The position numbers and the translations under genes were made by a program. From contig CAZHKX010000001.1 of the NCBI GenBank assembly GCA_964532805.1, positions 1 through 62,585 of the forward strand: a DNA stretch of 62,585 bases, read 5' to 3'. Positions within the stretch are counted from its first letter, which is position 1, and every line of letters starts with the position of its first letter. Shown here in pieces: positions 1 to 62,585 of the stretch. Source of the DNA: an uncultured Clostridia bacterium (GTDB lineage: Bacteria > Bacillota > DTU025 > MWDF01). The notes beneath the pieces were generated by a model. That model did no database searches. It saw nothing but the letters and a program-made list of their open reading frames with translations, and was not told the DNA's origin.

Positions 1-22
1 GAACTATCTGTGGCAAAAAGAA

Positions 23-54
23 AGGGACTGCCCCTTTGTTTTGGGACAGTCCCT
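23..54 (+). terminator. GC-rich stem-loop, possibly the terminator of a gene upstream of the window
   Basis: AGGGACTG (23-30) pairs with CAGTCCCT (47-54), and CCC/GGG pairs extend the stem. It is followed by CTCTCTTTAT, which is only a weak T-tract. Confidence 0.4.
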
Positions 55-207
55 CTCTTTATCGGAGCTTCCGGCTGAGATGGCGTTATCGCTGACGAAC
101 TGCTCCATGACAGAACCGCTTAGCAACATGGAATCCGATTCTTCTTGCTGTGCGGTTTCTGTGCTGGTAGAATATATATTCGCCGCTTTGCGGCAGAGGA
201 GGCTGGC

Positions 208-1596
208 ATGATAGGCTCTAAGGTCTATGACAGGATAAAGCCGCACATAGCCAACAAGGCCTTCTATAAGCATGCCTTGGCCGTGATGATGCCCATCATG
301 GCGCAGCAGCTAATAACCACGGTGGTAAACCTTGTCGACAACCTCCAGGTAGGCCAGCTCGGCTCCCAATCCATCGCCGGAGTCGGCATCGCCAGCCAGT
401 TCTTCTTCATATATACCCTGATGCTCTTCGGCATAGCCGGAGGCGGCGGCATATTCGTGGCCCAGTTCTGGGGCGCAAGGGACAACGACGGCATGAAGCA
501 GTCCTACAGGTTCATGCTTATATGCTCGTTCTTCGTCTCTATACTGTTCATGCTGCTCGCCTACTTCGGCGCGCCGCAGATAATCGGCTTCTTCACCCAG
601 GATGCGGGGACGATATCGGAAGGCGTCGCATACCTCAGGGTCGTGCTGTTCACCTTCATGCCGACGGCATTCAGCATCTCTACTGCCGGCTCCTTCAGGA
701 GCATCGGCCAGGCAAAGGTCGCCATGCTTCCGTCCATCGTGGCGGTGTTCGTGAACATGGTCTTCAACTACATCCTGATCTTCGGCAAGTTCGGAGCCCC
801 CAGGCTGGGAGTGCAGGGCGCAGCCCTGGCGACCATACTTGCTAGGCTTGTCGAGATGACCATGCTCTATATCGCTATGCGCAAGGACACCTGCCCGTTT
901 AGAAGCTCGGTATCCAGGATGTTCAAGGTGAAGCCGGCGCTGTTCAAAACGATACTGGTGAAGTCGCTGCCGCTCATAGCAAACGAGCTTCTGTGGTCGA
1001 CTGGAGTCACGATGCAGTTTAAGGCCTACTCCACCCGCGGAGTCGTCGCCCTTGCGGCGCTTAATATCATGAACGCCGTGAACAACATGTTCTTCGTGGT
1101 CAACAGCGGCCAGGCGACGGCGATCTCCGTTATCATCGGCCATGCGCTTGGAGCGGACAGGCTTGATGAGGCGCGCAGGGATTCCAGAAGGCTCATAGTG
1201 TTCGGGATAATGATATCAGGATGCCTTATGATCCTTCATATAGCCTCCGGACTTGCGATACCGTCTATCTACAATGTGACGGAGGAGGTGCGCACCACTG
1301 CAAGGATCCTGACCTCGCTGTCGGCGGTCATGATGCCGATCTACCTGACCAACGCCGGCTTCTTCTTCGTGCTCAGGTCCGGCGGGGACACGAAGTCCGT
1401 GATGCTCATGGACTCCCTGTTCACATGGTTCATAACCGTACCGTATGCCCTTTCGATCGCCTACTTCACGAAGGTGACCCTGCTGCAGCTGTTCCTCCTG
1501 GTGCAAGTCACGGAGTTCGTGAAGCTTACGATAGCGTACACCCTATTCAGGAAGGAACGCTGGGTCAAGAACCTCACCACAGGCGCAAACCGCTAG
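208..1596 (+). CDS. MATE family efflux transporter
   Basis: Long polytopic ORF with MATE-like N-terminus (MPIMAQQLITTVVNLVDNLQVGQLG) and an internally duplicated hydrophobic pattern. GAGGAGG lies 5 nt before ATG 208, so the 145 start is trimmed. Confidence 0.85.
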   Translation: MIGSKVYDRIKPHIANKAFYKHALAVMMPIMAQQLITTVVNLVDNLQVGQLGSQSIAGVGIASQFFFIYTLMLFGIAGGGGIFVAQFWGARDNDGMKQSYRFMLICSFFVSILFMLLAYFGAPQIIGFFTQDAGTISEGVAYLRVVLFTFMPTAFSISTAGSFRSIGQAKVAMLPSIVAVFVNMVFNYILIFGKFGAPRLGVQGAALATILARLVEMTMLYIAMRKDTCPFRSSVSRMFKVKPALFKTILVKSLPLIANELLWSTGVTMQFKAYSTRGVVALAALNIMNAVNNMFFVVNSGQATAISVIIGHALGADRLDEARRDSRRLIVFGIMISGCLMILHIASGLAIPSIYNVTEEVRTTARILTSLSAVMMPIYLTNAGFFFVLRSGGDTKSVMLMDSLFTWFITVPYALSIAYFTKVTLLQLFLLVQVTEFVKLTIAYTLFRKERWVKNLTTGANR

Positions 1597-1609
1597 GAGG
1601 CCGCTAAAG

Positions 1610-1629
1610 GCTTCCTGGCGCTTCCTGGC
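1610..1629. repeat. Perfect tandem direct repeat GCTTCCTGGC x2 in the MATE-LysE intergenic region
   Basis: Read directly: GCTTCCTGGC at 1610-1619 and again at 1620-1629. Function unknown. Confidence 0.6.
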
Positions 1630-1740
1630 TCCCATCTTCCCTTGCATAGTGAATATTCGCATAATGGTGCGCAAACGGGCCCCTTGTGGTATATTTCTAC
1701 AAAAAGGCCGCCGCTTGCGGATAGATATGAGGTCATAAGA

Positions 1741-2319
1741 ATGAACTACGCTTCTTTCTTCTCGTACACCATACTGCAGATAATAACGCCTGGGCCGAAC
1801 AACATCATGGCCATGAACAACGGCATCAGATACGGGGTGGCAAAGAGCCTCGGCTTCAACTTCGGGGTCTTCGCCGGGCAGACCATGAATGTGCTCCTTG
1901 CGAGCCTATTCAGCTCCTACCTCTACAAGCTGGTCCCGCAGGTGAAGCCGTTCGTGACGCTCGTCGGCGCTGCCTATATCCTATACCTGGCATGGAGGAC
2001 GTGGAACGCGAGGCCTCACTCAAACTCGGGAGGAGCCAGCATACACACTTTCCTTCCGGGAGTCGCCGTGCAGTTTATAAACCCCAAGGGCATACTGATG
2101 TCGCTGACTGTGGCCTCGGTCTACATAACCCCGAACTTCACGGAATTGTTGCCCATAATCGCCCTTGCGTTGCTTGTCGGGGCTATGTGCATTGCATCCA
2201 CCCTGATTTGGGGAGGCTTCGGCGCGCTCTTCCAGTCGTTCTATGAGAAGAACTACAAGCCCGTCAACGCGGTGATGGCGATACTTCTTCTGTACTGCGC
2301 CGTATCCCTGTTCCTATAG
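1741..2319 (+). CDS. LysE/RhtB family amino-acid exporter
   Basis: N-terminal ILQIITPGPNNIMAMNNGIRYG motif and a ~6-TM profile typical of LysE translocators. Start ATG 1741 chosen (MNYASFF). Confidence 0.8.
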   Translation: MNYASFFSYTILQIITPGPNNIMAMNNGIRYGVAKSLGFNFGVFAGQTMNVLLASLFSSYLYKLVPQVKPFVTLVGAAYILYLAWRTWNARPHSNSGGASIHTFLPGVAVQFINPKGILMSLTVASVYITPNFTELLPIIALALLVGAMCIASTLIWGGFGALFQSFYEKNYKPVNAVMAILLLYCAVSLFL

Positions 2320-2350
2320 ATGGCAGGGGGATCACTGCCGGATCGATGAA

Positions 2351-2380
2351 AAGGGGCCCGTCTTCACGGACGGGTCCCTT
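2351..2380. terminator. Bidirectional stem-loop between convergent genes
   Basis: AAGGGGCCCGTC / GACGGGTCCCTT form a 12-bp stem (one G-T pair) with a 6-nt loop, between the LysE stop and the stop of the minus-strand oxidoreductase. Confidence 0.5.
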
Positions 2381-2402
2381 CACATGAATATGCCAGCCTT
2401 CT

Positions 2403-3545
2403 CTAGACTACGGCCGGCTCGACTATCATCTCGCCCCTCTCGAAGCGCCTGTAATCCAGCATGGAGATGTCCATGGAGGTTTCGCCGCGGGCGACCATCT
2501 CCGCCAGGAGCTTTCCTGTGAACGGGGCAAGCATGAAGCCGTGGCCGGAGTATCCGCAGGAGATGAAGAAGCCCTCGACTTCGGTCCTTCCTAGAAGCGG
2601 CTGCCTATCCGGCGTCATGTTGTACATCCCGGCCCACTGCCTTACCACCCTGATGTTCCTCGTGCGTGGAAGAAGCTTTGTGAAGACGCTCGCCATGTGG
2701 CCGAGGAAGTCCCATGAGACGTTGTTCGCGAAGTCCTGGGGATGGCCCTCGGGGCTGCATCCTCCGATTATCGAGCCATGAGGCCTCTGCTGTATGTAGT
2801 AGTTGCCCGAGAAGCTCATGAGCATCGGCGGGCATACACCCAGATCCACCGGTTCGGTGATGAGTATCTCATGCCTTTCGGAGAAGACGGGAAGGTCGAT
2901 ACCCGCCATCTTTCCTACGACCTGGGAGTAAGGCCCCGCGCAGTTTACCACCGCCCTGGTCCAGACCGTGCCCTTGCTCGTCAGCACGGACTCCACCCTG
3001 CCGCCGGTGACGTTTATGGCCTGCACCTCGGTGAACCGCTCGAACTCCACGCCCATCCTCTTCGCCGCCTCGACATAGGCGAAAGTCGTAAGGAACGGGT
3101 CAGCATGACCGTCCTTCGAGTGGAAGGTGAAGCCCACCGCATCCTCAGCCCATAGCCCGGGGCAGATCTCATATGCCTCATCCTTGCTCACCACACTGGA
3201 GCCTATGCCGCATGAGTTCTGAAGGCAGACGTTCTTCTGCAGCTGCTCGAACTCGCTATGCTTGTAGGCTACCATCAGATATCCGCACTGGTTCAAGCCG
3301 ATGTCCATGCCGAGCTCTTCCTTGAGATTCTCGAAGGTCGAAAGCGCGTTTGCCGCTATCTGGCAGTTCATGAGGGTGCCCCACTGAGCCCTTATCCCGG
3401 CGCCGCACCTTCCCGTCGAACCGCCGCATATGGTATCGCGCTCTACGACGAGTATGTCCTTTACGCCAAGCCTCGCTAGGTTATAGGCCGTCGCCGCCCC
3501 GTTTATGCCGCCGCCTATGATGACCACGTCCGCCTTCGTCATCAT
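2403..3545 (-). CDS. FAD-dependent oxidoreductase (DAO family; sarcosine oxidase beta / proline dehydrogenase beta / HcnC-like)
   Basis: N-terminal dinucleotide fold ADVVIIGGGINGAATAYNLARLG, ~380 aa. Start overlaps the stop of the upstream gene (ATGATGA). Confidence 0.85.
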   Translation of the reverse strand: MMTKADVVIIGGGINGAATAYNLARLGVKDILVVERDTICGGSTGRCGAGIRAQWGTLMNCQIAANALSTFENLKEELGMDIGLNQCGYLMVAYKHSEFEQLQKNVCLQNSCGIGSSVVSKDEAYEICPGLWAEDAVGFTFHSKDGHADPFLTTFAYVEAAKRMGVEFERFTEVQAINVTGGRVESVLTSKGTVWTRAVVNCAGPYSQVVGKMAGIDLPVFSERHEILITEPVDLGVCPPMLMSFSGNYYIQQRPHGSIIGGCSPEGHPQDFANNVSWDFLGHMASVFTKLLPRTRNIRVVRQWAGMYNMTPDRQPLLGRTEVEGFFISCGYSGHGFMLAPFTGKLLAEMVARGETSMDISMLDYRRFERGEMIVEPAVV

Positions 3546-3832
3546 GGGCGGCCACCTTCCTTTCCGGAGCCGGCAAGAAGCCCGAGCTTGATCGGCTTCG
3601 CCGGCGGCCTGAAGCTGGGGGGCTTGACCTCGCTTACCTCAATGCCCTTAAGCCGCGCTATCTCCCTTACCAGTATGTCGGTGCATCCCCTGCCCTGGCA
3701 GGGTCCCATCCCTATCCTAGTCACCCTTTTGAGCTCCTCCGGGGTGTCATACCCTCTTAGGATCCATTCCCTGACCTCGTCGATGGAGATCTCCTCGCAC
3801 CTGCAGATGTAGACCTTCTCGCTACCTGCCAT
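3542..3832 (-). CDS. BFD-like [2Fe-2S]-binding small subunit
   Basis: 96 aa with CRC...CQGRGC cysteine pattern (ICRCEEISIDEV...GMGPCQGRGC) typical of the BFD-like 2Fe-2S domain. Confidence 0.75.
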   Translation of the reverse strand: MAGSEKVYICRCEEISIDEVREWILRGYDTPEELKRVTRIGMGPCQGRGCTDILVREIARLKGIEVSEVKPPSFRPPAKPIKLGLLAGSGKEGGRP

Positions 3833-4343
3833 CTGAGCTCACCACCCTTACGGCCCTCACGCTGTCCTTAAGCTCTGCGGGAACAGGCACTGCCACGACA
3901 TATGTCCTGTCCTTGAACGGCTCCAGCACTTGCTCTATCCTGGACCTGTAGACTGCATTGCCCTCCCTGTCCAGGCAGTCCGCCTCCATTCCCTTTTGGG
4001 GTTTGGGAAGCATCTCGTACGGAAGCTTCATGAGCGCCCAGCCCTCTTTCCAGGCTAGGTCCACTACGAAGCAGGCAAGCCCCGGGCATCTTGCGACGCA
4101 CCTTGTGCATCCCGTGCACTTAGAATAATCCACCCTCGGCACGTCGTTGATGTCCTCGAAAGGCAGCACGGCGCCTGTTGGGCAGCTTGTGTGGCACGGA
4201 TTGCAGGGTATCCTCTGGGGGCACTCTATCACCACATAGCCGTTCCTCTTCCTGATCCAGTCCTCTTCCTCGGGCACGCAGACGCCGGGCCTCATTCCCC
4301 GAAGCACCCCAGAGCAGTATAGAAGCTCCTCAAAAGTCGGCAT
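3822..4343 (-). CDS. 4Fe-4S ferredoxin-domain subunit
   Basis: Two Cys clusters: CPQRIPCNPCHTSCP and CTGCTRCVARCP. Its stop overlaps the start of the downstream gene by 11 nt. Confidence 0.65.
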   Translation of the reverse strand: MPTFEELLYCSGVLRGMRPGVCVPEEEDWIRKRNGYVVIECPQRIPCNPCHTSCPTGAVLPFEDINDVPRVDYSKCTGCTRCVARCPGLACFVVDLAWKEGWALMKLPYEMLPKPQKGMEADCLDREGNAVYRSRIEQVLEPFKDRTYVVAVPVPAELKDSVRAVRVVSSDGR

Positions 4344-4346
4344 CGC

Positions 4347-5435
4347 TTACTCGCCTCCTTCACAAAGGGCGCAGGCGATGCCCGCCCTGATCTTCTCGCA
4401 AACCTCTCCTGCCCTCAGGTGCTCCAGTCTAGCTAAGAAGCTCTCATGCCTGCCCTCAGCCGGCTTGTATCCCAGCGTCGATGCGGCACCCAGCCCGGCT
4501 AGCCTTCCTTCTACCATGGCCGAGCTCGCCTCCTCTATGCCGGAAGCGTCGCCTGCAACCCAGATATCCCTGTTGGTGGTCCTCAGCCCGCAATCCCTTA
4601 CCGGCACATAGCCGCAGAGCTGGGGGATGTACTTCATCTGGCAGCCTGCCTGCCAGAGCATCTCCACAGTGGGGGTAAGCCCGACTGCAAGGCAGATGGT
4701 GTCGCACTCCACTGTGAACTCCTTGCCGGTAGGCCTGAACCTCTCATCGAGCTCCATGACCTCGGCTCCGGTTACCACAGAGTCCCCGATCGCCCTTTTT
4801 ATGCTGTGCATGAGGAATATTGGGATGCCGAGCCGCCTGATCTTAGCAGCGTGCACCCAGTAGCCTCCTACTTTGGGCATAGCTTCTAGCACGCCGACGA
4901 CTTCGACTCCAGCTTGCATCAGCTGATAGGCGACGATTATGCCAATGTTGCCGGCGCCTACCATGAGCACGCGCTTTCCGGGCGCCACGCCGTACACGTT
5001 CATGAGGGTCTGGACTGCCCCAGCCCCGTACACTCCCGGCAGGTCGTTTCCCGGGAAAGGTATCAGCCTCTCCTGCGCGCCTGCGGCGAGCACGATCTTG
5101 CCGGGCTTCACAAGGAAGTACTCCTCCTCGCCCTTTGTCAGGGCGACGGTCCCATCCTCCCTGTAGTAGCCGGTGGCCGTGGTGTCCGTCATCGCCTTGA
5201 CCTTGCCTGAAAGGCCCTTTAGCTCCTCAAGCAGTATGTCCGAGATCTTGTAGCCCCTCGTCCCGGCGAACTCGTCCCGGCTTCCGAAGAACTTGTGCGT
5301 CTGCTTTATCAGCTGCCCTCCGAGCATGGGGGAGCTGTCGACCAGCATGACCTCCGCCCCCATCGAAGCAGCCTCGCACGCTGCCGACAGGCCGGCCGGC
5401 CCTCCACCTATTACGAGGATCTCGGTCTTAAGCAT
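4347..5435 (-). CDS. NAD(P)/FAD-dependent pyridine-nucleotide-disulfide-type oxidoreductase (HcnB / OoxA / PDH alpha-like)
   Basis: Two Rossmann motifs (ILVIGGGPAGLSAA and VLMVGAGNIGIIVAYQL). Start at ATG 5435 (MLKTEIL) overlaps the upstream TAA by 8 nt (GATGCTTAA). Confidence 0.8.
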   Translation of the reverse strand: MLKTEILVIGGGPAGLSAACEAASMGAEVMLVDSSPMLGGQLIKQTHKFFGSRDEFAGTRGYKISDILLEELKGLSGKVKAMTDTTATGYYREDGTVALTKGEEEYFLVKPGKIVLAAGAQERLIPFPGNDLPGVYGAGAVQTLMNVYGVAPGKRVLMVGAGNIGIIVAYQLMQAGVEVVGVLEAMPKVGGYWVHAAKIRRLGIPIFLMHSIKRAIGDSVVTGAEVMELDERFRPTGKEFTVECDTICLAVGLTPTVEMLWQAGCQMKYIPQLCGYVPVRDCGLRTTNRDIWVAGDASGIEEASSAMVEGRLAGLGAASTLGYKPAEGRHESFLARLEHLRAGEVCEKIRAGIACALCEGGE

Positions 5436-5796
5436 CGTCCCGGCCCCCCGTCTCCGCAGGAGGAAGCTTTCCCCTGCCATGCTGGGTCTCCACCGCCATG
5501 CCCTCTTTAAGCGGCGTAACGCAGGTCCTCACATTGGGTATGCCGTCTACTACCATGAAGCATGAGCTGCACTTGCCTATGGCACAGAAAAAGCCCCGCG
5601 GCCTTTTATCCACGGGGCTGTGCCTGTAAACCTTCACGCCGTTTGCGTGCAGCGCCACTGCTATGGGCTCACCCTCGAAGCCCTGCAATAAGGCTCCGTC
5701 GAACGTGAACTCCACTTTCCTTCCATGCTTGAAATCCAGTATAGGGTGTGAATCTATCAGCTCCACCGTATCCCTCCTGATCATCCGCATGCTCAT
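5428..5796 (-). CDS. [2Fe-2S]-binding small subunit (HcnA / SoxA N-terminal-like)
   Basis: FTFDGALLQGFEGEPIAVALHANGV...CAIGKCSSCFMVVDGIPNVRTC is typical of the Fer2_4-type domain. The tracked ORF's 5' extension runs into ftsH, so an internal ATG at 5796 is used. Confidence 0.7.
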   Translation of the reverse strand: MSMRMIRRDTVELIDSHPILDFKHGRKVEFTFDGALLQGFEGEPIAVALHANGVKVYRHSPVDKRPRGFFCAIGKCSSCFMVVDGIPNVRTCVTPLKEGMAVETQHGRGKLPPAETGGRDDA

Positions 5797-5860
5797 TTTT
5801 CCTATGGATGCGGGGCAAAAAGGGCCATGCCCATGGCCCGTAGCCCCTTTATGCAATGGG

Positions 5861-7789
5861 TTATCGCTCTTCCGCCGCCGGTTTGTTGAGAGGAGCCTGG
5901 ACGGGCTGCTTCTCAGCTGCCTGAGCGCCCTCCGCATCCTGCTGGGGCGCAGGTTCCGGTGTGGGAACCTGCATGGGCGGCAGCTCCTTGCCCTCAAGAA
6001 CGAGGTCAAGTTCGCTTCCCTCGAGGTTCTCGCGCTCCTTAAGAACGGCAGCGATCCTCTTGAGAAGTTCGATATTGTCGGATAGCAGCTGTTTGGCCTT
6101 CGAGTAGCACTGATCGACTATGGCCTTTACTTCCTTGTCTATCTGGGCTGCGACCTCCTCGGAGTAGTTGCGCTCGCGGGAGATGTCCCTTCCTAAAAAG
6201 ACGTTCTGGGTATCAGGCCTGCCGTATGTTATAAGGCCGAGGCTGCTCATGCCGTATTCCACGACCATCTTCCTGGCAAGGCTCGTGGCCCTTTCCAGGT
6301 CCTTGGACGCTCCCGTCGAGACGTCGTCCAGGCAGAGCTCCTCTGCGACTCGCCCGCCGAGCGACATGGTGATGTTGTTGATGATATCCTCCCTGGAGGA
6401 GTACCTGAACTTCCTCTCGTCTTCCGGTATGACGAGCGTGAAGCCGCCTGCGCTGCCCCTTCCCACTATGGACACCTTCACTACCGGGTCGGCCCCCGGA
6501 AGAAGCTTCGCCAGCAGCGCGTGCCCTGTCTCATGGTAGGCGACGAGGTCCTTCTCCTTGTCTGTGAGAAGGCGACCCTTCTTGGCGGGCCCCATGACTA
6601 TCCTTTCGATGGCCTCGTCCATGAGGTCCATCGATATCTTCTTCCTTCTATAACGCACAGTTAGAAGCGCGGCCTCGTTAAGGAGGTTCTCAAGGTCGGC
6701 CCCAGTGAAACCGGGCGTGCGCCTTGCCAGCTCCTTGAGGTTGATCTCCGAGAGCTGCTTGTTCCTCGCGTATATCTTAAGTATCTCCTCGCGCCCCTTC
6801 GCGTCCGGGACGTCGAGCGTTATCTGCCTGTCGAACCTTCCAGGCCTCAAAAGCGCAGGGTCAAGCACGTCCGGCCTGTTGGTGGCCGCGACTACTATAA
6901 CACCCGAGTTGTTCTCGAATCCGTCCATCTCGACTAGGAGCTGATTTAGCGTCTGCTCCCTCTCATCGTGCCCGCCGCCAAGGCCTGCGCCCCTCTGGCG
7001 CCCCACGGCGTCTATCTCGTCTATGAAGATGATGCAAGGTGCCGCCTTCTTGGCCTGCGTAAACATGTCGCGGACCCTGCTTGCGCCCACTCCGACGAAC
7101 ATCTCGACGAAGTCGGACCCGGATATGAAGAAGAAGGGCACGCCGGCCTCCCCGGCCAGAGCCCTAGTAACGTGCGTCTTGCCGGTGCCGGGAGGTCCCA
7201 TGAGCAGTATGCCCTTGGGTATCCTCGCGCCCATCTCGGTGAAGCGCCTGGGGTATTTCAGGTAATCTACTATCTCAGCCAGCTCCTCCATGACCTCGTC
7301 GATTCCGGCGACGTCGGCGAAGGTCACCTTGCCCCTTCCGTCGGACTGAAGGCGGGCCCTGCTCTTGCCGAACTGCATGGCGCGGTTGTTCGAGCCCTGC
7401 ATCTGGTTGAGCATGAACATGAAGAAAAGGCCCAGCGCCACTATGAAGAAGATGTTGGGCAGAAGCGTCAGAAGCCAGTCGTTTGTCTTGGGCTTCTCTG
7501 ATATGGTGAGGCCCGCAAACTTATCAGGATTGTTCTTCACATCCTCGATTAGCCCGGCGGAGTTGGTGTAGTAGAGCTCGAACTTCTTGCCGTCGGCAAG
7601 CTCGCCGCTTATTATCCCCTCCGGCAGTATCTCGAGGATCTTGACGTTGCCGGCGTTCCACTCTGTTATGAAGCCGTCCGCAGTCATCTGCTCGGCCTTG
7701 TTCTGTGAGCCAAGGAAGTTCTGTCCTATTGTAACGGCGATAAGGAATATGAGTATCCATAACGCCGCCCTTTGAAAACCACGGTTCAA
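5861..7789 (-). CDS. ftsH: ATP-dependent zinc metalloprotease FtsH
   Basis: N-terminal TM, Walker [12 protein letters not shown] second region of homology, and zinc motif HETGHAL. Confidence 0.97.
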
Positions 7790-7839
7790 ATCTATATCCT
7801 CCTTACGGGTCAGACGCGCATTACCTTAATATTATACCA

Positions 7840-9402
7840 TCATTCGTTCCCGCATCGCCCAGACCGCTTCTTCCATTCTATGCCCAGCACGAGCGCTGCT
7901 GACGACTCGGGCCCCAGCTTGGCTGCGCTTGATTGCCTTATGCCGGGCACCCATGCAATGGTTCCGTCCGAAAGGGTGATCACCGGCCACAGGGACCTTC
8001 TGTCCTTGGGCACCTTGGCATCGGTGAACAGGTCCTGCAGCTTCTTTCTCCCCCTCATACCGAACGGCGTGAGGCCGTCTCCCGGTTCCCATGCCCTTAT
8101 GCCTGCCTCTCCGGCGAGGTCTAGGTCGAAGACCGCCCATTCGATTCCGGCGCCCTCTTCCACCGCATGCCCGGAACCCATCGCCCTTGATGCGATCGCG
8201 GCGAGCTCCGCGTGCGAGTACCGCCTTTTGCCCGAAAGGTCCTCAGGAATGCCCACGGATGCCGCCCTTATCCTCATTAGAGGAGTGTCGGTTATCCCCG
8301 GCACCTCGATCTTCATGCCTTGAAGCTTCGAAGGCTCCCTCTCTCCGACGCGCCTTTCTATGATGAGCTCCCTGCCGCTTCTAGAGGCCCTTACCCCGCC
8401 CGGCAGGTACAGGGACCTGGCCCTTCCGGTCGAGGTCGCAAGCTTGGCCAGGTCCGTCTGGTTCGATGCATAGAGGTCGGATGCGCTGCCCCTTACATAA
8501 GCGAACGCGATTCTAAGGCATCTGGCGATGACGGCCGCGGCAATGCCCTGGAGTGGGTCAAGCCCCAGCACCACTCTCTCGTTGGGAGCGCCGGACCTGA
8601 AAGACTTCCTGAAGGCCTTCTCCCCCAGCTCGTCTAGTGCCGCCGATTCGTCCCTGGCTAGCTCAGCCGTCCTGCAAAGCACGTCGACTATGCTCGCCGA
8701 GTAGCTCCTCTCGAGCAGTGGCATCAGCTCATGCCTGACCTTGTTTCTTAGATAGCCCGTGTCGAGGTTGCTGGCATCCTCCCTGAACTCAAGACCGCTT
8801 GCCTTGGCGTAATAGGATACGTCCTGCTTTCTCACCGAGATGAGCGGCCGGACTATGTATATGCCGCCGGAGCTGCGGATGGCCGGCATTGCGCCCATCC
8901 CCCTGGTCCCGGTTCCCCTGATTATCCTCATGAGGACGGTCTCGGCCTGGTCGTCGGCATGATGGGCCAGGGCGGCGTACTTTGCGCCGAACTCCTCGGC
9001 CACCTCCCTGTAGAAGGAGTATCTTGCCCTTCTTCCGGCATCCTCAAGGTTTAAGCCGCTGTCGGAGGCTTCCCTTGCGATGTCCCTTGTCACAGACCTG
9101 AACGGAATGCCCCTTTTCTCGCAGAAGACCCTGCAATGCACCTGGTCGGCATCAGAATCGGCGCCCCTTAGCCCGTGGTTAAGATGCGCCGCCACCGGCT
9201 GGACGCCGATTTCCGGCCCCAGCTCGTAGAGCACATGAAGCAGCACCGTCGAGTCAACCCCTCCGGAGAAGCCCACCACCACGGGGACGACCGAACCCTC
9301 CTCCCTGTTTTTGAACAGGGCGGAGAAGAACTCCCGGACTGCCTTCTCCGCACAACCGGAAGGGCCGCCTGGGGTGCCGGCGCAAGCCAGTCCTCTTCTC
9401 AA
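7840..9402 (-). CDS. tilS: tRNA(Ile)-lysidine synthetase
   Basis: PP-loop motif GFSGGVDSTVLL and conserved tilS-ftsH synteny. The exact start is uncertain because the N-terminus is long. Confidence 0.85.
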   Translation of the reverse strand: MRRGLACAGTPGGPSGCAEKAVREFFSALFKNREEGSVVPVVVGFSGGVDSTVLLHVLYELGPEIGVQPVAAHLNHGLRGADSDADQVHCRVFCEKRGIPFRSVTRDIAREASDSGLNLEDAGRRARYSFYREVAEEFGAKYAALAHHADDQAETVLMRIIRGTGTRGMGAMPAIRSSGGIYIVRPLISVRKQDVSYYAKASGLEFREDASNLDTGYLRNKVRHELMPLLERSYSASIVDVLCRTAELARDESAALDELGEKAFRKSFRSGAPNERVVLGLDPLQGIAAAVIARCLRIAFAYVRGSASDLYASNQTDLAKLATSTGRARSLYLPGGVRASRSGRELIIERRVGEREPSKLQGMKIEVPGITDTPLMRIRAASVGIPEDLSGKRRYSHAELAAIASRAMGSGHAVEEGAGIEWAVFDLDLAGEAGIRAWEPGDGLTPFGMRGRKKLQDLFTDAKVPKDRRSLWPVITLSDGTIAWVPGIRQSSAAKLGPESSAALVLGIEWKKRSGRCGNE

Positions 9403-9405
9403 GTC

Positions 9406-9888
9406 CTATCTCCCCTTCTGAAAGAAGGTCGCAAGCCCAAGTATTATAAGTATGACGGGCCAGTATGTACCAAGGTCGAAGTCGATTCTGAACAGCCCGA
9501 ACTTGTCGGCAAGAAGCACGAAGCCCACAGCCGCGTACACAAGCCCGATGAGAAGCCCTCGGACAGTCCCGGACATGAGGGAGTTCGACATGAACGCCAA
9601 TCCCAGGATGATCACGAAGACGGGCCAAAGCTTGTTGATCCCGCCGGTAAGGTAGCCGCTTTCCGTAAGCAGGAACAGCAGCCCTACGAAGAACAGGATG
9701 ACCGCCCCGAAGAGCGGGTCCTTCTCGCCCCTGCGCACGGCGTCGGCGCCTATTGCGGCTCCGAAGGCCATCAGAAGCACAGGCCAGAGCACCAGCTTGT
9801 TTGGAAGCACCCCCATGCCTAGGTTATTAAGAAGAAGAACGATGCCCACAGCTATGAGGGCCAGCGCCAAGAACACCCTGCCTCTCAT
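9406..9888 (-). CDS. LiaI/LiaF-like (DUF5668-type) small membrane protein
   Basis: 160 aa, 4-5 TM, with repeated LLLNNLG / ILGLA motifs characteristic of LiaF-type TM regions. Confidence 0.55.
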   Translation of the reverse strand: MRGRVFLALALIAVGIVLLLNNLGMGVLPNKLVLWPVLLMAFGAAIGADAVRRGEKDPLFGAVILFFVGLLFLLTESGYLTGGINKLWPVFVIILGLAFMSNSLMSGTVRGLLIGLVYAAVGFVLLADKFGLFRIDFDLGTYWPVILIILGLATFFQKGR

Positions 9889-9911
9889 TTTCTCCCCTCC
9901 AAGAACCAGAT

Positions 9912-10199
9912 TTAGACTTCGTCCTCGTCGTCATCATCGTCATTCGCGGCGATGATCTCCTCAGGTTCCACCTTTGTCTCGGGCTCCACCGCCTTTAATG
10001 TAGAGAAGCTCACTTCCACTGCAGTCTTCCTCGGCTGATCCCTTCTTATGAAGACCCAGAGGCCGAGGATTATCAGCACCACAGGCCACAGCCTGATTAT
10101 GTAGCTCAGCCTGAACAGGCCGAGGTTGTCCCCCAGAAGGATGAGCCCCAGGAGAACCAGTACCAGCGCGAACCAGTCCTTACCCTTCATCTTACGCAC
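9912..10199 (-). CDS. LiaI/LiaF-like small membrane protein with a polyacidic C-terminus
   Basis: 95 aa, two TM (LVLLGLILLGDNLGLF, WPVVLIILGLWVFI). C-terminal tail is EEIIAANDDDDDEDEV. Confidence 0.5.
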   Translation of the reverse strand: MRKMKGKDWFALVLVLLGLILLGDNLGLFRLSYIIRLWPVVLIILGLWVFIRRDQPRKTAVEVSFSTLKAVEPETKVEPEEIIAANDDDDDEDEV

Positions 10200-10232
10200 C
10201 TCCCAAGGCGGCCTTGCCGCCCTTGTTGTGGA

Positions 10233-11606
10233 TTATATGTTGATGGCCAGCCCGTAGGCGGCCTCTGCGGCTTCAAGCACCGACTCCGAGAGCGTCGGGT
10301 GGGCATGGATCGTATGACCGACTTCCTTAAGCGTCAGGCCGGCCGTAACGGCCAGCGCAACTTCGGCGATTATGTCCGACGCATGCGCGCCCACCACAGT
10401 TCCCCCTATTATCCTGCCGTTTCCGTCCGCGACCAGCTTGGCGAACCCCTCCGGCTCGCCCATCGCCGTAGCCTTGCCCAGGGCCGAGTAGGGGAACCTG
10501 CCTATCGTGTACTCTATGCCCGATGACTTCGCGCCGTCTTCTCCAACGCCGACCTGCGCCACCTCGGGATAGGTGAAGATGCAGTTCGGCACCGCATAAT
10601 AGTCCATCGTGCGGTTTCCGCCGGCCATGTTCGCCGCGCATACCATGCCCTGAGAGGATGCCACGTGGGCAAGCTGCATCTTGTTGTTGACGTCCCCTAT
10701 CGCCCAGATGCCCGGAACATTGGTCCTCATGGCGTTGTCTACCACGATCTCGCCGTCCTCGCCGATTTCCACCCCGGCCTCAGCCACCCCTGCCGAAGAG
10801 CCATTCGGGCTCCTTCCTATGGAGAGCAGCATCCTGTCCGCCTCGATGCGCCTTCCGTCCTCCAGGATTGCGGCGACCCTGCCTTCGAGCTTCTCCACCG
10901 ATTTGACGCCCGTTCCCGTGATGACTTCCATGCCGCGCTTCCTGAATGATGCCGCAACTACGGAGGCCGCCTCCTCATCCACCATGGGAAGAATCCTGGG
11001 CATCACGTCAACAAGGGTCACCTTGCTGCCGAAAGTGCCATAGATGCTCGCAAACTCGCAACCGACCACGCCGGCTCCGACTACCAGCAGCTCCCCGGGC
11101 ACTTCCTTCAGCGCCAGCATCTCATCGGATGTGAGAACCAAGCTTCCGTCATATCCGAACATCCTGGGCGTCACCGGTGAGGCTCCTGTCGCTATGACAA
11201 TGTTCTTTGTTTCGTACAACTGGCTGGTGCCGTCCTGTACGGTCACTTCCACTTTGCCTGGGGATGCCACCCTGGCATCGCCGTTGAGCACGGTGATCCC
11301 GTTCTTCTTCATAAGATAGCCCACTCCGGCCCTGAGCTTTGCGGTCACCCTGTCCTTCCGGGACATCGCCTTCACTATATCAAAGCTAATATTCTCGGAG
11401 TTGACCCCGTATTCGGCCCCTCTGCGTGCGCTTGCAAGAATCTCCGCGGTGTGTGAGAGGGCCTTCGTGGGGATGCATCCCCAGTTGAGGCAGATGCCGC
11501 CCAGATGCTTCCTCTCAGCAATCGCCACTTTCATCCCTAGCTGGGCCGACCTTATTGCGCAGGTATAACCTCCGGGCCCTCCGCCTATGACCAGAACGTC
11601 GAACAT
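10233..11606 (-). CDS. lpdA: Dihydrolipoyl dehydrogenase (E3 / GCS L-protein)
   Basis: VIGGGPGGY FAD fold, redox disulfide GGICLNWGCIPTK, and C-terminal HAHPTLSE interface motif. Confidence 0.93.
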   Translation of the reverse strand: MFDVLVIGGGPGGYTCAIRSAQLGMKVAIAERKHLGGICLNWGCIPTKALSHTAEILASARRGAEYGVNSENISFDIVKAMSRKDRVTAKLRAGVGYLMKKNGITVLNGDARVASPGKVEVTVQDGTSQLYETKNIVIATGASPVTPRMFGYDGSLVLTSDEMLALKEVPGELLVVGAGVVGCEFASIYGTFGSKVTLVDVMPRILPMVDEEAASVVAASFRKRGMEVITGTGVKSVEKLEGRVAAILEDGRRIEADRMLLSIGRSPNGSSAGVAEAGVEIGEDGEIVVDNAMRTNVPGIWAIGDVNNKMQLAHVASSQGMVCAANMAGGNRTMDYYAVPNCIFTYPEVAQVGVGEDGAKSSGIEYTIGRFPYSALGKATAMGEPEGFAKLVADGNGRIIGGTVVGAHASDIIAEVALAVTAGLTLKEVGHTIHAHPTLSESVLEAAEAAYGLAINI

Positions 11607-11780
11607 CGCGATACCTCCACGAGTATATTAACGACGCGGAGGGACCTACTGTTGTGCTATTCGCCGAACCCTCCGCTATGTCCTATTAGCCCAAGGAGTA
11701 TTATATAATAGTAAGCGGCAAGAACCGCACTTTATTCGTATGCACAGTTTGTACACATCACAATATCGGAGGTGTCCCGA

Positions 11781-12899
11781 TTGTCTGGATTGAAGAGGAC
11801 CCCGCTTTACGAGATGCACATCAAGTACTCAGGCATGATAGTAGACTTCGGCGGCTGGGAGCTGCCCGTAAGGTACAAGGGAAAGGGCGACCTCGAGGAG
11901 CATAGGACCGTCAGGGAGGCCGTCGGGCTTTTCGACGTGTCCCATATGGGCGAAATCAGGGTCAAGGGGCCGGCCACGCTCAAGTTCGTGGACAACCTCA
12001 TCACAAACGACGTAGCCGGCGCAGAGATGAACCAGGTGACATACGCCCAGATGTGCTACCCGGAGGGCGGCATCGTGGACGACCTTCTGGCGTACAAGCT
12101 CTCCGACGAGGAGTTCTTCCTGGTGGTCAACGCCTCCAACTCCGACAAAGATTATGAATGGATAAAGAAGCAGGCAGAAGGCTGGGACTGCACGGTAGTA
12201 AACGAATCGGCCGCATGGGCGGAGATAGCGGTGCAGGGGCCGAAGGCTCAGGAGCTGGTTCAGAGGCTCACCGATTACAACCTAGACGAGTTGAAGTTCT
12301 TCTACTGCAAGGAGAATGTAGTCATCGCAGGGGCTGAGTGCGTGATATCCCGCACGGGCTACACAGGCGAGGACGGATTCGAGATCTACATGAGGCCCGA
12401 AGATGCGGTGAACGTCTGGGAGAGCGCCATGAAGGCTGGAGATGACCTGGGTGTATCGCCGTGTGGCCTCGGCGCCAGGGACTCGCTCAGGTTCGAGGCA
12501 TGCCTGCCGCTCTACGGCCACGAGCTCTCCAAGGATATAACCCCGCTGGAGGCATCCTTAGGCTTCTTCGTGAAGCTCGACAAGCCATCCTTCATAGGCA
12601 AGGACGCGCTCGTCGCGCAGAAGCAGAAGGGCTTATCAAGGAGGCAGGTCGGCCTTGAGCTCATAGACAGGGGCATACCTAGGAACGGCTACAAGGTGCT
12701 CTCCCCCGAAGGCGCGGAGATAGGCTGGGTCACAAGCGGGCTTCCGAGCCCTACTCTTGGCAAGAACCTGGCGATGGCGCAGGTAGCCATCGACTATGCG
12801 AAAGTCGGGACCGAAATCGCAGTCCAGATAAGGGACAAGGCGATGAAGGCAGTCGTCGTGAAGACCCCGTTCTACAAGAAGGCTTACAGGAAGCCCTGA
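11781..12899 (+). CDS. gcvT: Glycine cleavage system T protein (aminomethyltransferase)
   Basis: LKRTPLYEMH N-terminus and full-length GcvT-like sequence. GGAGG at 11768-11772 favours TTG 11781 over the tracked GTG 11772. Confidence 0.95.
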   Translation: MSGLKRTPLYEMHIKYSGMIVDFGGWELPVRYKGKGDLEEHRTVREAVGLFDVSHMGEIRVKGPATLKFVDNLITNDVAGAEMNQVTYAQMCYPEGGIVDDLLAYKLSDEEFFLVVNASNSDKDYEWIKKQAEGWDCTVVNESAAWAEIAVQGPKAQELVQRLTDYNLDELKFFYCKENVVIAGAECVISRTGYTGEDGFEIYMRPEDAVNVWESAMKAGDDLGVSPCGLGARDSLRFEACLPLYGHELSKDITPLEASLGFFVKLDKPSFIGKDALVAQKQKGLSRRQVGLELIDRGIPRNGYKVLSPEGAEIGWVTSGLPSPTLGKNLAMAQVAIDYAKVGTEIAVQIRDKAMKAVVVKTPFYKKAYRKP

Positions 12900-12938
12900 T
12901 AATCAAGCACTTAAATTCACATACGGAGGTTATGAGAC

Positions 12939-13310
12939 ATGTTCAAGTACGCAGACAGCCATGAATGGGCCAAGGCAGACGGCAAGCTCGTCACAGTGGG
13001 CATAAGCGACTACGCGGCCGAGCATCTCGGCGACGTCATATTCGCAGAGCTTCCCGCGGTGGGCTCAGCAGTGAAGAAGGGCGCAAAGCTTGTGGACCTG
13101 GAATCTGTCAAGGCGGTCGCAGAGGTATTCTCGCCGGTCAGCGGCAAGGTCGTGGAAGTGAACACCGCCGTAGGAGACAACGCCGGCATGATCAACGAAT
13201 CCCCCCAGGGCGACGGCTGGATAGTCAAGATCGAGGCGGCGGACACCGCCGAGCTGGACACGCTGATGGACGAGGCTGCTTACCGCAAGTTCCTCGAGTC
13301 GCAGCATTAA
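12939..13310 (+). CDS. gcvH: Glycine cleavage system H protein
   Basis: 123 aa with lipoyl-lysine motif LESVKAVAEVFSPVSG. Confidence 0.95.
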   Translation: MFKYADSHEWAKADGKLVTVGISDYAAEHLGDVIFAELPAVGSAVKKGAKLVDLESVKAVAEVFSPVSGKVVEVNTAVGDNAGMINESPQGDGWIVKIEAADTAELDTLMDEAAYRKFLESQH

Positions 13311-13328
13311 GATTAGGAGGTAGCGAAT

Positions 13329-14681
13329 ATGGGAGCTCCTCGCCATTACCTTCCCGCCACCGAGCAGGAAGTGCGCGAGATGCTCGATGCGTGCGGCGCA
13401 AAGAGCATCGATGACCTTTTCTCGGACATCCCGGAGGGCTTAAGGTTCACCGGGAAGCTAGATATCCCCGAGTCCCTGTCGGAGCCTGAGCTGGCAGCAG
13501 AGCTGGACAAGATGGCGGCAATGAACAAGGCTGGCGCGGTATGCTTCGCCGGCGGCGGCATATACGACCACTTCGTCCCCTCAGTCGTGGACCACATGCT
13601 AAGGCGCGGCGAGTTCTACACCGCCTACACCCCATACCAGCCCGAGGTGAGCCAGGGGACTCTTACCGCCATCTTCCAGTACCAGACCATGATCTGCGAG
13701 CTGACCGGCATGGACCAGGCCAATGCCTCCATGTACGATGCCGGGACCGCTGCGGCGGAAGCATCCATCATGTGCGCGAGCCAGTCCGGAAGGAAGAAGG
13801 TCGTGGTGACCCGGGCCACCAACCCGCGCTACCGCGATGTGATAAGGACCTATGCGGAGCCCAGGGAGTACGAGGTTGTGGAAGTCCCCTTCGACCCCAA
13901 GACGGGCCAGACCGATGTTGCCGAGCTTAAAAGGGCCGCAGCAGGGGCGGCCTGCGTGATCGCCCAGAATCCGAACTACCTTGGCGTCATAGAGGACATG
14001 CATGGCCTTTCCGAGGCCGCGCACTCTGACGGCGGCTTCTTCGTCGCAGTAGTGAACCCCGTAAGCCTAGCAGTGCTTGAGGCGCCCAGGGCATACGGAG
14101 CCGACATAGCGGTTGGCGAGGGCCAGTCGATGGGAAACGGCATGAACTTCGGCGGGCCGCTTCTTGGCTTCATGGCCGCGACCCAGCAGCTTATAAGGCG
14201 CATGCCCGGCAGGCTCGTGGGCCAGACGCTGGACAACCGCGGCCAGAGAGCCTTCGTGCTCACGCTGCAGACCAGGGAGCAGCACATAAGGCGCGAGAAC
14301 GCCACCAGCAACATCTGCTCCAACGAGGCGCTGTGCGCCCTTGCTGCGACCATACACTTAAGCCTCATGGGTCCCAAGGGGCTCAGGAAGGCGGCCGAGC
14401 TTTCGATGTGGAAGGCCCATTACCTGGCAAAGACGATATCCGAGAAGACGCCCTACAGGCTGAAGTTCGCCGGCCCCTTCTTCAACGAGTTCGCCATCGA
14501 GGGCGAGGGCTGCGCGGCGGAGCTCAGAGACAGGCTGCTTGACGAGGGGATACTCGGAGGAATACCTCTTTCGACCGCATATCCGGAGTTTAAGCACAAC
14601 TCCCTCTGGGCGGTGACAGAGCTTCGCACCAGGGAGCAGATGGACAGGCTCGTATCCCTACTGGAGGTGAGCGCAAGATGA
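13329..14681 (+). CDS. gcvPA: Glycine dehydrogenase (decarboxylating) subunit 1
   Basis: Typical split P-protein N-terminal subunit ([13 protein letters not shown]). Stop overlaps the gcvPB start (ATGA). Confidence 0.95.
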
Positions 14682-16147
14682 AGAGGCTCATGCCCTTGAT
14701 TTTCGAGATGAGCAGGCCCGGCAGGATGGGCGTAAGCCTTCCCGCATCGGATGTGCCGGAACTTGCCGTAGAATCGATGATTCCCGACACCATGCTCAGA
14801 AAGCAGGCCCCGGGGCTTCCCGAAGTCTCCGAGGTTGACGTGGTGAGGCACTTCGTGAACCTCTCCAACCTTAACCACGGCGTCGACACGGGGTTCTACC
14901 CTCTGGGCAGCTGCACCATGAAGTACAACCCCAAGATAAACGAGGACGCCGCAAGGCTTCCCGGCTTCGCCAAGCTGCATCCTGACATGCCGGAGCGCGG
15001 GGCGCAGGGTGCGCTCAAGGTCATCCACGACCTCGACATGTGGCTCTCCGAGATATGCGGGATGGACAGGTTCACCCTGCAGCCGGTGGCGGGCGCCCAT
15101 GGCGAGCTGACCGGGCTGTTCATCATCCGCGCCTATCATTTCAGCAGGATGGACTGCAAGAGGGACAAGATACTCGCACCGGACTCCTCGCACGGCACCA
15201 ACCCCGCAAGCGCGGCTGCTGCAGGGATGACGGTCATACAGGTGGCATCCGACGCCAGGGGCAACGTGGACATTGAGGATCTCAAGGCGAAAGTCGGCCC
15301 GGACACCGCGGCGCTCATGCTCACCAACCCCAATACATTGGGGCTTTTCGACGAGCACATCTGCGAGATCACCGAGATAGTCCATAACGCCGGCGGACTT
15401 GTTTACTACGACGGAGCGAACGCAAACGCCATAATGGGCAAATCCAGGCCCGGCGACATGGGCTTCGACGTCGTCCACATCAACCTGCACAAGACGTTCT
15501 CCACCCCGCACGGCGGAGGAGGACCGGGCTCCGGCCCTGTGGGCGTTAAGAAGTTCCTGGAGCCGTTCCTACCTAAGCCCCTGGTGGAATGCGGCGGCGG
15601 CAAGTACAGGTGGGACTTCGACAGGCCGGATTCAATCGGCCACGTGCATTCGTTCAACGGCAACTTCGGAGTGCTCCTGAGGACATGGGCCTACATTAGG
15701 ACAATGGGGCCGGACGGCCTTAAAGCGGCCTCAGAGCTGGCAGTGCTGAACGCAAACTACCTGATGCACGAGCTCAAAGGCGACTTCCAGCTCAACTTCG
15801 ACAGGGCCTGCAAACACGAGTTCGTGCTCTCTGGGGCCAAGCAGAAGAAGGAGAGCGGCGTAAGGACGCTCGATATGGCCAAGAGGCTCCTGGACTACGG
15901 CTACCATGCTCCTACCGTATACTTCCCCCTCATAGTCGAGGAGGCGATAATGATCGAGCCCACGGAGACAGAAAGCAAGGAGACCCTGGACTCGTTCATA
16001 GAGGCGATGAAGGAGATAGCGAGAGAAGCAAGGGAGAACCCCGAGAACCTGCACACGGCTCCGCACAACACGCCTGTCGGCAGGCTCGACGAGACGCTTG
16101 CTGCAAGAAAGCCGATACTGAGGTGGACGAAAGCGGACAATGAATAG
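14678..16147 (+). CDS. gcvPB: Glycine dehydrogenase (decarboxylating) subunit 2
   Basis: PLP-lysine region [16 protein letters not shown], ~489 aa. Confidence 0.95.
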
Positions 16148-17012
16148 GAAGGTCATCTTCGCCCGCCCTACTGCCACGACGGCGATCTCAGTCACCGGAG
16201 AGGCATGCGGGCTCAACTGCGCCCACTGCGGCGCTAGATATCTAAAGGGGATGAGGCCGCCGGATGAAGCGCTGGCGGCCTTTTCCGACCCGTCGGCAAG
16301 AAGCGTGCTCATATCCGGAGGAAGCGACGCTTATGGCCATGTCCCGATCGAGGGCTGGCCGGAGCAGGTCAGAGGAGACCATCCGCATCTTTCCATAAAC
16401 TGCCATACAGGGATAATCGACGAGGCTGAAGCCGGATATCTCAAAGGCAAGGTGGATGTGATCTCCTTCGACTATGTCAGCGACCTGAGGATAACGGAGG
16501 GCATATACGGCTCGAAGTCGGCACCTGAGGACTATGTGCGAAGCTTCATCCTCGCATCAAACGCCGTACCGACCGTCCCTCACATAACTGTCGGCCTGCT
16601 GGGACCCGAGACTGAGCCGGCCTTCTCCATAAGCGTGCTGGATGAGATCAGGGCGTTGGCTGATGCGGGAAGGATACCGGAGCCCCCCGGCATCGTCGTT
16701 ATCGTCTTCAGGCCCACAAGGGGCACCAGGATGGAAGGCGGCGCGCCTCCTGATGAGGGAGCCGTAGCCGAGGCCATAAGGCATGCAAAGCTCATCTTCC
16801 CAACCTCCCCCGTCTCGCTAGGCTGCATGAGGCCCGCCGGAGGCTACCGCTCAAGGCTCGATGTGCTCGCCCTTCAAGCAGGCGCCGATATCATCGTCAT
16901 GCCGGCTAAGGAGGCAGTGCTTCTTGCGGAGTCGGAAGGATTAGAGATGCTTTCGGCGGATGAATGCTGCGTCTTTCCATCCCTAGGCAAGGGGGTGCGC
17001 AATGATGGATGA
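16140..17012 (+). CDS. Radical SAM protein, candidate LipS-type lipoyl synthase subunit
   Basis: C23-x3-C27-x2-C30 (CGLNCAHC) plus further Cys in INCH, LGCM and ECC. 8-nt overlap with gcvPB. Confidence 0.7.
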
Positions 17013-18003
17013 GGTCAGCAACGCCCTCAAGTTCAGGCCTTCCTCCGGCACAATGGCCGCCCTCGGCCTGCTGGACATAAAGGCAGACGCCCTGCCAACT
17101 ACGGCCTACATAATGCTGGGAGAGAAGTGCGTGCGAGACTGCGCCTTCTGTGCCCAGGCAAGAAACAGCGGCGCCGGAGCCGGCAGGCTCTCCAGGGTCA
17201 CATGGCCTGAGGCGGACGAAGACGGCCTTCTGAATGCATTAAGCGCTGCAACAAGGGCCGGAACCATTAGGCGCGTCTGCATACAGACCGTGGGGGGGAG
17301 ATCCTCACTGAAGGCTGTTGTGGATGCTGTAGGCAGACTGCGGTCGGCCTCAGCCCCCGGAATTCCGATATCAGTATCGTTCAGCGCCACGGCGGGGCTT
17401 TCGGACATCGGAGGCATCATCGAGGCAGGCGCCGACAAGGTGGCCCTATCGATTGACGCCTGCAATCCCGAGCTGCATCTGAAGCTTAAGAAATCCCGGA
17501 TGGAAGCATCGCTGAAGCTCATATCGGAGGCGGCGGCGAGGTATCCGGGGAGGATCTCGACCCATTTGATATCGGGCATGGGCGAAAGCGAGCGCGACCT
17601 CCTGCTCCTTGCCGCACGGATGATGGAGTTGGGAGTAGGCTTGGGGCTGTTCGCGTTCACCCCCCTTCGCGGCACGGAGATGGAGGGCCACCCTAAGCCC
17701 GACATCCGCTCATACAGGCGGGTTCAGCTGGCCTTCTGGCTTATTAAGCACCATGGCCTTACGGCAGACGGGATGCGCTTCGACGATGCCGGAAGGCTTA
17801 CCGGGTTGTCCCTGCAGGGCCGTGACATATCCTCCATGGCGGCAAGCGGCTCTCCTTTCCTCACCTCCGGCTGCAGTTCCTGCAACAGGCCCTATTACAA
17901 CGAAAGCCCCGGCACGGAGCTTTACAACTATCCTAGGGAGCTAACCTGCGAGCAGGCCGCAAGGGCGCTTTCGATGGCCCTTGACGGGCTGATCCTCGAC
18001 TGA
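17002..18003 (+). CDS. Radical SAM protein, candidate LipS-type lipoyl synthase subunit (second, non-identical)
   Basis: C43-x3-C47-x2-C50 (CVRDCAFC) plus Cys in VCIQ, DACN and GCSSC. 11-nt overlap with the preceding radical SAM gene. Confidence 0.7.
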   Translation: MMDEVSNALKFRPSSGTMAALGLLDIKADALPTTAYIMLGEKCVRDCAFCAQARNSGAGAGRLSRVTWPEADEDGLLNALSAATRAGTIRRVCIQTVGGRSSLKAVVDAVGRLRSASAPGIPISVSFSATAGLSDIGGIIEAGADKVALSIDACNPELHLKLKKSRMEASLKLISEAAARYPGRISTHLISGMGESERDLLLLAARMMELGVGLGLFAFTPLRGTEMEGHPKPDIRSYRRVQLAFWLIKHHGLTADGMRFDDAGRLTGLSLQGRDISSMAASGSPFLTSGCSSCNRPYYNESPGTELYNYPRELTCEQAARALSMALDGLILD

Positions 18004-18018
18004 CTGGAGGCGATCATC

Positions 18019-18813
18019 ATGGCACCATGGCGTCTAATCATCTCCCCGGCGTCGGAAGGGGCATGGAACATGGCTGTAGACGAGGCTGTGCTGGAAGCCG
18101 TCATTGCCGGCTCATCACCCCCAACCCTGAGGTTCTATACATGGGATCCCCCCTGCCTCTCCCTCGGCTACAACCAGAGGGCAGTTGAATCCTGCGACAT
18201 GGGGGAAGTACTCAAAAGGGGCTATACCATGGTAAGAAGGAGGACGGGCGGGCGCGCGGTGCTGCATGATGACGAGCTCACCTACAGCGTGATAGCAGAT
18301 TCGCTGCTCTTCGGCGGGGGTGCTGTACTGGATGTGTACATGATGATAAGTAGCGCCCTGGCGGACGGGCTAAAAGCCTTCGGCATAACGGCGGACCTCG
18401 TCCCCGCGTACAGCGACAGGGGCAAGGAGAAGACCGCAGCCTGCTTCGACGTGCCGTCCAGCTTCGAGGTCGCCTGGAAGGGCCGGAAGATCATAGGAAG
18501 CGCGCAGTTCAGGTCGGGCAGGCACTTCCTGCAGCATGGCTCCATACTGATGTCGGCAGACGTAGGCGCCCTGCTTAAGGTGTGCGCACTACCAAGCTCC
18601 ATGAAGGAGAGGCTTGAAGGCGGGATTGCGACAGTCGACGAGGCGCTCGGCAGGAATGCCGGAGCCTATGAGCTGACAGGGCCGATCTCCGAGGAGTTCG
18701 GAAGGCTGGTGGGCTCCCCGCTTCTTGAGGCAGGCCTCAGCGACGCCGAGGTGAAGAGGGCATCGGAGCTTCTGGGCAAGTACAGGTCGGATGAGTGGAA
18801 TTTCCTGAAATAG
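18019..18813 (+). CDS. Lipoate-protein ligase / octanoyltransferase catalytic domain (LplA/LipM-type)
   Basis: BPL_LplA_LipB fold: LRFYTWDPPCLSLGYNQ, RRTGGRAVLHD and the lysine motif GRKIIGSAQ. GGAGG RBS upstream. No LplA C-terminal accessory domain. Confidence 0.85.
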   Translation: MAPWRLIISPASEGAWNMAVDEAVLEAVIAGSSPPTLRFYTWDPPCLSLGYNQRAVESCDMGEVLKRGYTMVRRRTGGRAVLHDDELTYSVIADSLLFGGGAVLDVYMMISSALADGLKAFGITADLVPAYSDRGKEKTAACFDVPSSFEVAWKGRKIIGSAQFRSGRHFLQHGSILMSADVGALLKVCALPSSMKERLEGGIATVDEALGRNAGAYELTGPISEEFGRLVGSPLLEAGLSDAEVKRASELLGKYRSDEWNFLK

Positions 18814-18827
18814 GGGGAGGCGGCAAC

Positions 18828-19733
18828 ATGCTCAGGATTTCAAGGGAGAGCTCTGTCGGCGCATTCGCCCCGAAGATGAGCCCTGTGGCCTTCGCAAAGC
18901 CAGGCGAGCTCATCCTCTTCGAGACACATGACTGCTGGCACGGCCAGATAAGCTCCGAAGGGCAGGACATCGGGAAGGTGGACTTCACATGCCTCAACCC
19001 GGCCACAGGGCCAGTCTGCATAGAGGGCGCGGAGCCTGGCGACGTGCTCTCCGTCTCGGTCCTGTCAATAGATGTGGCATCCTGCGGGGTCATCAGCGTC
19101 ATCCCCGGAGGAGGCCTTCTGGGCGGTGAAGTAAAGAAATCGTTTACCCGAATTATTCCCGTATCTTCAGTCATGGCGGGCTTCGCAGGAAGGCCTCTTC
19201 CGATAAAGCCCATGATAGGCGTGATCGGAGTCGCCACCTCCCAGAAGCAGGGCGCAGTATCGACTGGCATCCCCGGAAGGCACGGCGGCAACATGGACAC
19301 GAAGGACATATGCGAGGGAGCCACGCTGTTTCTTCCTATAAGCCAGGAGGGCGCGATGCTCGCGATGGGAGACGTCCATGCCCTCATGGCGGATGGCGAG
19401 GCCTGCGTGACAGGCCTTGAGATAGCAGCCGAGGTGCTCGTGCGAATCGGCCTTATTAAACAGACGCGGATCAGCTGGCCCGCCATAAGAGGCGGCAGCG
19501 AGCTTATGATAGTCGCCTCGGGGGCGACCCTCGAGGAGGCAGCCAGGGCTGCGACCGATTCAGCCGTGAGATACATCTCCGCCGCGTGCGGCATCAAGTG
19601 GGAGGAATCCTACATGATGGCAAGCCTTGCAGTCGATCTGCGAATCAGCCAATGCGTGGACCCGCAGATGACAGTAAGGGCCGTCATCCCGCTAGACAGG
19701 CTCGGGATCACGGGAGAACTGATGGACTTCTGA
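18828..19733 (+). CDS. Acetamidase/formamidase family amidohydrolase
   Basis: FmdA/AmdA-like sequence (ETHDCWHGQI, GNMDTKDI, GDVHALMADGE). GGGGGAGG RBS before ATG 18828, so the tracked 18795 start is trimmed. Confidence 0.8.
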   Translation: MLRISRESSVGAFAPKMSPVAFAKPGELILFETHDCWHGQISSEGQDIGKVDFTCLNPATGPVCIEGAEPGDVLSVSVLSIDVASCGVISVIPGGGLLGGEVKKSFTRIIPVSSVMAGFAGRPLPIKPMIGVIGVATSQKQGAVSTGIPGRHGGNMDTKDICEGATLFLPISQEGAMLAMGDVHALMADGEACVTGLEIAAEVLVRIGLIKQTRISWPAIRGGSELMIVASGATLEEAARAATDSAVRYISAACGIKWEESYMMASLAVDLRISQCVDPQMTVRAVIPLDRLGITGELMDF

Positions 19734-19759
19734 CAGGTTCATTGACAGGTGGTGGTCAC

Positions 19760-20668
19760 TTGCAGGTTATTAGGCTTGACGTTTCGCGACTAGGCGCTTT
19801 TCTGGAATTCTGCGCCTCCAACAGGGACAAGGTTGACGGCTCCTTCCTTGCGGATGAGGACCTGTCCGGCTTCACGGCAGGCGATGCGGACCCGACATTC
19901 CTGCTTACAGGAAGCGGCGGATGCATAACCGGCGTCGCCTCCCTCATGCTCACCAGCAGGGCGATCGCCGCAAGGAGGGCGCGTTTCAGGATCCTATGGT
20001 GCATGGATGGGGACAAGCAGTGCTATGCCTCCCTGCTCAATGCCATGTCCGATGCTGTCAAAGGAATCAATTCGGCCTACCTCTTCGCGCCACTAGAGGA
20101 CGCTCACTTCAACGGTATACTGGACGAGCTCGGCTTCATCGTGGAAAGGAACGTGTACTCGCTAAAAAGGGGCACGGCCCTGCCGCGTGCCGAAGCTCAG
20201 CTTCCGAATGGGCTCACAATAAGGCCCTTTGTGAAGGGGCAGGACGAGGTCGAATGGTGTAATGTCCGGAATTCCGCCTTCGCTACAGTGAAGGGAAACG
20301 AGGCGCCCCAGTCCGCAGAAGAAGTCCTGCGCATGGCAAGCTCGCCGGACAGCATCGAGGGGGCCATGCTAATGATTGAGGAGGGCGGGCGCACAATCGC
20401 CGTAGCCAGAGGCTCAGCGGATGAGATGGACGGCAGGCCCTCGATGAACATAGGGCCTATTGCAGTGCTTCCGGAGAAGCAGGGCATGGGATTGGGACGG
20501 GCTCTTCTCAGAAGCCTTGTGATGATGGCCTATGATATGGGTCTAGATATGACTACGCTAAGCGTGAACGCGGACAATGAGGCGGCACTTAAGCTCTATA
20601 TTTCAGAGGGCTTCACCAAGATGCGATCCTTTGCCTGCAGGTCGGTGAGGCCCTCTGCCTTCCTATAG
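19760..20668 (+). CDS. GNAT family N-acetyltransferase (about 300 aa, possibly two GNAT-like halves)
   Basis: C-terminal acetyl-CoA motif IAVLPEKQGMGLGRALL...NEAALKLYISEGF. The tracked 5' end overlaps the formamidase, so TTG 19760 after its stop is proposed. Confidence 0.65.
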   Translation: MQVIRLDVSRLGAFLEFCASNRDKVDGSFLADEDLSGFTAGDADPTFLLTGSGGCITGVASLMLTSRAIAARRARFRILWCMDGDKQCYASLLNAMSDAVKGINSAYLFAPLEDAHFNGILDELGFIVERNVYSLKRGTALPRAEAQLPNGLTIRPFVKGQDEVEWCNVRNSAFATVKGNEAPQSAEEVLRMASSPDSIEGAMLMIEEGGRTIAVARGSADEMDGRPSMNIGPIAVLPEKQGMGLGRALLRSLVMMAYDMGLDMTTLSVNADNEAALKLYISEGFTKMRSFACRSVRPSAFL

Positions 20669-21250
20669 CCCTATCTTCGCTACGAAGCCCTTGCCGAAGA
20701 CTATAACTGAATCATAATCGGGGATGAGGGTGCTTTGTTCCCCTATCCTTCCGTCTTCGAGCTCGGAGAGGACTCTTAGGTCCCATGACAGCAATGCCAG
20801 TCTCCCCTTGCCTGCGATTACAAAACCGTAAGGGCCCAAAGATGCAGGCTTTGCGACCACCTCATACGGGAGCCTTACGCCCCCTTTGACCACCCCGTCC
20901 GAGATGCCGAGGGGATAGGCGGTCATCCTGTCCTCAGCGATCGCGAGCACGCCGCCCGCCGCGTCTCCGATCACGTACGCCGGGATGTCCATAGCAGCCT
21001 GCCATATGACAGAGTTGCCGCTTACGCCGTCCCACCTGCAGACCCTCCTGTAGTCCGCGGACACGATTATCGCATCCCTTGCTACCACAACCGCCTCGTG
21101 GAGGTTGAAGGGCCAAAGGTAGTTGCAGTCATATGATGTATCCCCATACTTGAGGCTGACTACTGTCAGGTAATCCAGGGCATCCATGTCGCTGTATATG
21201 CCGAACACCTGACCGAGGAAGAGGATATCGTCCCCGCCGAGATACTCCAT
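20663..21250 (-). CDS. Hypothetical protein, probable C-terminal part of an interrupted secreted beta-propeller-like protein
   Basis: No signal peptide and only a weak RBS. It is in the same reading frame as ORF 21281-21763, separated by one TGA plus 10 sense codons. Confidence 0.45.
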   Translation of the reverse strand: MEYLGGDDILFLGQVFGIYSDMDALDYLTVVSLKYGDTSYDCNYLWPFNLHEAVVVARDAIIVSADYRRVCRWDGVSGNSVIWQAAMDIPAYVIGDAAGGVLAIAEDRMTAYPLGISDGVVKGGVRLPYEVVAKPASLGPYGFVIAGKGRLALLSWDLRVLSELEDGRIGEQSTLIPDYDSVIVFGKGFVAKIGL

Positions 21251-21280
21251 GGACCTTACAGGCCCAAGTATTATCGGTAT

Positions 21281-21763
21281 TCAGGTGTCGCATCCTGTTG
21301 CCGGATCGTAAAGCCAGACGAACTTGCCCGCCTCATCCAGCAGTAGGCCGCCCAGGTCTGTGCCCACAAGCACCCTTCCGTCAGGAAGAGGCTCCAGGCA
21401 GCGTACCTTCTCTTCGCTCGAATAGGTCCATGAGAGCTTCCCCGATGGTGTCACCCGTAAGACCTCTTTCGCGAAGGCGACCCAGCATCCGCCCTTCGAG
21501 TCGGCCTCTAAGATACTTGCGTCACCATCAAGCCTGATGCTCCAGGCCTGAGCTCCTGAGGCGGTGAGCTTGTACAACTGGCTTCCGTCGGCGATGAGCA
21601 CGGATCCGTCGCCGCTGACGGCAGCTATGGGATTATCCAGGCCCTCCTTGACCCACAGCTGGTTAAGCCCCTTCTCCTCAGCCAATGCAGTCTGCGATGT
21701 GCCGAAAAGGGTCAGTATTGCGATAATGGCCAGCGTAAAACATAGATGCCTCAATCTGATCAC
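21281..21763 (-). CDS. Secreted hypothetical protein (PQQ/BamB-like repeat character), ending at an in-frame TGA
   Basis: Signal peptide LAIIAILTLFGTSQTALA. Repeated G-x-V/L...W strand motifs. Ends ...PATGCDT-TGA. Confidence 0.55.
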   Translation of the reverse strand: MIRLRHLCFTLAIIAILTLFGTSQTALAEEKGLNQLWVKEGLDNPIAAVSGDGSVLIADGSQLYKLTASGAQAWSIRLDGDASILEADSKGGCWVAFAKEVLRVTPSGKLSWTYSSEEKVRCLEPLPDGRVLVGTDLGGLLLDEAGKFVWLYDPATGCDT

Positions 21764-21786
21764 CGCTTTCCAAGTCGTCCTTTACA

Positions 21787-22434
21787 TCAAGGCAGGGGTA
21801 CGGTATCCCCCTCGTAATCGACTTTGATCTTCGTGTAGTAGATATCCACATCGGACGTGTCACGGGTGACGAAAGCCACATAGCAGGCCGCAGGGTCGAA
21901 GTAAAGAGCATCGAAGCTTGCCAGGAGAGCCCCGTTTACCGTTATCCGGTAGTGATCGCCGTTTCTTACCAGCTTGAATACATTATCTCCCGACCTAAGC
22001 CCGGGTATCGGGGCCAAAGTGTCGACATCCCTGTAGCCGATCCCTACCCCGTCCTCATGGATGAGCACTTCCTCATTGTCCTCGTCCCCGGCTTCCGAGA
22101 AGACGCATTCGATATAGTGCTCGGACTCTGAGCTATCATCATCCCCTATCCATATTCTGAAGTCGGCGTTGTCGATTTCGTTGATTTCCATGGTCATCCA
22201 TATCGTCAGCGTGAAGTCCGACGGAAATCCAAGGGGTGTCATTACGTAGTCCTCATAGACGGTAAGCCCGGATCCCTCGGGATCGTTAAGCGTCCAGGAT
22301 GTGTAGCCGCCCCAGTCTGCCATATCCGCATCCTCCGCCTCAGTGAAGTCCATCACCCAGGATGCCCTGCAGCCGGCAAGCATTGCCAGGACTGCAATAA
22401 TGCACAACACCGCAACCAAGCGCATGCCTCTCAT
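21787..22434 (-). CDS. Putative lipoprotein, acidic, jelly-roll-like
   Basis: Lipobox LAMLAGC after a hydrophobic N-terminus. I recognise no enzymatic motif. Confidence 0.6.
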   Translation of the reverse strand: MRGMRLVAVLCIIAVLAMLAGCRASWVMDFTEAEDADMADWGGYTSWTLNDPEGSGLTVYEDYVMTPLGFPSDFTLTIWMTMEINEIDNADFRIWIGDDDSSESEHYIECVFSEAGDEDNEEVLIHEDGVGIGYRDVDTLAPIPGLRSGDNVFKLVRNGDHYRITVNGALLASFDALYFDPAACYVAFVTRDTSDVDIYYTKIKVDYEGDTVPLP

Positions 22435-22551
22435 GCAATCACCTCCTGATTCTTCGGATTGAGCCCTAATTCAATAATCCTGCCCGGAATCCTTCATACC
22501 CTCGCTGCGCCCCCGAGAAAAGAAAGGCGGCGCCACCCGCGCCGCCTGCTG

Positions 22552-23280
22552 TCAGCTTATGAACATCACGTCGCATATCTCGAGAAATCCAAGCTTCCTC
22601 ACCAATGGCAGGGACATCGAATTGTCCTTCGAGATGTGCACTATGGGCAGCTCGCCTATCTGCCTCATCTTCCTTATCAGCGCAAGTGTCATGTCGTAAG
22701 CCATCCCCTGCCTCCTATATTCCGGAAGCACAGTCAGCATGCCCATGGCCATGTCGTCGTGGGTCATCGCCCACCCGGCAAGCGCACCTTCCCTAAAGAC
22801 GCCCACAGCAGGGCCCTCGGCGAGCCTTTCCCTTATGTATGCGATGTCGACCAGCTCAGCCCTAGCGTAGTTCATGTACACCGTCTCGGCGTGCTCAACG
22901 CCGATTTCGACGACATCGCCCGACGGCTCGCCTACCTGTACACCCTCAGGCAGGTACAGCATCGCTGCATGAAGGACGCTTTTGGGAGTTCTGTCGTCCA
23001 GTGCGGCTTTTATGCTCCAATCGAAGGCAGGCTCTATCGCAAGGTCCGTGATTCCTTCGAAGACCCGGCAGACTTCACGCGCTTCGCACTCATCCCTTGA
23101 GTACAGGGCTCCGAACCGCTCCTCACCGAAGCCGAAGACGGCGGCGCAGGATCCCCCGCACAGCGCCGCCCTCTTGACCTCATATTTCCCAAGGTACTTC
23201 AAGAACCCATAGTTCACTATGGGCTCCCTCTTCAGCAGCTCCTGCAGCATGCCGCGGGTTTTACCGCCTACTTCCTGCAT
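22552..23280 (-). CDS. GNAT family N-acetyltransferase
   Basis: [21 protein letters not shown]...[10 protein letters not shown] acetyl-CoA binding pattern. The opposite-strand ORF 22459-23100 is Arg/His/Pro-rich and judged a shadow. Confidence 0.7.
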
Positions 23281-24134
23281 TCCTGTATGGCCTTTGCGGC
23301 CTTAAGAGTGTTGCTCATGAGCATGGTTATCGTCATAGGTCCAACGCCGCCCGGGACCGGTGTGATCCATCCTGCGACTTCGACCGCCTCGTCGAAGTCC
23401 ACGTCCCCGACGAGCTTCTTGGAGCCTTCGACCTTGTTAGTGCCGACATCTATGACTACCGCGCCCGGCTTTATCCAGTCGCCCTTTATAAGCTTGGCCT
23501 TGCCTACTGCCGCAACCAGCACATCGGCCCTGCGGCATGCCTCGGCGAGGTCCTTCGTCCTTGAGTGGCATATCGTGACCGTGGCGTGCTTCTCCAGAAG
23601 AAGCAGTGATACCGGCTTTCCTACGATGTTGCTCCTGCCGACTACTACTGCCTGCTTGCCGGTCAGATCCTGCCCGCTCCTTCTGATGAGCTCCATAATC
23701 CCCGCGGGAGTGCAGGACTTTAAGCAGGGCCTTCCTATCATCAGGTTGCCCACGCTGACGGGGTGGAACCCGTCGACATCTTTCATCGGGTCTATTGTGC
23801 TGATAACTGCGTCGGCGTCGATGTGCTTGGGCAGGGGAAGCTGCACTAGTATGCCGTCGATCTTCGGGTCGCAGTTGAGCTTGTTTACTAGCTCGACGAG
23901 CTCGCACTGCGTCGTAGTGTCCGGCAGGGAGTGCTCTTCGGAGTACATCCCCAGCTCTGCGCAGCCCTTCTTCTTGTTGTTGACATAAGTCCTGCTGGCA
24001 GGGTCTTCCCCTACGATTACTACCGCAAGCCCCGGCACTCTTCCGTAGGTTTCCGCGAAGCTTGACACCTCGCACTTAAGGCCTTCCCTGATTTCAGCGG
24101 CAACTGCCTTTCCGTCGATTATGGTAGCTGACAT
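23268..24134 (-). CDS. folD: Bifunctional methylene-THF dehydrogenase / methenyl-THF cyclohydrolase
   Basis: [11 protein letters not shown] start, [22 protein letters not shown] and [11 protein letters not shown] motifs. GGGAGG RBS before ATG 24134. Confidence 0.93.
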
Positions 24135-24138
24135 CCCT

Positions 24139-25569
24139 TTACCTCCCTTTGCCAGTGATCTCCCCGGCAAGCTGCTTGAACCGCCTGCCGCGCTCCTCGA
24201 AGTTGTTGAACATGTCGTAGCTTGCGCAAGCAGGCGACATAAGCACTACGTCCCCTGCTTCAGCCGCCCTTGATGCCGCCAGCACGGCTTCGTCGAAAGC
24301 CGCCGCCCTTTCCATCCGCGGAAGCGGCCTTCCTGTCCTTGCCGCGGCTAAGGCGAAAGCCTCCTCGATCTTTGCGGCGGTGACCCCCAGCGTGACCAGG
24401 TGTTTCACCCTGCCCAAGGCAAGCTCGGCCATCCCGTCGAACGGAAGATGCTTGTCATATCCGCCCGCGATGAGCACTATGGGCCTTTCAAAGGCCTTCA
24501 GGGCAGCTATGGTCCTTGCCGGGCTGGTGGCTATGGAATCGTTCACGTATAGAATTCCGTCCTTCTCGCCCGCAAGCTCCAGCCTATGCTCGACGCCGGT
24601 GAAGCCGAGCACCGCCGAGCGCATGTCGGAGCCTTCGGCGCCGGCTGCGGCAGATATCGCCATCGCTGCCAGGACGTTCAGGATGTTATGCATCCCGGGT
24701 ATCCTTACGTCCTTCACTGACATGACGGCCTCATCCGCGCGCCCGGGCATCCTGAGCACCAGGTCCTCTCCCCTCATGAAAGCCCCGGCGCTTACCTCTT
24801 CCTCTGCTGAGAACCACAGTATGCGGCCTTTGCAGGCGGAGGCCAGAGACGCGGCGGCCGGATCATCTGCACCCAGAACCGCAGTCGAATCCTTCCCCTG
24901 GAAGGCCAGTATGTTCGCCTTTGATGAGATGTAGTCCTCCATGCTCGGGTGCACGTCAAGATGGTTGGGCGTGATGTTGAGCACAGCGGAGATGTCGGGG
25001 CTGGTTCTTATGAACTTCAGCTGGAAGCTGGACATCTCCAGCACCGCGAAATCCTGCGGGCCGCCTTGGAGTATCTCCTCGACCAGCGGCCTTCCTATGT
25101 TTCCTCCGACCATGACGGTCCCCCTGCCGCGGCGCCTTGATGCCTCCTCAAGCATGAGGCCCACCAGGGTAGTCGTCGTGGTCTTCCCGGAGCTTCCCGT
25201 TATGCCGATCACCGGGCATTCAGCCAGCTCAATCGTCAGCTCTATCTCGTAGCCGAACTTGACCCCTGCCGACTTCGCGGCGAGGAAATCCTGCCTGTCG
25301 GGGTTTATGCCCGGTGACGGGAAGAAGTAATCGAAGCAGCTGATACCCTCGAAAGCATCCGTCCCCGCCCGAAGCTCGTATACCGAGCCTCTCAGCTGGT
25401 CCAGCTGAACTGCCAGCTCAGATTGGCTCTTCTTATCGAAGACGGTGACTCTGGCTCCGGAGCCGGAGAGCAGCCTCACCAAGGGCACGCTTGTGCGGCC
25501 GAGGCCCGCGACTGCGACCCTCTTGCCCTCGAAAGCCCTAAGTATCCTTCTTTGCCTTTCAGTAGCCAT
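24139..25569 (-). CDS. murD: UDP-N-acetylmuramoyl-L-alanine--D-glutamate ligase
   Basis: N-terminal Rossmann-like [11 protein letters not shown]-loop [12 protein letters not shown], Mur ligase middle and C-terminal domains, C-terminal [17 protein letters not shown]. Confidence 0.85.
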
Positions 25570-25595
25570 ATGATCCTCCGACAGCTCCCCTGCTT

Positions 25596-26738
25596 CTATA
25601 GCCCTTTGCCGGCGGCGAACAGCCTGACTGCGTTCTCTGCCGCATCAGCGAGGAGCGCCTCCGCATCCTTAAGGGAAGACTCCAGCGTCATCGGCCCGTT
25701 TGGTATCGCAAACAGAGCCTCGACACCCAGCTCGTACAGGTCCCTCGCCCCTGCGGCTATGCTGCCGCTGATAAGTATAACAGGAATCCTGTGCACCTTG
25801 GCCGCCTTGGCGACGCCCATGGGCGTTTTTCCGAACTTGGTCTGGAAGTCCGTCCTGCCTTCCCCGCTTATTACGAGGTCCGCGCCTTTGCATTTCGCAG
25901 TAAGCCCTGTCGCCTCGACGACTATTTCCACGCCCCTGCGCAAGCTCGCATTGCAGAAGGTCATAAGGCCGGCCCCGAGCCCTCCTGCGGCACCTGCGCC
26001 AGGCGCTTCGGATACATCCTTGCCGAGTTGCCTTTTCACAACCAGGGCATAATTGGCGAGCGCTGCGTCCAGGTACTCCACATCGGCAGGCGTCGCGCCC
26101 TTCTGGGGCCCATAGACTGCGGATGCCCCCCTCGGCCCCGTAAGCGGGTTGTCGACATCGCAGGCCACTATGAACTCCACTCCGGCGAGCCTTTCATCAA
26201 GCCCGCTTACATCTATTGAGGCCAAGTCGTGAAGGGCTGCGCCGCCCGGCTCACCCAGGGCATTGCCGTCGGATCCAATGAACTTCACGCCGAGGGCCTC
26301 AGCCATGCCCCTGCCCCCGTCATTGGTGGCGGAGCCCCCGATGCCCATGATCACCCTTCTGGCTCCCATCGCTATGGCCTCGAGTATCAGCTCGCCCGTG
26401 CCTATGGTGCTCGTGAGCCTGGGGTTCCTCTCGCCCTGCCTTAGAAGCGGCAGGCCTGAGGCCGCAGCCATCTCGATGACCGCGGTGCTGCCGTCTCCCA
26501 TCATGCCGAAGAACGACTTCACCCTCCTGCCCAGCGGGTCATGGACGGTCTTCTCTATAACCTTCCCGCCCGAGACGTCTACAAGCGACTGCACGGTACC
26601 CTCCCCGCCGTCTGCCATGGGGACTTTGACCACCTCTGCCTCAGGAAACCTCCTTCTTATGCCCTTCTCCAGTGCATCGCAAACCTCGACCGCCGTAAGG
26701 CAGCCCTTGAAAGAGTCGGGGGCAAGCACGATCTTCAT
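25596..26738 (-). CDS. glxK: Glycerate kinase
   Basis: MKIVLAPDSFKG...ADGGEGT N-terminus and C-terminal GEGRTDFQT motif typical of the GlxK/GarK family. Confidence 0.9.
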   Translation of the reverse strand: MKIVLAPDSFKGCLTAVEVCDALEKGIRRRFPEAEVVKVPMADGGEGTVQSLVDVSGGKVIEKTVHDPLGRRVKSFFGMMGDGSTAVIEMAAASGLPLLRQGERNPRLTSTIGTGELILEAIAMGARRVIMGIGGSATNDGGRGMAEALGVKFIGSDGNALGEPGGAALHDLASIDVSGLDERLAGVEFIVACDVDNPLTGPRGASAVYGPQKGATPADVEYLDAALANYALVVKRQLGKDVSEAPGAGAAGGLGAGLMTFCNASLRRGVEIVVEATGLTAKCKGADLVISGEGRTDFQTKFGKTPMGVAKAAKVHRIPVILISGSIAAGARDLYELGVEALFAIPNGPMTLESSLKDAEALLADAAENAVRLFAAGKGL

Positions 26739-28036
26739 TGCGGCAATCCTCCTTCGTCTGCTTTTATGTACATCCAGGCGAGCATAAGAAGCTTCTGCCT
26801 GTCATTGAGCTCCGGCGAATCCAGCACGTCGAGGTAAATCCTGTTCATGACGGCCTTGACCTTGGGCCCCTTCTCCCCGTTGAGAAGGCTCACGACATCC
26901 GAGCCTCTTATCTTAAGCTCCTCCAGTGCGAGCGGGGGCTTTGCGGCAAGCACGGCCTCCACCCGGGCCGTCTCTGCCATCCAGTCGGAGCCGGGGCGGA
27001 ATATGCTGTCGTACCAGCTTCTTAGGGCGAGCCCCTCATGGGCGGATTCCCTTCCCAGAAGGGCGGCCCACCTTCTTACGGACGGGCCGTCCGATAACCT
27101 GTACCCTTCATAAAGGCCCTCTGCCAGCCTCACCGCATGGAGCCTCGCCGCCTTAGGCAGCTTCAGCGCATCTAACCTCCTGGCCAAAGCCGATTGGACC
27201 CTCTGCGGCCCGGCGGGCTCAGATGAGGCGATGAAAGCCGCAAGCCTTATCAGAGCATCTTCGGGAAGGCCCCCGATGTTCTCCGCCGCGGTAAGCATGA
27301 GGCCCTTATCGAGCCCCGGGAAGATGGCCGAAGCAAGGCCCAGCTCCACCATCATCGCCAGCGCCTTGCAGGCGCATGGCCCCCTTAAGATCCTTCCCAG
27401 CTCCATTGCCTTGCGCTCGCCCGAGATGAGCGCGATGCCACCGCTTTCGGATCTTATGGCGCCTTTCACGCTTTCATCTATCTCGAAGCAGAGCGAAGAG
27501 CAGAACCTTAGCGCCCTTAGCATCCTCAATGCATCCTCGGAGAACCTCTCCCTGGCATCCCCTACCGCCCTTATCAGGCCAGCATCTATATCACTTCTTC
27601 CGCCGAAGGGGTCGATGAGCCTATCCTCGAAGGGGTCCCACGCCATCGCGTTCATGGTGAAGTCGCGGCGCGAGAGGTCCTGTTCCACGTCCTCGACGTA
27701 GCCGACGCTGTCGGGCCTCCGCAGGTCGCTGTAGGCGCCCTCTGTCCTGAAGGTGGTGATATCCACCGTCCCCCCGTCGAATATGGCCATCACGGAGCCG
27801 TGCCTTTCGCCCAGCGGGGCATTATGGGGGAACAGTTGCTTGACCCTCTCCGGACGGGCGGATGTGGCGATGTCCCAGTCGTCGGTGGAGCCCTTCAAGA
27901 TGAGATCCCTTATGGCGCCTCCTACTATGTAAGCCTTGTTTCCGTCGCCTCTCAGGCGAAGCAGGGCCTCCCTGACACGCTCCGGCAGCTCAGAGGGTTT
28001 TAACAGCTCATCTTGCGAAATATCCTGGACTTGCAT
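26735..28036 (-). CDS. cca: CCA-adding tRNA nucleotidyltransferase / poly(A) polymerase family
   Basis: AYIVGGAIRDLIL...DWDIAT head-domain motifs and RRDFTMNAMA. Confidence 0.8.
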   Translation of the reverse strand: MQVQDISQDELLKPSELPERVREALLRLRGDGNKAYIVGGAIRDLILKGSTDDWDIATSARPERVKQLFPHNAPLGERHGSVMAIFDGGTVDITTFRTEGAYSDLRRPDSVGYVEDVEQDLSRRDFTMNAMAWDPFEDRLIDPFGGRSDIDAGLIRAVGDARERFSEDALRMLRALRFCSSLCFEIDESVKGAIRSESGGIALISGERKAMELGRILRGPCACKALAMMVELGLASAIFPGLDKGLMLTAAENIGGLPEDALIRLAAFIASSEPAGPQRVQSALARRLDALKLPKAARLHAVRLAEGLYEGYRLSDGPSVRRWAALLGRESAHEGLALRSWYDSIFRPGSDWMAETARVEAVLAAKPPLALEELKIRGSDVVSLLNGEKGPKVKAVMNRIYLDVLDSPELNDRQKLLMLAWMYIKADEGGLPQ

Positions 28037-28095
28037 CGCTTACCCCCCTCCTCGCCTGTTTCTCGCCTTTGCCGATACGCACTATAATGATTACG

Positions 28096-28121
28096 GGAAC
28101 AACTCCCGCTTCCCTGTCGTT
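28096..28121 (+). promoter_or_regulatory. Candidate ECF-type (autoregulated) promoter
   Basis: GGAAC (28096-28100), a 17-nt spacer, then CGTT (28118-28121), about 65 nt upstream of the sigma-factor ATG. This matches the generic GGAAC-N16/17-CGT ECF pattern. Confidence 0.45.
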
Positions 28122-28187
28122 ATTCTGAACTGAACGACATTTCTAGTCAATTTTGGGCCCATATGCCCAAGCAATGGAGGAAGCCGA

Positions 28188-28790
28188 ATGCTCAATATTC
28201 TTGCCGAGCGGACTTTGGCCACAGCCGCCGGCGGGATGTCGCGGGCCGAGGAATTCGAGCAGCTCATGCGCAAGCATCAGGGCTCGGTATATAACGCAGC
28301 GCTGAGGATGACGGGAAACCCCGAGGACGCAAAGGACCTCGCACAGGACGCCTTCGTAAGGGCATACCGCTCCTTTGACAGCTACAAGAAGGATACGGCC
28401 TTCGACAAATGGCTGTACAGGATAGTCACGAACCTTTTCATAGATGAGGTAAGGAAGAGGAAGAGGCGCCCGGAGACCGAATCGTACGACGCTCCGGTCA
28501 GGACCGAGGAGGGCAGCATGCAAAGGGAGCTGCCCGACCACGGCGCGGACCCCTTCCTAGTCCTCGACAAGAATGCGATGGACAGCAGGGTATCGGCGGC
28601 GCTGCAGGCGCTTCAGCCGGAGTTCAGGATGGTCGTGATCCTTTGCGACATCGAGGGCTTCTCCTACGAGGAGATTGCCGGGATCATGAATACGTCCATC
28701 GGCACGGTCAGAAGCAGGCTCCACAGGGCGAGGAAAGCCCTGAGGGAGGCGCTGGCGCCCCACTTCGACGCCCAAAGGAGGATCAATTAG
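28188..28790 (+). CDS. ECF-type RNA polymerase sigma-70 factor
   Basis: Region 2 (DAFVRAYRSF, WLYRIVTNLFIDEVRK) and region 4 (FSYEEIAGIMNTSIGTVRSRLHRAR). GGAGGAA RBS 5 nt before ATG 28188. Confidence 0.9.
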   Translation: MLNILAERTLATAAGGMSRAEEFEQLMRKHQGSVYNAALRMTGNPEDAKDLAQDAFVRAYRSFDSYKKDTAFDKWLYRIVTNLFIDEVRKRKRRPETESYDAPVRTEEGSMQRELPDHGADPFLVLDKNAMDSRVSAALQALQPEFRMVVILCDIEGFSYEEIAGIMNTSIGTVRSRLHRARKALREALAPHFDAQRRIN

Positions 28791-29432
28791 ATGACTTGCA
28801 GCAAGTATGAGAGGCTGCTTTCCGCCTTCCTCGACAGGGAGCTGACAAGCGAGGAGACCGCCATGGTCAAAAGGCATATCATCGAGTGCGCCAGCTGCGC
28901 AAGGCTGCTCGATGAGTTCGAGAGGATCAAGGAGGCGCTGGAGCAGCTGGAACCCGCGGAGGAGCCGGAGGGCGCGTTCGACATGGGCATAATCCGCACC
29001 AGGGCCCTTCAGCTGGAGATGGAGGAGGAAGGTTCAGCGGCCGGCACGAGGCGCTATGGGCTGTTCTCCTTTTTGGGAAGGGCGCTTCTTCCCGCGGCCC
29101 TTGTAGGCACGCTTATCGCCATCCCCATCCTTCAGTTCGCGTTCAATGTCAACATCACGGGCGCGATTGCAGGGCTAGTCACAAGGCAGCCCCTGGAGGA
29201 CCAGCTTGATGAGACGGCGGAGGTCATCCTCCCTGACCTTAACCCTAACGGGATAGGCAGCATAGGCGCACCTGTAGTCAGCAGCGCATCCTACGGCACG
29301 CTAACCCTGGGCTCAGTCCAGGACCAGTCAGACCTGATCCTTACGATTGACGACCCCAGGCTTTCAAGGTATGTCCAGACTTTCGAGACCACGGGCTCAT
29401 ACAGCCCGGCTTCGTACAGAAGCAACTGGTGA
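28791..29432 (+). CDS. Anti-sigma factor, zf-HC2 type, single-pass membrane
   Basis: H-x3-C-x2-C motif (HIIECASC) at the N-terminus and one TM (ALLPAALVGTLIAIPIL). Its ATG immediately follows the sigma stop. Confidence 0.75.
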   Translation: MTCSKYERLLSAFLDRELTSEETAMVKRHIIECASCARLLDEFERIKEALEQLEPAEEPEGAFDMGIIRTRALQLEMEEEGSAAGTRRYGLFSFLGRALLPAALVGTLIAIPILQFAFNVNITGAIAGLVTRQPLEDQLDETAEVILPDLNPNGIGSIGAPVVSSASYGTLTLGSVQDQSDLILTIDDPRLSRYVQTFETTGSYSPASYRSNW

Positions 29433-29454
29433 ATAAGAAAACGGGAGTGATAGA

Positions 29455-30666
29455 ATGTCCGAAAAGGGCGGAGTCTACAAGGCGGTATCATTTATTGTCA
29501 TCATCGCTTGCCTTCTCGCGGTGGGCATGGTCCTATACGACGGCTGGGACAGGCTGGCATTGAGCAGGCAATCCGAGCAGGCGGGTGAAACGGGCGGCCA
29601 GGATGAAGGCGGAGCCGACGATACGGATGGGCTTCTGGAGTCAGGGGCTGCGCTTCCCTCAGCCGGGTCTGACTACGCATCCGCGCTTCCTCCGATAGCC
29701 GACATCGCAGAGGCTGTGAGCCCTGCGGTGGTCAGGATAGACGTAACGAAGACCGTATCGCAGTCTCCGGAGGGGGATTACGGCATCTTCGGCGACATCT
29801 TCAGGAACTTCGGCGACTATCAGTATGAGCAGCAGGGTTCCGGATCGGGCTTCATAATCTCATCGGACGGCTACATAGTCACCAACCACCACGTAATCGA
29901 TGGGATGAACAAGATTAAGGTCACACTTCTCGACGGAAGGACATATGATGCGAAGCTTATAGGAAGCTACTCCGCCTACGACGTGGCAGTCATAAAGGTG
30001 GAGGCAAGCGGCCTTCCATATGCGGTGCTCGGCAACTCCAAGGACCTGCGCCCCGGCGAATGGGTAGTCGCGATAGGGAATCCGCACGGGTTCGAGCACA
30101 CGGTCACCGCCGGCATAGTCAGCGCCATCGAAAGGAACCTGGCGAACGTAGAGGGCGCGGAGGACATATCCCAAGCTGAGCTTATACAGACGGACGCTGC
30201 GATCAACTCCGGAAACAGCGGCGGGCCGCTCATAAACATGGACGGCAAGATCGTCGGCATCAACACCGCGATCATCCCATATGCACAGGGCATCAGCTTC
30301 GCCATCTCCATCGACTCGGTCAAGGATGCCATACAGTCGCTGAAGCAGACCGGCAAGTACGCAAGGCCATGGCTAGGCATATGGTACTACTCGCTTGACG
30401 CAGATGCCGCCGAGCAGCTGGGCATAAAGGAGACGACGGGTATATACGTCGCTGACGTTGCCGAGGACAGCCCTGCCTCGAGGGCGGGCATGAAGGCCGG
30501 CGACATCATCAAAGCGTATGACGGAGTTTCCACGGAAGGCAAGTTCAACCTCGCCCTCAGGGTAAGGGAGAAGCAGATAGGCGACAATGTGAAGCTTACG
30601 ATTGTTAGAAACGGAAAGAGGATGGATGTGACCCTCACGCTGGCAGCTGCACCCGAAGAGGAGTAG
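29455..30666 (+). CDS. htrA: HtrA/DegP-family serine protease with PDZ domain
   Basis: N-terminal TM, GSGFIISSDGYIVTNHHV, GNSGGPL active-site serine, and C-terminal PDZ (VAEDSPASRAGMKAGDII). Confidence 0.9.
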   Translation: MSEKGGVYKAVSFIVIIACLLAVGMVLYDGWDRLALSRQSEQAGETGGQDEGGADDTDGLLESGAALPSAGSDYASALPPIADIAEAVSPAVVRIDVTKTVSQSPEGDYGIFGDIFRNFGDYQYEQQGSGSGFIISSDGYIVTNHHVIDGMNKIKVTLLDGRTYDAKLIGSYSAYDVAVIKVEASGLPYAVLGNSKDLRPGEWVVAIGNPHGFEHTVTAGIVSAIERNLANVEGAEDISQAELIQTDAAINSGNSGGPLINMDGKIVGINTAIIPYAQGISFAISIDSVKDAIQSLKQTGKYARPWLGIWYYSLDADAAEQLGIKETTGIYVADVAEDSPASRAGMKAGDIIKAYDGVSTEGKFNLALRVREKQIGDNVKLTIVRNGKRMDVTLTLAAAPEEE

Positions 30667-30681
30667 CCGGCATAAGAAAAT

Positions 30682-30718
30682 GAAGAGGCGCCGCGGCATG
30701 AGGCTGCGGCGCCTCTTC
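30682..30718. terminator. Strong bidirectional stem-loop between convergent genes
   Basis: GAAGAGGCGCCGC (30682-30694) pairs perfectly with GCGGCGCCTCTTC (30706-30718). An A-run lies upstream and a T-containing tract downstream. Confidence 0.65.
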
Positions 30719-30729
30719 GATTCTGTTTA

Positions 30730-31353
30730 CTATTTATCCTCAGGCCTTACGTAGCCGCCAGATACAATGAGCTTAAGAGCCTCCTCGACGCTCACGTTGA
30801 TGGTTATAAGATCCTCATCCGGCACCAGTATGAGCCACCCCGTCGTCGGATTCGGCGATGATACCATGAAGACCGAGCAGAGATGCTTTCCCATCTTCGA
30901 TTCCATCTGCCTGCCAAGCTCTCCCATGTCCTCGGAGGTGACGAAACCTAAGCTCCATATCCCGGCCTTGGGGTACTCCAGCATTACGACCCTCTTGAAC
31001 ATGTTCTTGTCGCTTCCGGAGAGAAGCGCGTTGGTAAGCTGCTTGAGCGTGCCGTAAAGCGGCCTAATAAGCGGAAGCTTCGAGACCGAAAGCTCCATCC
31101 ACTTCATGAGCCTCTTGGTAATCCAGCCTCTTGTGAGCATCCCCGCTAGAAGCGTGATGATGAGCCCGGAGACAAGGCCCACGCCGGGAAGGGGACGGCC
31201 GGCGATCTTAATAACTATTGGGCTCAGTATCCCGTCAAGAAGGTTGAAAGACCATATCAGGACATATATGGTAAGGACTATCGGCGCAACAAGCAGAAGC
31301 CCAGCTATGAGATAGTCCTTCAGCCTTACTAGGAATGTCGGCGGCTTGATCAT
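30730..31353 (-). CDS. DUF502-family membrane protein
   Basis: N-terminal LLLVAPIVLTIYVLIWSFNLLDGIL pattern and two TM, typical of DUF502. Confidence 0.7.
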   Translation of the reverse strand: MIKPPTFLVRLKDYLIAGLLLVAPIVLTIYVLIWSFNLLDGILSPIVIKIAGRPLPGVGLVSGLIITLLAGMLTRGWITKRLMKWMELSVSKLPLIRPLYGTLKQLTNALLSGSDKNMFKRVVMLEYPKAGIWSLGFVTSEDMGELGRQMESKMGKHLCSVFMVSSPNPTTGWLILVPDEDLITINVSVEEALKLIVSGGYVRPEDK

Positions 31354-31360
31354 CTCTCAT

Positions 31361-31747
31361 CTACTCCATCGAAAGTGTGATCTCGGGATTCCTTTCTATG
31401 GTAACGGAGACGGTGCAGTACTTTTTGGATATCTGCGCGATTCTAGTCTTGGTCTCCTCATCCAGCTCAGGGGCGCCTTCGAGGCTTAATGTGCACTTTA
31501 TCTTGTTGCCGTATCTGATCTTCTCGTCGACCATATACAGAAGCCCGTTCATTACGACTTTCTCATAATCGATCTTCATCTTGCCGAGAATCGCCTGTGC
31601 GGTAAGCCCCATGCAGCTTAGAAGCCCGACAAGCAGGTAGCTGACAGGACCTCCCGGTTTCTCCATCTCCACGCCTTCATCGTAAAGCCATGTCTTCCCA
31701 TCCTTGTCGATCTTCACAGTGTGGTTGTAGACGTCCTTGTTAGCCAT
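31361..31747 (-). CDS. OsmC/Ohr family peroxiredoxin-like protein
   Basis: 128 aa with two conserved Cys contexts (LLSCMG and KYCTVS). Confidence 0.7.
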   Translation of the reverse strand: MANKDVYNHTVKIDKDGKTWLYDEGVEMEKPGGPVSYLLVGLLSCMGLTAQAILGKMKIDYEKVVMNGLLYMVDEKIRYGNKIKCTLSLEGAPELDEETKTRIAQISKKYCTVSVTIERNPEITLSME

Positions 31748-31762
31748 TCGCTTACCTCCATC

Positions 31763-32212
31763 CTATCTCCTCATATAGAGGGTCCTGCCGTCTTGGACTA
31801 TCTTCTTGGCGGCCCCCTGCGAAACGAGGCCGGAAAGACCGTACATGATCTCATCTGGGCTGGCAAGGCCGCTGAGCTTCTCTTCGAGGCAGTACGCGCT
31901 TATAGGTCTCGCACCCAGCTGCATCCTGATTGCTGTACCTACAGAAGACCTGCGGGAAGGTAACGGGCAGTCTGGGATTACCACAGTGACGCCCTTATTG
32001 CCTATCATCTCACCACTAATATACCTTACCTTGTCCGGGTATGCATCCAGGAGGGTCCTAAGCGCGCCCCTAATGTCGCCTCCCACCCCAGTGGAGCCAT
32101 AACCGTGCACCACTTCGAGCCTATCGCCTCCTTGGGAGACAAGCTTGTTGTAATGGGCTATGAACAGCTCGATTGCATCCCTGGTCCTCATGCCGTGCAG
32201 GTCTATCTTCAT
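31763..32212 (-). CDS. Smr-domain protein
   Basis: KIDLHGMRTRDAIELF...LEVVHGYGSTGVGG Smr motif. GGAGGA RBS favours ATG 32212 (MKIDLHG). Confidence 0.7.
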   Translation of the reverse strand: MKIDLHGMRTRDAIELFIAHYNKLVSQGGDRLEVVHGYGSTGVGGDIRGALRTLLDAYPDKVRYISGEMIGNKGVTVVIPDCPLPSRRSSVGTAIRMQLGARPISAYCLEEKLSGLASPDEIMYGLSGLVSQGAAKKIVQDGRTLYMRR

Positions 32213-32278
32213 GTTGTCCTCCATCGTTAGGTAAGACAAAGCCGCAGGGCCAACTGACCTCCGCGGCTGTTATTCCTA

Positions 32279-32353
32279 TGGAGCCGGTGATGGGAGTTGA
32301 ACCCGCGACCCGCGCATTACGAATGCGCTGCTCTACCACTGAGCTACACCGGC
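32279..32353 (-). tRNA. tRNA-Thr (anticodon CGU), CCA encoded
   Basis: The reverse complement folds as a cloverleaf: acceptor GCCGGTG/CACCGGC, D arm GCTC-AGTGGTA-GAGC, anticodon arm GCGCA-TTCGTAA-TGCGC, T loop TTCAACT. There is one C-A mismatch in the T stem. Confidence 0.88.
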
Positions 32354-32432
32354 AAGCCCTATAGCAGACTTGATTTTACCAACTAGACGCAAGCATGTCA
32401 ATTTGGCTGCGCTTTGCGCATGGTGCCGGCGG

Positions 32433-33377
32433 TCAGTTGCCGAAGCCGGTGCCGACAGCGCCAAGAAGCATCCCAAATGCCATATCAAATCCCTTGTAGC
32501 TCATGTTGATGGATCCCCCGAAGAATGACTGGAACGCCGAGGGGCGTGCTCCGGGGATCCAATGCCCCTGCTTGTCTACATAGTCGGCGACGAGCATGCC
32601 CTTACCCAGGGCATCCTTGTACTTCAGGCGGTATCCGCCTTCCTTAAGCTCGCTTCTGCTGGCAGAAGCCTCAAGGCCCATTATGGATGCCCAGTATTCG
32701 ATGTTCTCCTGGGCAGCGGGCACGCTTTGCTGCGGTGCGGTCCCATCCTTGCCCTCTATAGGCAGTACGGGATCCTGCAGCCCGTTTATTATAAGCGTCG
32801 GTATCGGGGGTATGGCACGGGGCACGGTAAGCTTGTAGTACCTTCCCATTATGGAGGCCAGGCCTGCGAACCTTCCCGGGTTCAGCCCCACTAGGTAATG
32901 CGCAAAGAATGCCCCGTTGGAGTGCCCTCCGATGAGTACCCTGCCAGAATCGGCGCCATTCTGTGCGATGAAGTCACTGATAAGCCAGCTTACGAAGCCG
33001 GCATCGTCGACGAACTCGTTTCTGTCCTGCACCTGGCCCATATCCCAGACGCGGGGATTGAGGATCCATGGGGCGGACTTGACCTTAAGCGGCAGCCCGT
33101 TGGGCATGAGAAGCGCTATCGAGTGCTTATCGGCGGCCTCAAGCATGCCTGTTCCCTTCCTGTAATCCTTGAAGCCGAGCGTGAAGCCGTGGAAGAAGAC
33201 CATAACCGGGCCGCCCCTCTTCCAGGATGCGGGTATGTAGGTGGCATACTCCCTCTCGTAGCCGTCGTAGCTCACCTTAGCTTCGGTCCATGTGCCGTCA
33301 GCCGCGAGGGCGGATGCAGCGGATGATGCGACAAATATTGCCGCCAGAAGGAAGACCAGGAACCTGGAACGCATCAT
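32433..33377 (-). CDS. Secreted alpha/beta hydrolase (esterase / PHB-depolymerase-like family)
   Basis: Signal peptide ending SALAADG, oxyanion region VFFHGF, and nucleophile elbow GGHSNGAFFA. Confidence 0.7.
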   Translation of the reverse strand: MMRSRFLVFLLAAIFVASSAASALAADGTWTEAKVSYDGYEREYATYIPASWKRGGPVMVFFHGFTLGFKDYRKGTGMLEAADKHSIALLMPNGLPLKVKSAPWILNPRVWDMGQVQDRNEFVDDAGFVSWLISDFIAQNGADSGRVLIGGHSNGAFFAHYLVGLNPGRFAGLASIMGRYYKLTVPRAIPPIPTLIINGLQDPVLPIEGKDGTAPQQSVPAAQENIEYWASIMGLEASASRSELKEGGYRLKYKDALGKGMLVADYVDKQGHWIPGARPSAFQSFFGGSINMSYKGFDMAFGMLLGAVGTGFGN

Positions 33378-33512
33378 AGCACCTCCGTAGGCAGTCTAGA
33401 CAATAAAACGATTCTACCATCGCAGGCATTCCATAGTAACCCGGTCTGCAGGAATCTCTCAGAGGTGGCGGGAATCCGTGCGTGATAGAATTAGATTAAA
33501 GGAGGGATGGAT

Positions 33513-34097
33513 ATGGATCTGCTGGAGATGTTGGCAAGCGGGCTTATGAACCCGGGCACCCTAGGCAAAGTGGGAAGCAAGGTGCAGGCAAAGCCCGACC
33601 AGGTGATGCAGATGGCCCAGCTGGCCCTTCCTACGCTTCTGACGGCGATGTCCAGAAACGCCAGCACGCCTGAGGGCGCGGAATCGCTGTCCAAGGCGCT
33701 GGACAGGCATGCGGATGACAAGGTGGATGATTTCGACAGCTTCTTCGACACAGTCGACACAGACGACGGCGCAAAGATCCTGAACCACGTGTTCTCGGGT
33801 AAGGCGCAGAAAGTGCAGTCCGGGATCGCCCGGAACACCGGCCTTGACGCAGGCCAGGTGGCGGGGCTTCTCACACAGTTCGCGCCCCTTCTTCTTGGGC
33901 TTCTGGGACAGCAGAAGAGGCAAGGCAATGTCGGCACGGAAGGATTACCGGGCCTTCTGTCGTCGCTTTCAGGTTCTGCCGGCAGATTGGCCGGAGGAAA
34001 CATGGCCGGCCTTGCCACACGGCTCCTGGATTCGGACGGAGACGGTGACATAATGGACGACATCGGTGGGTTCTTCGGATCCCTGGGAAGGAAATAA
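33513..34097 (+). CDS. DUF937-family protein
   Basis: LLEMLASG...ALPTLLTAMSRNASTPEGAESLSKAL...ILNHVFSGK...GLLTQFAPLLLGLLG resembles DUF937. GGAGGG RBS placement favours ATG 33513. Confidence 0.65.
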   Translation: MDLLEMLASGLMNPGTLGKVGSKVQAKPDQVMQMAQLALPTLLTAMSRNASTPEGAESLSKALDRHADDKVDDFDSFFDTVDTDDGAKILNHVFSGKAQKVQSGIARNTGLDAGQVAGLLTQFAPLLLGLLGQQKRQGNVGTEGLPGLLSSLSGSAGRLAGGNMAGLATRLLDSDGDGDIMDDIGGFFGSLGRK

Positions 34098-34101
34098 GCC
34101 T

Positions 34102-34320
34102 GTGAATGAGGTTGAAGTGGATGCCCGCAGGCTTGATCGGAGGATGGCCGGTGAGATCGCCAGGCGTGCCCTGGACATCTCCGGCGGCTGCCCTGTGATC
34201 ATCAGAGTTGAGCCGGGCGAACCCGAGGAGGCTGTAAGGAAGGTGGCCGCCCTGAAGAAGCGCATCGTAATCCAGAGGGGCTCCGAACCAGGCTGTGCAG
34301 TGCTCGAGCTGGTAAAGTAA
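34102..34320 (+). CDS. Small hypothetical protein (72 aa)
   Basis: ORF only. GTG 34102 follows GGAAGGA by about 9 nt. I recognise no motif. Confidence 0.3.
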   Translation: MNEVEVDARRLDRRMAGEIARRALDISGGCPVIIRVEPGEPEEAVRKVAALKKRIVIQRGSEPGCAVLELVK

Positions 34321-34362
34321 GCCTCAGGGACCATGGCCGCAATCAGGCCTCATGGCGCCTTC

Positions 34363-34794
34363 CTATTTCTTCCGCCCTATCTGATGCTTGGGCGAGGCGT
34401 TCTTCTTGATGTAATCGACCCTGTTCCTGGTCCATTCAACCATGGACGCCTCATCCAGATCCTTTAAGGACAGCATGGCGCGGATTACCGCCCTGCCCTC
34501 GCCTGTGCGGGTGTCTAAGCCCTCCTTGAGACTTACCAAGTAAGATCCTTTCGCCTCAAGGACGCTGGCTATCTGCAGGAAGCCCTGGGAAGATACCGCC
34601 AGTTCCGAAAATGAGGCGGTAACCAAGGCGTCCTCCCTGCCGATTTCCGCCAGAAGGCTGTTTAGGCGCGGCCTGCCAGCGGGATTTAATGAGGGTTCTT
34701 CTATGTAGACTGCGTCTGAGATGCGCCTGACCTTAAGCCCTGGAGAATCCTGTCCGCCTTCCGCTGCCTCCCTGATGTAGCCAAGCATGGCCAT
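34363..34794 (-). CDS. Resolvase-like (serine recombinase catalytic-domain fold) protein lacking the catalytic Ser and the HTH domain
   Basis: Collinear with the Tn3/gamma-delta resolvase N-domain: MLGYIREAAEGGQ vs GYARVSTxxQ, RPRLNSLL, ALVTASFSELAVS vs LVVxxLDRLGR, and LDTRTGEGRAVIRAM vs DTSTPxGrlxxxm. The nucleophile Ser and the DRLGR arginines are replaced, and the ORF ends after about 143 aa. Confidence 0.6.
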   Translation of the reverse strand: MAMLGYIREAAEGGQDSPGLKVRRISDAVYIEEPSLNPAGRPRLNSLLAEIGREDALVTASFSELAVSSQGFLQIASVLEAKGSYLVSLKEGLDTRTGEGRAVIRAMLSLKDLDEASMVEWTRNRVDYIKKNASPKHQIGRKK

Positions 34795-35103
34795 AGGCCC
34801 ACCGCCCTTCCCGGCTTACTTGAATCATGCTTCCCTTCTATCATGATACCCTCTGACTGCACTTGGGGAACATGTTTTCATCAGAAGCATAGACTGCGAG
34901 GCTTGCAGTGCCGGAACTTCGCTCCTGCTGCATGCGTTTGCTCCTTAGGCAGGCCCCGACAATACCTTGAAGCGATTGAGGTTTTGGCGCTTGGCATGGC
35001 GGCTTGACCGAAGTATCATTGTCTGGTGCCTTACAGCCCGTCTCATGGCCATCCGGCCATGGAAGCGAATTGTGCGATTAGGCATGTGACTTAGGAGGAC
35101 AGC

Positions 35104-36234
35104 ATGGAGTTCAAGGGGCTGCGGGCGCAGTATGCCGCCCTTAGGGATAAGTTAGATCCAGCTATGCTTTCATCGCTCTCTGCAGCAGAGTACATATTGG
35201 GCCCGGAGGTCGATGAGCTGGAGCGCATACTTGCTGGGTATGTCGGCAGGAAGCACTGCGTGGCATGCGGAAACGGGACCGATGCGCTCATACTCGCCAT
35301 GCTGACCCGAAACATAGGCCCAGGTGATGGGGTTCTGATGCCGGCCTTCACCTGCTTTGCGCCGGCGGCTGCGGTGCTTGCCCGCGGTGCGGTACCGATA
35401 CTGGTCGACATCGACCCTGCGACGTTCAACATGTCGCCTGGCTCGCTCGAAAGCTCAATAAGCGTCTGTCTTTCTGAAGGTAGCCTACAGCCTAAGGCGG
35501 TAATCGCCATAGATTTGTTCGGGCTTCCGGCGGCCTTCCCTGAGATAAGCGAGATAGCTGCAAGGCATGGGCTCGTTCTGATAGAGGATGCCGCGCAGGG
35601 ATTCGGCGGTAGCCTCCGCGATAGCATGGCCTGCAGCCTAGGCGACACATCCATAACCTCCTTCTATCCTGGAAAGCCTCTCAGCTGCGCAGGAGATGGC
35701 GGTGCCGTGTTCACGGATTCGGAGCAGGAGGCGGCTGCGCTTCGTTCGGTCAGGGCGCTCGGACGCTCCGAGGAAGACAGGTACGTCAACCCGAGGGCAG
35801 GGGTCAACTCTAGGCTGGACACCCTCCAGGCAGTTTTGCTGCTGGAGAAGTTCAAGGCGTTCAGAGCCCTCGAGCTGCCAAAGGTGAACTCAATCGCAGG
35901 CATATACAGTGATGCCCTTGGGAGCCTGATCAGGGTGCCCGAGGTCCCGGAAGGATATTACTCCAGCTGGGCCCAGTATACTGTAAGGCTCGAGGACCAG
36001 CCGGCAAGAGACAGGCTGGTAGCCCACCTTAGCCGCAATGGAGTGCCCTCAGTCGTGCATTACCCCGTGCCGCTGAACCTGCAGGGGGCTTTACGCGGCA
36101 GATTCCGACAGCCGGTCAGCCTTGATGAATCGGCTAAGGCCGCCGCCTGCGCCCTTTCGCTACCGATTCACGCCTACTTGGAGGAATCCGAGGTCGATGC
36201 CGTTATAGAGGCAGTCACAAGCTTCTTCGCATAG
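35104..36234 (+). CDS. DegT/DnrJ/EryC1/StrS-family PLP-dependent aminotransferase
   Basis: ILGPEVDELE, CGNGTDAL, and the PLP-lysine region SFYPGKPLSCAGDGGAVFT. AGGAGG RBS. Confidence 0.85.
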   Translation: MEFKGLRAQYAALRDKLDPAMLSSLSAAEYILGPEVDELERILAGYVGRKHCVACGNGTDALILAMLTRNIGPGDGVLMPAFTCFAPAAAVLARGAVPILVDIDPATFNMSPGSLESSISVCLSEGSLQPKAVIAIDLFGLPAAFPEISEIAARHGLVLIEDAAQGFGGSLRDSMACSLGDTSITSFYPGKPLSCAGDGGAVFTDSEQEAAALRSVRALGRSEEDRYVNPRAGVNSRLDTLQAVLLLEKFKAFRALELPKVNSIAGIYSDALGSLIRVPEVPEGYYSSWAQYTVRLEDQPARDRLVAHLSRNGVPSVVHYPVPLNLQGALRGRFRQPVSLDESAKAAACALSLPIHAYLEESEVDAVIEAVTSFFA

Positions 36235-36264
36235 CGGGGGCTTTTTGCGGATCGGGCATGAAAA

Positions 36265-36339
36265 TGGAGCGGATGACGGGATTCGAACCCGCGACACATG
36301 GCTTGGGAAGCCATTGCCCTACCACTGGGCTACATCCGC
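36265..36339 (-). tRNA. tRNA-Gly (anticodon CCC), CCA encoded
   Basis: Reverse complement GCGGATGTAGCCCAGTGGTAGGGCAATGGCTTCCCAAGCCATGTGTCGCGGGTTCGAATCCCGTCATCCGCTCCA has acceptor GCGGATG/CATCCGC and anticodon loop TTCCCAA. Confidence 0.9.
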
Positions 36340-36559
36340 TCGGCAGAAGATATTATAGACCTTGGACTGCCATCCAGGCAAGACATGCCTCTGCGCTGGT
36401 GCCGATTTCCAACGGCAACCGGCCCGGTTCCCTGCAGTTTTCTGTGAACCTGTCAGAAACCGGGTACTACGCATCAACTTTTAATTGCTATCCTTGATGT
36501 GTATCCACTACTCCGCTTCGTATACGTCAGCCTTCTACGTGAAGGTGCTTCCGCATAGC

Positions 36560-36850
36560 CTACATGACCCTTTTGTAATCCTCTGGATGAAGCCTATCGG
36601 CGAAGAACTGACGATCTACTTGTTCAGGTATGTCCTCCCTGTCATAGCCTAGCGCAGTCACCTTGAGCGGGTTGAAAATCACCGAATTGGTCGTCGTATC
36701 ACAATACCAGCGACCCAGGTTCCCCGTCCAGGCATACTCGAGCCTTACTTGGAGCTCATCCTGCCTTAGAAGTCCCCTATTCAGCCTCTCAAGTTCACAT
36801 ATCCGTTCAATGAGCTGATCTGTCGAACGGCTAAATCCATCCAATTCCAC
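36560..36850 (-). CDS. Truncated PAS-domain fragment (coiled-coil leader plus first half of a PAS fold); possible gene remnant
   Basis: LEYAWTGNLGRWYCDTTTNSVIFNPLKVTALGYDREDIP...FADRLHPEDYKRVM is the N-terminal half of a PAS domain. The ORF stops there, and I see no continuation in any frame. Confidence 0.45.
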   Translation of the reverse strand: MELDGFSRSTDQLIERICELERLNRGLLRQDELQVRLEYAWTGNLGRWYCDTTTNSVIFNPLKVTALGYDREDIPEQVDRQFFADRLHPEDYKRVM

Positions 36851-37210
36851 AGACTTCCCTCCGTTTGTTCAGATATCGTCTCTATCTCCTATATAGACTA
36901 TGTTTGCATGGATGCATCAGACAGCTAAGAATCCCATTGCAGGCAGTGTAGGAAATCCATTGGGTTCACAGCCTGGCTGCCCAGCGGAACCTGCAGATTG
37001 TGAGCGAAGCTGATTAAAAGCATCCAGGGCTTGCCATAATGCCGTCCTCAGCTGCCGTACTAAGCAAGTTGCCCCGTCATTCGGAATCGATGCTAATATT
37101 GTATAAGGCAATTCAAGTCCCTGACTGCAGGCGTACTTCTATTGCGACCGGTGCCTTGATTTACTTCCGCCGATCTCGCGATTATTCGGCCTTAATGGGA
37201 GGTTAATGCC

Positions 37211-38359
37211 TTGACCGATTTTCTATATGCGGAGATCAACGTGGTAGGCATCGTGCTTTTGCTCCTGTTCCTGAACAACATGAACAGGAACAGCCATAGA
37301 AGGCCATCCGTTGACCAATACATATTCAATGCATGCATGATCATGAACATGCTGATTTTTATGTTTGACACAGGCATGTGGATGGTCGACGGAAGCAGCC
37401 TGCCAGCTGCCAGGACGGTCAATTATCTCGTGACGATGCTGTACTATGTCTCTAACCCCCTCATTTGCTTCCTATGGCTGACATATACTGACGTCAAGAT
37501 CAACGAGAGCAGAACCGGGCTGCTGAAGCGCGCCCCCTTCTATGCGATCCCTTGCGCGGCAAGCGCGATTCTAAGCCTGATGAGCCTTTATACTGGCTGG
37601 TATTTCGTTATAGATGCAAACAACAACTACATGAGAGGGCCGCTCTTCTGGATCATGGCCCTTATCTCATTGTTCTATCTGGTACTGTCTTTCGGAATTT
37701 CCTTGAAGGATGTCCTTGCCCATGGCTGGGCGGAGAACAAGAACATCAACATCCACCTGGTGATATTCCCTGTCGGCATAATCGCGGCTTCCATAATTCA
37801 GATCATGTTCTTCGGTGTCTCCATCATCTGGATTTGCTCTATGATTGCATTTGCAAGCATCTACGTTAACATCCAAAACGGCGAGATCTCTACCGACCAT
37901 CTAACGGGCCTGTACAATAGGCGACGGCTGGATGAGCATTTCCTAAGGAGGCTGAGGTTGCGCAAGAAGGGGCATCTGCTTTTTGCCATCATGTTGGACT
38001 TGGACGAGTTCAAGAAGATCAACGACGAGCATGGGCATGAAGCCGGAGATAAGGCCCTCATAGACATGTCGGAGCTGCTCCGGCAGGTGTGCAAGGGCAG
38101 CGATGATTTCATCGCCCGGATGGGGGGAGACGAGTTCGTCGTCTTGGGGGAACGGACAAGCCAAGCGGAGATCATAAAGACGATGGGCGAGATCTCATCA
38201 GCCGCAGCCAGATACAATGAAGGCAGCATACCAGGCCGTCTGCTTCAGCCCAGCATGGGATACTCCATCTATGAAGATGATGATACGATAACCTCGTTCT
38301 TCGCGGCCGCCGACCGGGCGATGTACCGCAACAAACAGGAGCGGAAACTGGCGATATAG
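37211..38359 (+). CDS. Membrane-anchored diguanylate cyclase (GGDEF)
   Basis: About 6 TM at the N-terminus, then LTGLYNRR, DLDEFKKINDEHGHEAGD and RMGGDEFVV. TTG 37211 lies 8 nt after GGGAGG. No RxxD I-site is seen 5 aa before GGDEF. Confidence 0.9.
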   Translation: MTDFLYAEINVVGIVLLLLFLNNMNRNSHRRPSVDQYIFNACMIMNMLIFMFDTGMWMVDGSSLPAARTVNYLVTMLYYVSNPLICFLWLTYTDVKINESRTGLLKRAPFYAIPCAASAILSLMSLYTGWYFVIDANNNYMRGPLFWIMALISLFYLVLSFGISLKDVLAHGWAENKNINIHLVIFPVGIIAASIIQIMFFGVSIIWICSMIAFASIYVNIQNGEISTDHLTGLYNRRRLDEHFLRRLRLRKKGHLLFAIMLDLDEFKKINDEHGHEAGDKALIDMSELLRQVCKGSDDFIARMGGDEFVVLGERTSQAEIIKTMGEISSAAARYNEGSIPGRLLQPSMGYSIYEDDDTITSFFAAADRAMYRNKQERKLAI

Positions 38360-38527
38360 ATGCCATCTATGGGAAGCATGGGGCCTGATGCCCTTGGTAG
38401 CCTCCTTCTGCCCCCGCCGCTATCCTATGCAGCCGAAAGTGCCCTGAACGCAGGCGGATGCTGAACTGCCTATTTATTCTCCGCCTCTCTATGAGGCGCT
38501 CAGATGGCAACGGCGGCAAAGACAAAG

Positions 38528-38544
38528 CCCGCCACCAGGGCGGG
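38528..38544 (-). terminator. Small stem-loop downstream of tRNA-Asp
   Basis: CCCGCC / GGCGGG with a 5-nt loop. On the minus strand it is followed by CTTTGTCTTT. Confidence 0.4.
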
Positions 38545-38575
38545 ACTCTTCAGGAGCAGGTCATCATGGCAATAA

Positions 38576-38652
38576 TGGCGGAAGCGACGGGAGTCGAACC
38601 CGCGGTCTCCTGCGTGACAGGCAGGCATGTTGGACCACTACACCACGCCTCC
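38576..38652 (-). tRNA. tRNA-Asp (anticodon GUC), CCA encoded
   Basis: The reverse complement contains CCTGCCTGTCACGCAGG (the same anticodon arm as E. coli tRNA-Asp), acceptor GGAGGCG/CGCTTCC, and T arm GCGGGTTCGACTCCCGT. Confidence 0.9.
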
Positions 38653-38758
38653 GCGCTATTGAGTATTATACCGTATTAACCTCAGGCGGGGAACAGGAAG
38701 GAAAAAACCTTAGGGCATAGTATATCTACACATGCGGCATTCCAGGAAGGATGCGCAA

Positions 38759-41254
38759 ATGGAAAGGCGTTTGCTAATGAGGGAAGGCAGCTCCGCAGCC
38801 ATTTCAGGGAATCTCGACCTTAAGGGGCTGATCAGCATCTTCAGCTCCTTCGATCAGCCTGCCGTCCTGCTTAGCTTAGAGACCGCCTCTGTAGCGTGGG
38901 TCAGCGATGCCATGGCCGAGCATCTGGGCATCAGTCCGCAAGAGGCTTCTGGCATGCCCTGCAGCAGCTTGATAGGTCCTGACGGCCTTCCGGCCTGCCC
39001 TCAAGATGAGATATCTGCAGAGCTGAGAAACGAAGTGGAGGCTCCGTATAGGGATCATCCCAACGGTCCTGCCCCAAGAAGGCAGGAGCTTACTTTATCA
39101 TGCTCAGACGGAGATTACCTTCTTGTGACATATCGTGTTGCAGGGGGAGGCAATCATCCCGGCCAGCTCCCCGGCAGGGATGCCGGATATCTGTGCAGCA
39201 AACTGCCGTCGTTGATCGTCGAGGTCGAAACAGGCAGGATCGCCGACGTGAACTCCACGGCTGCAAGGATTTTATCGGAGCACTTCGTTGACCTTGCGGG
39301 CAAGAACATCTATGACCTGATCCAGATGGAAAGGGTGAAGGCAACAGAGCTCTTATCAGCTGTGCTCAATGGGCAAATGCGCAGGGTCGAGCTGGTACTA
39401 TCGCCTGCCGATGGACGGAAGGCGTCATGCGATGCAGTAGTAATGCCCGTGCAGTGGGGTTCCTCCCCCCACATTCAGCTGGCTATCACGGATATCGTGG
39501 ATTTGCCTGGGAGGGTTGCAGAGCAAGCGAAGAGCGGCTCAATAAAGCCGGGAAGCGGAGCAGGATCCTTCCATAATGTCCTACTGGGCGCAGATGGTCT
39601 TATCCTGCATGCAAGCAGGTCGCTTGCCGCCCTGCTCGGCAGAGGCGACGGCTCTCTGGTAGGGCGAAAGCTTGCGGAACTCGTGCCGGAAAACTGGGTC
39701 CAACTGGCAGAAGCCGAGCTAAGGGAGCTTTATGCCGCCGGAAACAGGACCTTTGACCTTCCTTTAATCCTTGAATCTGACAGGAAAGGATGGTTTGAGG
39801 CTTATTGCACCAGGATCGGTTCGGAAGCATACATAATCAACCTTACTGCAATAGATTCCGGGGTGCGAAACCCGGAGGGCAGGCTTGAGGCAGCCCTTCT
39901 TGAACAGCTGTTCGAGAACTACCCCATGGCGATAATGCTCTCGGAGCGCGACGGGGCAATCATCAACACCAACCGCGCCTGCACCCAGATGTTCGGTTAC
40001 GAAAAAGCGGAGATGATAGGGCGCAGGGCGGACGACCTGATCGTGCCGGAGGGCGAGAGGGACAAGGCGACGGCGCTCACACAGGAGAGCGCCTTGGGTC
40101 ACCCCCTTTCCGCCACCGGAAAAAGAAGGACGAAGGACGGCAAGCTGCTGGATGTGCATTTCATCGGCCTGCCCATAACATACCGGGACCAGGAAGTAGC
40201 CTTCTTTGCCATTTACCAGGACATAAGCGAAAGCAAGCTCTTCGAGGATGAGCTCACGAAGGCCTTTGCGTTCGTCAGGTCGCTTTTCGAGGTGGCGCCT
40301 GATGGCATCTTCTACAAGGATACGGAGGGCAGGTTCCAGATGGTCAGCAAGACCCTTGCCGACAGGCGCGGCCTTCCCCCGTCGCAGCTCGTTGGGATGA
40401 GCTACTATGACATCCTGCCGAAGAGAAACGCAGACCGGCTGAGCGCGCTCGACAGGAAGGTGCTGGAAGGCGTAGGCAACATCGTCATCGAGGACCGCCT
40501 GCCCACCCTGACCGGCGAGAGGGACTTCGAGATAACCCTGTCTCCCGTCAAGGACGATGCCGGGAAGATTACTGGGATCATAGGCATGAGCCATGACATC
40601 ACGGACCGTAAAAGCACGGAAAGGCTCGTCCGGGACGTGAATGAGAGGCTTATGGCCCAAGTCAAGCAGCTTGAGCGGACATGGATGCAGACCATCAGCG
40701 TGCTTGCCACAGCCTCGGAGGCGCGCGACCTATATACGGCGGGCCACCAGAGGCGGGTGGCCCAGCTTGCGAAGGCCATCGGAAGCAGGCTCGGCCTTCC
40801 GGCGGATACCCTAAAGGGGCTTGAGCTGGCCGGCATAGTACATGACATCGGAAAGATTGACATACCCATCGAAATCCTCACGAAGCCGGGCAGGCTAGAG
40901 GATGTCGAGTTCGAGATACTTAGGACGCACAGCGAGATGAGCTGGCGCATACTTAAGGACATCGAATTTCCGTGGCCGCTTGCCGAGATCGCCTATCAGC
41001 ACCATGAGAGGATAGACGGCTCCGGTTATCCCAACAGGCTGAAAGGCGAGCAGATACTGAAGGAGGCCAGGATCCTCGCCGTGGCGGACGTCGTCGAGGC
41101 TATGTCCTCCAACAGGCCTTACAGGCCGGCACTCGGCATAAACGCAGCTCTTGATGAGATCGCCTCGAAGTCGGCCATCACCTTCGAGAAGGAGATTGTG
41201 GATGCCTGCCTTGCGGTCTTCAACAAGGAAGGCTTCGAGTTCATGGCAATATAG
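38759..41254 (+). CDS. Cytoplasmic multi-PAS HD-GYP domain protein (putative c-di-GMP phosphodiesterase)
   Basis: Several PAS-like modules, then YTAGHQRRV, HDIGKIDIP and HHERIDGSGYP. GGAAGG RBS favours ATG 38759 over the tracked 38732. Confidence 0.88.
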   Translation: MERRLLMREGSSAAISGNLDLKGLISIFSSFDQPAVLLSLETASVAWVSDAMAEHLGISPQEASGMPCSSLIGPDGLPACPQDEISAELRNEVEAPYRDHPNGPAPRRQELTLSCSDGDYLLVTYRVAGGGNHPGQLPGRDAGYLCSKLPSLIVEVETGRIADVNSTAARILSEHFVDLAGKNIYDLIQMERVKATELLSAVLNGQMRRVELVLSPADGRKASCDAVVMPVQWGSSPHIQLAITDIVDLPGRVAEQAKSGSIKPGSGAGSFHNVLLGADGLILHASRSLAALLGRGDGSLVGRKLAELVPENWVQLAEAELRELYAAGNRTFDLPLILESDRKGWFEAYCTRIGSEAYIINLTAIDSGVRNPEGRLEAALLEQLFENYPMAIMLSERDGAIINTNRACTQMFGYEKAEMIGRRADDLIVPEGERDKATALTQESALGHPLSATGKRRTKDGKLLDVHFIGLPITYRDQEVAFFAIYQDISESKLFEDELTKAFAFVRSLFEVAPDGIFYKDTEGRFQMVSKTLADRRGLPPSQLVGMSYYDILPKRNADRLSALDRKVLEGVGNIVIEDRLPTLTGERDFEITLSPVKDDAGKITGIIGMSHDITDRKSTERLVRDVNERLMAQVKQLERTWMQTISVLATASEARDLYTAGHQRRVAQLAKAIGSRLGLPADTLKGLELAGIVHDIGKIDIPIEILTKPGRLEDVEFEILRTHSEMSWRILKDIEFPWPLAEIAYQHHERIDGSGYPNRLKGEQILKEARILAVADVVEAMSSNRPYRPALGINAALDEIASKSAITFEKEIVDACLAVFNKEGFEFMAI

Positions 41255-41260
41255 AGATAC

Positions 41261-44200
41261 ATGCCGGAAGGCGGCGGAGGGAATATGCAGGAGAGGATGA
41301 AACAATATTTGCTCTGGGGCGTCTCGGCGGTTGCGATCATGTCGTCAATCGTCCTTATCAGCCTCCGGGATGAAGTCAGCACGCACATCTTCTTCGGCTT
41401 CTGCTCAATGACCATAGGCATCATCGCGATGCTGACCCTTTACTATCTGAACCGCAGCAGCAAGGACGTCTACACATTCGCGCTGATGATCGCCTCGGTT
41501 GCTACCTGGGTTACGCTTTACATCCATATGCTAAACGATATGGGCTATCTGGGGTTTCTCAACTACACCGCCCAATCCGGGATGCAGATACGGTATGTAA
41601 CGAGGATGGCGCAGAGCTTCGTAATCCTTACTTACCTCCTCCTTAGGAGAAGGGAGGATAAGATCTGGCTTATGCAGCCCATGACCCTAAGCTTCATGCT
41701 CCTCTGCTATGCGCTCATCTACTTCGGAGCATTCCCAGAGCTGATGGACAGCTCAACCAATCCTACGGCACTTGCGGTATCATTCAATGTAATCCAGCTT
41801 CTATCCATTTCTGGGCTGATCTTAGTGATACTGAGGGCGAAGTTCCTTCGCCCATATCTTCCTTCCTTTACGATAGGCGGCATTATGCTCATCGCAGGCA
41901 GCTTCCTGTCGCTGTTTGGCCTGAGGGCAAGCGACCCATCGTTACATGTAGTCGAATCCCTTTCCGATATGTTTGCTTATCTTGCATTCTATATTGGATT
42001 TTCAATACCGGCTGCAAGAGGGAACCTTGAAATGGGCCTGCTGCCAATACTAGCTGACAGGTCCTCATTGATCACCGCGCTGGCCCATCCCGCCTTCATC
42101 GCCGACCAGGACTTGTTGATTGTCTCCGTGAACAGCGAGGCGGAGAAGTGGCTTAAGAAAAGCCGGATGGAGCTTATCGGGAAGATTGTATATTCCATCC
42201 TTCCGGAGGCCGAGCAGCTCCTTAAGGACATGGTGGCAGAGTCAAGGATTACTTCGAGGGAGGTCGCAAGGCCGACCCAAAGCCTTGCCGGCCGGCATGT
42301 AAGCTTCACGCTTTACCCCAGCATCAACCGCGACAGGCAGGCTTCCAGATTCACTTTCGTGGCATGGGACGTGACCGGTGAGATCGAAGCCGAGGAGGGC
42401 ATGGAGAGAAACGAACGCATGTACAAGAGCCTGTTCCTGAACATAGGCACAGGCTTCATGCTTTATCGGCTGTCGGCAGACCGTTCCTCCAAGGAGATTG
42501 AGGTCATAGACGTCAACCCGGCCTTCGAAAGGAACACGGGAGAGAGGGGGCCCTTCCCTCCCGGAGGTAAGCTCAGGGAGCGCACAAGATTCATGAACGC
42601 AGGCTGGTACGACATGGTTTTACGGGCAGCACTCGACAAGCGCTCCGTGATAATCGACGGATTCTCCTCTGGCTCCGAGAGGTGGCTGTCGATATCAGCC
42701 TTCCCAATCACAGAGGAGACCTTCGGAATGGTTATCACGGACCAGACCTCCTTAAGGAACTTCCAGAGGGAGATATCGGCAAGCGAGCTCAAATACCGAA
42801 GCCTGGTAGAGGGCATGCCCATGTTCGTCCTCTCGCTGGATTCGGACTTTCGGGTCACCTACGTGAACGACTCCCTAAGAGAATCGACAGGGCTCGGAAG
42901 CCCGGATGAGTATCTGGGCAAGCCGATTGACGAAGTGTTCAGCCAGGATTATTGCCACTTCCTGAACAGGATGCGCAGCGGTATAAGCCTCAAAGCCGGC
43001 ACGATATCCGAGGAACTTGAGACATCCCGGCGGGGCAAGTCCAGATGGCAGAAGTGGCTGGCAAAGTCCGTGGCAGACAATGATGTGATACTCGGCTACA
43101 TTTTCCTTGGACAGGACATCACCGAGCAGAAAGAGGCGGCACAAAGCATATCGCTCTCCGAGGAGCGTTTCAGGACCCTCTTCATGGACAATTACCTTCC
43201 CATGCTGATAGTCGACGCAGAGGACCTCTCCATCCTTATGGCCAACAAAGCTTCGCAGTCCTTCTATGGCTTGGCGGAGGAGGAACTGCAGGGAGAAACC
43301 CTTGTCAGCTTCTCGCCTGGGCTGGACCACGAGAGCATTAAGCTTATGGCCAAGTCCACAAGGGATTCGGGCTTCAGCTCTATGTGCACCAGGCAGCTGG
43401 CTTCAGGTGGCCAAATAAAAGACGTCGACCTTTTCGCAAGCACGCTCTTCCTTGCGGACAAGATGGTCCTATCGTTCACCGTAAACGACATATCCGAGCG
43501 CAGGCAGATGGAAAACAAGCTGGAGCAGGAGAGGACTTACCTGGACAGCCTGTTCGAGAACAATCCCGACGCTGTGGCCATCGTTGAGAGCAATATGAGG
43601 ATCACCAGAGCAAACAATGCCTTCAGAAGGCTGTTCGGTTTTTCAAGCGAGGCGATCATCGGCAAGAAAATGTCTGAGCTTATTGGCACCCCTCAGACGG
43701 CGCAGGATATCGAGGAGAACATCGTCAAGTCCCTTGAGGGCAACAAGCTCGATTTCACGGCAAGGCGGCAAAGGCGGGACGGCACCACCATACCAGTCCG
43801 GGTCATCTGCATCCCTATGATACAGGCGGATGGCTCAAAGAACGTTTACGCCATCTACCACGATCTTTCCGAGCTGGCGCAGAGCCAGGAGATGCTGGGG
43901 CTCGCTAATGAAGTGATCAAGGAGAGCCCCGCCGTTCTCTTCAAGTGGTCGAACCAAACGGACTGGCCGATAGAATACGTATCGACCAACGTCTCACGCT
44001 GGGGCTATAACCCTGACGACCTTCTGGGGCGTAAGCTTAGGTTCTCTGAGCTGGTCAACGAGGAGGACCTTGTGCGAGTGACCCAGGAGGTGGAGGAGAA
44101 CCTGCGCAACGGGGTCTTCGAATATGTGCAGGAATACAGGCTCCGAAGGGCGGATGGGCACTACATATGGGTGGAGGACCATACAAGGATTGTACGCTCC

Positions 44201-44875
44201 GCAGCTGGCGAGATAGAGGGGATACAGGGCGTAATCATCGACAACACCGAGAAGAAGGTAGCCGAAATCGAAAGGCAGAGGAACCATGAGGAGCTGAAGC
44301 TTGCATGGAACAGAAGCCTTGACGTGCTCTCCTCGGTAACCGAGTTCAAGGACCCATATACCGCAGGCCATCAGCGTGGGGTAGCCGAAATCGCGGAGAG
44401 CATCGCAAGGATGATGAGCCTTCCTGAGGCCAAGATCGAGGCCATATCGAAATCCGCCCTGGTGCACGACATAGGGAAGCTGTACATCCCGGCGGACATA
44501 CTCAACAGGCCCAGGGTCCTTACTCCTTTGGAGTATAAGCTCGTCAAGATGCACAGCCAGTCAGGCAGGGATATCCTATCCAAGATCAAGCTTCCTTGGC
44601 CGCTAGCCGAGATAGTGTTCCAGCATCACGAGAGGATTGACGGCAGCGGCTATCCAAGGGGGCTCAAAGGCGATGAGATCCTTCTGGAGGCAAGGATAAT
44701 CGCCGTCGCCGACATAGTTGACGCCATGACCTCCCACAGGCCATACAGGCCGGCATGCTCGATCGGTGATGCGCTACGGGAGGTTGTCTCGATGAGGGGC
44801 ACTTCGCTGGACCCTGACGTAGTTGACGCCTGTGTTGCAGCATTCAGGATGAAGGGCATAGAACCGGCAGCCTGA
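41261..44875 (+). CDS. Polytopic-membrane multi-PAS HD-GYP domain protein (putative c-di-GMP phosphodiesterase)
   Basis: About 8 TM at the N-terminus and at least 4 PAS modules, then YTAGHQRGV, HDIGKLYIP and HHERIDGSGYP. The start may be ATG 41285 (GGAGG upstream). The gap from the preceding gene is only 6 nt. Confidence 0.88.
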   Translation: MPEGGGGNMQERMKQYLLWGVSAVAIMSSIVLISLRDEVSTHIFFGFCSMTIGIIAMLTLYYLNRSSKDVYTFALMIASVATWVTLYIHMLNDMGYLGFLNYTAQSGMQIRYVTRMAQSFVILTYLLLRRREDKIWLMQPMTLSFMLLCYALIYFGAFPELMDSSTNPTALAVSFNVIQLLSISGLILVILRAKFLRPYLPSFTIGGIMLIAGSFLSLFGLRASDPSLHVVESLSDMFAYLAFYIGFSIPAARGNLEMGLLPILADRSSLITALAHPAFIADQDLLIVSVNSEAEKWLKKSRMELIGKIVYSILPEAEQLLKDMVAESRITSREVARPTQSLAGRHVSFTLYPSINRDRQASRFTFVAWDVTGEIEAEEGMERNERMYKSLFLNIGTGFMLYRLSADRSSKEIEVIDVNPAFERNTGERGPFPPGGKLRERTRFMNAGWYDMVLRAALDKRSVIIDGFSSGSERWLSISAFPITEETFGMVITDQTSLRNFQREISASELKYRSLVEGMPMFVLSLDSDFRVTYVNDSLRESTGLGSPDEYLGKPIDEVFSQDYCHFLNRMRSGISLKAGTISEELETSRRGKSRWQKWLAKSVADNDVILGYIFLGQDITEQKEAAQSISLSEERFRTLFMDNYLPMLIVDAEDLSILMANKASQSFYGLAEEELQGETLVSFSPGLDHESIKLMAKSTRDSGFSSMCTRQLASGGQIKDVDLFASTLFLADKMVLSFTVNDISERRQMENKLEQERTYLDSLFENNPDAVAIVESNMRITRANNAFRRLFGFSSEAIIGKKMSELIGTPQTAQDIEENIVKSLEGNKLDFTARRQRRDGTTIPVRVICIPMIQADGSKNVYAIYHDLSELAQSQEMLGLANEVIKESPAVLFKWSNQTDWPIEYVSTNVSRWGYNPDDLLGRKLRFSELVNEEDLVRVTQEVEENLRNGVFEYVQEYRLRRADGHYIWVEDHTRIVRSAAGEIEGIQGVIIDNTEKKVAEIERQRNHEELKLAWNRSLDVLSSVTEFKDPYTAGHQRGVAEIAESIARMMSLPEAKIEAISKSALVHDIGKLYIPADILNRPRVLTPLEYKLVKMHSQSGRDILSKIKLPWPLAEIVFQHHERIDGSGYPRGLKGDEILLEARIIAVADIVDAMTSHRPYRPACSIGDALREVVSMRGTSLDPDVVDACVAAFRMKGIEPAA

Positions 44876-44934
44876 GCGCTACGAGTATAACCGGCCAATC
44901 ATGCTTCAATCGGAGTAATGGGCTTAAGTAGCAA

Positions 44935-44966
44935 GGAAGGGCGGTCGCACGCGTTGCCGCCCTTCC
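44935..44966. terminator. Bidirectional stem-loop between convergent genes
   Basis: GGAAGGGCGG (44935-44944) pairs perfectly with CCGCCCTTCC (44957-44966), with a 12-nt loop. Confidence 0.6.
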
Positions 44967-44989
44967 AATCATTATCGCCGACGTCGCAT

Positions 44990-47900
44990 TCAGCGGCCAG
45001 CCTCCACCCCTCTGGAGAGCACCTGCTCGACTTTCTCGTGAAGCTGTGCCATGGTGAACGGCTTCTGAAGGAAACCTATCCCCTTGTCTATCGACATGCG
45101 CTTTTCTATCGCCTCAGGGAAGTGACCGGATATGAACATGGTGCTAATGTCAGGCAGAACCGCTTTTATCGCCTCAGCCAGCTCGGATCCGTTCATCTCC
45201 GGCATTATCAGGTCGCTTATCAGAAGGGATATGTCCTTCCTCTGTTTTGCCACCTCGATTGCCCTTGAAGGAGTGTCTGCGGTGACGACTTCGTAGCCGC
45301 CTCTTTCTAGCATGGTCTTGGCAAGCCTTAGGATGGCGGGCTCATCCTCGACAAGCAGGATCACCTTCCTTGCTCCGCCTGGCGCCAACAGGTCCGCCTG
45401 GTTCCTGGTATCGGTCCTTTCCTTGTGCTTAGGCAGGTAGACCCTGAAGATCGACCCCTTATCCGGTTCGCTCTCCACCTCGACGAAACCGCCGTTCTGC
45501 TTAACTATGCCGTAAAGCACAGCCATGTCCATACTGCCTGCCGGATTCACAGTGCTGGAGGCAAAGGGCTCGAACACGCTCGTCAGCTCCTCGCCGCTTA
45601 GGCCCTTGCCGCTATCCTCGACCGTTATCATTAAATAGTCGCCCGCTCCCACTCCTCCCATGCTTGCAGCCACTTCGTTGCTGACCTTCCTCACCGAAGT
45701 GGATATCGTTATTCTCCCCTCTTCCGATATCACCTTGTTGGCTCTTGTGCAGAGGTCGGAAAGGACCTGTTCGGCCTGTTGCCTGTCCATCATCACCAAA
45801 GGAGTGCCGCTGCCCGGGTTCCAGCTGAAGTCGATCTCCTTGCGCATCCCGCCCCTGCAGTGCTCAATCTTGCCTCCAATGAGCTCGTTGAAGTCGATCG
45901 GCTCCGGACTTATGCTCTGCTTGCCTGCGAAGGTGAACAGCTGTCTAGTAGTTGCTGAAGCCCTCAATGCCGCCTCGTGGATCGCCTCAAGGCTCCTGTG
46001 GAACTCGTCATTCGCCTCTGCCTGTTCAAGCGCAATCTCTGAATTCCCGAGTATCACACCTAGCATGTTGTTGTAATCATGTGCTATGCCCTCAGCCAGC
46101 CTCCCGATGGACTCCATCTTCTGCGACTGTGCGTAAAGCTCCTGGAGCCTCTGGTTCTCCTCTAGCATCTGCCTGCTCGCCTCTTCGTTCTTAATGGTGT
46201 GGAGCCCGAAGGAGATGTCGCTTGCCATCTCGGTGAACAGCGCCATCTCTTCCTGATCTATAAGGCTTTCATGTGCGGATATGACCACGAAGTAGCCGTA
46301 GTCTGCCCCGGCATATGACAGCCTGGCACAAAGGCCTCCCATATCCTCGTTGCCCTCACAGCCTTCCATTGCGCTGTCCAGGACCACGATGCCCTCTTCG
46401 GCCTTCTGTGCCCTCTCGAAGCACTCAGGATAGTCGCCGGCAACTACTCTCCTTGCGAGACTCTCAAGGCAGCCACCCTTGATTCCTGAGCTCCAGGCCC
46501 TGCTGTTGCCATCGTCATCTCTGAGGACTATCAAGGAATCCGCATACCCGTGGTCTCTTACCAGTATCCTCGTCGCCTCGGCTATCAGTGCATCGGCGTC
46601 CTTGACCTTGGTGAGAAGCTTCCCGATGTTCCTAATGGAGCTTAACACCCTGTTCATATGAGTTATCCTGTTTAGCATCTGCATGGTCTCGGTCGTATCC
46701 TGCAAAGAGCCTTGAAGGCCAGTTATCTTGCCTTCAAGGTTCCTGTTCGCCTGAATCCTCAACAGAAGCATCTTGCCAGAAGCCTCGCCTTGGGAAACGG
46801 AGAGGTTCAGGCTCATGCTGTCGCCGGAAGCAAGCGCCTGCTCGAAAGCGCTCCTGACTGTGTCAAGGGTGAAGGAGTCAAATGACTCAGCCAGCTTGAA
46901 GAACGGTGCGATGTCGGGTGCAGGAAGCTTGCCCAGTATTCTGAACACCTCATCCGAGCAGTTCATCCTCTCGGAACCCTTCTGCCACTCCCAGCTTCCT
47001 ATATGGGATATCGCCTCCGTCTCCGAGAGCATGGACTGGTTCTTGGTGATCTCATCCTCAGAAAGCTTGCGCTCCGTAACATCGTGGTAGACTTCCAGAG
47101 ACGACACCGAGCCGTCCTCGTTTACGATCGGGATGTCGGTAATATCGTAGTAGCACCTGTTGCGCTCGAAGTACTTGCCCATCCTGATGATCTTCCCAGG
47201 TATGGACATCTCATGCCTGCACCTTGTGCATTTCTGCTCGATTTCGTTCAGGTATTGGTAGCACTTCTTGCCGGCAGGTTCGCCGAACTGCCTCAGCATG
47301 ACGGGGTTCGCGTACTCGACCTCGTACTCGCCGTTGACAATGCAGATTCCGCTGGGGAACTCGTCTAGGATCTGCTTCATCCTCTTCTGCTGCTTCTCAA
47401 GCGCGCCCTGGATTCTCTTTAGGTCCGTTATCTCAAGCATCGCCCCTACTATGCCCAGCGCCTTCCCCTTATCGTCCCTGTATACGGACTTGCTGATAAG
47501 ATAGGACTTCTCTTCACCTTCCGGCCCGCCGATCGAGGCTTCATATGCCGGGATTGCGCCTTGCTCCGAAAGGATGGTGTCATCTTTCGTCAGCACCTCG
47601 CGCAGGTTTCCGCCCGTTATCTCGTCATCCTTACGCCCTTTTATCTGATCGGCGACAAGGCCTATGACCCGCTCGAAGGATTTGTTGCACCCCAGATACC
47701 TGCCTTCCGAGTCCCTGAAGAAGACTGGGGCGGCGATCGAGTCTATGACGTCGTTGAAGAGCTTGCCGCTTGCCTTAAGCTGCTCAGTCCTGATCTCCAC
47801 CTGCCTTCTCAGAGTCCTGACCCAGGCAAGCGCCAGCAGGCCAAGGACGAGAAACGGAAGTGTGCCCATAAGGGCGAATCTCACTAGCGTGGCTGCGTCG

Positions 47901-49435
47901 AAGCGCCTTGGCTCATATATACCGAGCCATTCATCATACAGCTGCCTTAGCTCGCCGCTTTCCTTAAGGCCCTTTAGCCCTTCATCTATTATGTTAACCA
48001 GGGCCTTGTTCCCCTTGTTCACCGCAATTGCATATCCTGAGCTCGAGAAGGATTTAGTCCCGACGATCAGGCCCTCGATTCCCCTCTCGTCTATGATGCT
48101 CCTCGCAACAGCACCGATCAGCAGCGCAAAATCGCCTTGGCCTGAGGAGAGCATGTTCAAAGCCTCTATATGAGATTCTGCAAGGATTAAGGAAACATTC
48201 AGGTCGCTGCTTCTCAGCAGTTCGTGGGAGATGCTGTTTGCCACCACTATGACCTTCTTCCCGCGAAGGTCCTCAAGATCGTCTGGAAGCGAGATGCCTG
48301 ACTTCCTTGCTATCGCTACCTGGCTGCTCTCGCCCAGCGAAGCAGAGAACTCGTAGTCCAGGTCCCTCTCGGGCGAGTACAAGATCCCCAGCACCGCATC
48401 CACCTTTCCCTGCTTAAGGCCATCCAGAAGGTTGGAGAAGCTGTCGAACCTGAATTCGATGTCAAGCCCTGTAGAATCGGCGACTGCTTTGATCACCTCA
48501 ACAAGGTAGCCAGCCGGGCGCCCCTGGCCATCTTCATACGAGAAAGGTGAATATTCCCTGCTGGCGCCTATTATCAATTCCCTGTCCGTTGGCAGTTCCA
48601 TCGATGCGAACCACTTTGAATGAAGGTAAGAATAGGTCCCGTCGGCAGTCAGTATCGCCAATCCTTCATTCAGTATTGCAAGGGTGTCCCTATCACCCTC
48701 CTTGACTGCAAAGCAGAAATCCTGCTTAAACTCCTCAATGGGCTGTTTAAGAACAGTAAGCCCTTTGATCTTCTTCTCATTGATAAGCCTTATGGCGACG
48801 AGCCTCTGCGCCACCACGGCATCATACAGGCCTTCGGAGAGATTCTGGAGCGCTTCGTCGAACGTAGCGGTGGTGGTGATCTTCACGCCGAAGTCGTGGC
48901 GACGAAGGAACTCCTCGGCATTGTCCCCCTTCATGACCCCTACTTCCTTGCCTCGGAGGTCCGCAATCGAGGATATGCCAGTAGCCCCCTCCCTCACAAC
49001 TATCGCTCCATAAAGTGACATGTATGGCACAGTGAAGTCAAATATTTTTTCCCTCTCCTGGGTGCGTCCCACCAAGGGTAATGCCTGCACTTCACCTTTT
49101 TCGAGCCACCCTCTAACATCCTCCCATATCCCGGTCCTGTACTGGACTTCCTTTCCCATGGCCTTTACCGCCTCTGAAAGAAGCTCAACCGAGAAGCCTG
49201 TGGCATTGCCGTTGTCATCTACCAGGCAGAATGGAGGATAGTCCACTTCGGATCCTGCTGTGATGACATCCGTAGCGGAGGCCGCCTGCGTAAGCAAGGT
49301 GGAAAGCGATATGGCGAATATCAGGCAATATGCGATCCAGCCATTATCCTTGGCGAAGACCCGACGGGCAATTCCACGAATAAAAGCAGCCAGGCGCATC
49401 GTTATCCCTCCAGCACGTTTCATCAAGCCTCGCAT
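44990..49435 (-). CDS. Hybrid sensor histidine kinase, BvgS-like (2x periplasmic SBP_bac_3/Venus-flytrap, TM, PAS x3, GAF-like, HisKA, HATPase, REC)
   Basis: Two family-3 solute-binding modules (DYPPFCLVDDNGNATGF... and EYSPFSYEDGQGRPAGY...), a TM segment, H-box IAHDYNNML, an ATPase G-boxes region, and C-terminal REC LLVEDEP...ISDLIMPEMNG. I recognise no Hpt domain. Confidence 0.9.
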   Translation of the reverse strand: MRGLMKRAGGITMRLAAFIRGIARRVFAKDNGWIAYCLIFAISLSTLLTQAASATDVITAGSEVDYPPFCLVDDNGNATGFSVELLSEAVKAMGKEVQYRTGIWEDVRGWLEKGEVQALPLVGRTQEREKIFDFTVPYMSLYGAIVVREGATGISSIADLRGKEVGVMKGDNAEEFLRRHDFGVKITTTATFDEALQNLSEGLYDAVVAQRLVAIRLINEKKIKGLTVLKQPIEEFKQDFCFAVKEGDRDTLAILNEGLAILTADGTYSYLHSKWFASMELPTDRELIIGASREYSPFSYEDGQGRPAGYLVEVIKAVADSTGLDIEFRFDSFSNLLDGLKQGKVDAVLGILYSPERDLDYEFSASLGESSQVAIARKSGISLPDDLEDLRGKKVIVVANSISHELLRSSDLNVSLILAESHIEALNMLSSGQGDFALLIGAVARSIIDERGIEGLIVGTKSFSSSGYAIAVNKGNKALVNIIDEGLKGLKESGELRQLYDEWLGIYEPRRFDAATLVRFALMGTLPFLVLGLLALAWVRTLRRQVEIRTEQLKASGKLFNDVIDSIAAPVFFRDSEGRYLGCNKSFERVIGLVADQIKGRKDDEITGGNLREVLTKDDTILSEQGAIPAYEASIGGPEGEEKSYLISKSVYRDDKGKALGIVGAMLEITDLKRIQGALEKQQKRMKQILDEFPSGICIVNGEYEVEYANPVMLRQFGEPAGKKCYQYLNEIEQKCTRCRHEMSIPGKIIRMGKYFERNRCYYDITDIPIVNEDGSVSSLEVYHDVTERKLSEDEITKNQSMLSETEAISHIGSWEWQKGSERMNCSDEVFRILGKLPAPDIAPFFKLAESFDSFTLDTVRSAFEQALASGDSMSLNLSVSQGEASGKMLLLRIQANRNLEGKITGLQGSLQDTTETMQMLNRITHMNRVLSSIRNIGKLLTKVKDADALIAEATRILVRDHGYADSLIVLRDDDGNSRAWSSGIKGGCLESLARRVVAGDYPECFERAQKAEEGIVVLDSAMEGCEGNEDMGGLCARLSYAGADYGYFVVISAHESLIDQEEMALFTEMASDISFGLHTIKNEEASRQMLEENQRLQELYAQSQKMESIGRLAEGIAHDYNNMLGVILGNSEIALEQAEANDEFHRSLEAIHEAALRASATTRQLFTFAGKQSISPEPIDFNELIGGKIEHCRGGMRKEIDFSWNPGSGTPLVMMDRQQAEQVLSDLCTRANKVISEEGRITISTSVRKVSNEVAASMGGVGAGDYLMITVEDSGKGLSGEELTSVFEPFASSTVNPAGSMDMAVLYGIVKQNGGFVEVESEPDKGSIFRVYLPKHKERTDTRNQADLLAPGGARKVILLVEDEPAILRLAKTMLERGGYEVVTADTPSRAIEVAKQRKDISLLISDLIMPEMNGSELAEAIKAVLPDISTMFISGHFPEAIEKRMSIDKGIGFLQKPFTMAQLHEKVEQVLSRGVEAGR

Positions 49436-49650
49436 GAAATCATGACTTTAATGATTAGACGGAGGCGCCCCTTTTTCCTTCACCCGGAGTCCTTTAAGCC
49501 CTTCGGGCGGCAATATGCAGTATCCCTGCGGAAATATTCATATTGTGCTTCCCTGCGCGCTGAAGGAATTGCATCTGCGGTTTAGAATATATAAATTTGT
49601 TTTATCGCTAACTAACTTGACAGATCCTTGCTGAAGGGGGCAGCTCCCTT

Positions 49651-50967
49651 ATGAAAAGAGGATACTCAGCCCTTGTCATCGCGTTATCGCTTCTAATAGT
49701 TGCTGCCGCCATCTTCATGAAGGCCGAGCAGTATGAGTCATCCTCGCTTCAGCAAGCCGCAGATGAGAGCTTCGGATTCAGGATAACCTGGGCCGACTAC
49801 TCAGGCAGGGGGGATACAATCTTCAGGATAGTCGACGCCTTCAACAAGTCGTCATCAGGCATCCTAGTGAACCTGGTCGGAGGCGATGAGGACACTCGGA
49901 AGATCACAGACCTTCTCGCAAGCGACAGGTCGATTCATGTATATGCCCTGCCCTACAGGCTGGTGATGTACTTCGCCGAGAAGGGGATGCTGGAGCCCCT
50001 GGACTCCGCCTTCGCTGGCGAGATGGGCTTCTTCCGCCCGGACATCCTCGGGCTCGGGTCGGTTGAAGGAAGGGCCTTTGGCATACCGTGGGTAAGCCAT
50101 TCCATAGCCCTCATATACAATCAGGGGCTTCTTGACAGGGCGGGCGTAGACCCGGAAAAGATAACCGACCTTGAATCCTTCATACGCGCCCTGGAGACCG
50201 TAGAATCCAGGACCGGAGCATATGGAGTCGGCCTTGTGGGTGCCGACCACAACGATGTCTCCTGGATGGTGAACCAGTTCATATACGGTTTCGGCGCGCG
50301 CCTTGTCAGCACTGACGGCAAAGACGTCCTGATAAATGACCCCAAGTCCAAGGCAGCGCTCCTTTTCTATAGGGACACGCTTGGAAAGCATGCGCAACCC
50401 TCCTGGCCCGACGACACCGGTGTGGAGGTAATGAAGCACTTCAGGGAAGGAAGGCTCGCCTTCGAGTTCCAGGGTTTATGGGGGCTGACTGACATAGAGA
50501 AGAACGGAAACCCGTTTGCCACCGGCATGATCACGCTTGACAGGATAGGGCTTTTCCCCGAGGTCGGCCCGATAATGCTTGCAGTGCCGGCAGGCCTGTC
50601 GGACAAGGACAGGGAGGCTGCATATGAGTTCATACGTTATATGATCTCCGAGCCCGCCCAGGAGATGGTCATGGACGGGGAGTACAGCCCGGAGCATGAT
50701 GCATTCTACCCCTTCCGGCTTCCCGCAAGGAAGGACATCGGCGAAAGCATCGTGCTGAGCAAGTACCCCCAGTACCTCCCTTTCCTATCCGGGTTTGAAA
50801 ACCCCAGCGTGGACGTCCCTATCCCCGCCTGGCAGATAGTGAAGGAGGAGGTATATGCACCAAGCCTTCATTCCTTCATGGCAGGCGAGATATCGGCAGA
50901 TGAGCTGCTGAGCAAGGTCGAATCCGAGGCTAGGAGGATAATCCAGAGCGAAGGCGACGCCCGATAG
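49651..50967 (+). CDS. Extracellular solute-binding protein (family 1-like), membrane-anchored, orphan
   Basis: N-terminal anchor ALVIALSLLIVAAAIF. Sugar-type SBP features (YALPY, GIPW, WPDD, FQGLWG). No ABC permease or ATPase gene is adjacent. Confidence 0.75.
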   Translation: MKRGYSALVIALSLLIVAAAIFMKAEQYESSSLQQAADESFGFRITWADYSGRGDTIFRIVDAFNKSSSGILVNLVGGDEDTRKITDLLASDRSIHVYALPYRLVMYFAEKGMLEPLDSAFAGEMGFFRPDILGLGSVEGRAFGIPWVSHSIALIYNQGLLDRAGVDPEKITDLESFIRALETVESRTGAYGVGLVGADHNDVSWMVNQFIYGFGARLVSTDGKDVLINDPKSKAALLFYRDTLGKHAQPSWPDDTGVEVMKHFREGRLAFEFQGLWGLTDIEKNGNPFATGMITLDRIGLFPEVGPIMLAVPAGLSDKDREAAYEFIRYMISEPAQEMVMDGEYSPEHDAFYPFRLPARKDIGESIVLSKYPQYLPFLSGFENPSVDVPIPAWQIVKEEVYAPSLHSFMAGEISADELLSKVESEARRIIQSEGDAR

Positions 50968-50976
50968 GAGGACAAC

Positions 50977-52050
50977 ATGGACTGTAAGATACTGGTAGTC
51001 GACGACTCCTTCGTGGATATGGCGCTTATCACCAGCATGCTAAGCGACTATATCACCTATACCGCCGCAAACGGCAAGATAGCACTTGACGTCATAAGGG
51101 AGAATCCCGACATCGACGTTATGATACTCGACATCAACATGCCGGTGATGAACGGTTTCGAGGTGCTTGAGGCCTTGAAGAAGATGCCGGAAGGCAGCAA
51201 GCTGATGACCCTTGTGCTTACCAACTACGACGAGCTCGAAAACGAGATCAGGGGACTTGAGCTCGGAGCGGTAGATTACATCAGGAAGCCGCTGAACATC
51301 GAATCGCTCAGGAAGCGCATTGAGATACACGCGAAGCTTAAGACGGCCTCTAAGACGATGGAGGCGCTGAACCTGGAGCTTGAGCGGAAGGTGCAGCAGA
51401 GGACCCAGGAGCTGATCCTTACTAGAGACATAACGATACACGCCTTGATCGGGCTTCTTGAGATAAGGGACATTGAGTCCAGCAACCATACCAAAAGGAC
51501 GCAGAAGATAATCAGGGCACTGTGCGAACAGCTAAAATCTACTGGAGAGTACGACATCCTCACCGAAGGCTACATGAAGGAGATCTATGAGACCGCCCCT
51601 CTTCACGACATCGGCAAGGTTGGCATCCCGGACGGTATACTGCTGAAGCCAGCCAAGCTGACAGCAGAGGAGTTCGAGTTCATGAAGAAGCACACCACCT
51701 TCGGCGTGAACGCGCTCATGTTCGCAGTCGCCCATGACACCATGCCGTCATTCATCAAGACGGCGATAGAATGCATCGGGACTCATCATGAGAAGTACGA
51801 CGGCTCTGGCTACCCTTCAGGGTTGAGCGGGGAGACCATCCCCCTTGCAGGAAGGCTGATGGCCATTGCAGACGTCTACGACGCCCTTATCAGCAAGAGA
51901 GTCTATAAGGAGGCTTTCAGCCACCAGGTAGCCAAGGAGACGATACTCAAAGAGCGCGGAAGGCATTTCGACCCCAAGATTGTGGATGCATTCATGGCTA
52001 TAGAGGAGAAGATCCTTGCAATCGTCGCTCAGTACAATCAGGCCTCATAG
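50977..52050 (+). CDS. Response regulator with HD-GYP output domain (RpfG-like)
   Basis: REC (ILVVDDS...[14 protein letters not shown]...K) followed by [17 protein letters not shown] and [20 protein letters not shown]. Confidence 0.9.
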
Positions 52051-52064
52051 GAAGGAGTGGTCAG

Positions 52065-54998
52065 ATGGGCGGCTTCAGCAGGAGGACCGCACTTGCCCTT
52101 CTACTTATTATCGGCCTGTTCACGTTGCGGGCTCAGGCTGATGCAGTAAAGCTAACGGAGGAGCAGGCTGCCTTCATAGCGCAGCACCCTGTCATAAGGC
52201 TAGGTGTCGATCCCAAGTTCATCCCTTATGAGTTCTTCGATTCGGACGGGGTCTATAAGGGGATAGCTGCGGACTACATCGCCCTCATCGAGGAGCGGAC
52301 CGGCCTAAACTTCGAAGTCGCCGAGGGGCTCACCTGGACTGAAGCCTATGAGAGCGCGGCACGAGGCGAGCTGGATGCCCTTCCATGCATATCTAAGACT
52401 TCGGAACGGGAGCGCTTCTTCCTTTTCTCAGAGCCCTACTATACCTTCCAAAGGGTTATCTTCGTCAAAAGCGACGACACCTCCATAAAGGGGCTGACAA
52501 ACCTCTCCGGCAAATCTGTCGCAGTGCAGAAGAACAGCTCACATCACAGCTACATGCTGCAATTCTTTGATGTGAAGCTCTCTTTGTACGACACCGTGGA
52601 GGAAGCTCTTCTTGCCGTATCCAACGACAGGGAGGAAGCGTATATCGGAAACCTGGCGACTGCTGTGTACCTTGCCAAGCAGAGCGGCATAACAAACCTG
52701 AAATACATAAGCCTGGACAGCGACCAGAAGCAGACCCTGCACTTTGCCGTGAGCAAAGACATGCCGATTCTTATCGAAATAATCAACGCAGCGCTTGAGG
52801 ATATCACCGTAGAAGAGCGCATGGCGATAAACAACCGCTGGATTGTGACTGAAAGCCACACCGACCTTTCTAGGATACTGAGGATCATCGCCGTCATATC
52901 CCTTGTAATCGGCCTGATCCTCCTTGTATCGCTTTACTGGATATTGAAGCTGAAGGCCGAGATAAAGGCAAGAAAGAAGCTCGAAGGCGAGCTCATCGTG
53001 GCGCGTGAGGCGGCTGAGAGGGCGAACAGCGTCAAGTCCGCCTTCCTTGCCAGGATGTCCCATGAGATAAGGACTCCGCTTAACGCAATAACGGGAATGA
53101 GCTACATCTTGAAGAAGACAGAGCTGCTGCCGGCGCAGAAGAGGTATCTGGACAGGATTCTGTCCGCTTCCAGGGACATGCTCGCGATAATAAACGACAT
53201 TTTGGACTTCTCCAAGATTGAGTCTGGGAAGATTGAACTCGAGCGAGTCTCCTTCAGCCTGGACAGTCTTCTCAAGGACGTGCTGAACATCATCTCCTTC
53301 AAGGCGGAGGAGCAGAATGTGAACCTTACGCTGCAAGTGGACCCCGCAATGCCCGACAGGTACTTTGGAGATCCGAAACGCATCAGGCAGATCTTGTTGA
53401 ACCTGGCCAGCAATGCAGTGAAGTTCACAAACGACGGGGTGGTATCAATCTCCGTATCCCGCAGGTCTCATGAAGGCGATATGCATGAGCTCGAGATGAA
53501 AGTGAAGGACAGCGGGATAGGTATGACTGATGAGCAGATGAAGAACCTGTTCGTGCCATTCACCCAGGCGGATGCGAGCATCGAAAGAAGGTTCGGAGGC
53601 ACGGGGCTTGGCCTTTCCATCGTCAAGGGGTTCGTGGACCTGATGGGCGGGGCTGTGGCGGTAGAAAGCACGCCCGGAGAGGGTTCCACCTTCACGATCA
53701 TTATTAAGCTGGAGGCGGATCCCGCTGTCGAAGAGCGTGCGAGGGAGTCGGCGATAGCTAGCTGCTTCAAAGGGCTAAGGGCAATAGCGCTGGAAAGCAG
53801 CAACCTTCATTCGGATTTGCTTAGAAGCTACCTGAAGTCCTTCGGCATAGAAGCCGACATCTCGGGCGAAGAGGCCTCGGCCCTGCGTATGATGCAGGAA
53901 GCTTTGAAAGCAGGCGGCAAGGCTTATGACATTGTGATAATTGATGACGAATCCGCTGCGGGCGGAGGCTTAAACTTCGCTGTCAAGGCCAGGTCCCTGG
54001 ATTGGGGTACAGCGCCTCCGAAGACGCTTTTGATCCTTCCTATGTCAAATGAGGCACTTCTGGACAAGCTGGACCAGTCCGGAATCGATTTCGGGATAAC
54101 GAAGCCGATCATCCCTTCGGTCCTTTTCAATACGCTTGCTGAGATGTTCAAGAAGGACATCCTAGACTTCCACGCAGGCGCCGACAATCAAGGCCCAGAG
54201 GAGATCAAGCTTGAACGCCCTTACCGCATCCTCGTGGTGGAGGACAACAAGACGAACCAGTTCATCGCAAAATCCATGCTCGAGCAATACGGTTTCGAAG
54301 TGATGCTCGCAGATGACGGTAAGGCAGGCTATGATAAGTACCTCTCAGAGCAGAGCGTAATCGATGCCGTGTTAATGGACCTGCACATGCCGGTTATGAA
54401 CGGCTATGATTCCGCAGCCCTCATAAGAAAGGCCGATCCGACGGTGCCAATCATCGCGATGACCGCCGACGCAATCACAGGCGTCGAGGAGAAGTGCAGG
54501 CAATCGGGCATGGAGGCCTACATCTCGAAGCCTTTCGAGCCTGAGATTTTCATCAGGACCATACTGGAGCAGATCAGAAGGAGGCAGAGCTCTTCATTCT
54601 CAGAAAGGCAGATGCTTAACTCCGACAGCACACCCGCTCAAAGCCATGATGCTGCGGAACTAGTATTGGACAAGGAAGCCGGCCTCAAGATGGTGGGGGG
54701 CAATCCGCAGATCTTCACCCTTATCCTTGGCGAGTTCCTTAAAGAGAACGCCTTATTGGAGTCGGACATCAATTCTGCCATAGAAAGCGGCAACTATGCC
54801 CAGGCTACACAGCTTGTTCATAAGGTGAAGGGCAGCTCTGGGAGCATCGGGGCGAAAGCTCTGTACAATACGGCAGTCAGCTTCCAGAAGGCGCTGAAGG
54901 AGGCGGACAAGCCGGCTATTGCCACGCTTCATGCGCAGTTCGTCCGAAGGCTTGTGAAGCTTCTTGCCGCAATCAAGGAGGAGCTGGAAAGTAAGTGA
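52065..54998 (+). CDS. Hybrid sensor histidine kinase (SBP_bac_3, TM, HisKA, HATPase, degenerate REC-like, REC, Hpt)
   Basis: Periplasmic family-3 SBP module, H-box MSHEIRTPLNAI, G-box GTGLGLSIV, REC ILVVEDNKTNQ...LMDLHMPVMNG, and C-terminal Hpt HKVKGSSGSIGA. Confidence 0.9.
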   Translation: MGGFSRRTALALLLIIGLFTLRAQADAVKLTEEQAAFIAQHPVIRLGVDPKFIPYEFFDSDGVYKGIAADYIALIEERTGLNFEVAEGLTWTEAYESAARGELDALPCISKTSERERFFLFSEPYYTFQRVIFVKSDDTSIKGLTNLSGKSVAVQKNSSHHSYMLQFFDVKLSLYDTVEEALLAVSNDREEAYIGNLATAVYLAKQSGITNLKYISLDSDQKQTLHFAVSKDMPILIEIINAALEDITVEERMAINNRWIVTESHTDLSRILRIIAVISLVIGLILLVSLYWILKLKAEIKARKKLEGELIVAREAAERANSVKSAFLARMSHEIRTPLNAITGMSYILKKTELLPAQKRYLDRILSASRDMLAIINDILDFSKIESGKIELERVSFSLDSLLKDVLNIISFKAEEQNVNLTLQVDPAMPDRYFGDPKRIRQILLNLASNAVKFTNDGVVSISVSRRSHEGDMHELEMKVKDSGIGMTDEQMKNLFVPFTQADASIERRFGGTGLGLSIVKGFVDLMGGAVAVESTPGEGSTFTIIIKLEADPAVEERARESAIASCFKGLRAIALESSNLHSDLLRSYLKSFGIEADISGEEASALRMMQEALKAGGKAYDIVIIDDESAAGGGLNFAVKARSLDWGTAPPKTLLILPMSNEALLDKLDQSGIDFGITKPIIPSVLFNTLAEMFKKDILDFHAGADNQGPEEIKLERPYRILVVEDNKTNQFIAKSMLEQYGFEVMLADDGKAGYDKYLSEQSVIDAVLMDLHMPVMNGYDSAALIRKADPTVPIIAMTADAITGVEEKCRQSGMEAYISKPFEPEIFIRTILEQIRRRQSSSFSERQMLNSDSTPAQSHDAAELVLDKEAGLKMVGGNPQIFTLILGEFLKENALLESDINSAIESGNYAQATQLVHKVKGSSGSIGAKALYNTAVSFQKALKEADKPAIATLHAQFVRRLVKLLAAIKEELESK

Positions 54999-55008
54999 GA
55001 AGCATAGC

Positions 55009-55028
55009 GGGGGGCTGTGAAGCCCCCC
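55009..55028. terminator. Stem-loop between convergent genes
   Basis: GGGGGGCT-GTGA-AGCCCCCC, a perfect 8-bp stem with a GNRA-like loop, immediately after the kinase stop. Confidence 0.55.
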
Positions 55029-55047
55029 ACTCATCGATTTCACTCAG

Positions 55048-56937
55048 CTATCTCTGTGATTTCAGATCGGGCACCTGTACCGCTGACTTGCCGAACCTTG
55101 AAGTTGAGCTAATATCCACATCGAACAGGTACATCTCCAGCACATTGCTCCCTCTGAAAAGACCGAACTCCCCTATCGTGACTGGTTCCGAGCCATAATA
55201 ATCCCCTGCAGACACATCTCCATCCGCATCGATGTCGATCCATCCCCTAAGGTAATAAACACCTTGCAGGCTGGGAAACTCGAAGCTCTTGTCATCAGCG
55301 TTCCCGTAACCGTAATAGCCAGGAACGGGTTGACCAAGGGTATCTGCGATCCAGAAAACTGCCTTATCCATTGTAAGGCCCTCTAATGCAGCATATGCAT
55401 TGATTATCCCGGAACCATAATAGGAGTTCATTATGTCGCTCAGCTGAGCGGTCTTTCTCATCATATCTACCGCTGATCCAGCAGAGTAACCCTGCTGCAT
55501 TAACATCGCAATCAACGCTGACACATGAGGCGTAGCCTGCGATGTGCCGGACATTGAACCAGTATATCCCCTGTCTCTCGGAAAAAGGCTTCTGACTCCT
55601 AGCGTATAAGACCCACCTGGCGCCGCTAAATCTAGATCTGGGCTGAAATTCGAATATGATGCCCTCTCAAAGCTATCATCCACTGCAGAGACGGAAATGA
55701 CTCCAGGTAAGTTTGCTGGGAAGTTTATATCGCTGCTGTTTTGGTTTCCCGCTGCGGCAACTACGGCTATGCCTTTCGCTAGCGCGGCGTTAATGCTATT
55801 CGTTACCGTTATCCTTTCATCGGTTGTAGGGGAGCCACCTAGACTAAGGTTGATAATATCCGCTCCGTTGTCCGCTGCATATTGTATTGCAGAAGCAATC
55901 TGCTCATAACTTCCATATCCATCATCTTTCAAGCCCCGCAAAGGCATTATCGTTATCCCGCCCAGGTTCATTCCCGCCATGTAGCTGTTGTTGTCGGTGA
56001 CTGCACCGATGATGCCTGCGACATGAGTGCCATGCGGATAATCAGCCTCGCCTGGCAGATATGGGCTTCCAGTGAAGTCAACCAAGTCATCGACCTGTCC
56101 CATAAGGTCCGGATGCTCCACGTCCACCCTTGTATCAATAACAGCGACTGTAACATTCGGCGAGAGGAAGTCGCCGCCCCAGACGAATGGCATCGTGGTT
56201 GCAAAGAGGTTCCACTGATGGTCTCCGAAGTCATCGTCATCAGGTATGGAGTAATAGCTTGCGTAAAGGTAACCGTTAGGCTCGGCGTAGTCCGCCCAAG
56301 GCTCCATTGCGACTTCCGCCGCGAACTCGTCCGCGAACCTGCCCTTAGGCACCTTCATTATTATCACGCCCAGCTTAGGGTTGCTTCTGAGCACCGCAGA
56401 GCCCTTCTTCAGCGCGAAGCCCTCCATGGTCGGGAAATTAGCCCCATGCCTGGGTGCGACGATGATCTCCGCTGGCTCGGGATATGACTTCGGGCTTGAA
56501 ACAACTGTCCTTGAGCCAAGCGGCAGCTTAGAGCCAGCAGGAGGCGTAAGGTTCATCAGCGTCGCATATCCCGATATCGTGTTGACCGACGTTTCCTGCA
56601 CCATGTAGACATTCAGCAGGTGGCTTCCGCCGGCACTTCTCGTGAAAGTCCTTGTCTCCTGGTAATAGTCTGCATGGCTGAAGTTGACCGTAATCACCGA
56701 TCCGGCCTTCAACCCTGTCAAAGTCAGGGAGTACCCTCCGCTGACATTCGTGCTCGTGGTCACCTGCCCTGGCTTGCCCTGAACCTCAGCTCTGACTGCC
56801 ACGCCCGATATGCCGAAGTCGGTCGCCTGGTCCTTGACTGCCCCTCCTACATTAAGGCTGAAGGTTACCGTCTCATTGCAGCCGGCCATCAGCACAAGCG
56901 CAGCTGCGGCCAACAGTGCCAATATCCTCTTGCTCAT
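55048..56937 (-). CDS. S8 subtilisin-family serine peptidase lipoprotein
   Basis: Lipobox LMAGC, a CarboxypepD_reg-like N-domain, an I9-like propeptide, and the catalytic triad contexts VAVIDTRVD, HGTHVAGII and GTSQATPHVS. Confidence 0.88.
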   Translation of the reverse strand: MSKRILALLAAAALVLMAGCNETVTFSLNVGGAVKDQATDFGISGVAVRAEVQGKPGQVTTSTNVSGGYSLTLTGLKAGSVITVNFSHADYYQETRTFTRSAGGSHLLNVYMVQETSVNTISGYATLMNLTPPAGSKLPLGSRTVVSSPKSYPEPAEIIVAPRHGANFPTMEGFALKKGSAVLRSNPKLGVIIMKVPKGRFADEFAAEVAMEPWADYAEPNGYLYASYYSIPDDDDFGDHQWNLFATTMPFVWGGDFLSPNVTVAVIDTRVDVEHPDLMGQVDDLVDFTGSPYLPGEADYPHGTHVAGIIGAVTDNNSYMAGMNLGGITIMPLRGLKDDGYGSYEQIASAIQYAADNGADIINLSLGGSPTTDERITVTNSINAALAKGIAVVAAAGNQNSSDINFPANLPGVISVSAVDDSFERASYSNFSPDLDLAAPGGSYTLGVRSLFPRDRGYTGSMSGTSQATPHVSALIAMLMQQGYSAGSAVDMMRKTAQLSDIMNSYYGSGIINAYAALEGLTMDKAVFWIADTLGQPVPGYYGYGNADDKSFEFPSLQGVYYLRGWIDIDADGDVSAGDYYGSEPVTIGEFGLFRGSNVLEMYLFDVDISSTSRFGKSAVQVPDLKSQR

Positions 56938-56994
56938 CTCTCAGTTCACCGCCTTCATGGCTTTCCGACGGGCACATGCCGCCAATTGTTCATG

Positions 56995-58872
56995 CTATCG
57001 CGCGCTTCCGCCCCATATTTCCGGCACAGGCAGGCCTCTCATCAGCCCTTCATCCTCAATGTCAACGAACTTCAGCTTTAGTATGGAGGGAAGTGCCAAG
57101 GTCCCTTCAACCAGGAATACCTCCTGCTTACCGAAGAAATCCCCCTGGGCAGGGTAGTCCGTCGCGGAAAGGCCCACCCAACCGCAAAGGAAGGCGCTCC
57201 CTTCCGCATCTCCGAACACGACCATATCCCTGGAGGCATCGGAGCCTATGAAAGCATAGCTTATTGGGTCACTCTCTTCGTCGCACAGCCAGAACAAGGC
57301 CCTGCTCCCCCTAGCTCCGGCGGCAGCCGCATAGCAGTTGGCTATGCCCGCATCCTCCTCTTCCAGATACTCCGAGGATGCAACAAGTGCATCCTTCGCC
57401 TCATCCGCGTCCATCCCCAGCGACATAAGCACCGCCAGCATCCCCGAAATATGGGGTGTGGCCATCGAGGTTCCGCTCATCCTGGCATAACCAGTCGATT
57501 CTACTGCGAACGGCACGGTGCTAAGAACTCCATAGGCCCCCGTACCTCCTCCCGGGGCGAAGATATCCAGCCCGGGGCCGGTATTCGAGTAGTCCGCGCT
57601 GAACATGGCTGGCGTGATCGCACCTACTGAGAAGCACTTCCCGTACTTTCCGGGCATGGTAAGGTCGGTATCCGATCCGTTGTTGCCGGCCGCGGCGACC
57701 AATACGCATCCCTTGGCATCGGCATAGTCCAGGGCCTCCCTCAGGAGCCTGAAGGAGAGATCGGAGAAGAACAGAGGCCATCCGATGCTCATGTTGATGA
57801 TGTCCGCCCCGTTGTCCGCGGCAAGGCGGATCCCCCTGGAGATCGTCGACATCGTCCCCGAGGAGCTGCCTCCCCTCTTCTCCATGCTCTTTATTGGAAG
57901 GATCACTGCGTTAGGGGCCACTCCTGCGATGCCGATGGAGTTGTCCATCTCGGCTGCGATTATCCCCGTCACATGTGTGCCATGGCCTGCATTGTCGTTC
58001 ATGTCCGTGTTAATGGAGTTGAGCATCGGAAGGCATCTTGAGCTTAGGTCCGGATGGCTCACATCGACCCCGGTGTCGACTACAGCGACCACCACAGGCA
58101 GGGAAGGAAGCGCATGCCTCCACATCCTGTGCATGCTTGAGGCCCTGAGCGCCCACTGCTGCGGCCAGTACATGTCGTCAGGGACGTAGCCTCCCAGAGG
58201 ATAGCAGACGTAGTCCGGTTCAGCGTCTTCAACCCATGAGTAGTCCTTCAGCCTTTCGGAGAACTCCGAAGCGTCTGCCCCCTCCGGCAGGCTAAGGAGC
58301 ATGTATCCCATTTCAGGGACCGATTCCACCACCCTGCTTCCAAGCCGCCCCGAAGCCTCAGTGATCTCCCCGAACTTGGCACCATAGGCGGGATAGACGA
58401 CAACAGCGGTGGCCTCCGTGGCCTCTGTGGCCTGCATCGGGATGGTTTTCACCGAAGCCGCCCTCATCATGGATGCTTCCGGCTCGTAATCATTAGACAG
58501 TGTGAACTTGAACTCCACAAGAGGCCTGCCGGCAGAGGCGGGATACATGTCCGCGTTCACGCACATGCGGGCGCTTCTGCTTACTACGACTTCCTTACTG
58601 ACGGGAGCGTACCCCTCTGCTGTGAAGTTCAGCGTGAGCTTGCCAGGCTTCAGCGTAACCTCAAGGGTCTCGAAAGATCCCGTCGCGCCGCTTAGCGCGG
58701 TCATGACGCCGTCCGCAGACGCCCTTGCCCCCTCGATGCCCGCCTCGGACGCCGCGTCGCGCACGGTGCCAAAGAAGACGACCCTGCACGATTCGTCCTT
58801 CACACACCCTGTCATTAGGGCCATCATCAGGCATATCGTTATCGCCGCCGCTCTGATTGAGCATCTACCCAT
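56995..58872 (-). CDS. S8 subtilisin-family serine peptidase lipoprotein (paralogue)
   Basis: Lipobox LMTGC and the same architecture as its neighbour. Triad contexts are VAVVDTGVD, HGTHVTGII and GTSMATPHIS. Confidence 0.88.
   Translation of the reverse strand: MGRCSIRAAAITICLMMALMTGCVKDESCRVVFFGTVRDAASEAGIEGARASADGVMTALSGATGSFETLEVTLKPGKLTLNFTAEGYAPVSKEVVVSRSARMCVNADMYPASAGRPLVEFKFTLSNDYEPEASMMRAASVKTIPMQATEATEATAVVVYPAYGAKFGEITEASGRLGSRVVESVPEMGYMLLSLPEGADASEFSERLKDYSWVEDAEPDYVCYPLGGYVPDDMYWPQQWALRASSMHRMWRHALPSLPVVVAVVDTGVDVSHPDLSSRCLPMLNSINTDMNDNAGHGTHVTGIIAAEMDNSIGIAGVAPNAVILPIKSMEKRGGSSSGTMSTISRGIRLAADNGADIINMSIGWPLFFSDLSFRLLREALDYADAKGCVLVAAAGNNGSDTDLTMPGKYGKCFSVGAITPAMFSADYSNTGPGLDIFAPGGGTGAYGVLSTVPFAVESTGYARMSGTSMATPHISGMLAVLMSLGMDADEAKDALVASSEYLEEEDAGIANCYAAAAGARGSRALFWLCDEESDPISYAFIGSDASRDMVVFGDAEGSAFLCGWVGLSATDYPAQGDFFGKQEVFLVEGTLALPSILKLKFVDIEDEGLMRGLPVPEIWGGSAR
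58411..58437. repeat. Imperfect 9-bp tandem repeat x3 inside S8 paralogue 2
   Basis: GGCCTCCGT GGCCTCTGT GGCCTGCAT, encoding ...QATEATEAT... on the minus strand. Confidence 0.5.
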
Positions 58873-59025
58873 AGGCTCGCCTCCATCTTTTTTGTGTCAG
58901 GCATGGAAGGTTTTTGCGTTTTCGTACGTAATTTATTATAGAGGGACTGTGATACGATGATTACAGTTAAGTTCTGTGCGGGAGGCTTTTAATCCTGCAC
59001 TTCTTACGACTGGGAGGAATTGTCA

Positions 59026-60234
59026 ATGAGGACCCCGGCAAGGAGATCACTGATAATATCGGCCGTCCTGCTTCTGCTATCAGCCGCCTGCATCATGCCT
59101 TCGGCCTGGAGCAAGGCTTATGCGGCCGTACCTGCAAAGGATGCGCCTGGGGACGAAGTGCTGATATCGCTGCTTCCGGAGGCGGCCGGCATGCCAGCCC
59201 CCGCCTGGCTCAAGGAGGGCCTTAGGGTTTACTACAGGACTGCAGGAGGAGAGCTCTCAAGGACCCAGTCCCAGGCCGTAGTGAAGCTGTCGGATGCACC
59301 CCTTCAGAAGCCTGAGGATTTATCAGTAAGCCCGCTGCTTGTAAGGACTGATGTAACAGGGATAGACGGGAAGCTGGCCACCACCTTCAGCACCGTCTTC
59401 ATAGACCTGTCGTTTCTTCCATGGGAGGACGAAAGCAGCATATCCTCCACGGGCATGGGCCCCTTCTGGCTCAATGCCGAGCTTCTGAAAGGTGCAGCTG
59501 CCAAGGGCCTTAAGGTTGAGGAAGTCCAGTGGAAGATCCTGAACCAGACTTACGACGCCGTCAAGGTGTCATACAGCCCCTCTGAAGGCCCAGAGACGCA
59601 TTACGCATGGATCGTCGAGAAATCGTCAGGGCTGCTGCTTTACAGCGCGAGGATATCCAGGGCCAAGCCGGGTGCTGCGATAGAGGTCAATGCCGTCGAG
59701 TTCTACTCGATGCGGTACATGGGGCTTCCGTGGAGCGCGACAAGCCAGCCCTCGTTCGTGAAGCCCGGATTCACGCTTGCCTACGACGGGAACATTCAGA
59801 CCTGGAACCCCAAGACAGGCCCCGGGCTGTCAGTCCCCGCGCTTATCACGTTCAGAGTGGACAAGGCGGACAGGAAGCTTGTGACGGCGAACCTCTCCCG
59901 CGTATATAGCGCAGAGGAGAAGTACGACTCGAAGATAATCATCGGCACTGCCCAGATAGGCGGCAGCTTCTGGATGCCCCAGAGCATAGTCTCAAAGTTC
60001 AAGGTGGGCCAGGTCCTGGACAAAGACCCCATAACAAACAGCGTTACAGAGGTAAGCTACATCGCAGAGACGAAGGATGGCACCGGAAGGGTGGTCATCT
60101 TCGAATTCGGCAAGAACTATAAGAGGGCCTGGGCTTTCAGGGCCTCGGACGGCCTGCTGGTCTACTGGATGGAGGACAAGGTGATCGACCCTGTGTCCGG
60201 GACGACCCAGAAGGCGGAGTGGACGCTTAAGTAA
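59026..60234 (+). CDS. Secreted hypothetical protein
   Basis: Signal peptide LLLLSAACIMPSAWSKAYA. I recognise no motif. GGGAGG lies 8 nt before ATG 59026, so the tracked TTG 59020 is trimmed. Confidence 0.6.
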   Translation: MRTPARRSLIISAVLLLLSAACIMPSAWSKAYAAVPAKDAPGDEVLISLLPEAAGMPAPAWLKEGLRVYYRTAGGELSRTQSQAVVKLSDAPLQKPEDLSVSPLLVRTDVTGIDGKLATTFSTVFIDLSFLPWEDESSISSTGMGPFWLNAELLKGAAAKGLKVEEVQWKILNQTYDAVKVSYSPSEGPETHYAWIVEKSSGLLLYSARISRAKPGAAIEVNAVEFYSMRYMGLPWSATSQPSFVKPGFTLAYDGNIQTWNPKTGPGLSVPALITFRVDKADRKLVTANLSRVYSAEEKYDSKIIIGTAQIGGSFWMPQSIVSKFKVGQVLDKDPITNSVTEVSYIAETKDGTGRVVIFEFGKNYKRAWAFRASDGLLVYWMEDKVIDPVSGTTQKAEWTLK

Positions 60235-60375
60235 GGGGCAATTCATGCTGTTCGGATCCTGATTGGACCGCAGGTTGCTGGAAGTACGGCGGCCTGCGGT
60301 TTTCCAAATCCATGCCGGCGCCTTCGGGGAAGCATGATAGGCTCGAGGGATAGTTCTGAGAAAAGAGGTAATAAG

Positions 60376-61002
60376 ATGAAAGTATTGCTCGTAAACGGAA
60401 GCCCGCACCCGGCCGGATGCACCTACACCGCGCTTCGCGCTGTCGCAGGGGCGCTCGAGGAGAACGGCATCGCCACCGAGGTCTTCCAGCTGGGCGTAAA
60501 GCCCATATCCGGCTGTATCGCCTGCGGCTCGTGCGCGAAGGCCGGCCGCTGCTTCATAGACGATCCAGTCAACAGGTTCCTAGACCTTGCTCTTACGGCG
60601 GACGGCTTCGTCTTCGGCTCACCCGTGCATTATGCATCGGCCACAGGCATGCTCACATCGTTCATGGACAGGGCATTCTATGCGAACCGGGATCCTAGGA
60701 GGTATGCCTACAAGCCCGCTGCAGCGGTGGTGAGCGCGCGCCGCGCCGGCACTACCGCGGCGCTTGACCAGATAAATAAGTATTTCCCGATAAGCGGGAT
60801 GCCGATAGTCCCTTCGCGCTACTGGAACATGGTGCATGGGTCCACGCCGGAAGACGTAGCAAAGGACCTTGAGGGCCTCCAGATAATGAGGGTCCTTGGA
60901 AGAAACATGGCGTGGCTACTGAAATCGATCGAGGCCGGAAGGGCGGCTGGGATAAGCACCCCCGAAAGGGAGGACGCCGTCCGTACGAACTTCATCCGCT
61001 AG
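60376..61002 (+). CDS. Iron-sulfur flavoprotein / NADPH-dependent FMN reductase family
   Basis: MKVLLVNGSPH flavodoxin-like start and the compact Cys motif C-x2-C-x2-C-x5-C (CIACGSCAKAGRC) typical of Isf proteins. Confidence 0.75.
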   Translation: MKVLLVNGSPHPAGCTYTALRAVAGALEENGIATEVFQLGVKPISGCIACGSCAKAGRCFIDDPVNRFLDLALTADGFVFGSPVHYASATGMLTSFMDRAFYANRDPRRYAYKPAAAVVSARRAGTTAALDQINKYFPISGMPIVPSRYWNMVHGSTPEDVAKDLEGLQIMRVLGRNMAWLLKSIEAGRAAGISTPEREDAVRTNFIR

Positions 61003-61712
61003 AGCTGGGCGTTCTCCTTGCCGCCGGCAAGTATCGCCGAAACGACCGCCTGGGCCAGCAGAAGCCCCGCCACTGGCGGCACGAAAGAGATGCTGCCTGG
61101 CGGCCCCGGCCTTCTCATCGAGGGCTCGTCATCCGAGTATATGGCGGTGACCCCGCCATAAATCCCCTCTTTCCTGAGCCTGGTCCTCACTACCCTTGCA
61201 AGCGGGCAGGTTTTAGTGTTCGCGATGTCGGCTATCCTGAAGCCTGACGCGTCCGCCTTGTTTCCTGCCCCCATGCTGGATGCCACCGGAATCCCCTTCC
61301 TGACGCATTCCGCTATCAGGACGAGCTTTGATTCCACGCTGTCAATCGCGTCGGCCACATGGTCGAAACCGCCGGCAAGCAACTCATCGGCGTTATCGGC
61401 GCCGAACCAGGCCCTTATGGGGTGGACCCTGGCATCGGGGTTGATGTCGAGCATCCTCTCGGCCATGACCTCGACCTTGGACCTGCCAAGAGTGCTGCCT
61501 AGGGCGACAAGCTGCCTGTTTATGTTGCTCTCCTGGACCGTGTCGGAGTCTACCAGGGTTATCTCGCCGACGCCGGCTCTTGCTATGGCCTCGGCGCAGA
61601 ACGAGCCGACGCCTCCGATCCCGAAGATGGCGACGTGGCTTCCCCTTAGCCTCTCATACCCTTCCTGCCCGATAAGCAGGATCTCCCTCTGGAACCTTCC
61701 CTCAGCGCCCAT
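60999..61712 (-). CDS. tcdA: tRNA threonylcarbamoyladenosine dehydratase (ThiF/MoeB/HesA family)
   Basis: RFQREILLIGQEGYERL...VAIFGIGGVGSFCAEAIARAGVGEITLVDSDTV..NINRQ matches the TcdA/CsdL pattern. Confidence 0.8.
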   Translation of the reverse strand: MGAEGRFQREILLIGQEGYERLRGSHVAIFGIGGVGSFCAEAIARAGVGEITLVDSDTVQESNINRQLVALGSTLGRSKVEVMAERMLDINPDARVHPIRAWFGADNADELLAGGFDHVADAIDSVESKLVLIAECVRKGIPVASSMGAGNKADASGFRIADIANTKTCPLARVVRTRLRKEGIYGGVTAIYSDDEPSMRRPGPPGSISFVPPVAGLLLAQAVVSAILAGGKENAQL

Positions 61713-62454
61713 CCGAGCCCTCCCTGCGCACATATGCCTCGCCTGATCCCGGCCCCAAAGACGCCATCATCAGCATCAGCCTGTGGACTTCCCTTCCGGT
61801 CTCTTCAGCTTCAAGGCCCCTTCCCCTTTCGGGAAGCAGCACGCCGTAGGGCCCCCTTGCGCCTGACCCCTGCTCGTCCATCAGGTAGTAGGTATCAGCC
61901 ATCAGGGCGACATCGACCGGGCTGTGGGTGACCATGACGACCGTCCTTCCCTCTGCCAGAAGGCCCTGCCTCAGCTTAGGAAGCATTGAGCCCTTAAGCC
62001 CAAGGCCTATCGAGCTGAAAGGCTCATCAAGCAGGAGTATGCACGCATCAGAGGTCAGTGCGCGCGCAAGGTTGGCCCTCTGCTGCTCTCCTCCCGACAT
62101 CGTCGACGGCATCCTTGAGGAGAACCCCTCAAGGCCGAGCTCCCTCAGATAGGCCAAGGCGCGCTCCAAGGCTCCCTCGCCTAGGCAATAGGCGATGTTC
62201 TCCTCCACGGTAAGCCAGGGAAGAAGCCTGGGCTCCTGGAAGGCAACTGCTATGCCGGAGCCTGCCGGCATTTCCACGCTGCCTGCGTCCTGACGCTCAA
62301 GCCCGGAGAGTATCCGAAGCAGGGTCGTCTTGCCCCTTCCGGAAGGTCCGAGGATGGCCGTCATGCGTCCGGCTTCGGCCTCCAAATCGAGCCCTGTGAA
62401 AACGGGCTTGCCGTCGAAGGATTTTGATAGCCCCTTGATCGAGATGTGGCTCAC
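61702..62454 (-). CDS. ABC transporter ATP-binding protein (nitrate/sulfonate/taurine type)
   Basis: Walker A GPSGRGKTT, signature MSGGEQQR, Walker B ILLLDEP. GTG start overlaps the upstream permease stop (GTGA). Confidence 0.88.
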   Translation of the reverse strand: MSHISIKGLSKSFDGKPVFTGLDLEAEAGRMTAILGPSGRGKTTLLRILSGLERQDAGSVEMPAGSGIAVAFQEPRLLPWLTVEENIAYCLGEGALERALAYLRELGLEGFSSRMPSTMSGGEQQRANLARALTSDACILLLDEPFSSIGLGLKGSMLPKLRQGLLAEGRTVVMVTHSPVDVALMADTYYLMDEQGSGARGPYGVLLPERGRGLEAEETGREVHRLMLMMASLGPGSGEAYVRREGSDGR

Positions 62455-62585
62455 GCCCCCGCCCCCTTCCTTCTGAAGGATGCCCTCATGAGCCTGTTAA
62501 GCAGAAGGTCCGTCGCATATCCGAAGGCCACCAGCAGCAGGGTCCACGCGAAAAGCCCAGGTGTGTCCAGAAATGCCCTGGCAGT
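62451..62585 (-). CDS. ABC transporter permease, C-terminal fragment (gene continues beyond the window)
   Basis: My translation is TARAFLDTPGLFAWTLLLVAFGYATDLLLNRLMRASFRRKGAGA-stop. This is typical of the C-terminus of SsuC/TauC-type permeases and is coupled to the ATPase gene. Confidence 0.6.
   Translation of the reverse strand, partial: TARAFLDTPGLFAWTLLLVAFGYATDLLLNRLMRASFRRKGAGA

Follow-up and report, generated by a model that had tools for sequence, protein, structure and literature searches.

A LipS1/LipS2-type radical-SAM pair and a LipM-like protein encoded with glycine-cleavage genes in an uncultured Clostridia bacterium

Immediately behind the glycine-cleavage genes of the window (the whole 62.6-kb stretch of DNA analysed here) lie two different radical-SAM ORFs, followed by a gene for a protein with a lipoyl-transferase domain. 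The question is whether these three ORFs encode an assembly line for the lipoyl cofactor of the neighbouring GcvH and, if so, which of the known lipoylation strategies they resemble. The initial annotation had proposed a two-protein lipoyl synthase of the LipS1/LipS2 type together with a ligase.

Organization of the glycine-cleavage locus

Seven co-directional genes were read in the order gcvT – gcvH – gcvPA – gcvPB – lipS1 – lipS2 – lipM-like, with lpd upstream and divergent (Table 1). The junctions are tight: the stop of gcvPB and the start of lipS1 overlap by 8 nt (ATGAATAG), ORF1 and ORF2 overlap by 11 nt, and ORF3 starts 15 nt past the ORF2 stop, preceded by GGAGG. These distances, the ORF sizes, the positions of the CX3CX2C motifs and the GRKIIGSAQ motif of ORF3 were all found where the initial annotation had placed them. 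No terminator-like site was found on the + strand from 11772 to 20668, and a search for a riboswitch upstream of gcvT found none. Translation of gcvT may in fact begin at an in-frame TTG, position 11781, which has GGAGG ahead of it. In GcvH the predicted lipoyl acceptor is Lys58 of the ESVKA motif, and this motif agrees with the ESV(K)AASD substrate peptide of Neti et al. (PMC9585515).

Two more genes follow on the same strand. The ATG of the amidase-like gene lies 14 nt past the ORF3 stop behind a GGGGAGG ribosome-binding site, and this gene is probably co-transcribed with the operon; the real start of the GNAT-like gene is probably downstream of 19733. Both are conserved only in the two closest relatives, loci L001 and L002.

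Table 1. Features of the glycine-cleavage locus, with positions in the window.
Gene	Product or assignment	Length (aa)	Coordinates	Strand	Profile match and remarks
lpd	dihydrolipoyl dehydrogenase (L protein)		10233..11606	-	TIGR01350 534 bits, cutoff 409; divergent from gcvT
gcvT	aminomethyltransferase (T protein)		11772..12899	+	TIGR00528 429 bits
gcvH	H protein, lipoyl carrier		12939..13310	+	PF01597 140 bits, TIGR00527 134 bits
gcvPA	glycine dehydrogenase subunit 1		13329..14681	+	NF001696 614 bits
gcvPB	glycine dehydrogenase subunit 2		14678..16147	+	NF003346 779 bits
lipS1 (ORF1)	radical-SAM lipoyl synthase subunit (predicted)	290	16140..17012	+	NF053742 205 bits, full length
lipS2 (ORF2)	radical-SAM lipoyl synthase subunit (predicted)	333	17002..18003	+	NF053743 316 bits
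lipM-like (ORF3)	single-domain PF03099/PF21948 protein, LipM-like octanoyltransferase (predicted)	264	18019..18813	+	PF21948 109 bits
amidase-like	FmdA/AmdA family		18828..19733	+	PF03069 115 bits
GNAT-like	acetyltransferase-like		19586..20668	+	PF00583; final co-directional gene

Taken as a whole, and with the enzymatic steps proposed below, the locus is very probably one translationally coupled operon for the glycine-cleavage proteins and the maturation of their cofactor on GcvH. The initial annotation had likewise seen here the gcv apoproteins with their own lipoyl-assembly line, a view that agrees with how tightly the genes are coupled and with their conserved synteny. The identical gene order occurs in 29 of 80 species-level loci, gcv genes lie within 10 kb in 56 of the 80, and lipS1 and lipS2 are paired in 68. 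Moreover, fused LipS1-LipS2 proteins exist among the homologs and LipS2-Lpl fusions are present at loci L067 and L076, so that the three proteins have been tied together independently. In most of the other Bacillota loci lpd is on the same strand, downstream of lpl.

The module of LipS1/S2 and a LipM-like protein, its gcv linkage included, is already published and is widespread in anaerobic Bacillota and Chloroflexota. That bacterial LipS1/S2 are linked with GcvH and with genes for a ligase or LipM was described by Neti 2022 (PMC9585515, whose discussion mentions it) and by Tanabe 2023 (PMC10332631). The call was therefore correct, but the system is a known one.

Family assignment of the radical-SAM pair

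The natural reference is the two-protein lipoyl synthase of Thermococcus kodakarensis, LipS1 (TK2109) and LipS2 (TK2248), characterised by Neti 2022 (PMC9585515) and reportedly by Jin 2020. The assignment of our pair to the same families comes from the NCBIfam models for LipS1 and LipS2, which match ORF1 and ORF2 over their full length, far better than chance would allow, and are their only strong NCBIfam matches. ORF2 scores 316.5 bits against the LipS2 model NF053743 (E=1.7e-94, model positions 2-292 of 292), above the equivalog cutoff of 270 bits. The only family match of ORF1 is the LipS1 model NF053742 (205 bits, E=1.4e-60, model positions 1-268 of 268), at 25 bits under an equivalog cutoff of 230 bits that is an operational threshold and not a biochemical feature. 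Against the same model the sister locus L002 reaches 217 bits, and nine relatives from other lineages or cultured representatives reach 248-347. Because ORF1 stays under the cutoff, the LipS1 of this clade is to be regarded as divergent, and pipelines would still name it a radical SAM protein. The expectation that standard pipelines would give the pair no other name is thus correct for the deposited records and for LipS1, but not for LipS2, which the current NCBIfam release would name. The practical point is that a divergent LipS1 clade falls under the NCBIfam cutoff and hence is missed by name.

Reciprocal blastp separates the two proteins clearly: ORF1 aligns with TK2109 at 131 bits (32% identity, 276 aa) versus 24 bits with TK2248, and ORF2 with TK2248 at 172 bits (33% identity, 320 aa) versus 28 bits with TK2109, figures in which small OCR errors are possible, the T. 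kodakarensis sequences having been machine-read from the paper's supplementary information. The question of which ORF is S1 and which is S2, left undecided by the initial annotation, is thereby resolved: judged by sequence, ORF1 is LipS1 and ORF2 is LipS2.

The cluster ligands follow the same pattern. Those of the T. kodakarensis auxiliary clusters are known from mutagenesis, being C230/C276/C277/H159 in LipS1 and C85/C276/C279 in LipS2 (PMC9585515). In ORF1 the radical-SAM motif C23-x3-C27-x2-C30 is invariant in 65 of 65 homologs and maps to C27/C31/C34 of the T. kodakarensis protein. Its further cysteines are C88 (INCH), C229 (LGCM) and C276 with C277 (ECC); the last three, along with H148, are invariant in the alignment of 65 homologs and correspond residue by residue to the four T. 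kodakarensis LipS1 ligands, and C88 is not conserved among these homologs. In ORF2 the motif C43-x3-C47-x2-C50 is invariant in all 80 homologs, as are C93 (VCIQ), C291 and C294 (GCSSC), which map to the three LipS2 ligands; H188 is conserved too, and C154 (DACN) and C316 are not conserved among the 80. The at least four further cysteines once put forward for an auxiliary cluster in each ORF are therefore present, but the conserved ones number three in each and do not include those of INCH and DACN. The predicted auxiliary ligands are C229, C276, C277 and H148 in ORF1, and C93, C291 and C294 in ORF2.

The AF2 model of ORF1 (pLDDT 95) has BioB as its top fold match, and that of ORF2 (pLDDT 91) has BioB and HydE. 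Given that these are also the closest solved folds, and that homologs carry the names "biotin synthase" or "radical SAM protein" in public records, the two ORFs might be taken not for a lipoyl synthase but for a pair that resembles biotin synthase, or that serves in some other sulfur insertion or as a maturase, and lies beside gcv by chance. We regard this as extremely improbable: the BioB model TIGR00433 gives ORF2 only 29 bits (cutoff 225) and does not match ORF1, HmdB reaches 24 bits against 321, the specific reciprocal matches are TK2109 and TK2248, the LipS-specific ligand sets (C...CC plus His; C...CxxC) are invariant, and linkage or fusion with GcvH and a lipoyl-transferase domain persists across phyla. 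HydE and PylB are ruled out as well, the families being LipS1 and LipS2. LipA is likewise rejected; its CX4CX5C and RSSY motifs are absent from both ORFs, as the initial annotation had noted, and the scores are far under threshold with both TIGR00510 (16.6 bits, cutoff 310) and PRK05481 (21.4 bits, cutoff 203).

With HMM searches, reciprocal blastp and conserved cluster ligands all in agreement, the originally proposed identity is upheld, and the pair is supported as a true two-protein lipoyl synthase of the bacterial LipS1/LipS2 type, with its activity predicted. What the analysis shows is that the two proteins belong to these families, that their ligands are conserved and that the genes are coupled.

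Octanoyltransferase or ligase

With respect to the gene behind the pair, the PF03099-type domain and its lysine (K157 of GRKIIGSAQ) stand as originally described, but the label "ligase" does not: a LipM-type octanoyltransferase is the more probable identity of ORF3, ahead of an ATP-dependent ligase. This reading is drawn from its single domain, the lack of LplB in the window, the invariant Cys142-x14-Lys157 and the change of the GGG loop to GGR. The only domains detected are PF21948 and PF03099, homologs are 264-313 aa long, and neither ORF3 nor any other of the approximately 68 window ORFs scanned contains PF10437/LplB. C142 and K157, which are 15 residues apart and invariant in alignments of 51 and 27 homologs, form the predicted catalytic pair, and may correspond in position to the C150 and K165 reported for LipM by Christensen and Cronan 2010. 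At the corresponding positions the aligned ligase LplA of T. acidophilum has Ser (at C142) and GGG (at GGR, R79). LipM possesses an active-site Cys (PMC7253636), and 83 of the 106 LipS1/S2-positive Firmicutes in Tanabe et al. are LipM-positive (PMC10332631).

Cronan has cautioned that assigning function to PF03099 proteins from sequence alone is perilous (PMC7253636), and ORF3 could instead be an ATP-dependent lipoate/octanoate:protein ligase, that is, an LplA catalytic subunit acting alone or with an LplB from elsewhere. In that case the operon would depend on scavenged octanoate or lipoate in free form and not on octanoyl-ACP, and would in this resemble the sLpl(AB)-LipS1/S2 pathway. The best solved relative of the ORF3 family is indeed T. 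acidophilum LplA, the catalytic subunit of a bipartite ligase (profile score 133 bits, E=9e-38, versus 27 for BH3822/2P5I), and the top NCBIfam matches are the LplA_large and LplAB models. Moreover, many LipM and bipartite LplA proteins are intermixed in one subclade, and an Lpl occurs somewhere in the genome in 64 of the 106 LipS1/S2-positive Firmicutes (Tanabe et al., PMC10332631). Nevertheless, such a ligase seems unlikely here: ORF3 reaches only 80 bits with LplA_large (cutoff 480) and 59 with TIGR00545 (cutoff 280), PF10437/LplB is absent both from the window and from the lpl-lpd interval of related loci (28 loci in which lpd directly follows lpl), the ligase Ser is replaced by the invariant Cys142, and the GGG loop reads GGR. 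T. acidophilum LplA by itself reportedly cannot adenylate lipoate (ref. 10 of PMC10332631), which also counts against it. Beyond the 62.6 kb of the window, the genome could still carry LplB, LipA or a complete ligase.

Still less probable, in our estimation, is a LipL-like amidotransferase, whose task would be to pass octanoyl or lipoyl groups on from GcvH to E2 subunits and not to load GcvH initially. ORF3 shares with LipL the single-domain architecture and the conserved Cys (C150 of LipL forms an acyl-enzyme intermediate), and the operon itself encodes GcvH. However, the match to the NCBIfam LipL equivalog stops at 22 bits (cutoff 450), the hits to the LipL-like structures 2P5I and 2P0L are only distant (27 and 15 bits), and profile searches found no E2 gene in the window. 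Furthermore, octanoylation of GcvH needs an enzyme, and the operon holds no linked candidate besides ORF3.

Proposed assembly line and known systems

With ORF3 read as a LipM-type octanoyltransferase, it would load an octanoyl group onto Lys58 of GcvH, most likely from octanoyl-ACP by way of a Cys142 thioester and independently of ATP. LipS2 would then convert octanoyl-lysine to 8-mercaptooctanoyl-lysine: its [4Fe-4S] cluster on C43/C47/C50 would cleave SAM, the 5'-deoxyadenosyl radical would take a hydrogen from C8, and the auxiliary [4Fe-4S] cluster on C93/C291/C294 would be the sulfur source for this first addition. LipS1, with C23/C27/C30 and its auxiliary C229/C276/C277/H148, would add the C6 sulfur and so produce lipoyl-lysine, and the resulting lipoyl-GcvH would serve the P, T and L proteins as a shuttle. 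The order and chemistry of the two sulfur insertions are transferred by analogy from the T. kodakarensis enzymes, each of which inserts one sulfur, the terminal carbon first, as BioB does (PMC9585515).

Like the T. kodakarensis system, the window encodes two BioB-like radical-SAM proteins, each with CX3CX2C and an auxiliary cluster, and the resemblance extends over the full length with identical ligand patterns. Unlike it, the pair is bacterial, with adjacent and overlapping genes embedded in a gcvTHPAPB operon, whereas the T. kodakarensis genes are apparently unlinked (as judged from locus numbers); its LipS1 is divergent, and its partner is a predicted single-domain LipM-like protein instead of a split LplA/LplB ligase. 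BioB (1R30, 8VDW) is the nearest solved fold and nearest PDB sequence relative of both ORFs, but the auxiliary ligand sets differ, the BioB HMM scores are far below cutoff, and the LipS substrate is a protein-bound octanoyl-lysine.

The logic of the Bacillus subtilis LipM-GcvH-LipA(-LipL) relay is predicted to be shared, with a GcvH-specific octanoyltransferase and sulfur insertion on octanoyl-GcvH. LipA is a single protein that adds sulfur at C6 and then C8; here two BioB-like proteins would act at C8 and then C6, and no LipL is linked in the window. In sulfur oxidisers (Thioalkalivibrio, Hyphomicrobium), the sLpl(AB)-LipS1/S2 pathway similarly places LipS1/LipS2 beside a PF03099 enzyme and a dedicated GcvH-like carrier (Cao 2018, PMC6067878; Tanabe 2023, PMC10332631). 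The carrier there is the sHdr-system protein LbpA, whereas ours is a genuine GcvH, and the enzyme is a two-domain ATP-dependent ligase, in contrast to the one domain and Cys-Lys pair of ORF3. Also, lipT is usually present in that pathway; profile searches of the window revealed no lipT or sHdr genes, and no LipT-like electron donor was identified adjoining the lip genes.

The window belongs instead to the LipS1/S2 plus LipM class of Firmicutes and Chloroflexota (Tanabe 2023, main text and S4 Table), and has the same gene content as the gcvTHPAPB-lipS1-lipS2-lpl(-lpd) operons of Sporomusa, Desulfosporosinus, Symbiobacterium and others. It differs from the Sporomusa-type operons in its divergent upstream lpd and its additional amidase-like and GNAT genes, and its LipS1 is more divergent than those of the cultured representatives.

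Assignment of the two radical-SAM proteins

The two radical-SAM reading frames that follow gcvPB (ORF1 and ORF2) had been read in the initial annotation as a LipS1/LipS2-type lipoyl synthase, and the family models support this. In Pfam, ORF1 has no match and ORF2 no more than the generic Radical_SAM domain. NCBIfam release 20 includes dedicated equivalog models for both subunits: the LipS1 model NF053742 is the only one matched by ORF1 (205 bits, E=1.4e-60, model positions 1-268 of 268; cutoff 230), and ORF2 matches the LipS2 model NF053743 with 316.5 bits (cutoff 270), its runner-up being a hypothetical rSAM family at 41 bits, followed by BioB (29), HmdB (24) and LipA (21 or less). Comparison with the Thermococcus kodakarensis enzymes TkLipS1 (TK2109) and TkLipS2 (TK2248), for which Neti et al. 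2022 (PMC9585515) give the protein sequences in their supplement, pairs each ORF specifically with one partner: ORF1 is 32% identical to TkLipS1 over 276 aa (131 bits, versus 24 bits for TkLipS2) and ORF2 is 33% identical to TkLipS2 over 320 aa (172 bits, versus 28 bits for TkLipS1). These scores settle which protein is which, ORF1 being LipS1 and ORF2 LipS2. As had been noted earlier, the LipA hallmarks CX4CX5C and RSSY are missing from both. Their sequences support placing the pair in the LipS1 and LipS2 families, and their chemistry would presumably be that of the characterised enzymes.

AlphaFold models built with the family alignments as input have a pLDDT of 95 and a pTM of 0.92 for LipS1, and 90.8 and 0.90 for LipS2. 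The solved folds nearest to them are biotin synthases (1R30, 8VDW, 8VCW), HydE and PylB; LipA takes rank 50 for the LipS1 model and comes behind BioB and HydE for the LipS2 model. Profile-sequence searches of the PDB agree with this ranking, reaching BioB only; a single-sequence search of the same database, from which LipS structures are absent, yielded nothing above noise for LipS1 and no match at all for LipS2.

Both proteins carry the radical-SAM motif CX3CX2C (C23/27/30 in ORF1, C43/47/50 in ORF2). Mutagenesis has identified the auxiliary-cluster ligands as C230, C276, C277 and probably H159 in TkLipS1, and as C85, C276 and C279 in TkLipS2 (Neti et al., PMC9585515). On global alignment these positions fall on C229, C276, C277 and H148 of ORF1 and on C93, C291 and C294 of ORF2. 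When 65 LipS1 and 80 LipS2 homologs from 80 species-level genome loci were aligned, all of these residues proved invariant, as did the radical-SAM Cys of both families, H29 and H89 of LipS1 and H188 of LipS2. Counting the invariant residues therefore gives three conserved extra Cys per protein, with a predicted ligand pattern of C...CC plus His in LipS1 and C...CxxC in LipS2. At least four further Cys per protein had been put forward as possible ligands; the three are upheld, but C88, C154 and C316 vary. The Cys of 'INCH' (C88, next to the invariant H89) and of 'DACN' (C154) were rejected as ligands because neither is conserved.

Operon structure and surroundings

The ORF map and the junction sequences reproduce every ORF size, overlap, gap and motif that the initial annotation listed. 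The genes gcvT, gcvH and gcvPA lie upstream of gcvPB, lpd is divergent, and all five score far over the curated cutoffs. ORF1 starts inside ATGAATAG and overlaps the end of gcvPB (16147) by 8 nt, ORF1 and ORF2 overlap by 11 nt, and GGAGG stands 8 nt ahead of the start of ORF3. From gcvT to at least ORF3 the genes run in a single direction, either overlapping or separated by gaps of no more than ~40 nt, and a consensus scan found no terminator-like site on the + strand in the operon up to 20668; promoter and terminator scans were otherwise uninformative, with counts at or below the shuffle expectation. The co-directional run is continued by an FmdA/AmdA-family amidase-like gene, which has its own RBS and an ATG 14 nt past the ORF3 stop, and then by a GNAT acetyltransferase-like gene. 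These two may share the operon transcript; among the best 80 related loci they are kept only in the two nearest relatives (L001 and L002). Bacillus gcvT operons have a glycine riboswitch. Here gcvT has a leader of 165 nt, and neither a glycine riboswitch nor any other Rfam RNA was found upstream of it, be it in the whole window at gathering thresholds or in 11550-11850 at E<=1.

Elsewhere in the window, a five-gene redox cluster encodes a 2Fe-2S Fer2_4 protein, a Pyr_redox_2 flavoprotein, a 4Fe-4S ferredoxin, a small SO_alpha_A3/BFD-like protein and a DAO-family FAD oxidoreductase. The set is reminiscent of amino-acid dehydrogenases of the HcnABC type, of heteromeric sarcosine oxidase or of archaeal proline dehydrogenase, and may be connected with the breakdown of glycine or amino acids. 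Downstream of the operon region, folD, murD and the genes for glycerate kinase and the CCA-adding enzyme stand in a row; FolD and glycerate kinase are in keeping with a neighbourhood of glycine, serine and C1 metabolism. The stretch 32282-38652 holds three tRNA genes and, among them in a region of lower GC content (0.51 at 36-38 kb), a short resolvase-domain ORF; this may be a mobile-element remnant. A dense block of signalling genes codes for one GGDEF protein, one SBP and one response regulator-HD protein. It also codes for a pair of large PAS-HD(-GYP-like) proteins, 840 and 1204 aa long, and for two very large hybrid sensor kinases (1481 and 977 aa) that carry periplasmic SBP_bac_3 domains. 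Finally, there are two adjacent paralogous S8 subtilases of 629 and 625 aa.

Coordinates of features in the window and in related loci of other genomes
Sequence	Feature	Position	Strand
Window	Redox cluster, five genes	2403-6009	-
Window	gcvT leader	11607-11771	
Window	ORF1, lipS1 (290 aa)	16140-17012	+
Window	ORF2, lipS2 (333 aa)	17002-18003	+
Window	ORF3, LipM-like (264 aa)	18019-18813	+
Window	FmdA/AmdA-like and GNAT-like genes	18828-20668	+
Window	folD, murD, glycerate kinase, CCA-adding enzyme	23268-28036	-
Window	tRNA gene	32282-32353	-
Window	Resolvase-domain ORF	34363-34794	-
Window	tRNA gene	36268-36339	-
Window	Signalling block	37211-54998	
Window	tRNA gene	38579-38652	-
Window	S8 subtilase pair	55048-58872	-
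L003	gcvPB-lipS2-lpl, no lipS1 within ±10 kb	9794-9980	
L004	gcvPB-lipS2-lpl, no lipS1 within ±10 kb	9882-9980	
L008	gcvPB-lipS2-lpl, no lipS1 within ±10 kb	1-479	
L051 (C. difficile)	lipS1-lipS2-lpl and neighbours	2210-11813	
L067	LipS2-Lpl-domain polypeptide	9324-11120	
L076	LipS2-Lpl-domain polypeptide	7418-9208	

The third protein and a proposed pathway

ORF3 consists of one PF21948/PF03099 catalytic domain, its homologs all measure 264-313 aa, and the Lys of its GRKIIGSAQ motif is K157; this residue lies 15 positions beyond Cys142, and both are invariant. This spacing equals that of the LipM catalytic pair, which we take to be C150/K165. The initial annotation's LplA/LipM-type domain with this motif stands, but in place of its 'ligase' a LipM-like transferase is the more likely function. 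The active-site Cys of LipM is on a loop other than that of LipB (PMC7253636), while in LipL C150 forms the acyl-enzyme intermediate (LipL preprint); Cronan has urged caution in calling functions from sequence within the PF03099 family (PMC7253636). By profile, the ORF3 family is nearest to T. acidophilum LplA (133 bits), with BH3822/2P5I (27 bits) and 2P0L (15 bits) distant, in agreement with the tree of Tanabe et al. (PMC10332631), where many of the bacterial LipMs go back to an archaeal LplA that lost its LplB. Since that LplA is the catalytic subunit of a bipartite LplA-LplB ligase, its proximity speaks for a ligase, but ORF3 falls far below every ligase model (LplA_large, 80 versus 480 bits; TIGR00545, 59 versus 280), none of the ~68 window ORFs scanned is an LplB/PF10437 protein, lpd directly follows lpl (the ORF3 counterpart) in 28 related loci, and the family has an invariant Cys and an invariant GGR where the Thermoplasma ligase has Ser and GGG. 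Because this evidence is mixed, Cronan's caution applies and the LipM pair is our own assumption, we grade the readings: judged by its sequence, ORF3 is probably a LipM-type octanoyltransferase, is unlikely to be a ligase, and is most improbably a LipL-like relay enzyme.

Drawing on the characterised enzymes, we propose that octanoyl would be moved onto Lys58 of GcvH, whose ESVKA motif corresponds to the in vitro substrate peptide ESV(K)AASD (Neti et al., PMC9585515). By analogy, LipS2 would then provide the C8 sulfur and LipS1 the C6 sulfur, yielding lipoyl-GcvH for the P, T and L proteins. What the locus shows directly is that the proteins belong to these families, that their ligands are conserved and that the genes are coupled; from this we infer the chemistry.

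The window contains no lipA, lipB, lipL, lplB, E2 or ACP gene. Three Bacillota MAG loci (L003, L004 and L008) have lipS2 and lpl behind gcvPB but no nearby lipS1; LipS2 also lacks an adjacent LipS1 in eight Chloroflexota loci. The synteny of L003 with the window is wider, folD, murD, glycerate kinase and the CCA enzyme being downstream in both. We give little credence to a broader scheme in which the operon may be the organism's only lipoylation route, the archaeal-LplA-derived ORF3 may use an acyl donor other than octanoyl-ACP or may do without LplB in ligating free octanoate, and, as the syntenic sister lineages L003, L004 and L008 would suggest by their lack of a nearby lipS1, LipS2 may be completed by another partner or a single protein may carry out both insertions.

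Related loci, annotation and known systems

When one genome per species was scanned, LipS2 relatives turned up in at least 532 species, mostly Bacillota and Chloroflexota; in the nearest loci among the matches listed, LipS2 is 72% and 65% identical to that of the window. In the best 80 of these loci, LipS1 adjoins LipS2 in 68, gcv genes lie within 10 kb in 56 and an Lpl-type gene is present in 50. In 29 of the 80 the genes stand in exactly the order gcvT-H-PA-PB-lipS1-lipS2-lpl, as a rule with lpd next; these include Sporomusa, Desulfosporosinus, Desulfotruncus and a Symbiobacterium thermophilum MAG; the arrangement lipS1-lipS2-gcvT-H-PA occurs in 11 Chloroflexota loci, ten of them extending through gcvPB. 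A functional link is supported by fusions of two kinds: LipS1-LipS2 single polypeptides of ~545-680 aa (P0254 and P0264, probably also P0364, P0367, P0391 and P0435), and polypeptides of 596 and 598 aa that join LipS2 to an Lpl domain (in loci L067 and L076), one of them in a Symbiobacterium thermophilum MAG. In the L076 protein, NCBIfam places LipS2 at residues 9-299 and an LplA-like domain at 326-573. The LipS1 family is small: 765 representative clusters pass E<=1e-3, and 95 pass E<=1e-30.

The expectation that pipelines would label the pair only as radical SAM proteins holds for LipS1, which is under its cutoff, but not for LipS2, which is over it. The LipS1 of L002 also stays below 230 bits (217), nine relatives from other lineages reach 248-347, a range given also for the LipS1 of cultured species, and on these scores the LipS1 of the window's lineage is divergent. 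Public names of the homologs are all generic or wrong ('radical SAM protein' or 'biotin synthase'); with LipS1 below cutoff, automatic annotation would therefore miss half of the synthase here. PGAP-type annotation would leave this clade's LipS1 a 'radical SAM protein' even with current models, and a remedy would be to bring such sequences into the seed alignment or to lower the cutoff. If LipS1/LipS2 are overlooked, both the organism and its relatives would be taken to have no lipoyl synthase, and so mistaken for lipoate auxotrophs or credited with a non-functional glycine-cleavage/glycine-synthase system. The main value of the locus is for annotation and metabolic reconstruction; it is a further example of cofactor-maturation genes translationally coupled to the apoprotein genes of a complex, and leaves knowledge of the pathway unchanged.

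The linkage of bacterial LipS1/LipS2 to ligases, already remarked on in the initial annotation, is that of the literature: the two genes are grouped with those for the H protein and a further radical-SAM protein and with a gene of the biotin/lipoate ligase family (Neti et al., PMC9585515), the pathway has been demonstrated in bacteria and combinations with LipM have been noted, the phylum-level counts giving 106 Firmicutes species with LipS1 and LipS2 and LipM in 83 of the 106 (Tanabe et al., PMC10332631). Since the literature covers the module, the window is a further instance of a published system, in an uncultured Bacillota lineage. In C. difficile (L051) the genes for CdhD, an AcsE-like protein and ACS are directly succeeded by gcvH and the gene for the corrinoid activator RACo, and then by lipS1-lipS2-lpl; the module thus stands at the end of the Wood-Ljungdahl cluster instead of being joined to gcvTPAPB.

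Follow-up and report, generated by a model that had tools for sequence, protein, structure and literature searches.

Three adjacent plus-strand genes on a 62,585-nt stretch of DNA from an uncultured Clostridia bacterium (contig CAZHKX010000001.1; here, the window) probably form a three-component sensory module, self-contained and horizontally mobile, for the control of cyclic di-GMP (c-di-GMP) breakdown, with a free solute-binding protein (SBP) as an accessory co-sensor. More than 100 anaerobes, most of them uncultured, have the cassette, and strict three-gene synteny is seen at more than 100 loci overall. The module has been uncharacterized so far; its signaling scheme is already known, and the present combination of genes is new.

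Organization of the operon

The genes encode an SBP, a response regulator with receiver (REC) and HD-GYP domains, and a hybrid histidine kinase (Table 1). The earlier note's reading of three genes with short gaps and good ribosome-binding sites holds at this locus: the spacers are 9 nt (genes 1 and 2) and 14 nt (genes 2 and 3), the Shine-Dalgarno sequences of genes 2 and 3 (TAGGAGGAcaacATG and TAGGAAGGAGtggtcagATG) overlap or directly trail the preceding stop codon, and a GAAGGGGG ribosome-binding site precedes the first ATG of the SBP gene. The putative leader is shared with a divergent minus-strand gene for a 1,481-aa kinase; it matched no Rfam family, c-di-GMP riboswitches included, and a search for a sigma-70-like promoter site within it found none. 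At the other end, a hairpin separates the kinase stop codon from a convergent subtilase gene. It is a probable bidirectional transcription stop, a function that we infer, because the stem has no trailing T-run and a terminator scan made no call there.

Table 1. Features of the module and its flanks in the window
Feature	Position (nt)	Strand	Residues	Basis
Putative promoter/leader region of operon, 215-nt divergent intergenic	49436..49650	+		Sequence read
CUT1 sugar-type SBP, transporter-less, 438 aa	49651..50967	+		Pfam SBP_bac_8, SBP_bac_1 (E 1e-22)
RpfG-family response regulator, predicted c-di-GMP phosphodiesterase, 357 aa	50977..52050	+		Pfam Response_reg (7e-22), HD_5 (3e-30)
REC of regulator	50989-51324	+	5-116	
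HD-GYP of regulator	51451-51981	+	159-335	
Hybrid sensor histidine kinase, 977 aa	52065..54998	+		Pfam
Kinase signal peptide	52065-52142	+	1-26	
Single Venus-flytrap (VFT)/SBP_bac_3 domain	52194-52844	+	44-260	Pfam
Kinase TM helix, then coiled linker	52872-52946	+	~270-294	
HisKA	53034-53228	+	324-388	Pfam
HATPase	53367-53714	+	435-550	Pfam HATPase_c
Pseudo-receiver	53760-54143	+	566-693	Sub-threshold CRE1 first-receiver match, E 3e-4
Kinase REC	54228-54551	+	722-829	Pfam Response_reg
Hpt	54723-54974	+	887-970	Pfam
G/C-rich hairpin, 8-bp stem and 4-nt loop	55009..55028	.		Read from sequence

The three genes recur together

Using the SBP as the seed, we judged synteny at loci with enough flanking or downstream DNA on the contig. 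Orthologues of 42 to 79% identity occur in 80 species genomes, always adjoining the kinase and regulator genes, and wherever sufficient DNA follows the SBP gene, an SBP-seeded locus also has the kinase gene and one for a REC-phosphodiesterase regulator. The trio is kept even by SBP family members of 38 to 40% identity. Since it recurs at every examined related locus with enough flank, the association of the genes exceeds chance. When flanking open reading frames of 81 loci were clustered, the three module genes were found in 81, 74, and 67 loci and the next cluster in 8; no conserved neighbor beyond the trio emerged from this set.

In a mirror-tree comparison of 57 cassettes, the SBP's highest partial correlation was with the flytrap domain, and reciprocally so (0.35), a weak signal that is confounded by shared inheritance yet on a par with that of covalently linked domain pairs (0.35 to 0.45).

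The free SBP has a sugar-type fold and no linked transporter

The first gene had been described as a membrane-anchored, family-1-like SBP for a sugar-like solute. Its family is borne out by the Pfam matches and its type by the CUT1 oligosaccharide-binding fold of the AlphaFold model (pLDDT 89), for which the top Foldseek matches were GacH, MalE, CbpB, and TMBP. The binding domain spans residues ~40 to 435, preceded by a hydrophobic anchor or signal (residues 1 to 26). Anchoring stands in part: residues 7 to 23 are hydrophobic, a lipobox Cys is absent, and the model places a helix at residues 3 to 26 followed by a disordered linker, which makes a membrane tether plausible; alternatively, the N terminus may be a signal peptide cleaved between AAA and IF.

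Residues Y102, R103, H150, and W277 are invariant and align with D65, R66, E111, and W230 (hhalign probability, 95%), which we take to be sugar-contact positions of Escherichia coli maltose-binding protein (MBP). The SBP and its transporter relatives have W47, R53, W147, H150, W205, W277, E344, and R356 in common. Because the CUT1 ligand-contact positions are invariant and shared with these relatives, the ligand pocket looks retained and functional; the ligand is possibly an alpha-glucoside-like sugar.

The main rival to a co-sensor role, which we consider unlikely, is that the kinase and regulator are a two-component core in which a ligand of the flytrap kinase itself drives signaling to the HD-GYP protein, while the SBP is still the binding subunit of a distant ABC importer or a scavenging/retention protein, cotranscribed merely to coordinate uptake with signaling. 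The SBP is indeed of transport descent, judging from its relatives: those of ≤38% identity are genuine ABC-transport SBPs with two permeases, and the sensor SBP therefore looks like a recruited sugar-transport protein with its pocket residues kept. The genome also has 37 BPD_transp_1 matches, including many CUT1 permease pairs that the SBP might, in principle, share.

Against this, a linked permease is absent from all ~80 genome loci of the SBP, where the trio are the sole conserved neighbors. The genome that carries the window has 11 other SBP_bac_8 genes, of which at least 9 have BPD_transp_1 permease genes no farther than ~3 kb away. No such permease lies within 11 kb of the operon SBP gene in that genome, as the earlier note had observed for its surroundings; the sole BPD_transp_1 match on the 67.7-kb contig is 11.5 kb away and belongs to a separate transporter of the NitT/TauT type with a dedicated NMT1-like binding protein. 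The SBP has no paralogue in the genome, and its family is sharply bounded, with only 26 representatives at an E value of ≤1e-30 among 1.84 billion. The trio is retained at SBP identities of ≥38 to 40%, with permeases in its place at ≤38%, and the sensor clade has invariant motifs (P101-Y102-R103 and GLVGAxHNDVSWMVNQFIYGFG) that its transport relatives lack. The evolutionary rate of the SBP, moreover, follows that of the flytrap domain.

The kinase has a conserved flytrap and can occur without an adjacent SBP gene

Pfam confirms the earlier description of the kinase as a fused family-3 SBP followed by HisKA-HATPase-(degenerate REC)-REC-Hpt, with the degenerate receiver recovered through the sub-threshold CRE1 match. 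Across 68 orthologues, H333, N446, N450, D482, G511-G516, D727, D772, T800, K822, and H919 show little or no variation. The pseudo-receiver retains D627 and K680, whereas its acidic pair is missing and Pro occupies the Thr/Ser position. The kinase core is most like the BarA and TorS NCBIfam models, with scores under the cut-offs. The closest structures to the flytrap are BvgS VFT2 (E = 2e-40) and the binding domain from an EAL protein (7ejg_C). Its T-x-x-R motif (carboxylate binding) is invariant, and an invariant Asn replaces the Asp by which amino-acid binders hold the alpha-amino group. The pocket thus looks strongly conserved and of the carboxylate-binding type, and its residues suggest that the ligand is possibly a carboxylate without an alpha-amino group, which makes the amino-acid-like ligand proposed earlier doubtful.

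Of 80 flytrap-seeded metagenome loci, 38 have the kinase and phosphodiesterase regulator with no SBP within ~6 kb upstream. Most of these form one derived clade (SH-aLRT, 99) with all conserved flytrap pocket residues unchanged, and SBP presence switches only three times on a kinase tree of 128 loci. Such a whole clade without an adjacent SBP favors a self-sufficient two-component core; although an SBP gene could lie elsewhere in these genomes, the kinase can evidently work without one next to it. The existence of the clade indicates that the SBP is an accessory input, dispensable for the relay.

That the flytrap pocket is invariant whether the SBP is present or absent would also fit an SBP acting independently of ligand, as a structural partner (a constitutive inhibitor or scaffold, similar to apo-CBP, which keeps ChiS inactive), with all specificity residing in the flytrap. 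The ~50% identity of the SBP across many named Bacillota (Firmicutes) lineages, unusually high for a sugar binder, points the same way, since a protein-protein interface would impose such conservation. We nevertheless find this reading improbable, as the invariant residues sit at CUT1 ligand-contact positions common to the transporter relatives and every characterized SBP co-sensor responds to ligand (PMC8050422).

The regulator is predicted to hydrolyze c-di-GMP

The regulator is a REC-HD-GYP protein, as first described, with every catalytic residue intact. Some HD-GYP proteins use cGAMP as a substrate or act through protein contacts. Among 66 orthologues, the receiver residues D52, T82, and K104 vary little or not at all, D10 is invariant, and position 9 holds either D or E; in the HD-GYP domain, full or near invariance holds for E167, H171, H210-D211, H239, H270-H271, D299, and G278-Y279-P280. 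One clade of nine loci (SH-aLRT, 96) has PAS-PAS-degenerate GGDEF-EAL in place of HD-GYP, with intact EAL motifs and a receiver 55 to 60% identical to that of the window's regulator. This natural swap indicates, at the level of sequence, that c-di-GMP hydrolysis is the conserved output of the module, in line with the c-di-GMP-lowering role proposed earlier. An output through another cyclic dinucleotide (3′3′-cGAMP) or mainly through protein-protein contacts seems the least likely alternative of all: the cGAMP-specific HD-GYP 5z7c is a weaker yet significant match (E = 7e-25) and some RpfG-family members are catalytically weak or inactive and signal via contacts (10.1101/2021.11.05.467447), but here, unlike in inactive members, the eight metal ligands and HHExxDGxGYP are all intact and invariant, the nearest solved structure, 4r8z (E = 2.5e-39), is an HD-GYP domain from a c-di-GMP phosphodiesterase, EAL is a c-di-GMP-specific enzyme class, and the genome encodes 11 GGDEF proteins, i.e., makes c-di-GMP, beside 7 HD-GYP genes.

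Proposed mechanism

We propose that the module has two extracytoplasmic binding modules, the kinase's single flytrap and the free, membrane-tethered CUT1 SBP. The SBP, ligand bound or ligand free, would modulate the kinase on its extracytoplasmic side, most likely through contact with the flytrap. The kinase would autophosphorylate at H333, and the phosphoryl group would pass to D772, then to H919 of the Hpt domain, and finally to D52 of the regulator, activating the HD-GYP phosphodiesterase so that c-di-GMP drops. We infer the SBP-kinase contact, the phosphotransfer route, and the activation by phosphorylation alike. To our knowledge, no characterized SBP-dependent kinase has a flytrap as its SBP-docking domain. 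The ligand-binding domains in Table 1 of PMC8050422 are dCache, TarH, HBM, sCache, and 2CSK_N only, plus two unannotated ones. In the RpfG family, c-di-GMP hydrolysis depends on phosphorylation (10.1101/2021.11.05.467447).

Comparison with known systems

The earlier note had seen an Rpf-like relay rewired to SBPs. As in RpfC/RpfG of Xanthomonas (DSF signaling), the gene of a REC-HD-GYP regulator lies beside that of a hybrid kinase bearing REC and Hpt domains, and the regulator has the complete HHExh(D/N)GxGYP of the RpfG family (Galperin & Chou, 10.1101/2021.11.05.467447). However, RpfC receives its input through a multi-pass membrane sensor rather than a single flytrap and a free SBP, the BarA and TorS models give the highest scores for the present kinase core, and the carriers are Firmicutes/Bacillota instead of Proteobacteria. 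The kinase belongs to the BvgS flytrap family and lacks a membrane input of the RpfC type, and an rpfF-like DSF synthase gene is absent from the locus and its conserved neighbors. The module is not an Rpf system by descent; the domain match stands, and the resemblance is one of function.

BvgS and EvgS share the N-terminal SBP_bac_3 flytrap, one TM helix, and HisKA-HATPase-REC-Hpt, but they have two flytraps and a NarL-type DNA-binding partner. Here, there is one flytrap, no PAS domain between membrane and HisKA, an extra pseudo-receiver, an HD-GYP enzyme as the partner, and an added free SBP gene. In Vibrio cholerae, the hybrid kinase VieS carries periplasmic SBP_bac_3 domains, and VieA is a REC-EAL-HTH protein. 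The VieSAB operon (PMC4352251) likewise has three genes, and its kinase phosphorylates a c-di-GMP phosphodiesterase response regulator; the EAL-type variants of our module are especially similar in logic. VieB is a cytoplasmic inhibitor and no free binding protein is known in that system, whereas the third protein here is an extracytoplasmic SBP.

Operons that join a transporter-less SBP gene, its product being an extracellular co-sensor, to a kinase and regulator also include XylFII-LytS-YesN (Clostridium beijerinckii), CuaD-CuaS-CuaR (Ruminiclostridium cellulolyticum; PMC10384115), HptA-HptS-HptR, LuxP-LuxQ, TorT-TorS, and CBP-ChiS (PMC8050422). The SBP-dependent three-component sensors of Clostridia sense sugars. 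In such sensors, the SBP docks on dCache, TarH, HBM, or sCache domains and the outputs are transcription factors, whereas here the kinase's sensor is an SBP-type flytrap and the output a phosphodiesterase reached through a proposed four-step phosphorelay. Finally, NspS-MbaA (V. cholerae) and ScrB-ScrC (Vibrio parahaemolyticus) also place a free SBP gene (SBP_bac_8 in NspS, as here) beside a c-di-GMP enzyme and link an extracellular small molecule to the c-di-GMP level. Their SBPs bind the periplasmic domain of a GGDEF-EAL enzyme directly, with no kinase or phosphorelay, and the listed cases include no HD-GYP example, whereas the present module pairs its SBP with a phosphorelay kinase and an HD-GYP enzyme.

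Operon anatomy and genomic surroundings

The earlier note had described three plus-strand genes with short gaps and good ribosome-binding sites, a description borne out by the ORF listing, translation and a reading of the Shine-Dalgarno sequences. The intergenic gaps are 9 and 14 nt, the Shine-Dalgarno sequences of the two downstream genes overlap, or come directly after, the preceding stop codons, and a G/C hairpin lies 3′ of the kinase gene. Pfam matches agree with the domain make-up proposed for the solute-binding protein (SBP), the REC-HD-GYP regulator and the hybrid kinase, and the anatomy was right wherever it could be checked. By NCBIfam, the kinase core is nearest to BarA, TorS and LuxQ and the regulator to a c-di-GMP phosphodiesterase regulator family, with all scores below the family cut-offs. 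The cassette is real and no annotation artefact.

Genes and features of the cassette and its surroundings (positions in the window)
Feature	Position	Strand	Basis or setting
SBP gene	49651-50967	+	ORF listing, translation; Pfam SBP_bac_8 and SBP_bac_1
Regulator gene	50977-52050	+	Pfam Response_reg and HD_5/HD
Kinase gene	52065-54998	+	Pfam SBP_bac_3, HisKA, HATPase_c, Response_reg, Hpt; sub-threshold CRE1-type first receiver, residues 566-693
GGDEF gene	37211-38359		upstream of trio
tRNA genes	36268-36339 and 38579-38652 (minus strand)		flanking the GGDEF gene
First PAS-HD-GYP gene	38732-41254		upstream of trio
Second PAS-HD-GYP gene, with MASE3-like membrane domain	41261-44875		upstream of trio
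Gene for 1481-aa kinase with two flytraps, PAS domains and REC	44990-49435	-	divergent from trio
Two tandem paralogous S8 subtilase genes (629 and 625 aa)	55048-58872	-	convergent on operon
ThiF-family gene, NitT/TauT-type ABC transporter, 571-aa carbon-nitrogen hydrolase	60999-62585 and beyond (locus L088, 2000-6849)	-	

The window comes from a contig of 67.7 kb in a 1.76-Mb metagenome-assembled genome (MAG) that is 87% complete. This genome encodes 11 GGDEF and 7 HD-GYP domains, which indicates that c-di-GMP signaling is active and that HD-GYP is a principal hydrolase. The neighborhood of the operon is rich in signaling genes, and the trio closes a block of c-di-GMP genes (36268-49435). Two close relatives, L005 and L006, have the PAS-HD-GYP, large-kinase and subtilase neighbors in common with the window. 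Given these shared neighbors and the tRNA setting, together with the patchy distribution of the cassette described below, the block may be an acquired island. Each of the convergent subtilases has an N-terminal CarboxypepD_reg-like domain, and their position is the same in close relatives. A riboswitch in the 215-nt leader is not indicated, as Rfam models matched neither the window when scanned in full at gathering thresholds nor the leader at E ≤ 1.

Conservation and spread of the cassette

When 185,579 species genomes were scanned with an SBP-seeded pattern, 80 loci were recovered, the closest relative of the window being L007, from another uncultured Clostridia bacterium. By tblastn, the kinase was present at each locus with sufficient downstream DNA (flytrap 49 to 84% and cytoplasmic part 40 to 85% identical), as was the regulator (REC 53 to 94% identical). 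When flanking ORFs of at least 110 aa were clustered, the trio genes were found in 81, 74 and 67 of 81 loci and the next cluster in 8, so that no fourth gene is conserved beside the trio across these loci. The trio is a conserved, self-contained module.

Hundreds of SBP homologues exist at ~50% identity, and the cassette occurs at over 100 loci of digester, sediment and gut origin. In the 80-locus scan, nearly all carriers were Bacillota MAGs, the cultured ones including Sporomusa, Fusibacter and Dehalobacter. Within its own lineage the cassette is rare: it occurs in two of seven species of the window's genus, in none of 14 other genomes of its class and in two of 401 sampled genomes of its phylum, both from that same genus. 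SBP orthologues are nonetheless scattered across many named Bacillota families, and this combination points to horizontal spread. The rare non-Bacillota carriers (Deltaproteobacteria, Solirubrobacterales and Desulfobacteraceae bins; L050, L011 and L023) may be mis-binned contigs rather than cross-phylum transfers, since the SBPs of L050, from a "Desulfobacteraceae" MAG, and L041, from a Bacillota MAG, hardly differ (branch lengths, 0.005 and 0).

Several loci depart from the common layout. In Sporomusa ovata DSM 2662 (L001/L002, 8328-9259), the gene calls divide the regulator into a REC protein of 113 aa and an HD protein of 192 to 217 aa. At locus L010, the REC and HD-GYP tblastn matches abut at nucleotide 9606, with ~47 residues of the linker region unaligned, and in S. 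silvacetica (L009) the regulator is one continuous gene. The S. ovata regulator may be naturally split; otherwise the break is a frameshift, which could come from a sequencing error or mark a pseudogene. In a divergent cassette (L175/L176, 2038-6812), whose SBP is 39% identical, the SBP gene comes first, the kinase gene second and the REC-HD-GYP gene last. The kinase there is a shorter protein of 783 aa without a recorded Hpt domain, and adjoining CheY-like and CheX-like genes hint at a tie to chemotaxis or motility control. In a Christensenellaceae-like subgroup (L021, L032, L040, L042, L058, L061, L068 and L081), three divergent genes adjoin the cassette upstream, encoding a membrane family-2 glycosyltransferase (475 aa, with a weak, sub-threshold chitin-synthase match), a secreted protein of 737 aa with no Pfam match and a 372-aa protein that, judged by eye only, is HEAT-repeat-like. 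These genes may make up an exopolysaccharide locus, which c-di-GMP could control.

A free SBP probably recruited from transport

The earlier note's claim that no ABC permease lies nearby holds: no BPD_transp_1 permease was found within 11 kb of the SBP gene on the window's contig, and no MalF/MalG-type permease is among the recurring flanking clusters of ~80 related loci. Of the other SBP_bac_8 genes of the genome, at least 9 of 11 lie within ~3 kb of BPD_transp_1 permease genes; the SBP itself is without a paralogue there. The sole ABC transporter on the contig, which comprises an ATPase, one permease and an NMT1/VitK2_biosynth-like binding protein, was rejected as the SBP's partner because it is of the NitT/TauT type and has its own SBP; this transporter and the neighboring ThiF-family and hydrolase genes, all downstream of the trio, are unrelated to it. 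As in SBP-dependent sensor systems, the gene is linked to signaling genes and not to a transporter.

The AlphaFold model of the SBP (pLDDT, 89) has as its best Foldseek neighbors the CUT1 oligosaccharide binders GacH, MalE, CbpB and TMBP (17 to 22% identity; TM-scores of 0.71 to 0.85, normalized to query or target length). Of the CUT1 traits, the type I/cluster-B SBP fold and an oligosaccharide-type pocket are present, judging from the model and conservation, and the paired MalF/MalG-type permeases are absent. The family is small and its limits are sharp: in an exhaustive phmmer search against 1.84 billion representatives, only 26 sequences matched at E ≤ 1e-30, beyond which came generic sugar SBPs at ~25% identity. 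Among family representatives, P0126 and P0129 (38 to 40% identity) still lie beside a flytrap kinase and a REC-HD-GYP regulator, and P0132 (38%), P0136 (33%) and P0137 (33%) have BPD_transp_1 permease genes next downstream (two each after P0132 and P0136, and one before the contig ends after P0137). A LacI repressor and a GT1-family enzyme are encoded around P0132, and a GT1-family and a GH13-family enzyme around P0136. A predicted functional boundary between sensor and transporter SBPs lies inside the family, at ~38% identity. The SBP thus looks to be a transport protein that was recruited.

Eight residues (W47, R53, W147, H150, W205, W277, E344 and R356) are common to the sensor SBPs and their transporter relatives. 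In a profile alignment to E. coli maltose-binding protein (MBP; probability, 95%), the invariant SBP residues Y102, R103, H150 and W277 fall on D65, R66, E111 and W230, which contact the sugar in MBP. The shared pocket residues and this alignment suggest that the pocket is functional and sugar-like, possibly alpha-glucoside-like. Two motifs found only in the sensor clade, P101-Y102-R103 and GLVGAxHNDVSWMVNQFIYGFG, are candidates for a new specificity or a partner interface.

The kinase's own flytrap

The best solved match of the kinase's SBP_bac_3 Venus-flytrap (VFT) domain is BvgS VFT2 (E = 2e-40), and the domain shares ~42% identity with 7ejg_C, which is an EAL protein's binding domain; a literature search on PDB entry 7ejg yielded methods papers only. 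Forty-three flytrap positions are at least 95% conserved, including T112-x-x-R115 and S158-S159-H160. In SBP_bac_3 amino-acid binders, the T-x-x-R motif holds the ligand's alpha-carboxylate and the Asp of a "GD" motif holds its alpha-amino group. At G195-N196 the flytrap has an invariant Asn aligned with that Asp of BvgS VFT1 and 7ejg. With T-x-x-R kept and Asn in place of the alpha-amino-binding Asp, the sequence suggests a carboxylate other than a standard alpha-amino acid as the ligand. The amino-acid-like ligand proposed in the earlier note is therefore doubtful.

A single extracytoplasmic Cys, C108 (52386-52388), lies four residues before T-x-x-R; it is conserved in 94% of kinases with an SBP and is Ala in 97% of those in the SBP-lacking clade described below. 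An intermolecular SBP-kinase disulfide via C108 is nevertheless unlikely, as the SBP has no invariant Cys.

Relay and output

Across 68 full-length kinases, H333, the N and G boxes, D727, D772, T800, K822 and the Hpt residue H919 are invariant or nearly so. The degenerate receiver claimed for the kinase was confirmed: its intermediate domain keeps D627 and K680, the acidic pair is absent and a Pro occupies the Thr/Ser position. The missing pair and the Pro fit a putative pseudo-receiver.

The regulator has the sequence features of the RpfG family, i.e., the receiver residues, the HD dyad, HHExh(D/N)GxGYP and the full set of metal ligands. Its receiver pentad (D9, D10, D52, T82 and K104) is conserved in 63 to 66 of 66 orthologues. 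The HD domain (Pfam HD_5, E = 3e-30) has E167, H171, H210-D211, H239, H270-H271-E272, D275-G276-S277-G278-Y279-P280 and D299, and all eight metal ligands and the HHExxDGxGYP motif are conserved in the 66 regulators. The best solved relative is 4r8z, the HD-GYP domain of a c-di-GMP phosphodiesterase (E = 2.5e-39). REC-HD-GYP proteins with complete active sites are reported to hydrolyze c-di-GMP robustly, in a manner dependent on phosphorylation of the receiver (10.1101/2021.11.05.467447).

Nine genome loci have the kinase gene second and the regulator gene third, after the SBP gene, and the regulator there is a REC-PAS-PAS-GGDEF-EAL protein in which GGDEF is degenerate and the EAL motifs are intact. 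On the SBP tree, all nine group in one clade (SH-aLRT, 96) that lies within the HD-GYP cassettes. An unrelated enzyme of the same activity has thus been substituted with the remaining module kept, which is good comparative evidence for c-di-GMP hydrolysis as the putative selected output of the module. That the kinase relays to the phosphodiesterase is very probable.

The SBP as an accessory input

A metagenome scan seeded with the flytrap domain returned 80 loci at 53 to 65% identity. Twenty-one carried SBP, HD-GYP regulator and kinase in that order, and three carried the SBP followed directly by the kinase, with an EAL regulator visible downstream in two; in 11, an HD-GYP regulator preceded the kinase and the contig ended upstream, and seven had too little upstream sequence for classification. 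The remaining 38 (L109 to L167; e.g., L109, 5818-11326) had the kinase and no SBP within ~6 kb upstream. In 28 of these 38, a REC-PAS-GGDEF(degenerate)-EAL regulator follows the kinase, with no conserved gene upstream; in 6 of 18 full-length regulators scanned from the SBP-lacking clade described next, the EAL motif escaped a simple pattern search.

On a midpoint-rooted tree of 139 kinases, the EAL-type loci without an SBP fall into one clade (SH-aLRT, 99), which together with a small HD-GYP pair is sister to the SBP-plus-EAL clade (99), and all of these are nested within SBP-plus-HD-GYP cassettes. Among the 128 loci scorable for it, SBP presence changes just three times. Since the SBP-lacking clade is nested among SBP-carrying cassettes, the three-gene state would, on this midpoint-rooted tree, most simply be the older, with essentially one event in which the SBP was lost or relocated within the genome.

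All conserved pocket residues of the flytrap are unchanged in the SBP-lacking clade, which argues that the flytrap is an autonomous sensor and the SBP an accessory input whose link to it is not obligatory. Other flytrap positions have changed (C108 to A, Y55 to F, E96 to D) or relaxed (D61, K65, Y71, Y118), and these are candidates for an interface. In a mirror-tree analysis of 57 cassettes, for which there is no valid significance test, SBP and flytrap were mutual best partial correlates (0.35), covalently linked domain pairs gave 0.35 to 0.45 and flytrap versus kinase core gave 0.00; this signal weakly supports SBP-flytrap coupling. No SBP-kinase fusion was found among the 120 best homologues (413 to 501 aa) or the 150 best representatives, and the single long phmmer match (888 aa) is only 26% identical to the SBP. 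The upstream 1481-aa double-flytrap kinase was rejected as the SBP's partner, as its gene is shared with only the closest relatives, L005 to L007, and absent from the other ~75 loci. On balance, the SBP is probably a co-sensor of the cassette's kinase. Confidence in a specific ligand for either binding module is low.

A possible double-flytrap receptor and its significance

The most interesting question about the cassette is whether its free sugar-type SBP docks on the kinase flytrap. In a tentative and rather doubtful reading it does so directly, forming a hetero "double-flytrap" receptor through which two different extracellular solutes, one a sugar and the other a carboxylate, would act on a single phosphorelay. 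The SBP would then take the place of the membrane-distal flytrap of BvgS, acting in trans instead of in cis, and the clade without an adjacent SBP would be a one-input derivative. If true, this would be a new receptor architecture, as no characterized SBP-dependent kinase has an SBP-fold docking domain, and would form a natural logic gate with two inputs to c-di-GMP.

In clostridia, c-di-GMP is hydrolyzed mainly by HD-GYP enzymes (10.1101/2021.11.05.467447), and the cassette offers a compact three-gene route from extracellular solute to c-di-GMP in anaerobes whose HD-GYP input signals are essentially unknown. Nature offers comparisons between HD-GYP and EAL outputs, between loci that have and lack an adjacent SBP but share the same flytrap pocket, and between sensor and transporter SBPs at 33 to 38% identity, and these make ligand hunting and interface mapping tractable. 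Being small and portable, the module could also serve as a synthetic-biology part coupling a solute to second-messenger control.

Comparison with known systems

The RpfC/RpfG-like phosphorelay proposed in the earlier note survives at the domain level, where the two relays are equal. RpfC, however, has a multi-pass membrane input, whereas in the cassette kinase a signal peptide and one SBP_bac_3 domain precede a single transmembrane helix; no Rpf-specific feature was found, and Pfam scans of the window's flanking ORFs revealed no rpfF-like DSF synthase (enoyl-CoA hydratase family). The kinase instead belongs to the BvgS flytrap family. As in BvgS/EvgS, a flytrap is fused via one transmembrane helix to HisKA-HATPase-REC-Hpt, but those kinases have tandem flytraps and a NarL-type DNA-binding partner in place of one flytrap and a REC-HD-GYP partner. 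The logic of a flytrap hybrid kinase acting on a receiver-phosphodiesterase is also that of VieSAB (PMC4352251). VieSAB is not known to include a free SBP.

Transporter-less SBPs are well known as kinase co-sensors, e.g., LuxP, TorT, XylFII, CuaD, HptA and CBP (PMC8050422, PMC10384115), and SBPs directly gate c-di-GMP enzymes in NspS-MbaA and ScrB-ScrC (PMC8050422). A compilation of SBP-dependent receptors includes no SBP-fold receiver or docking domain on any kinase and no HD-GYP output (PMC8050422), and a full-text literature search combining HD-GYP with solute- or substrate-binding protein and hybrid kinase or three-component module found no papers. The cassette is widespread and uncharacterized, and it is assembled wholly from known parts.
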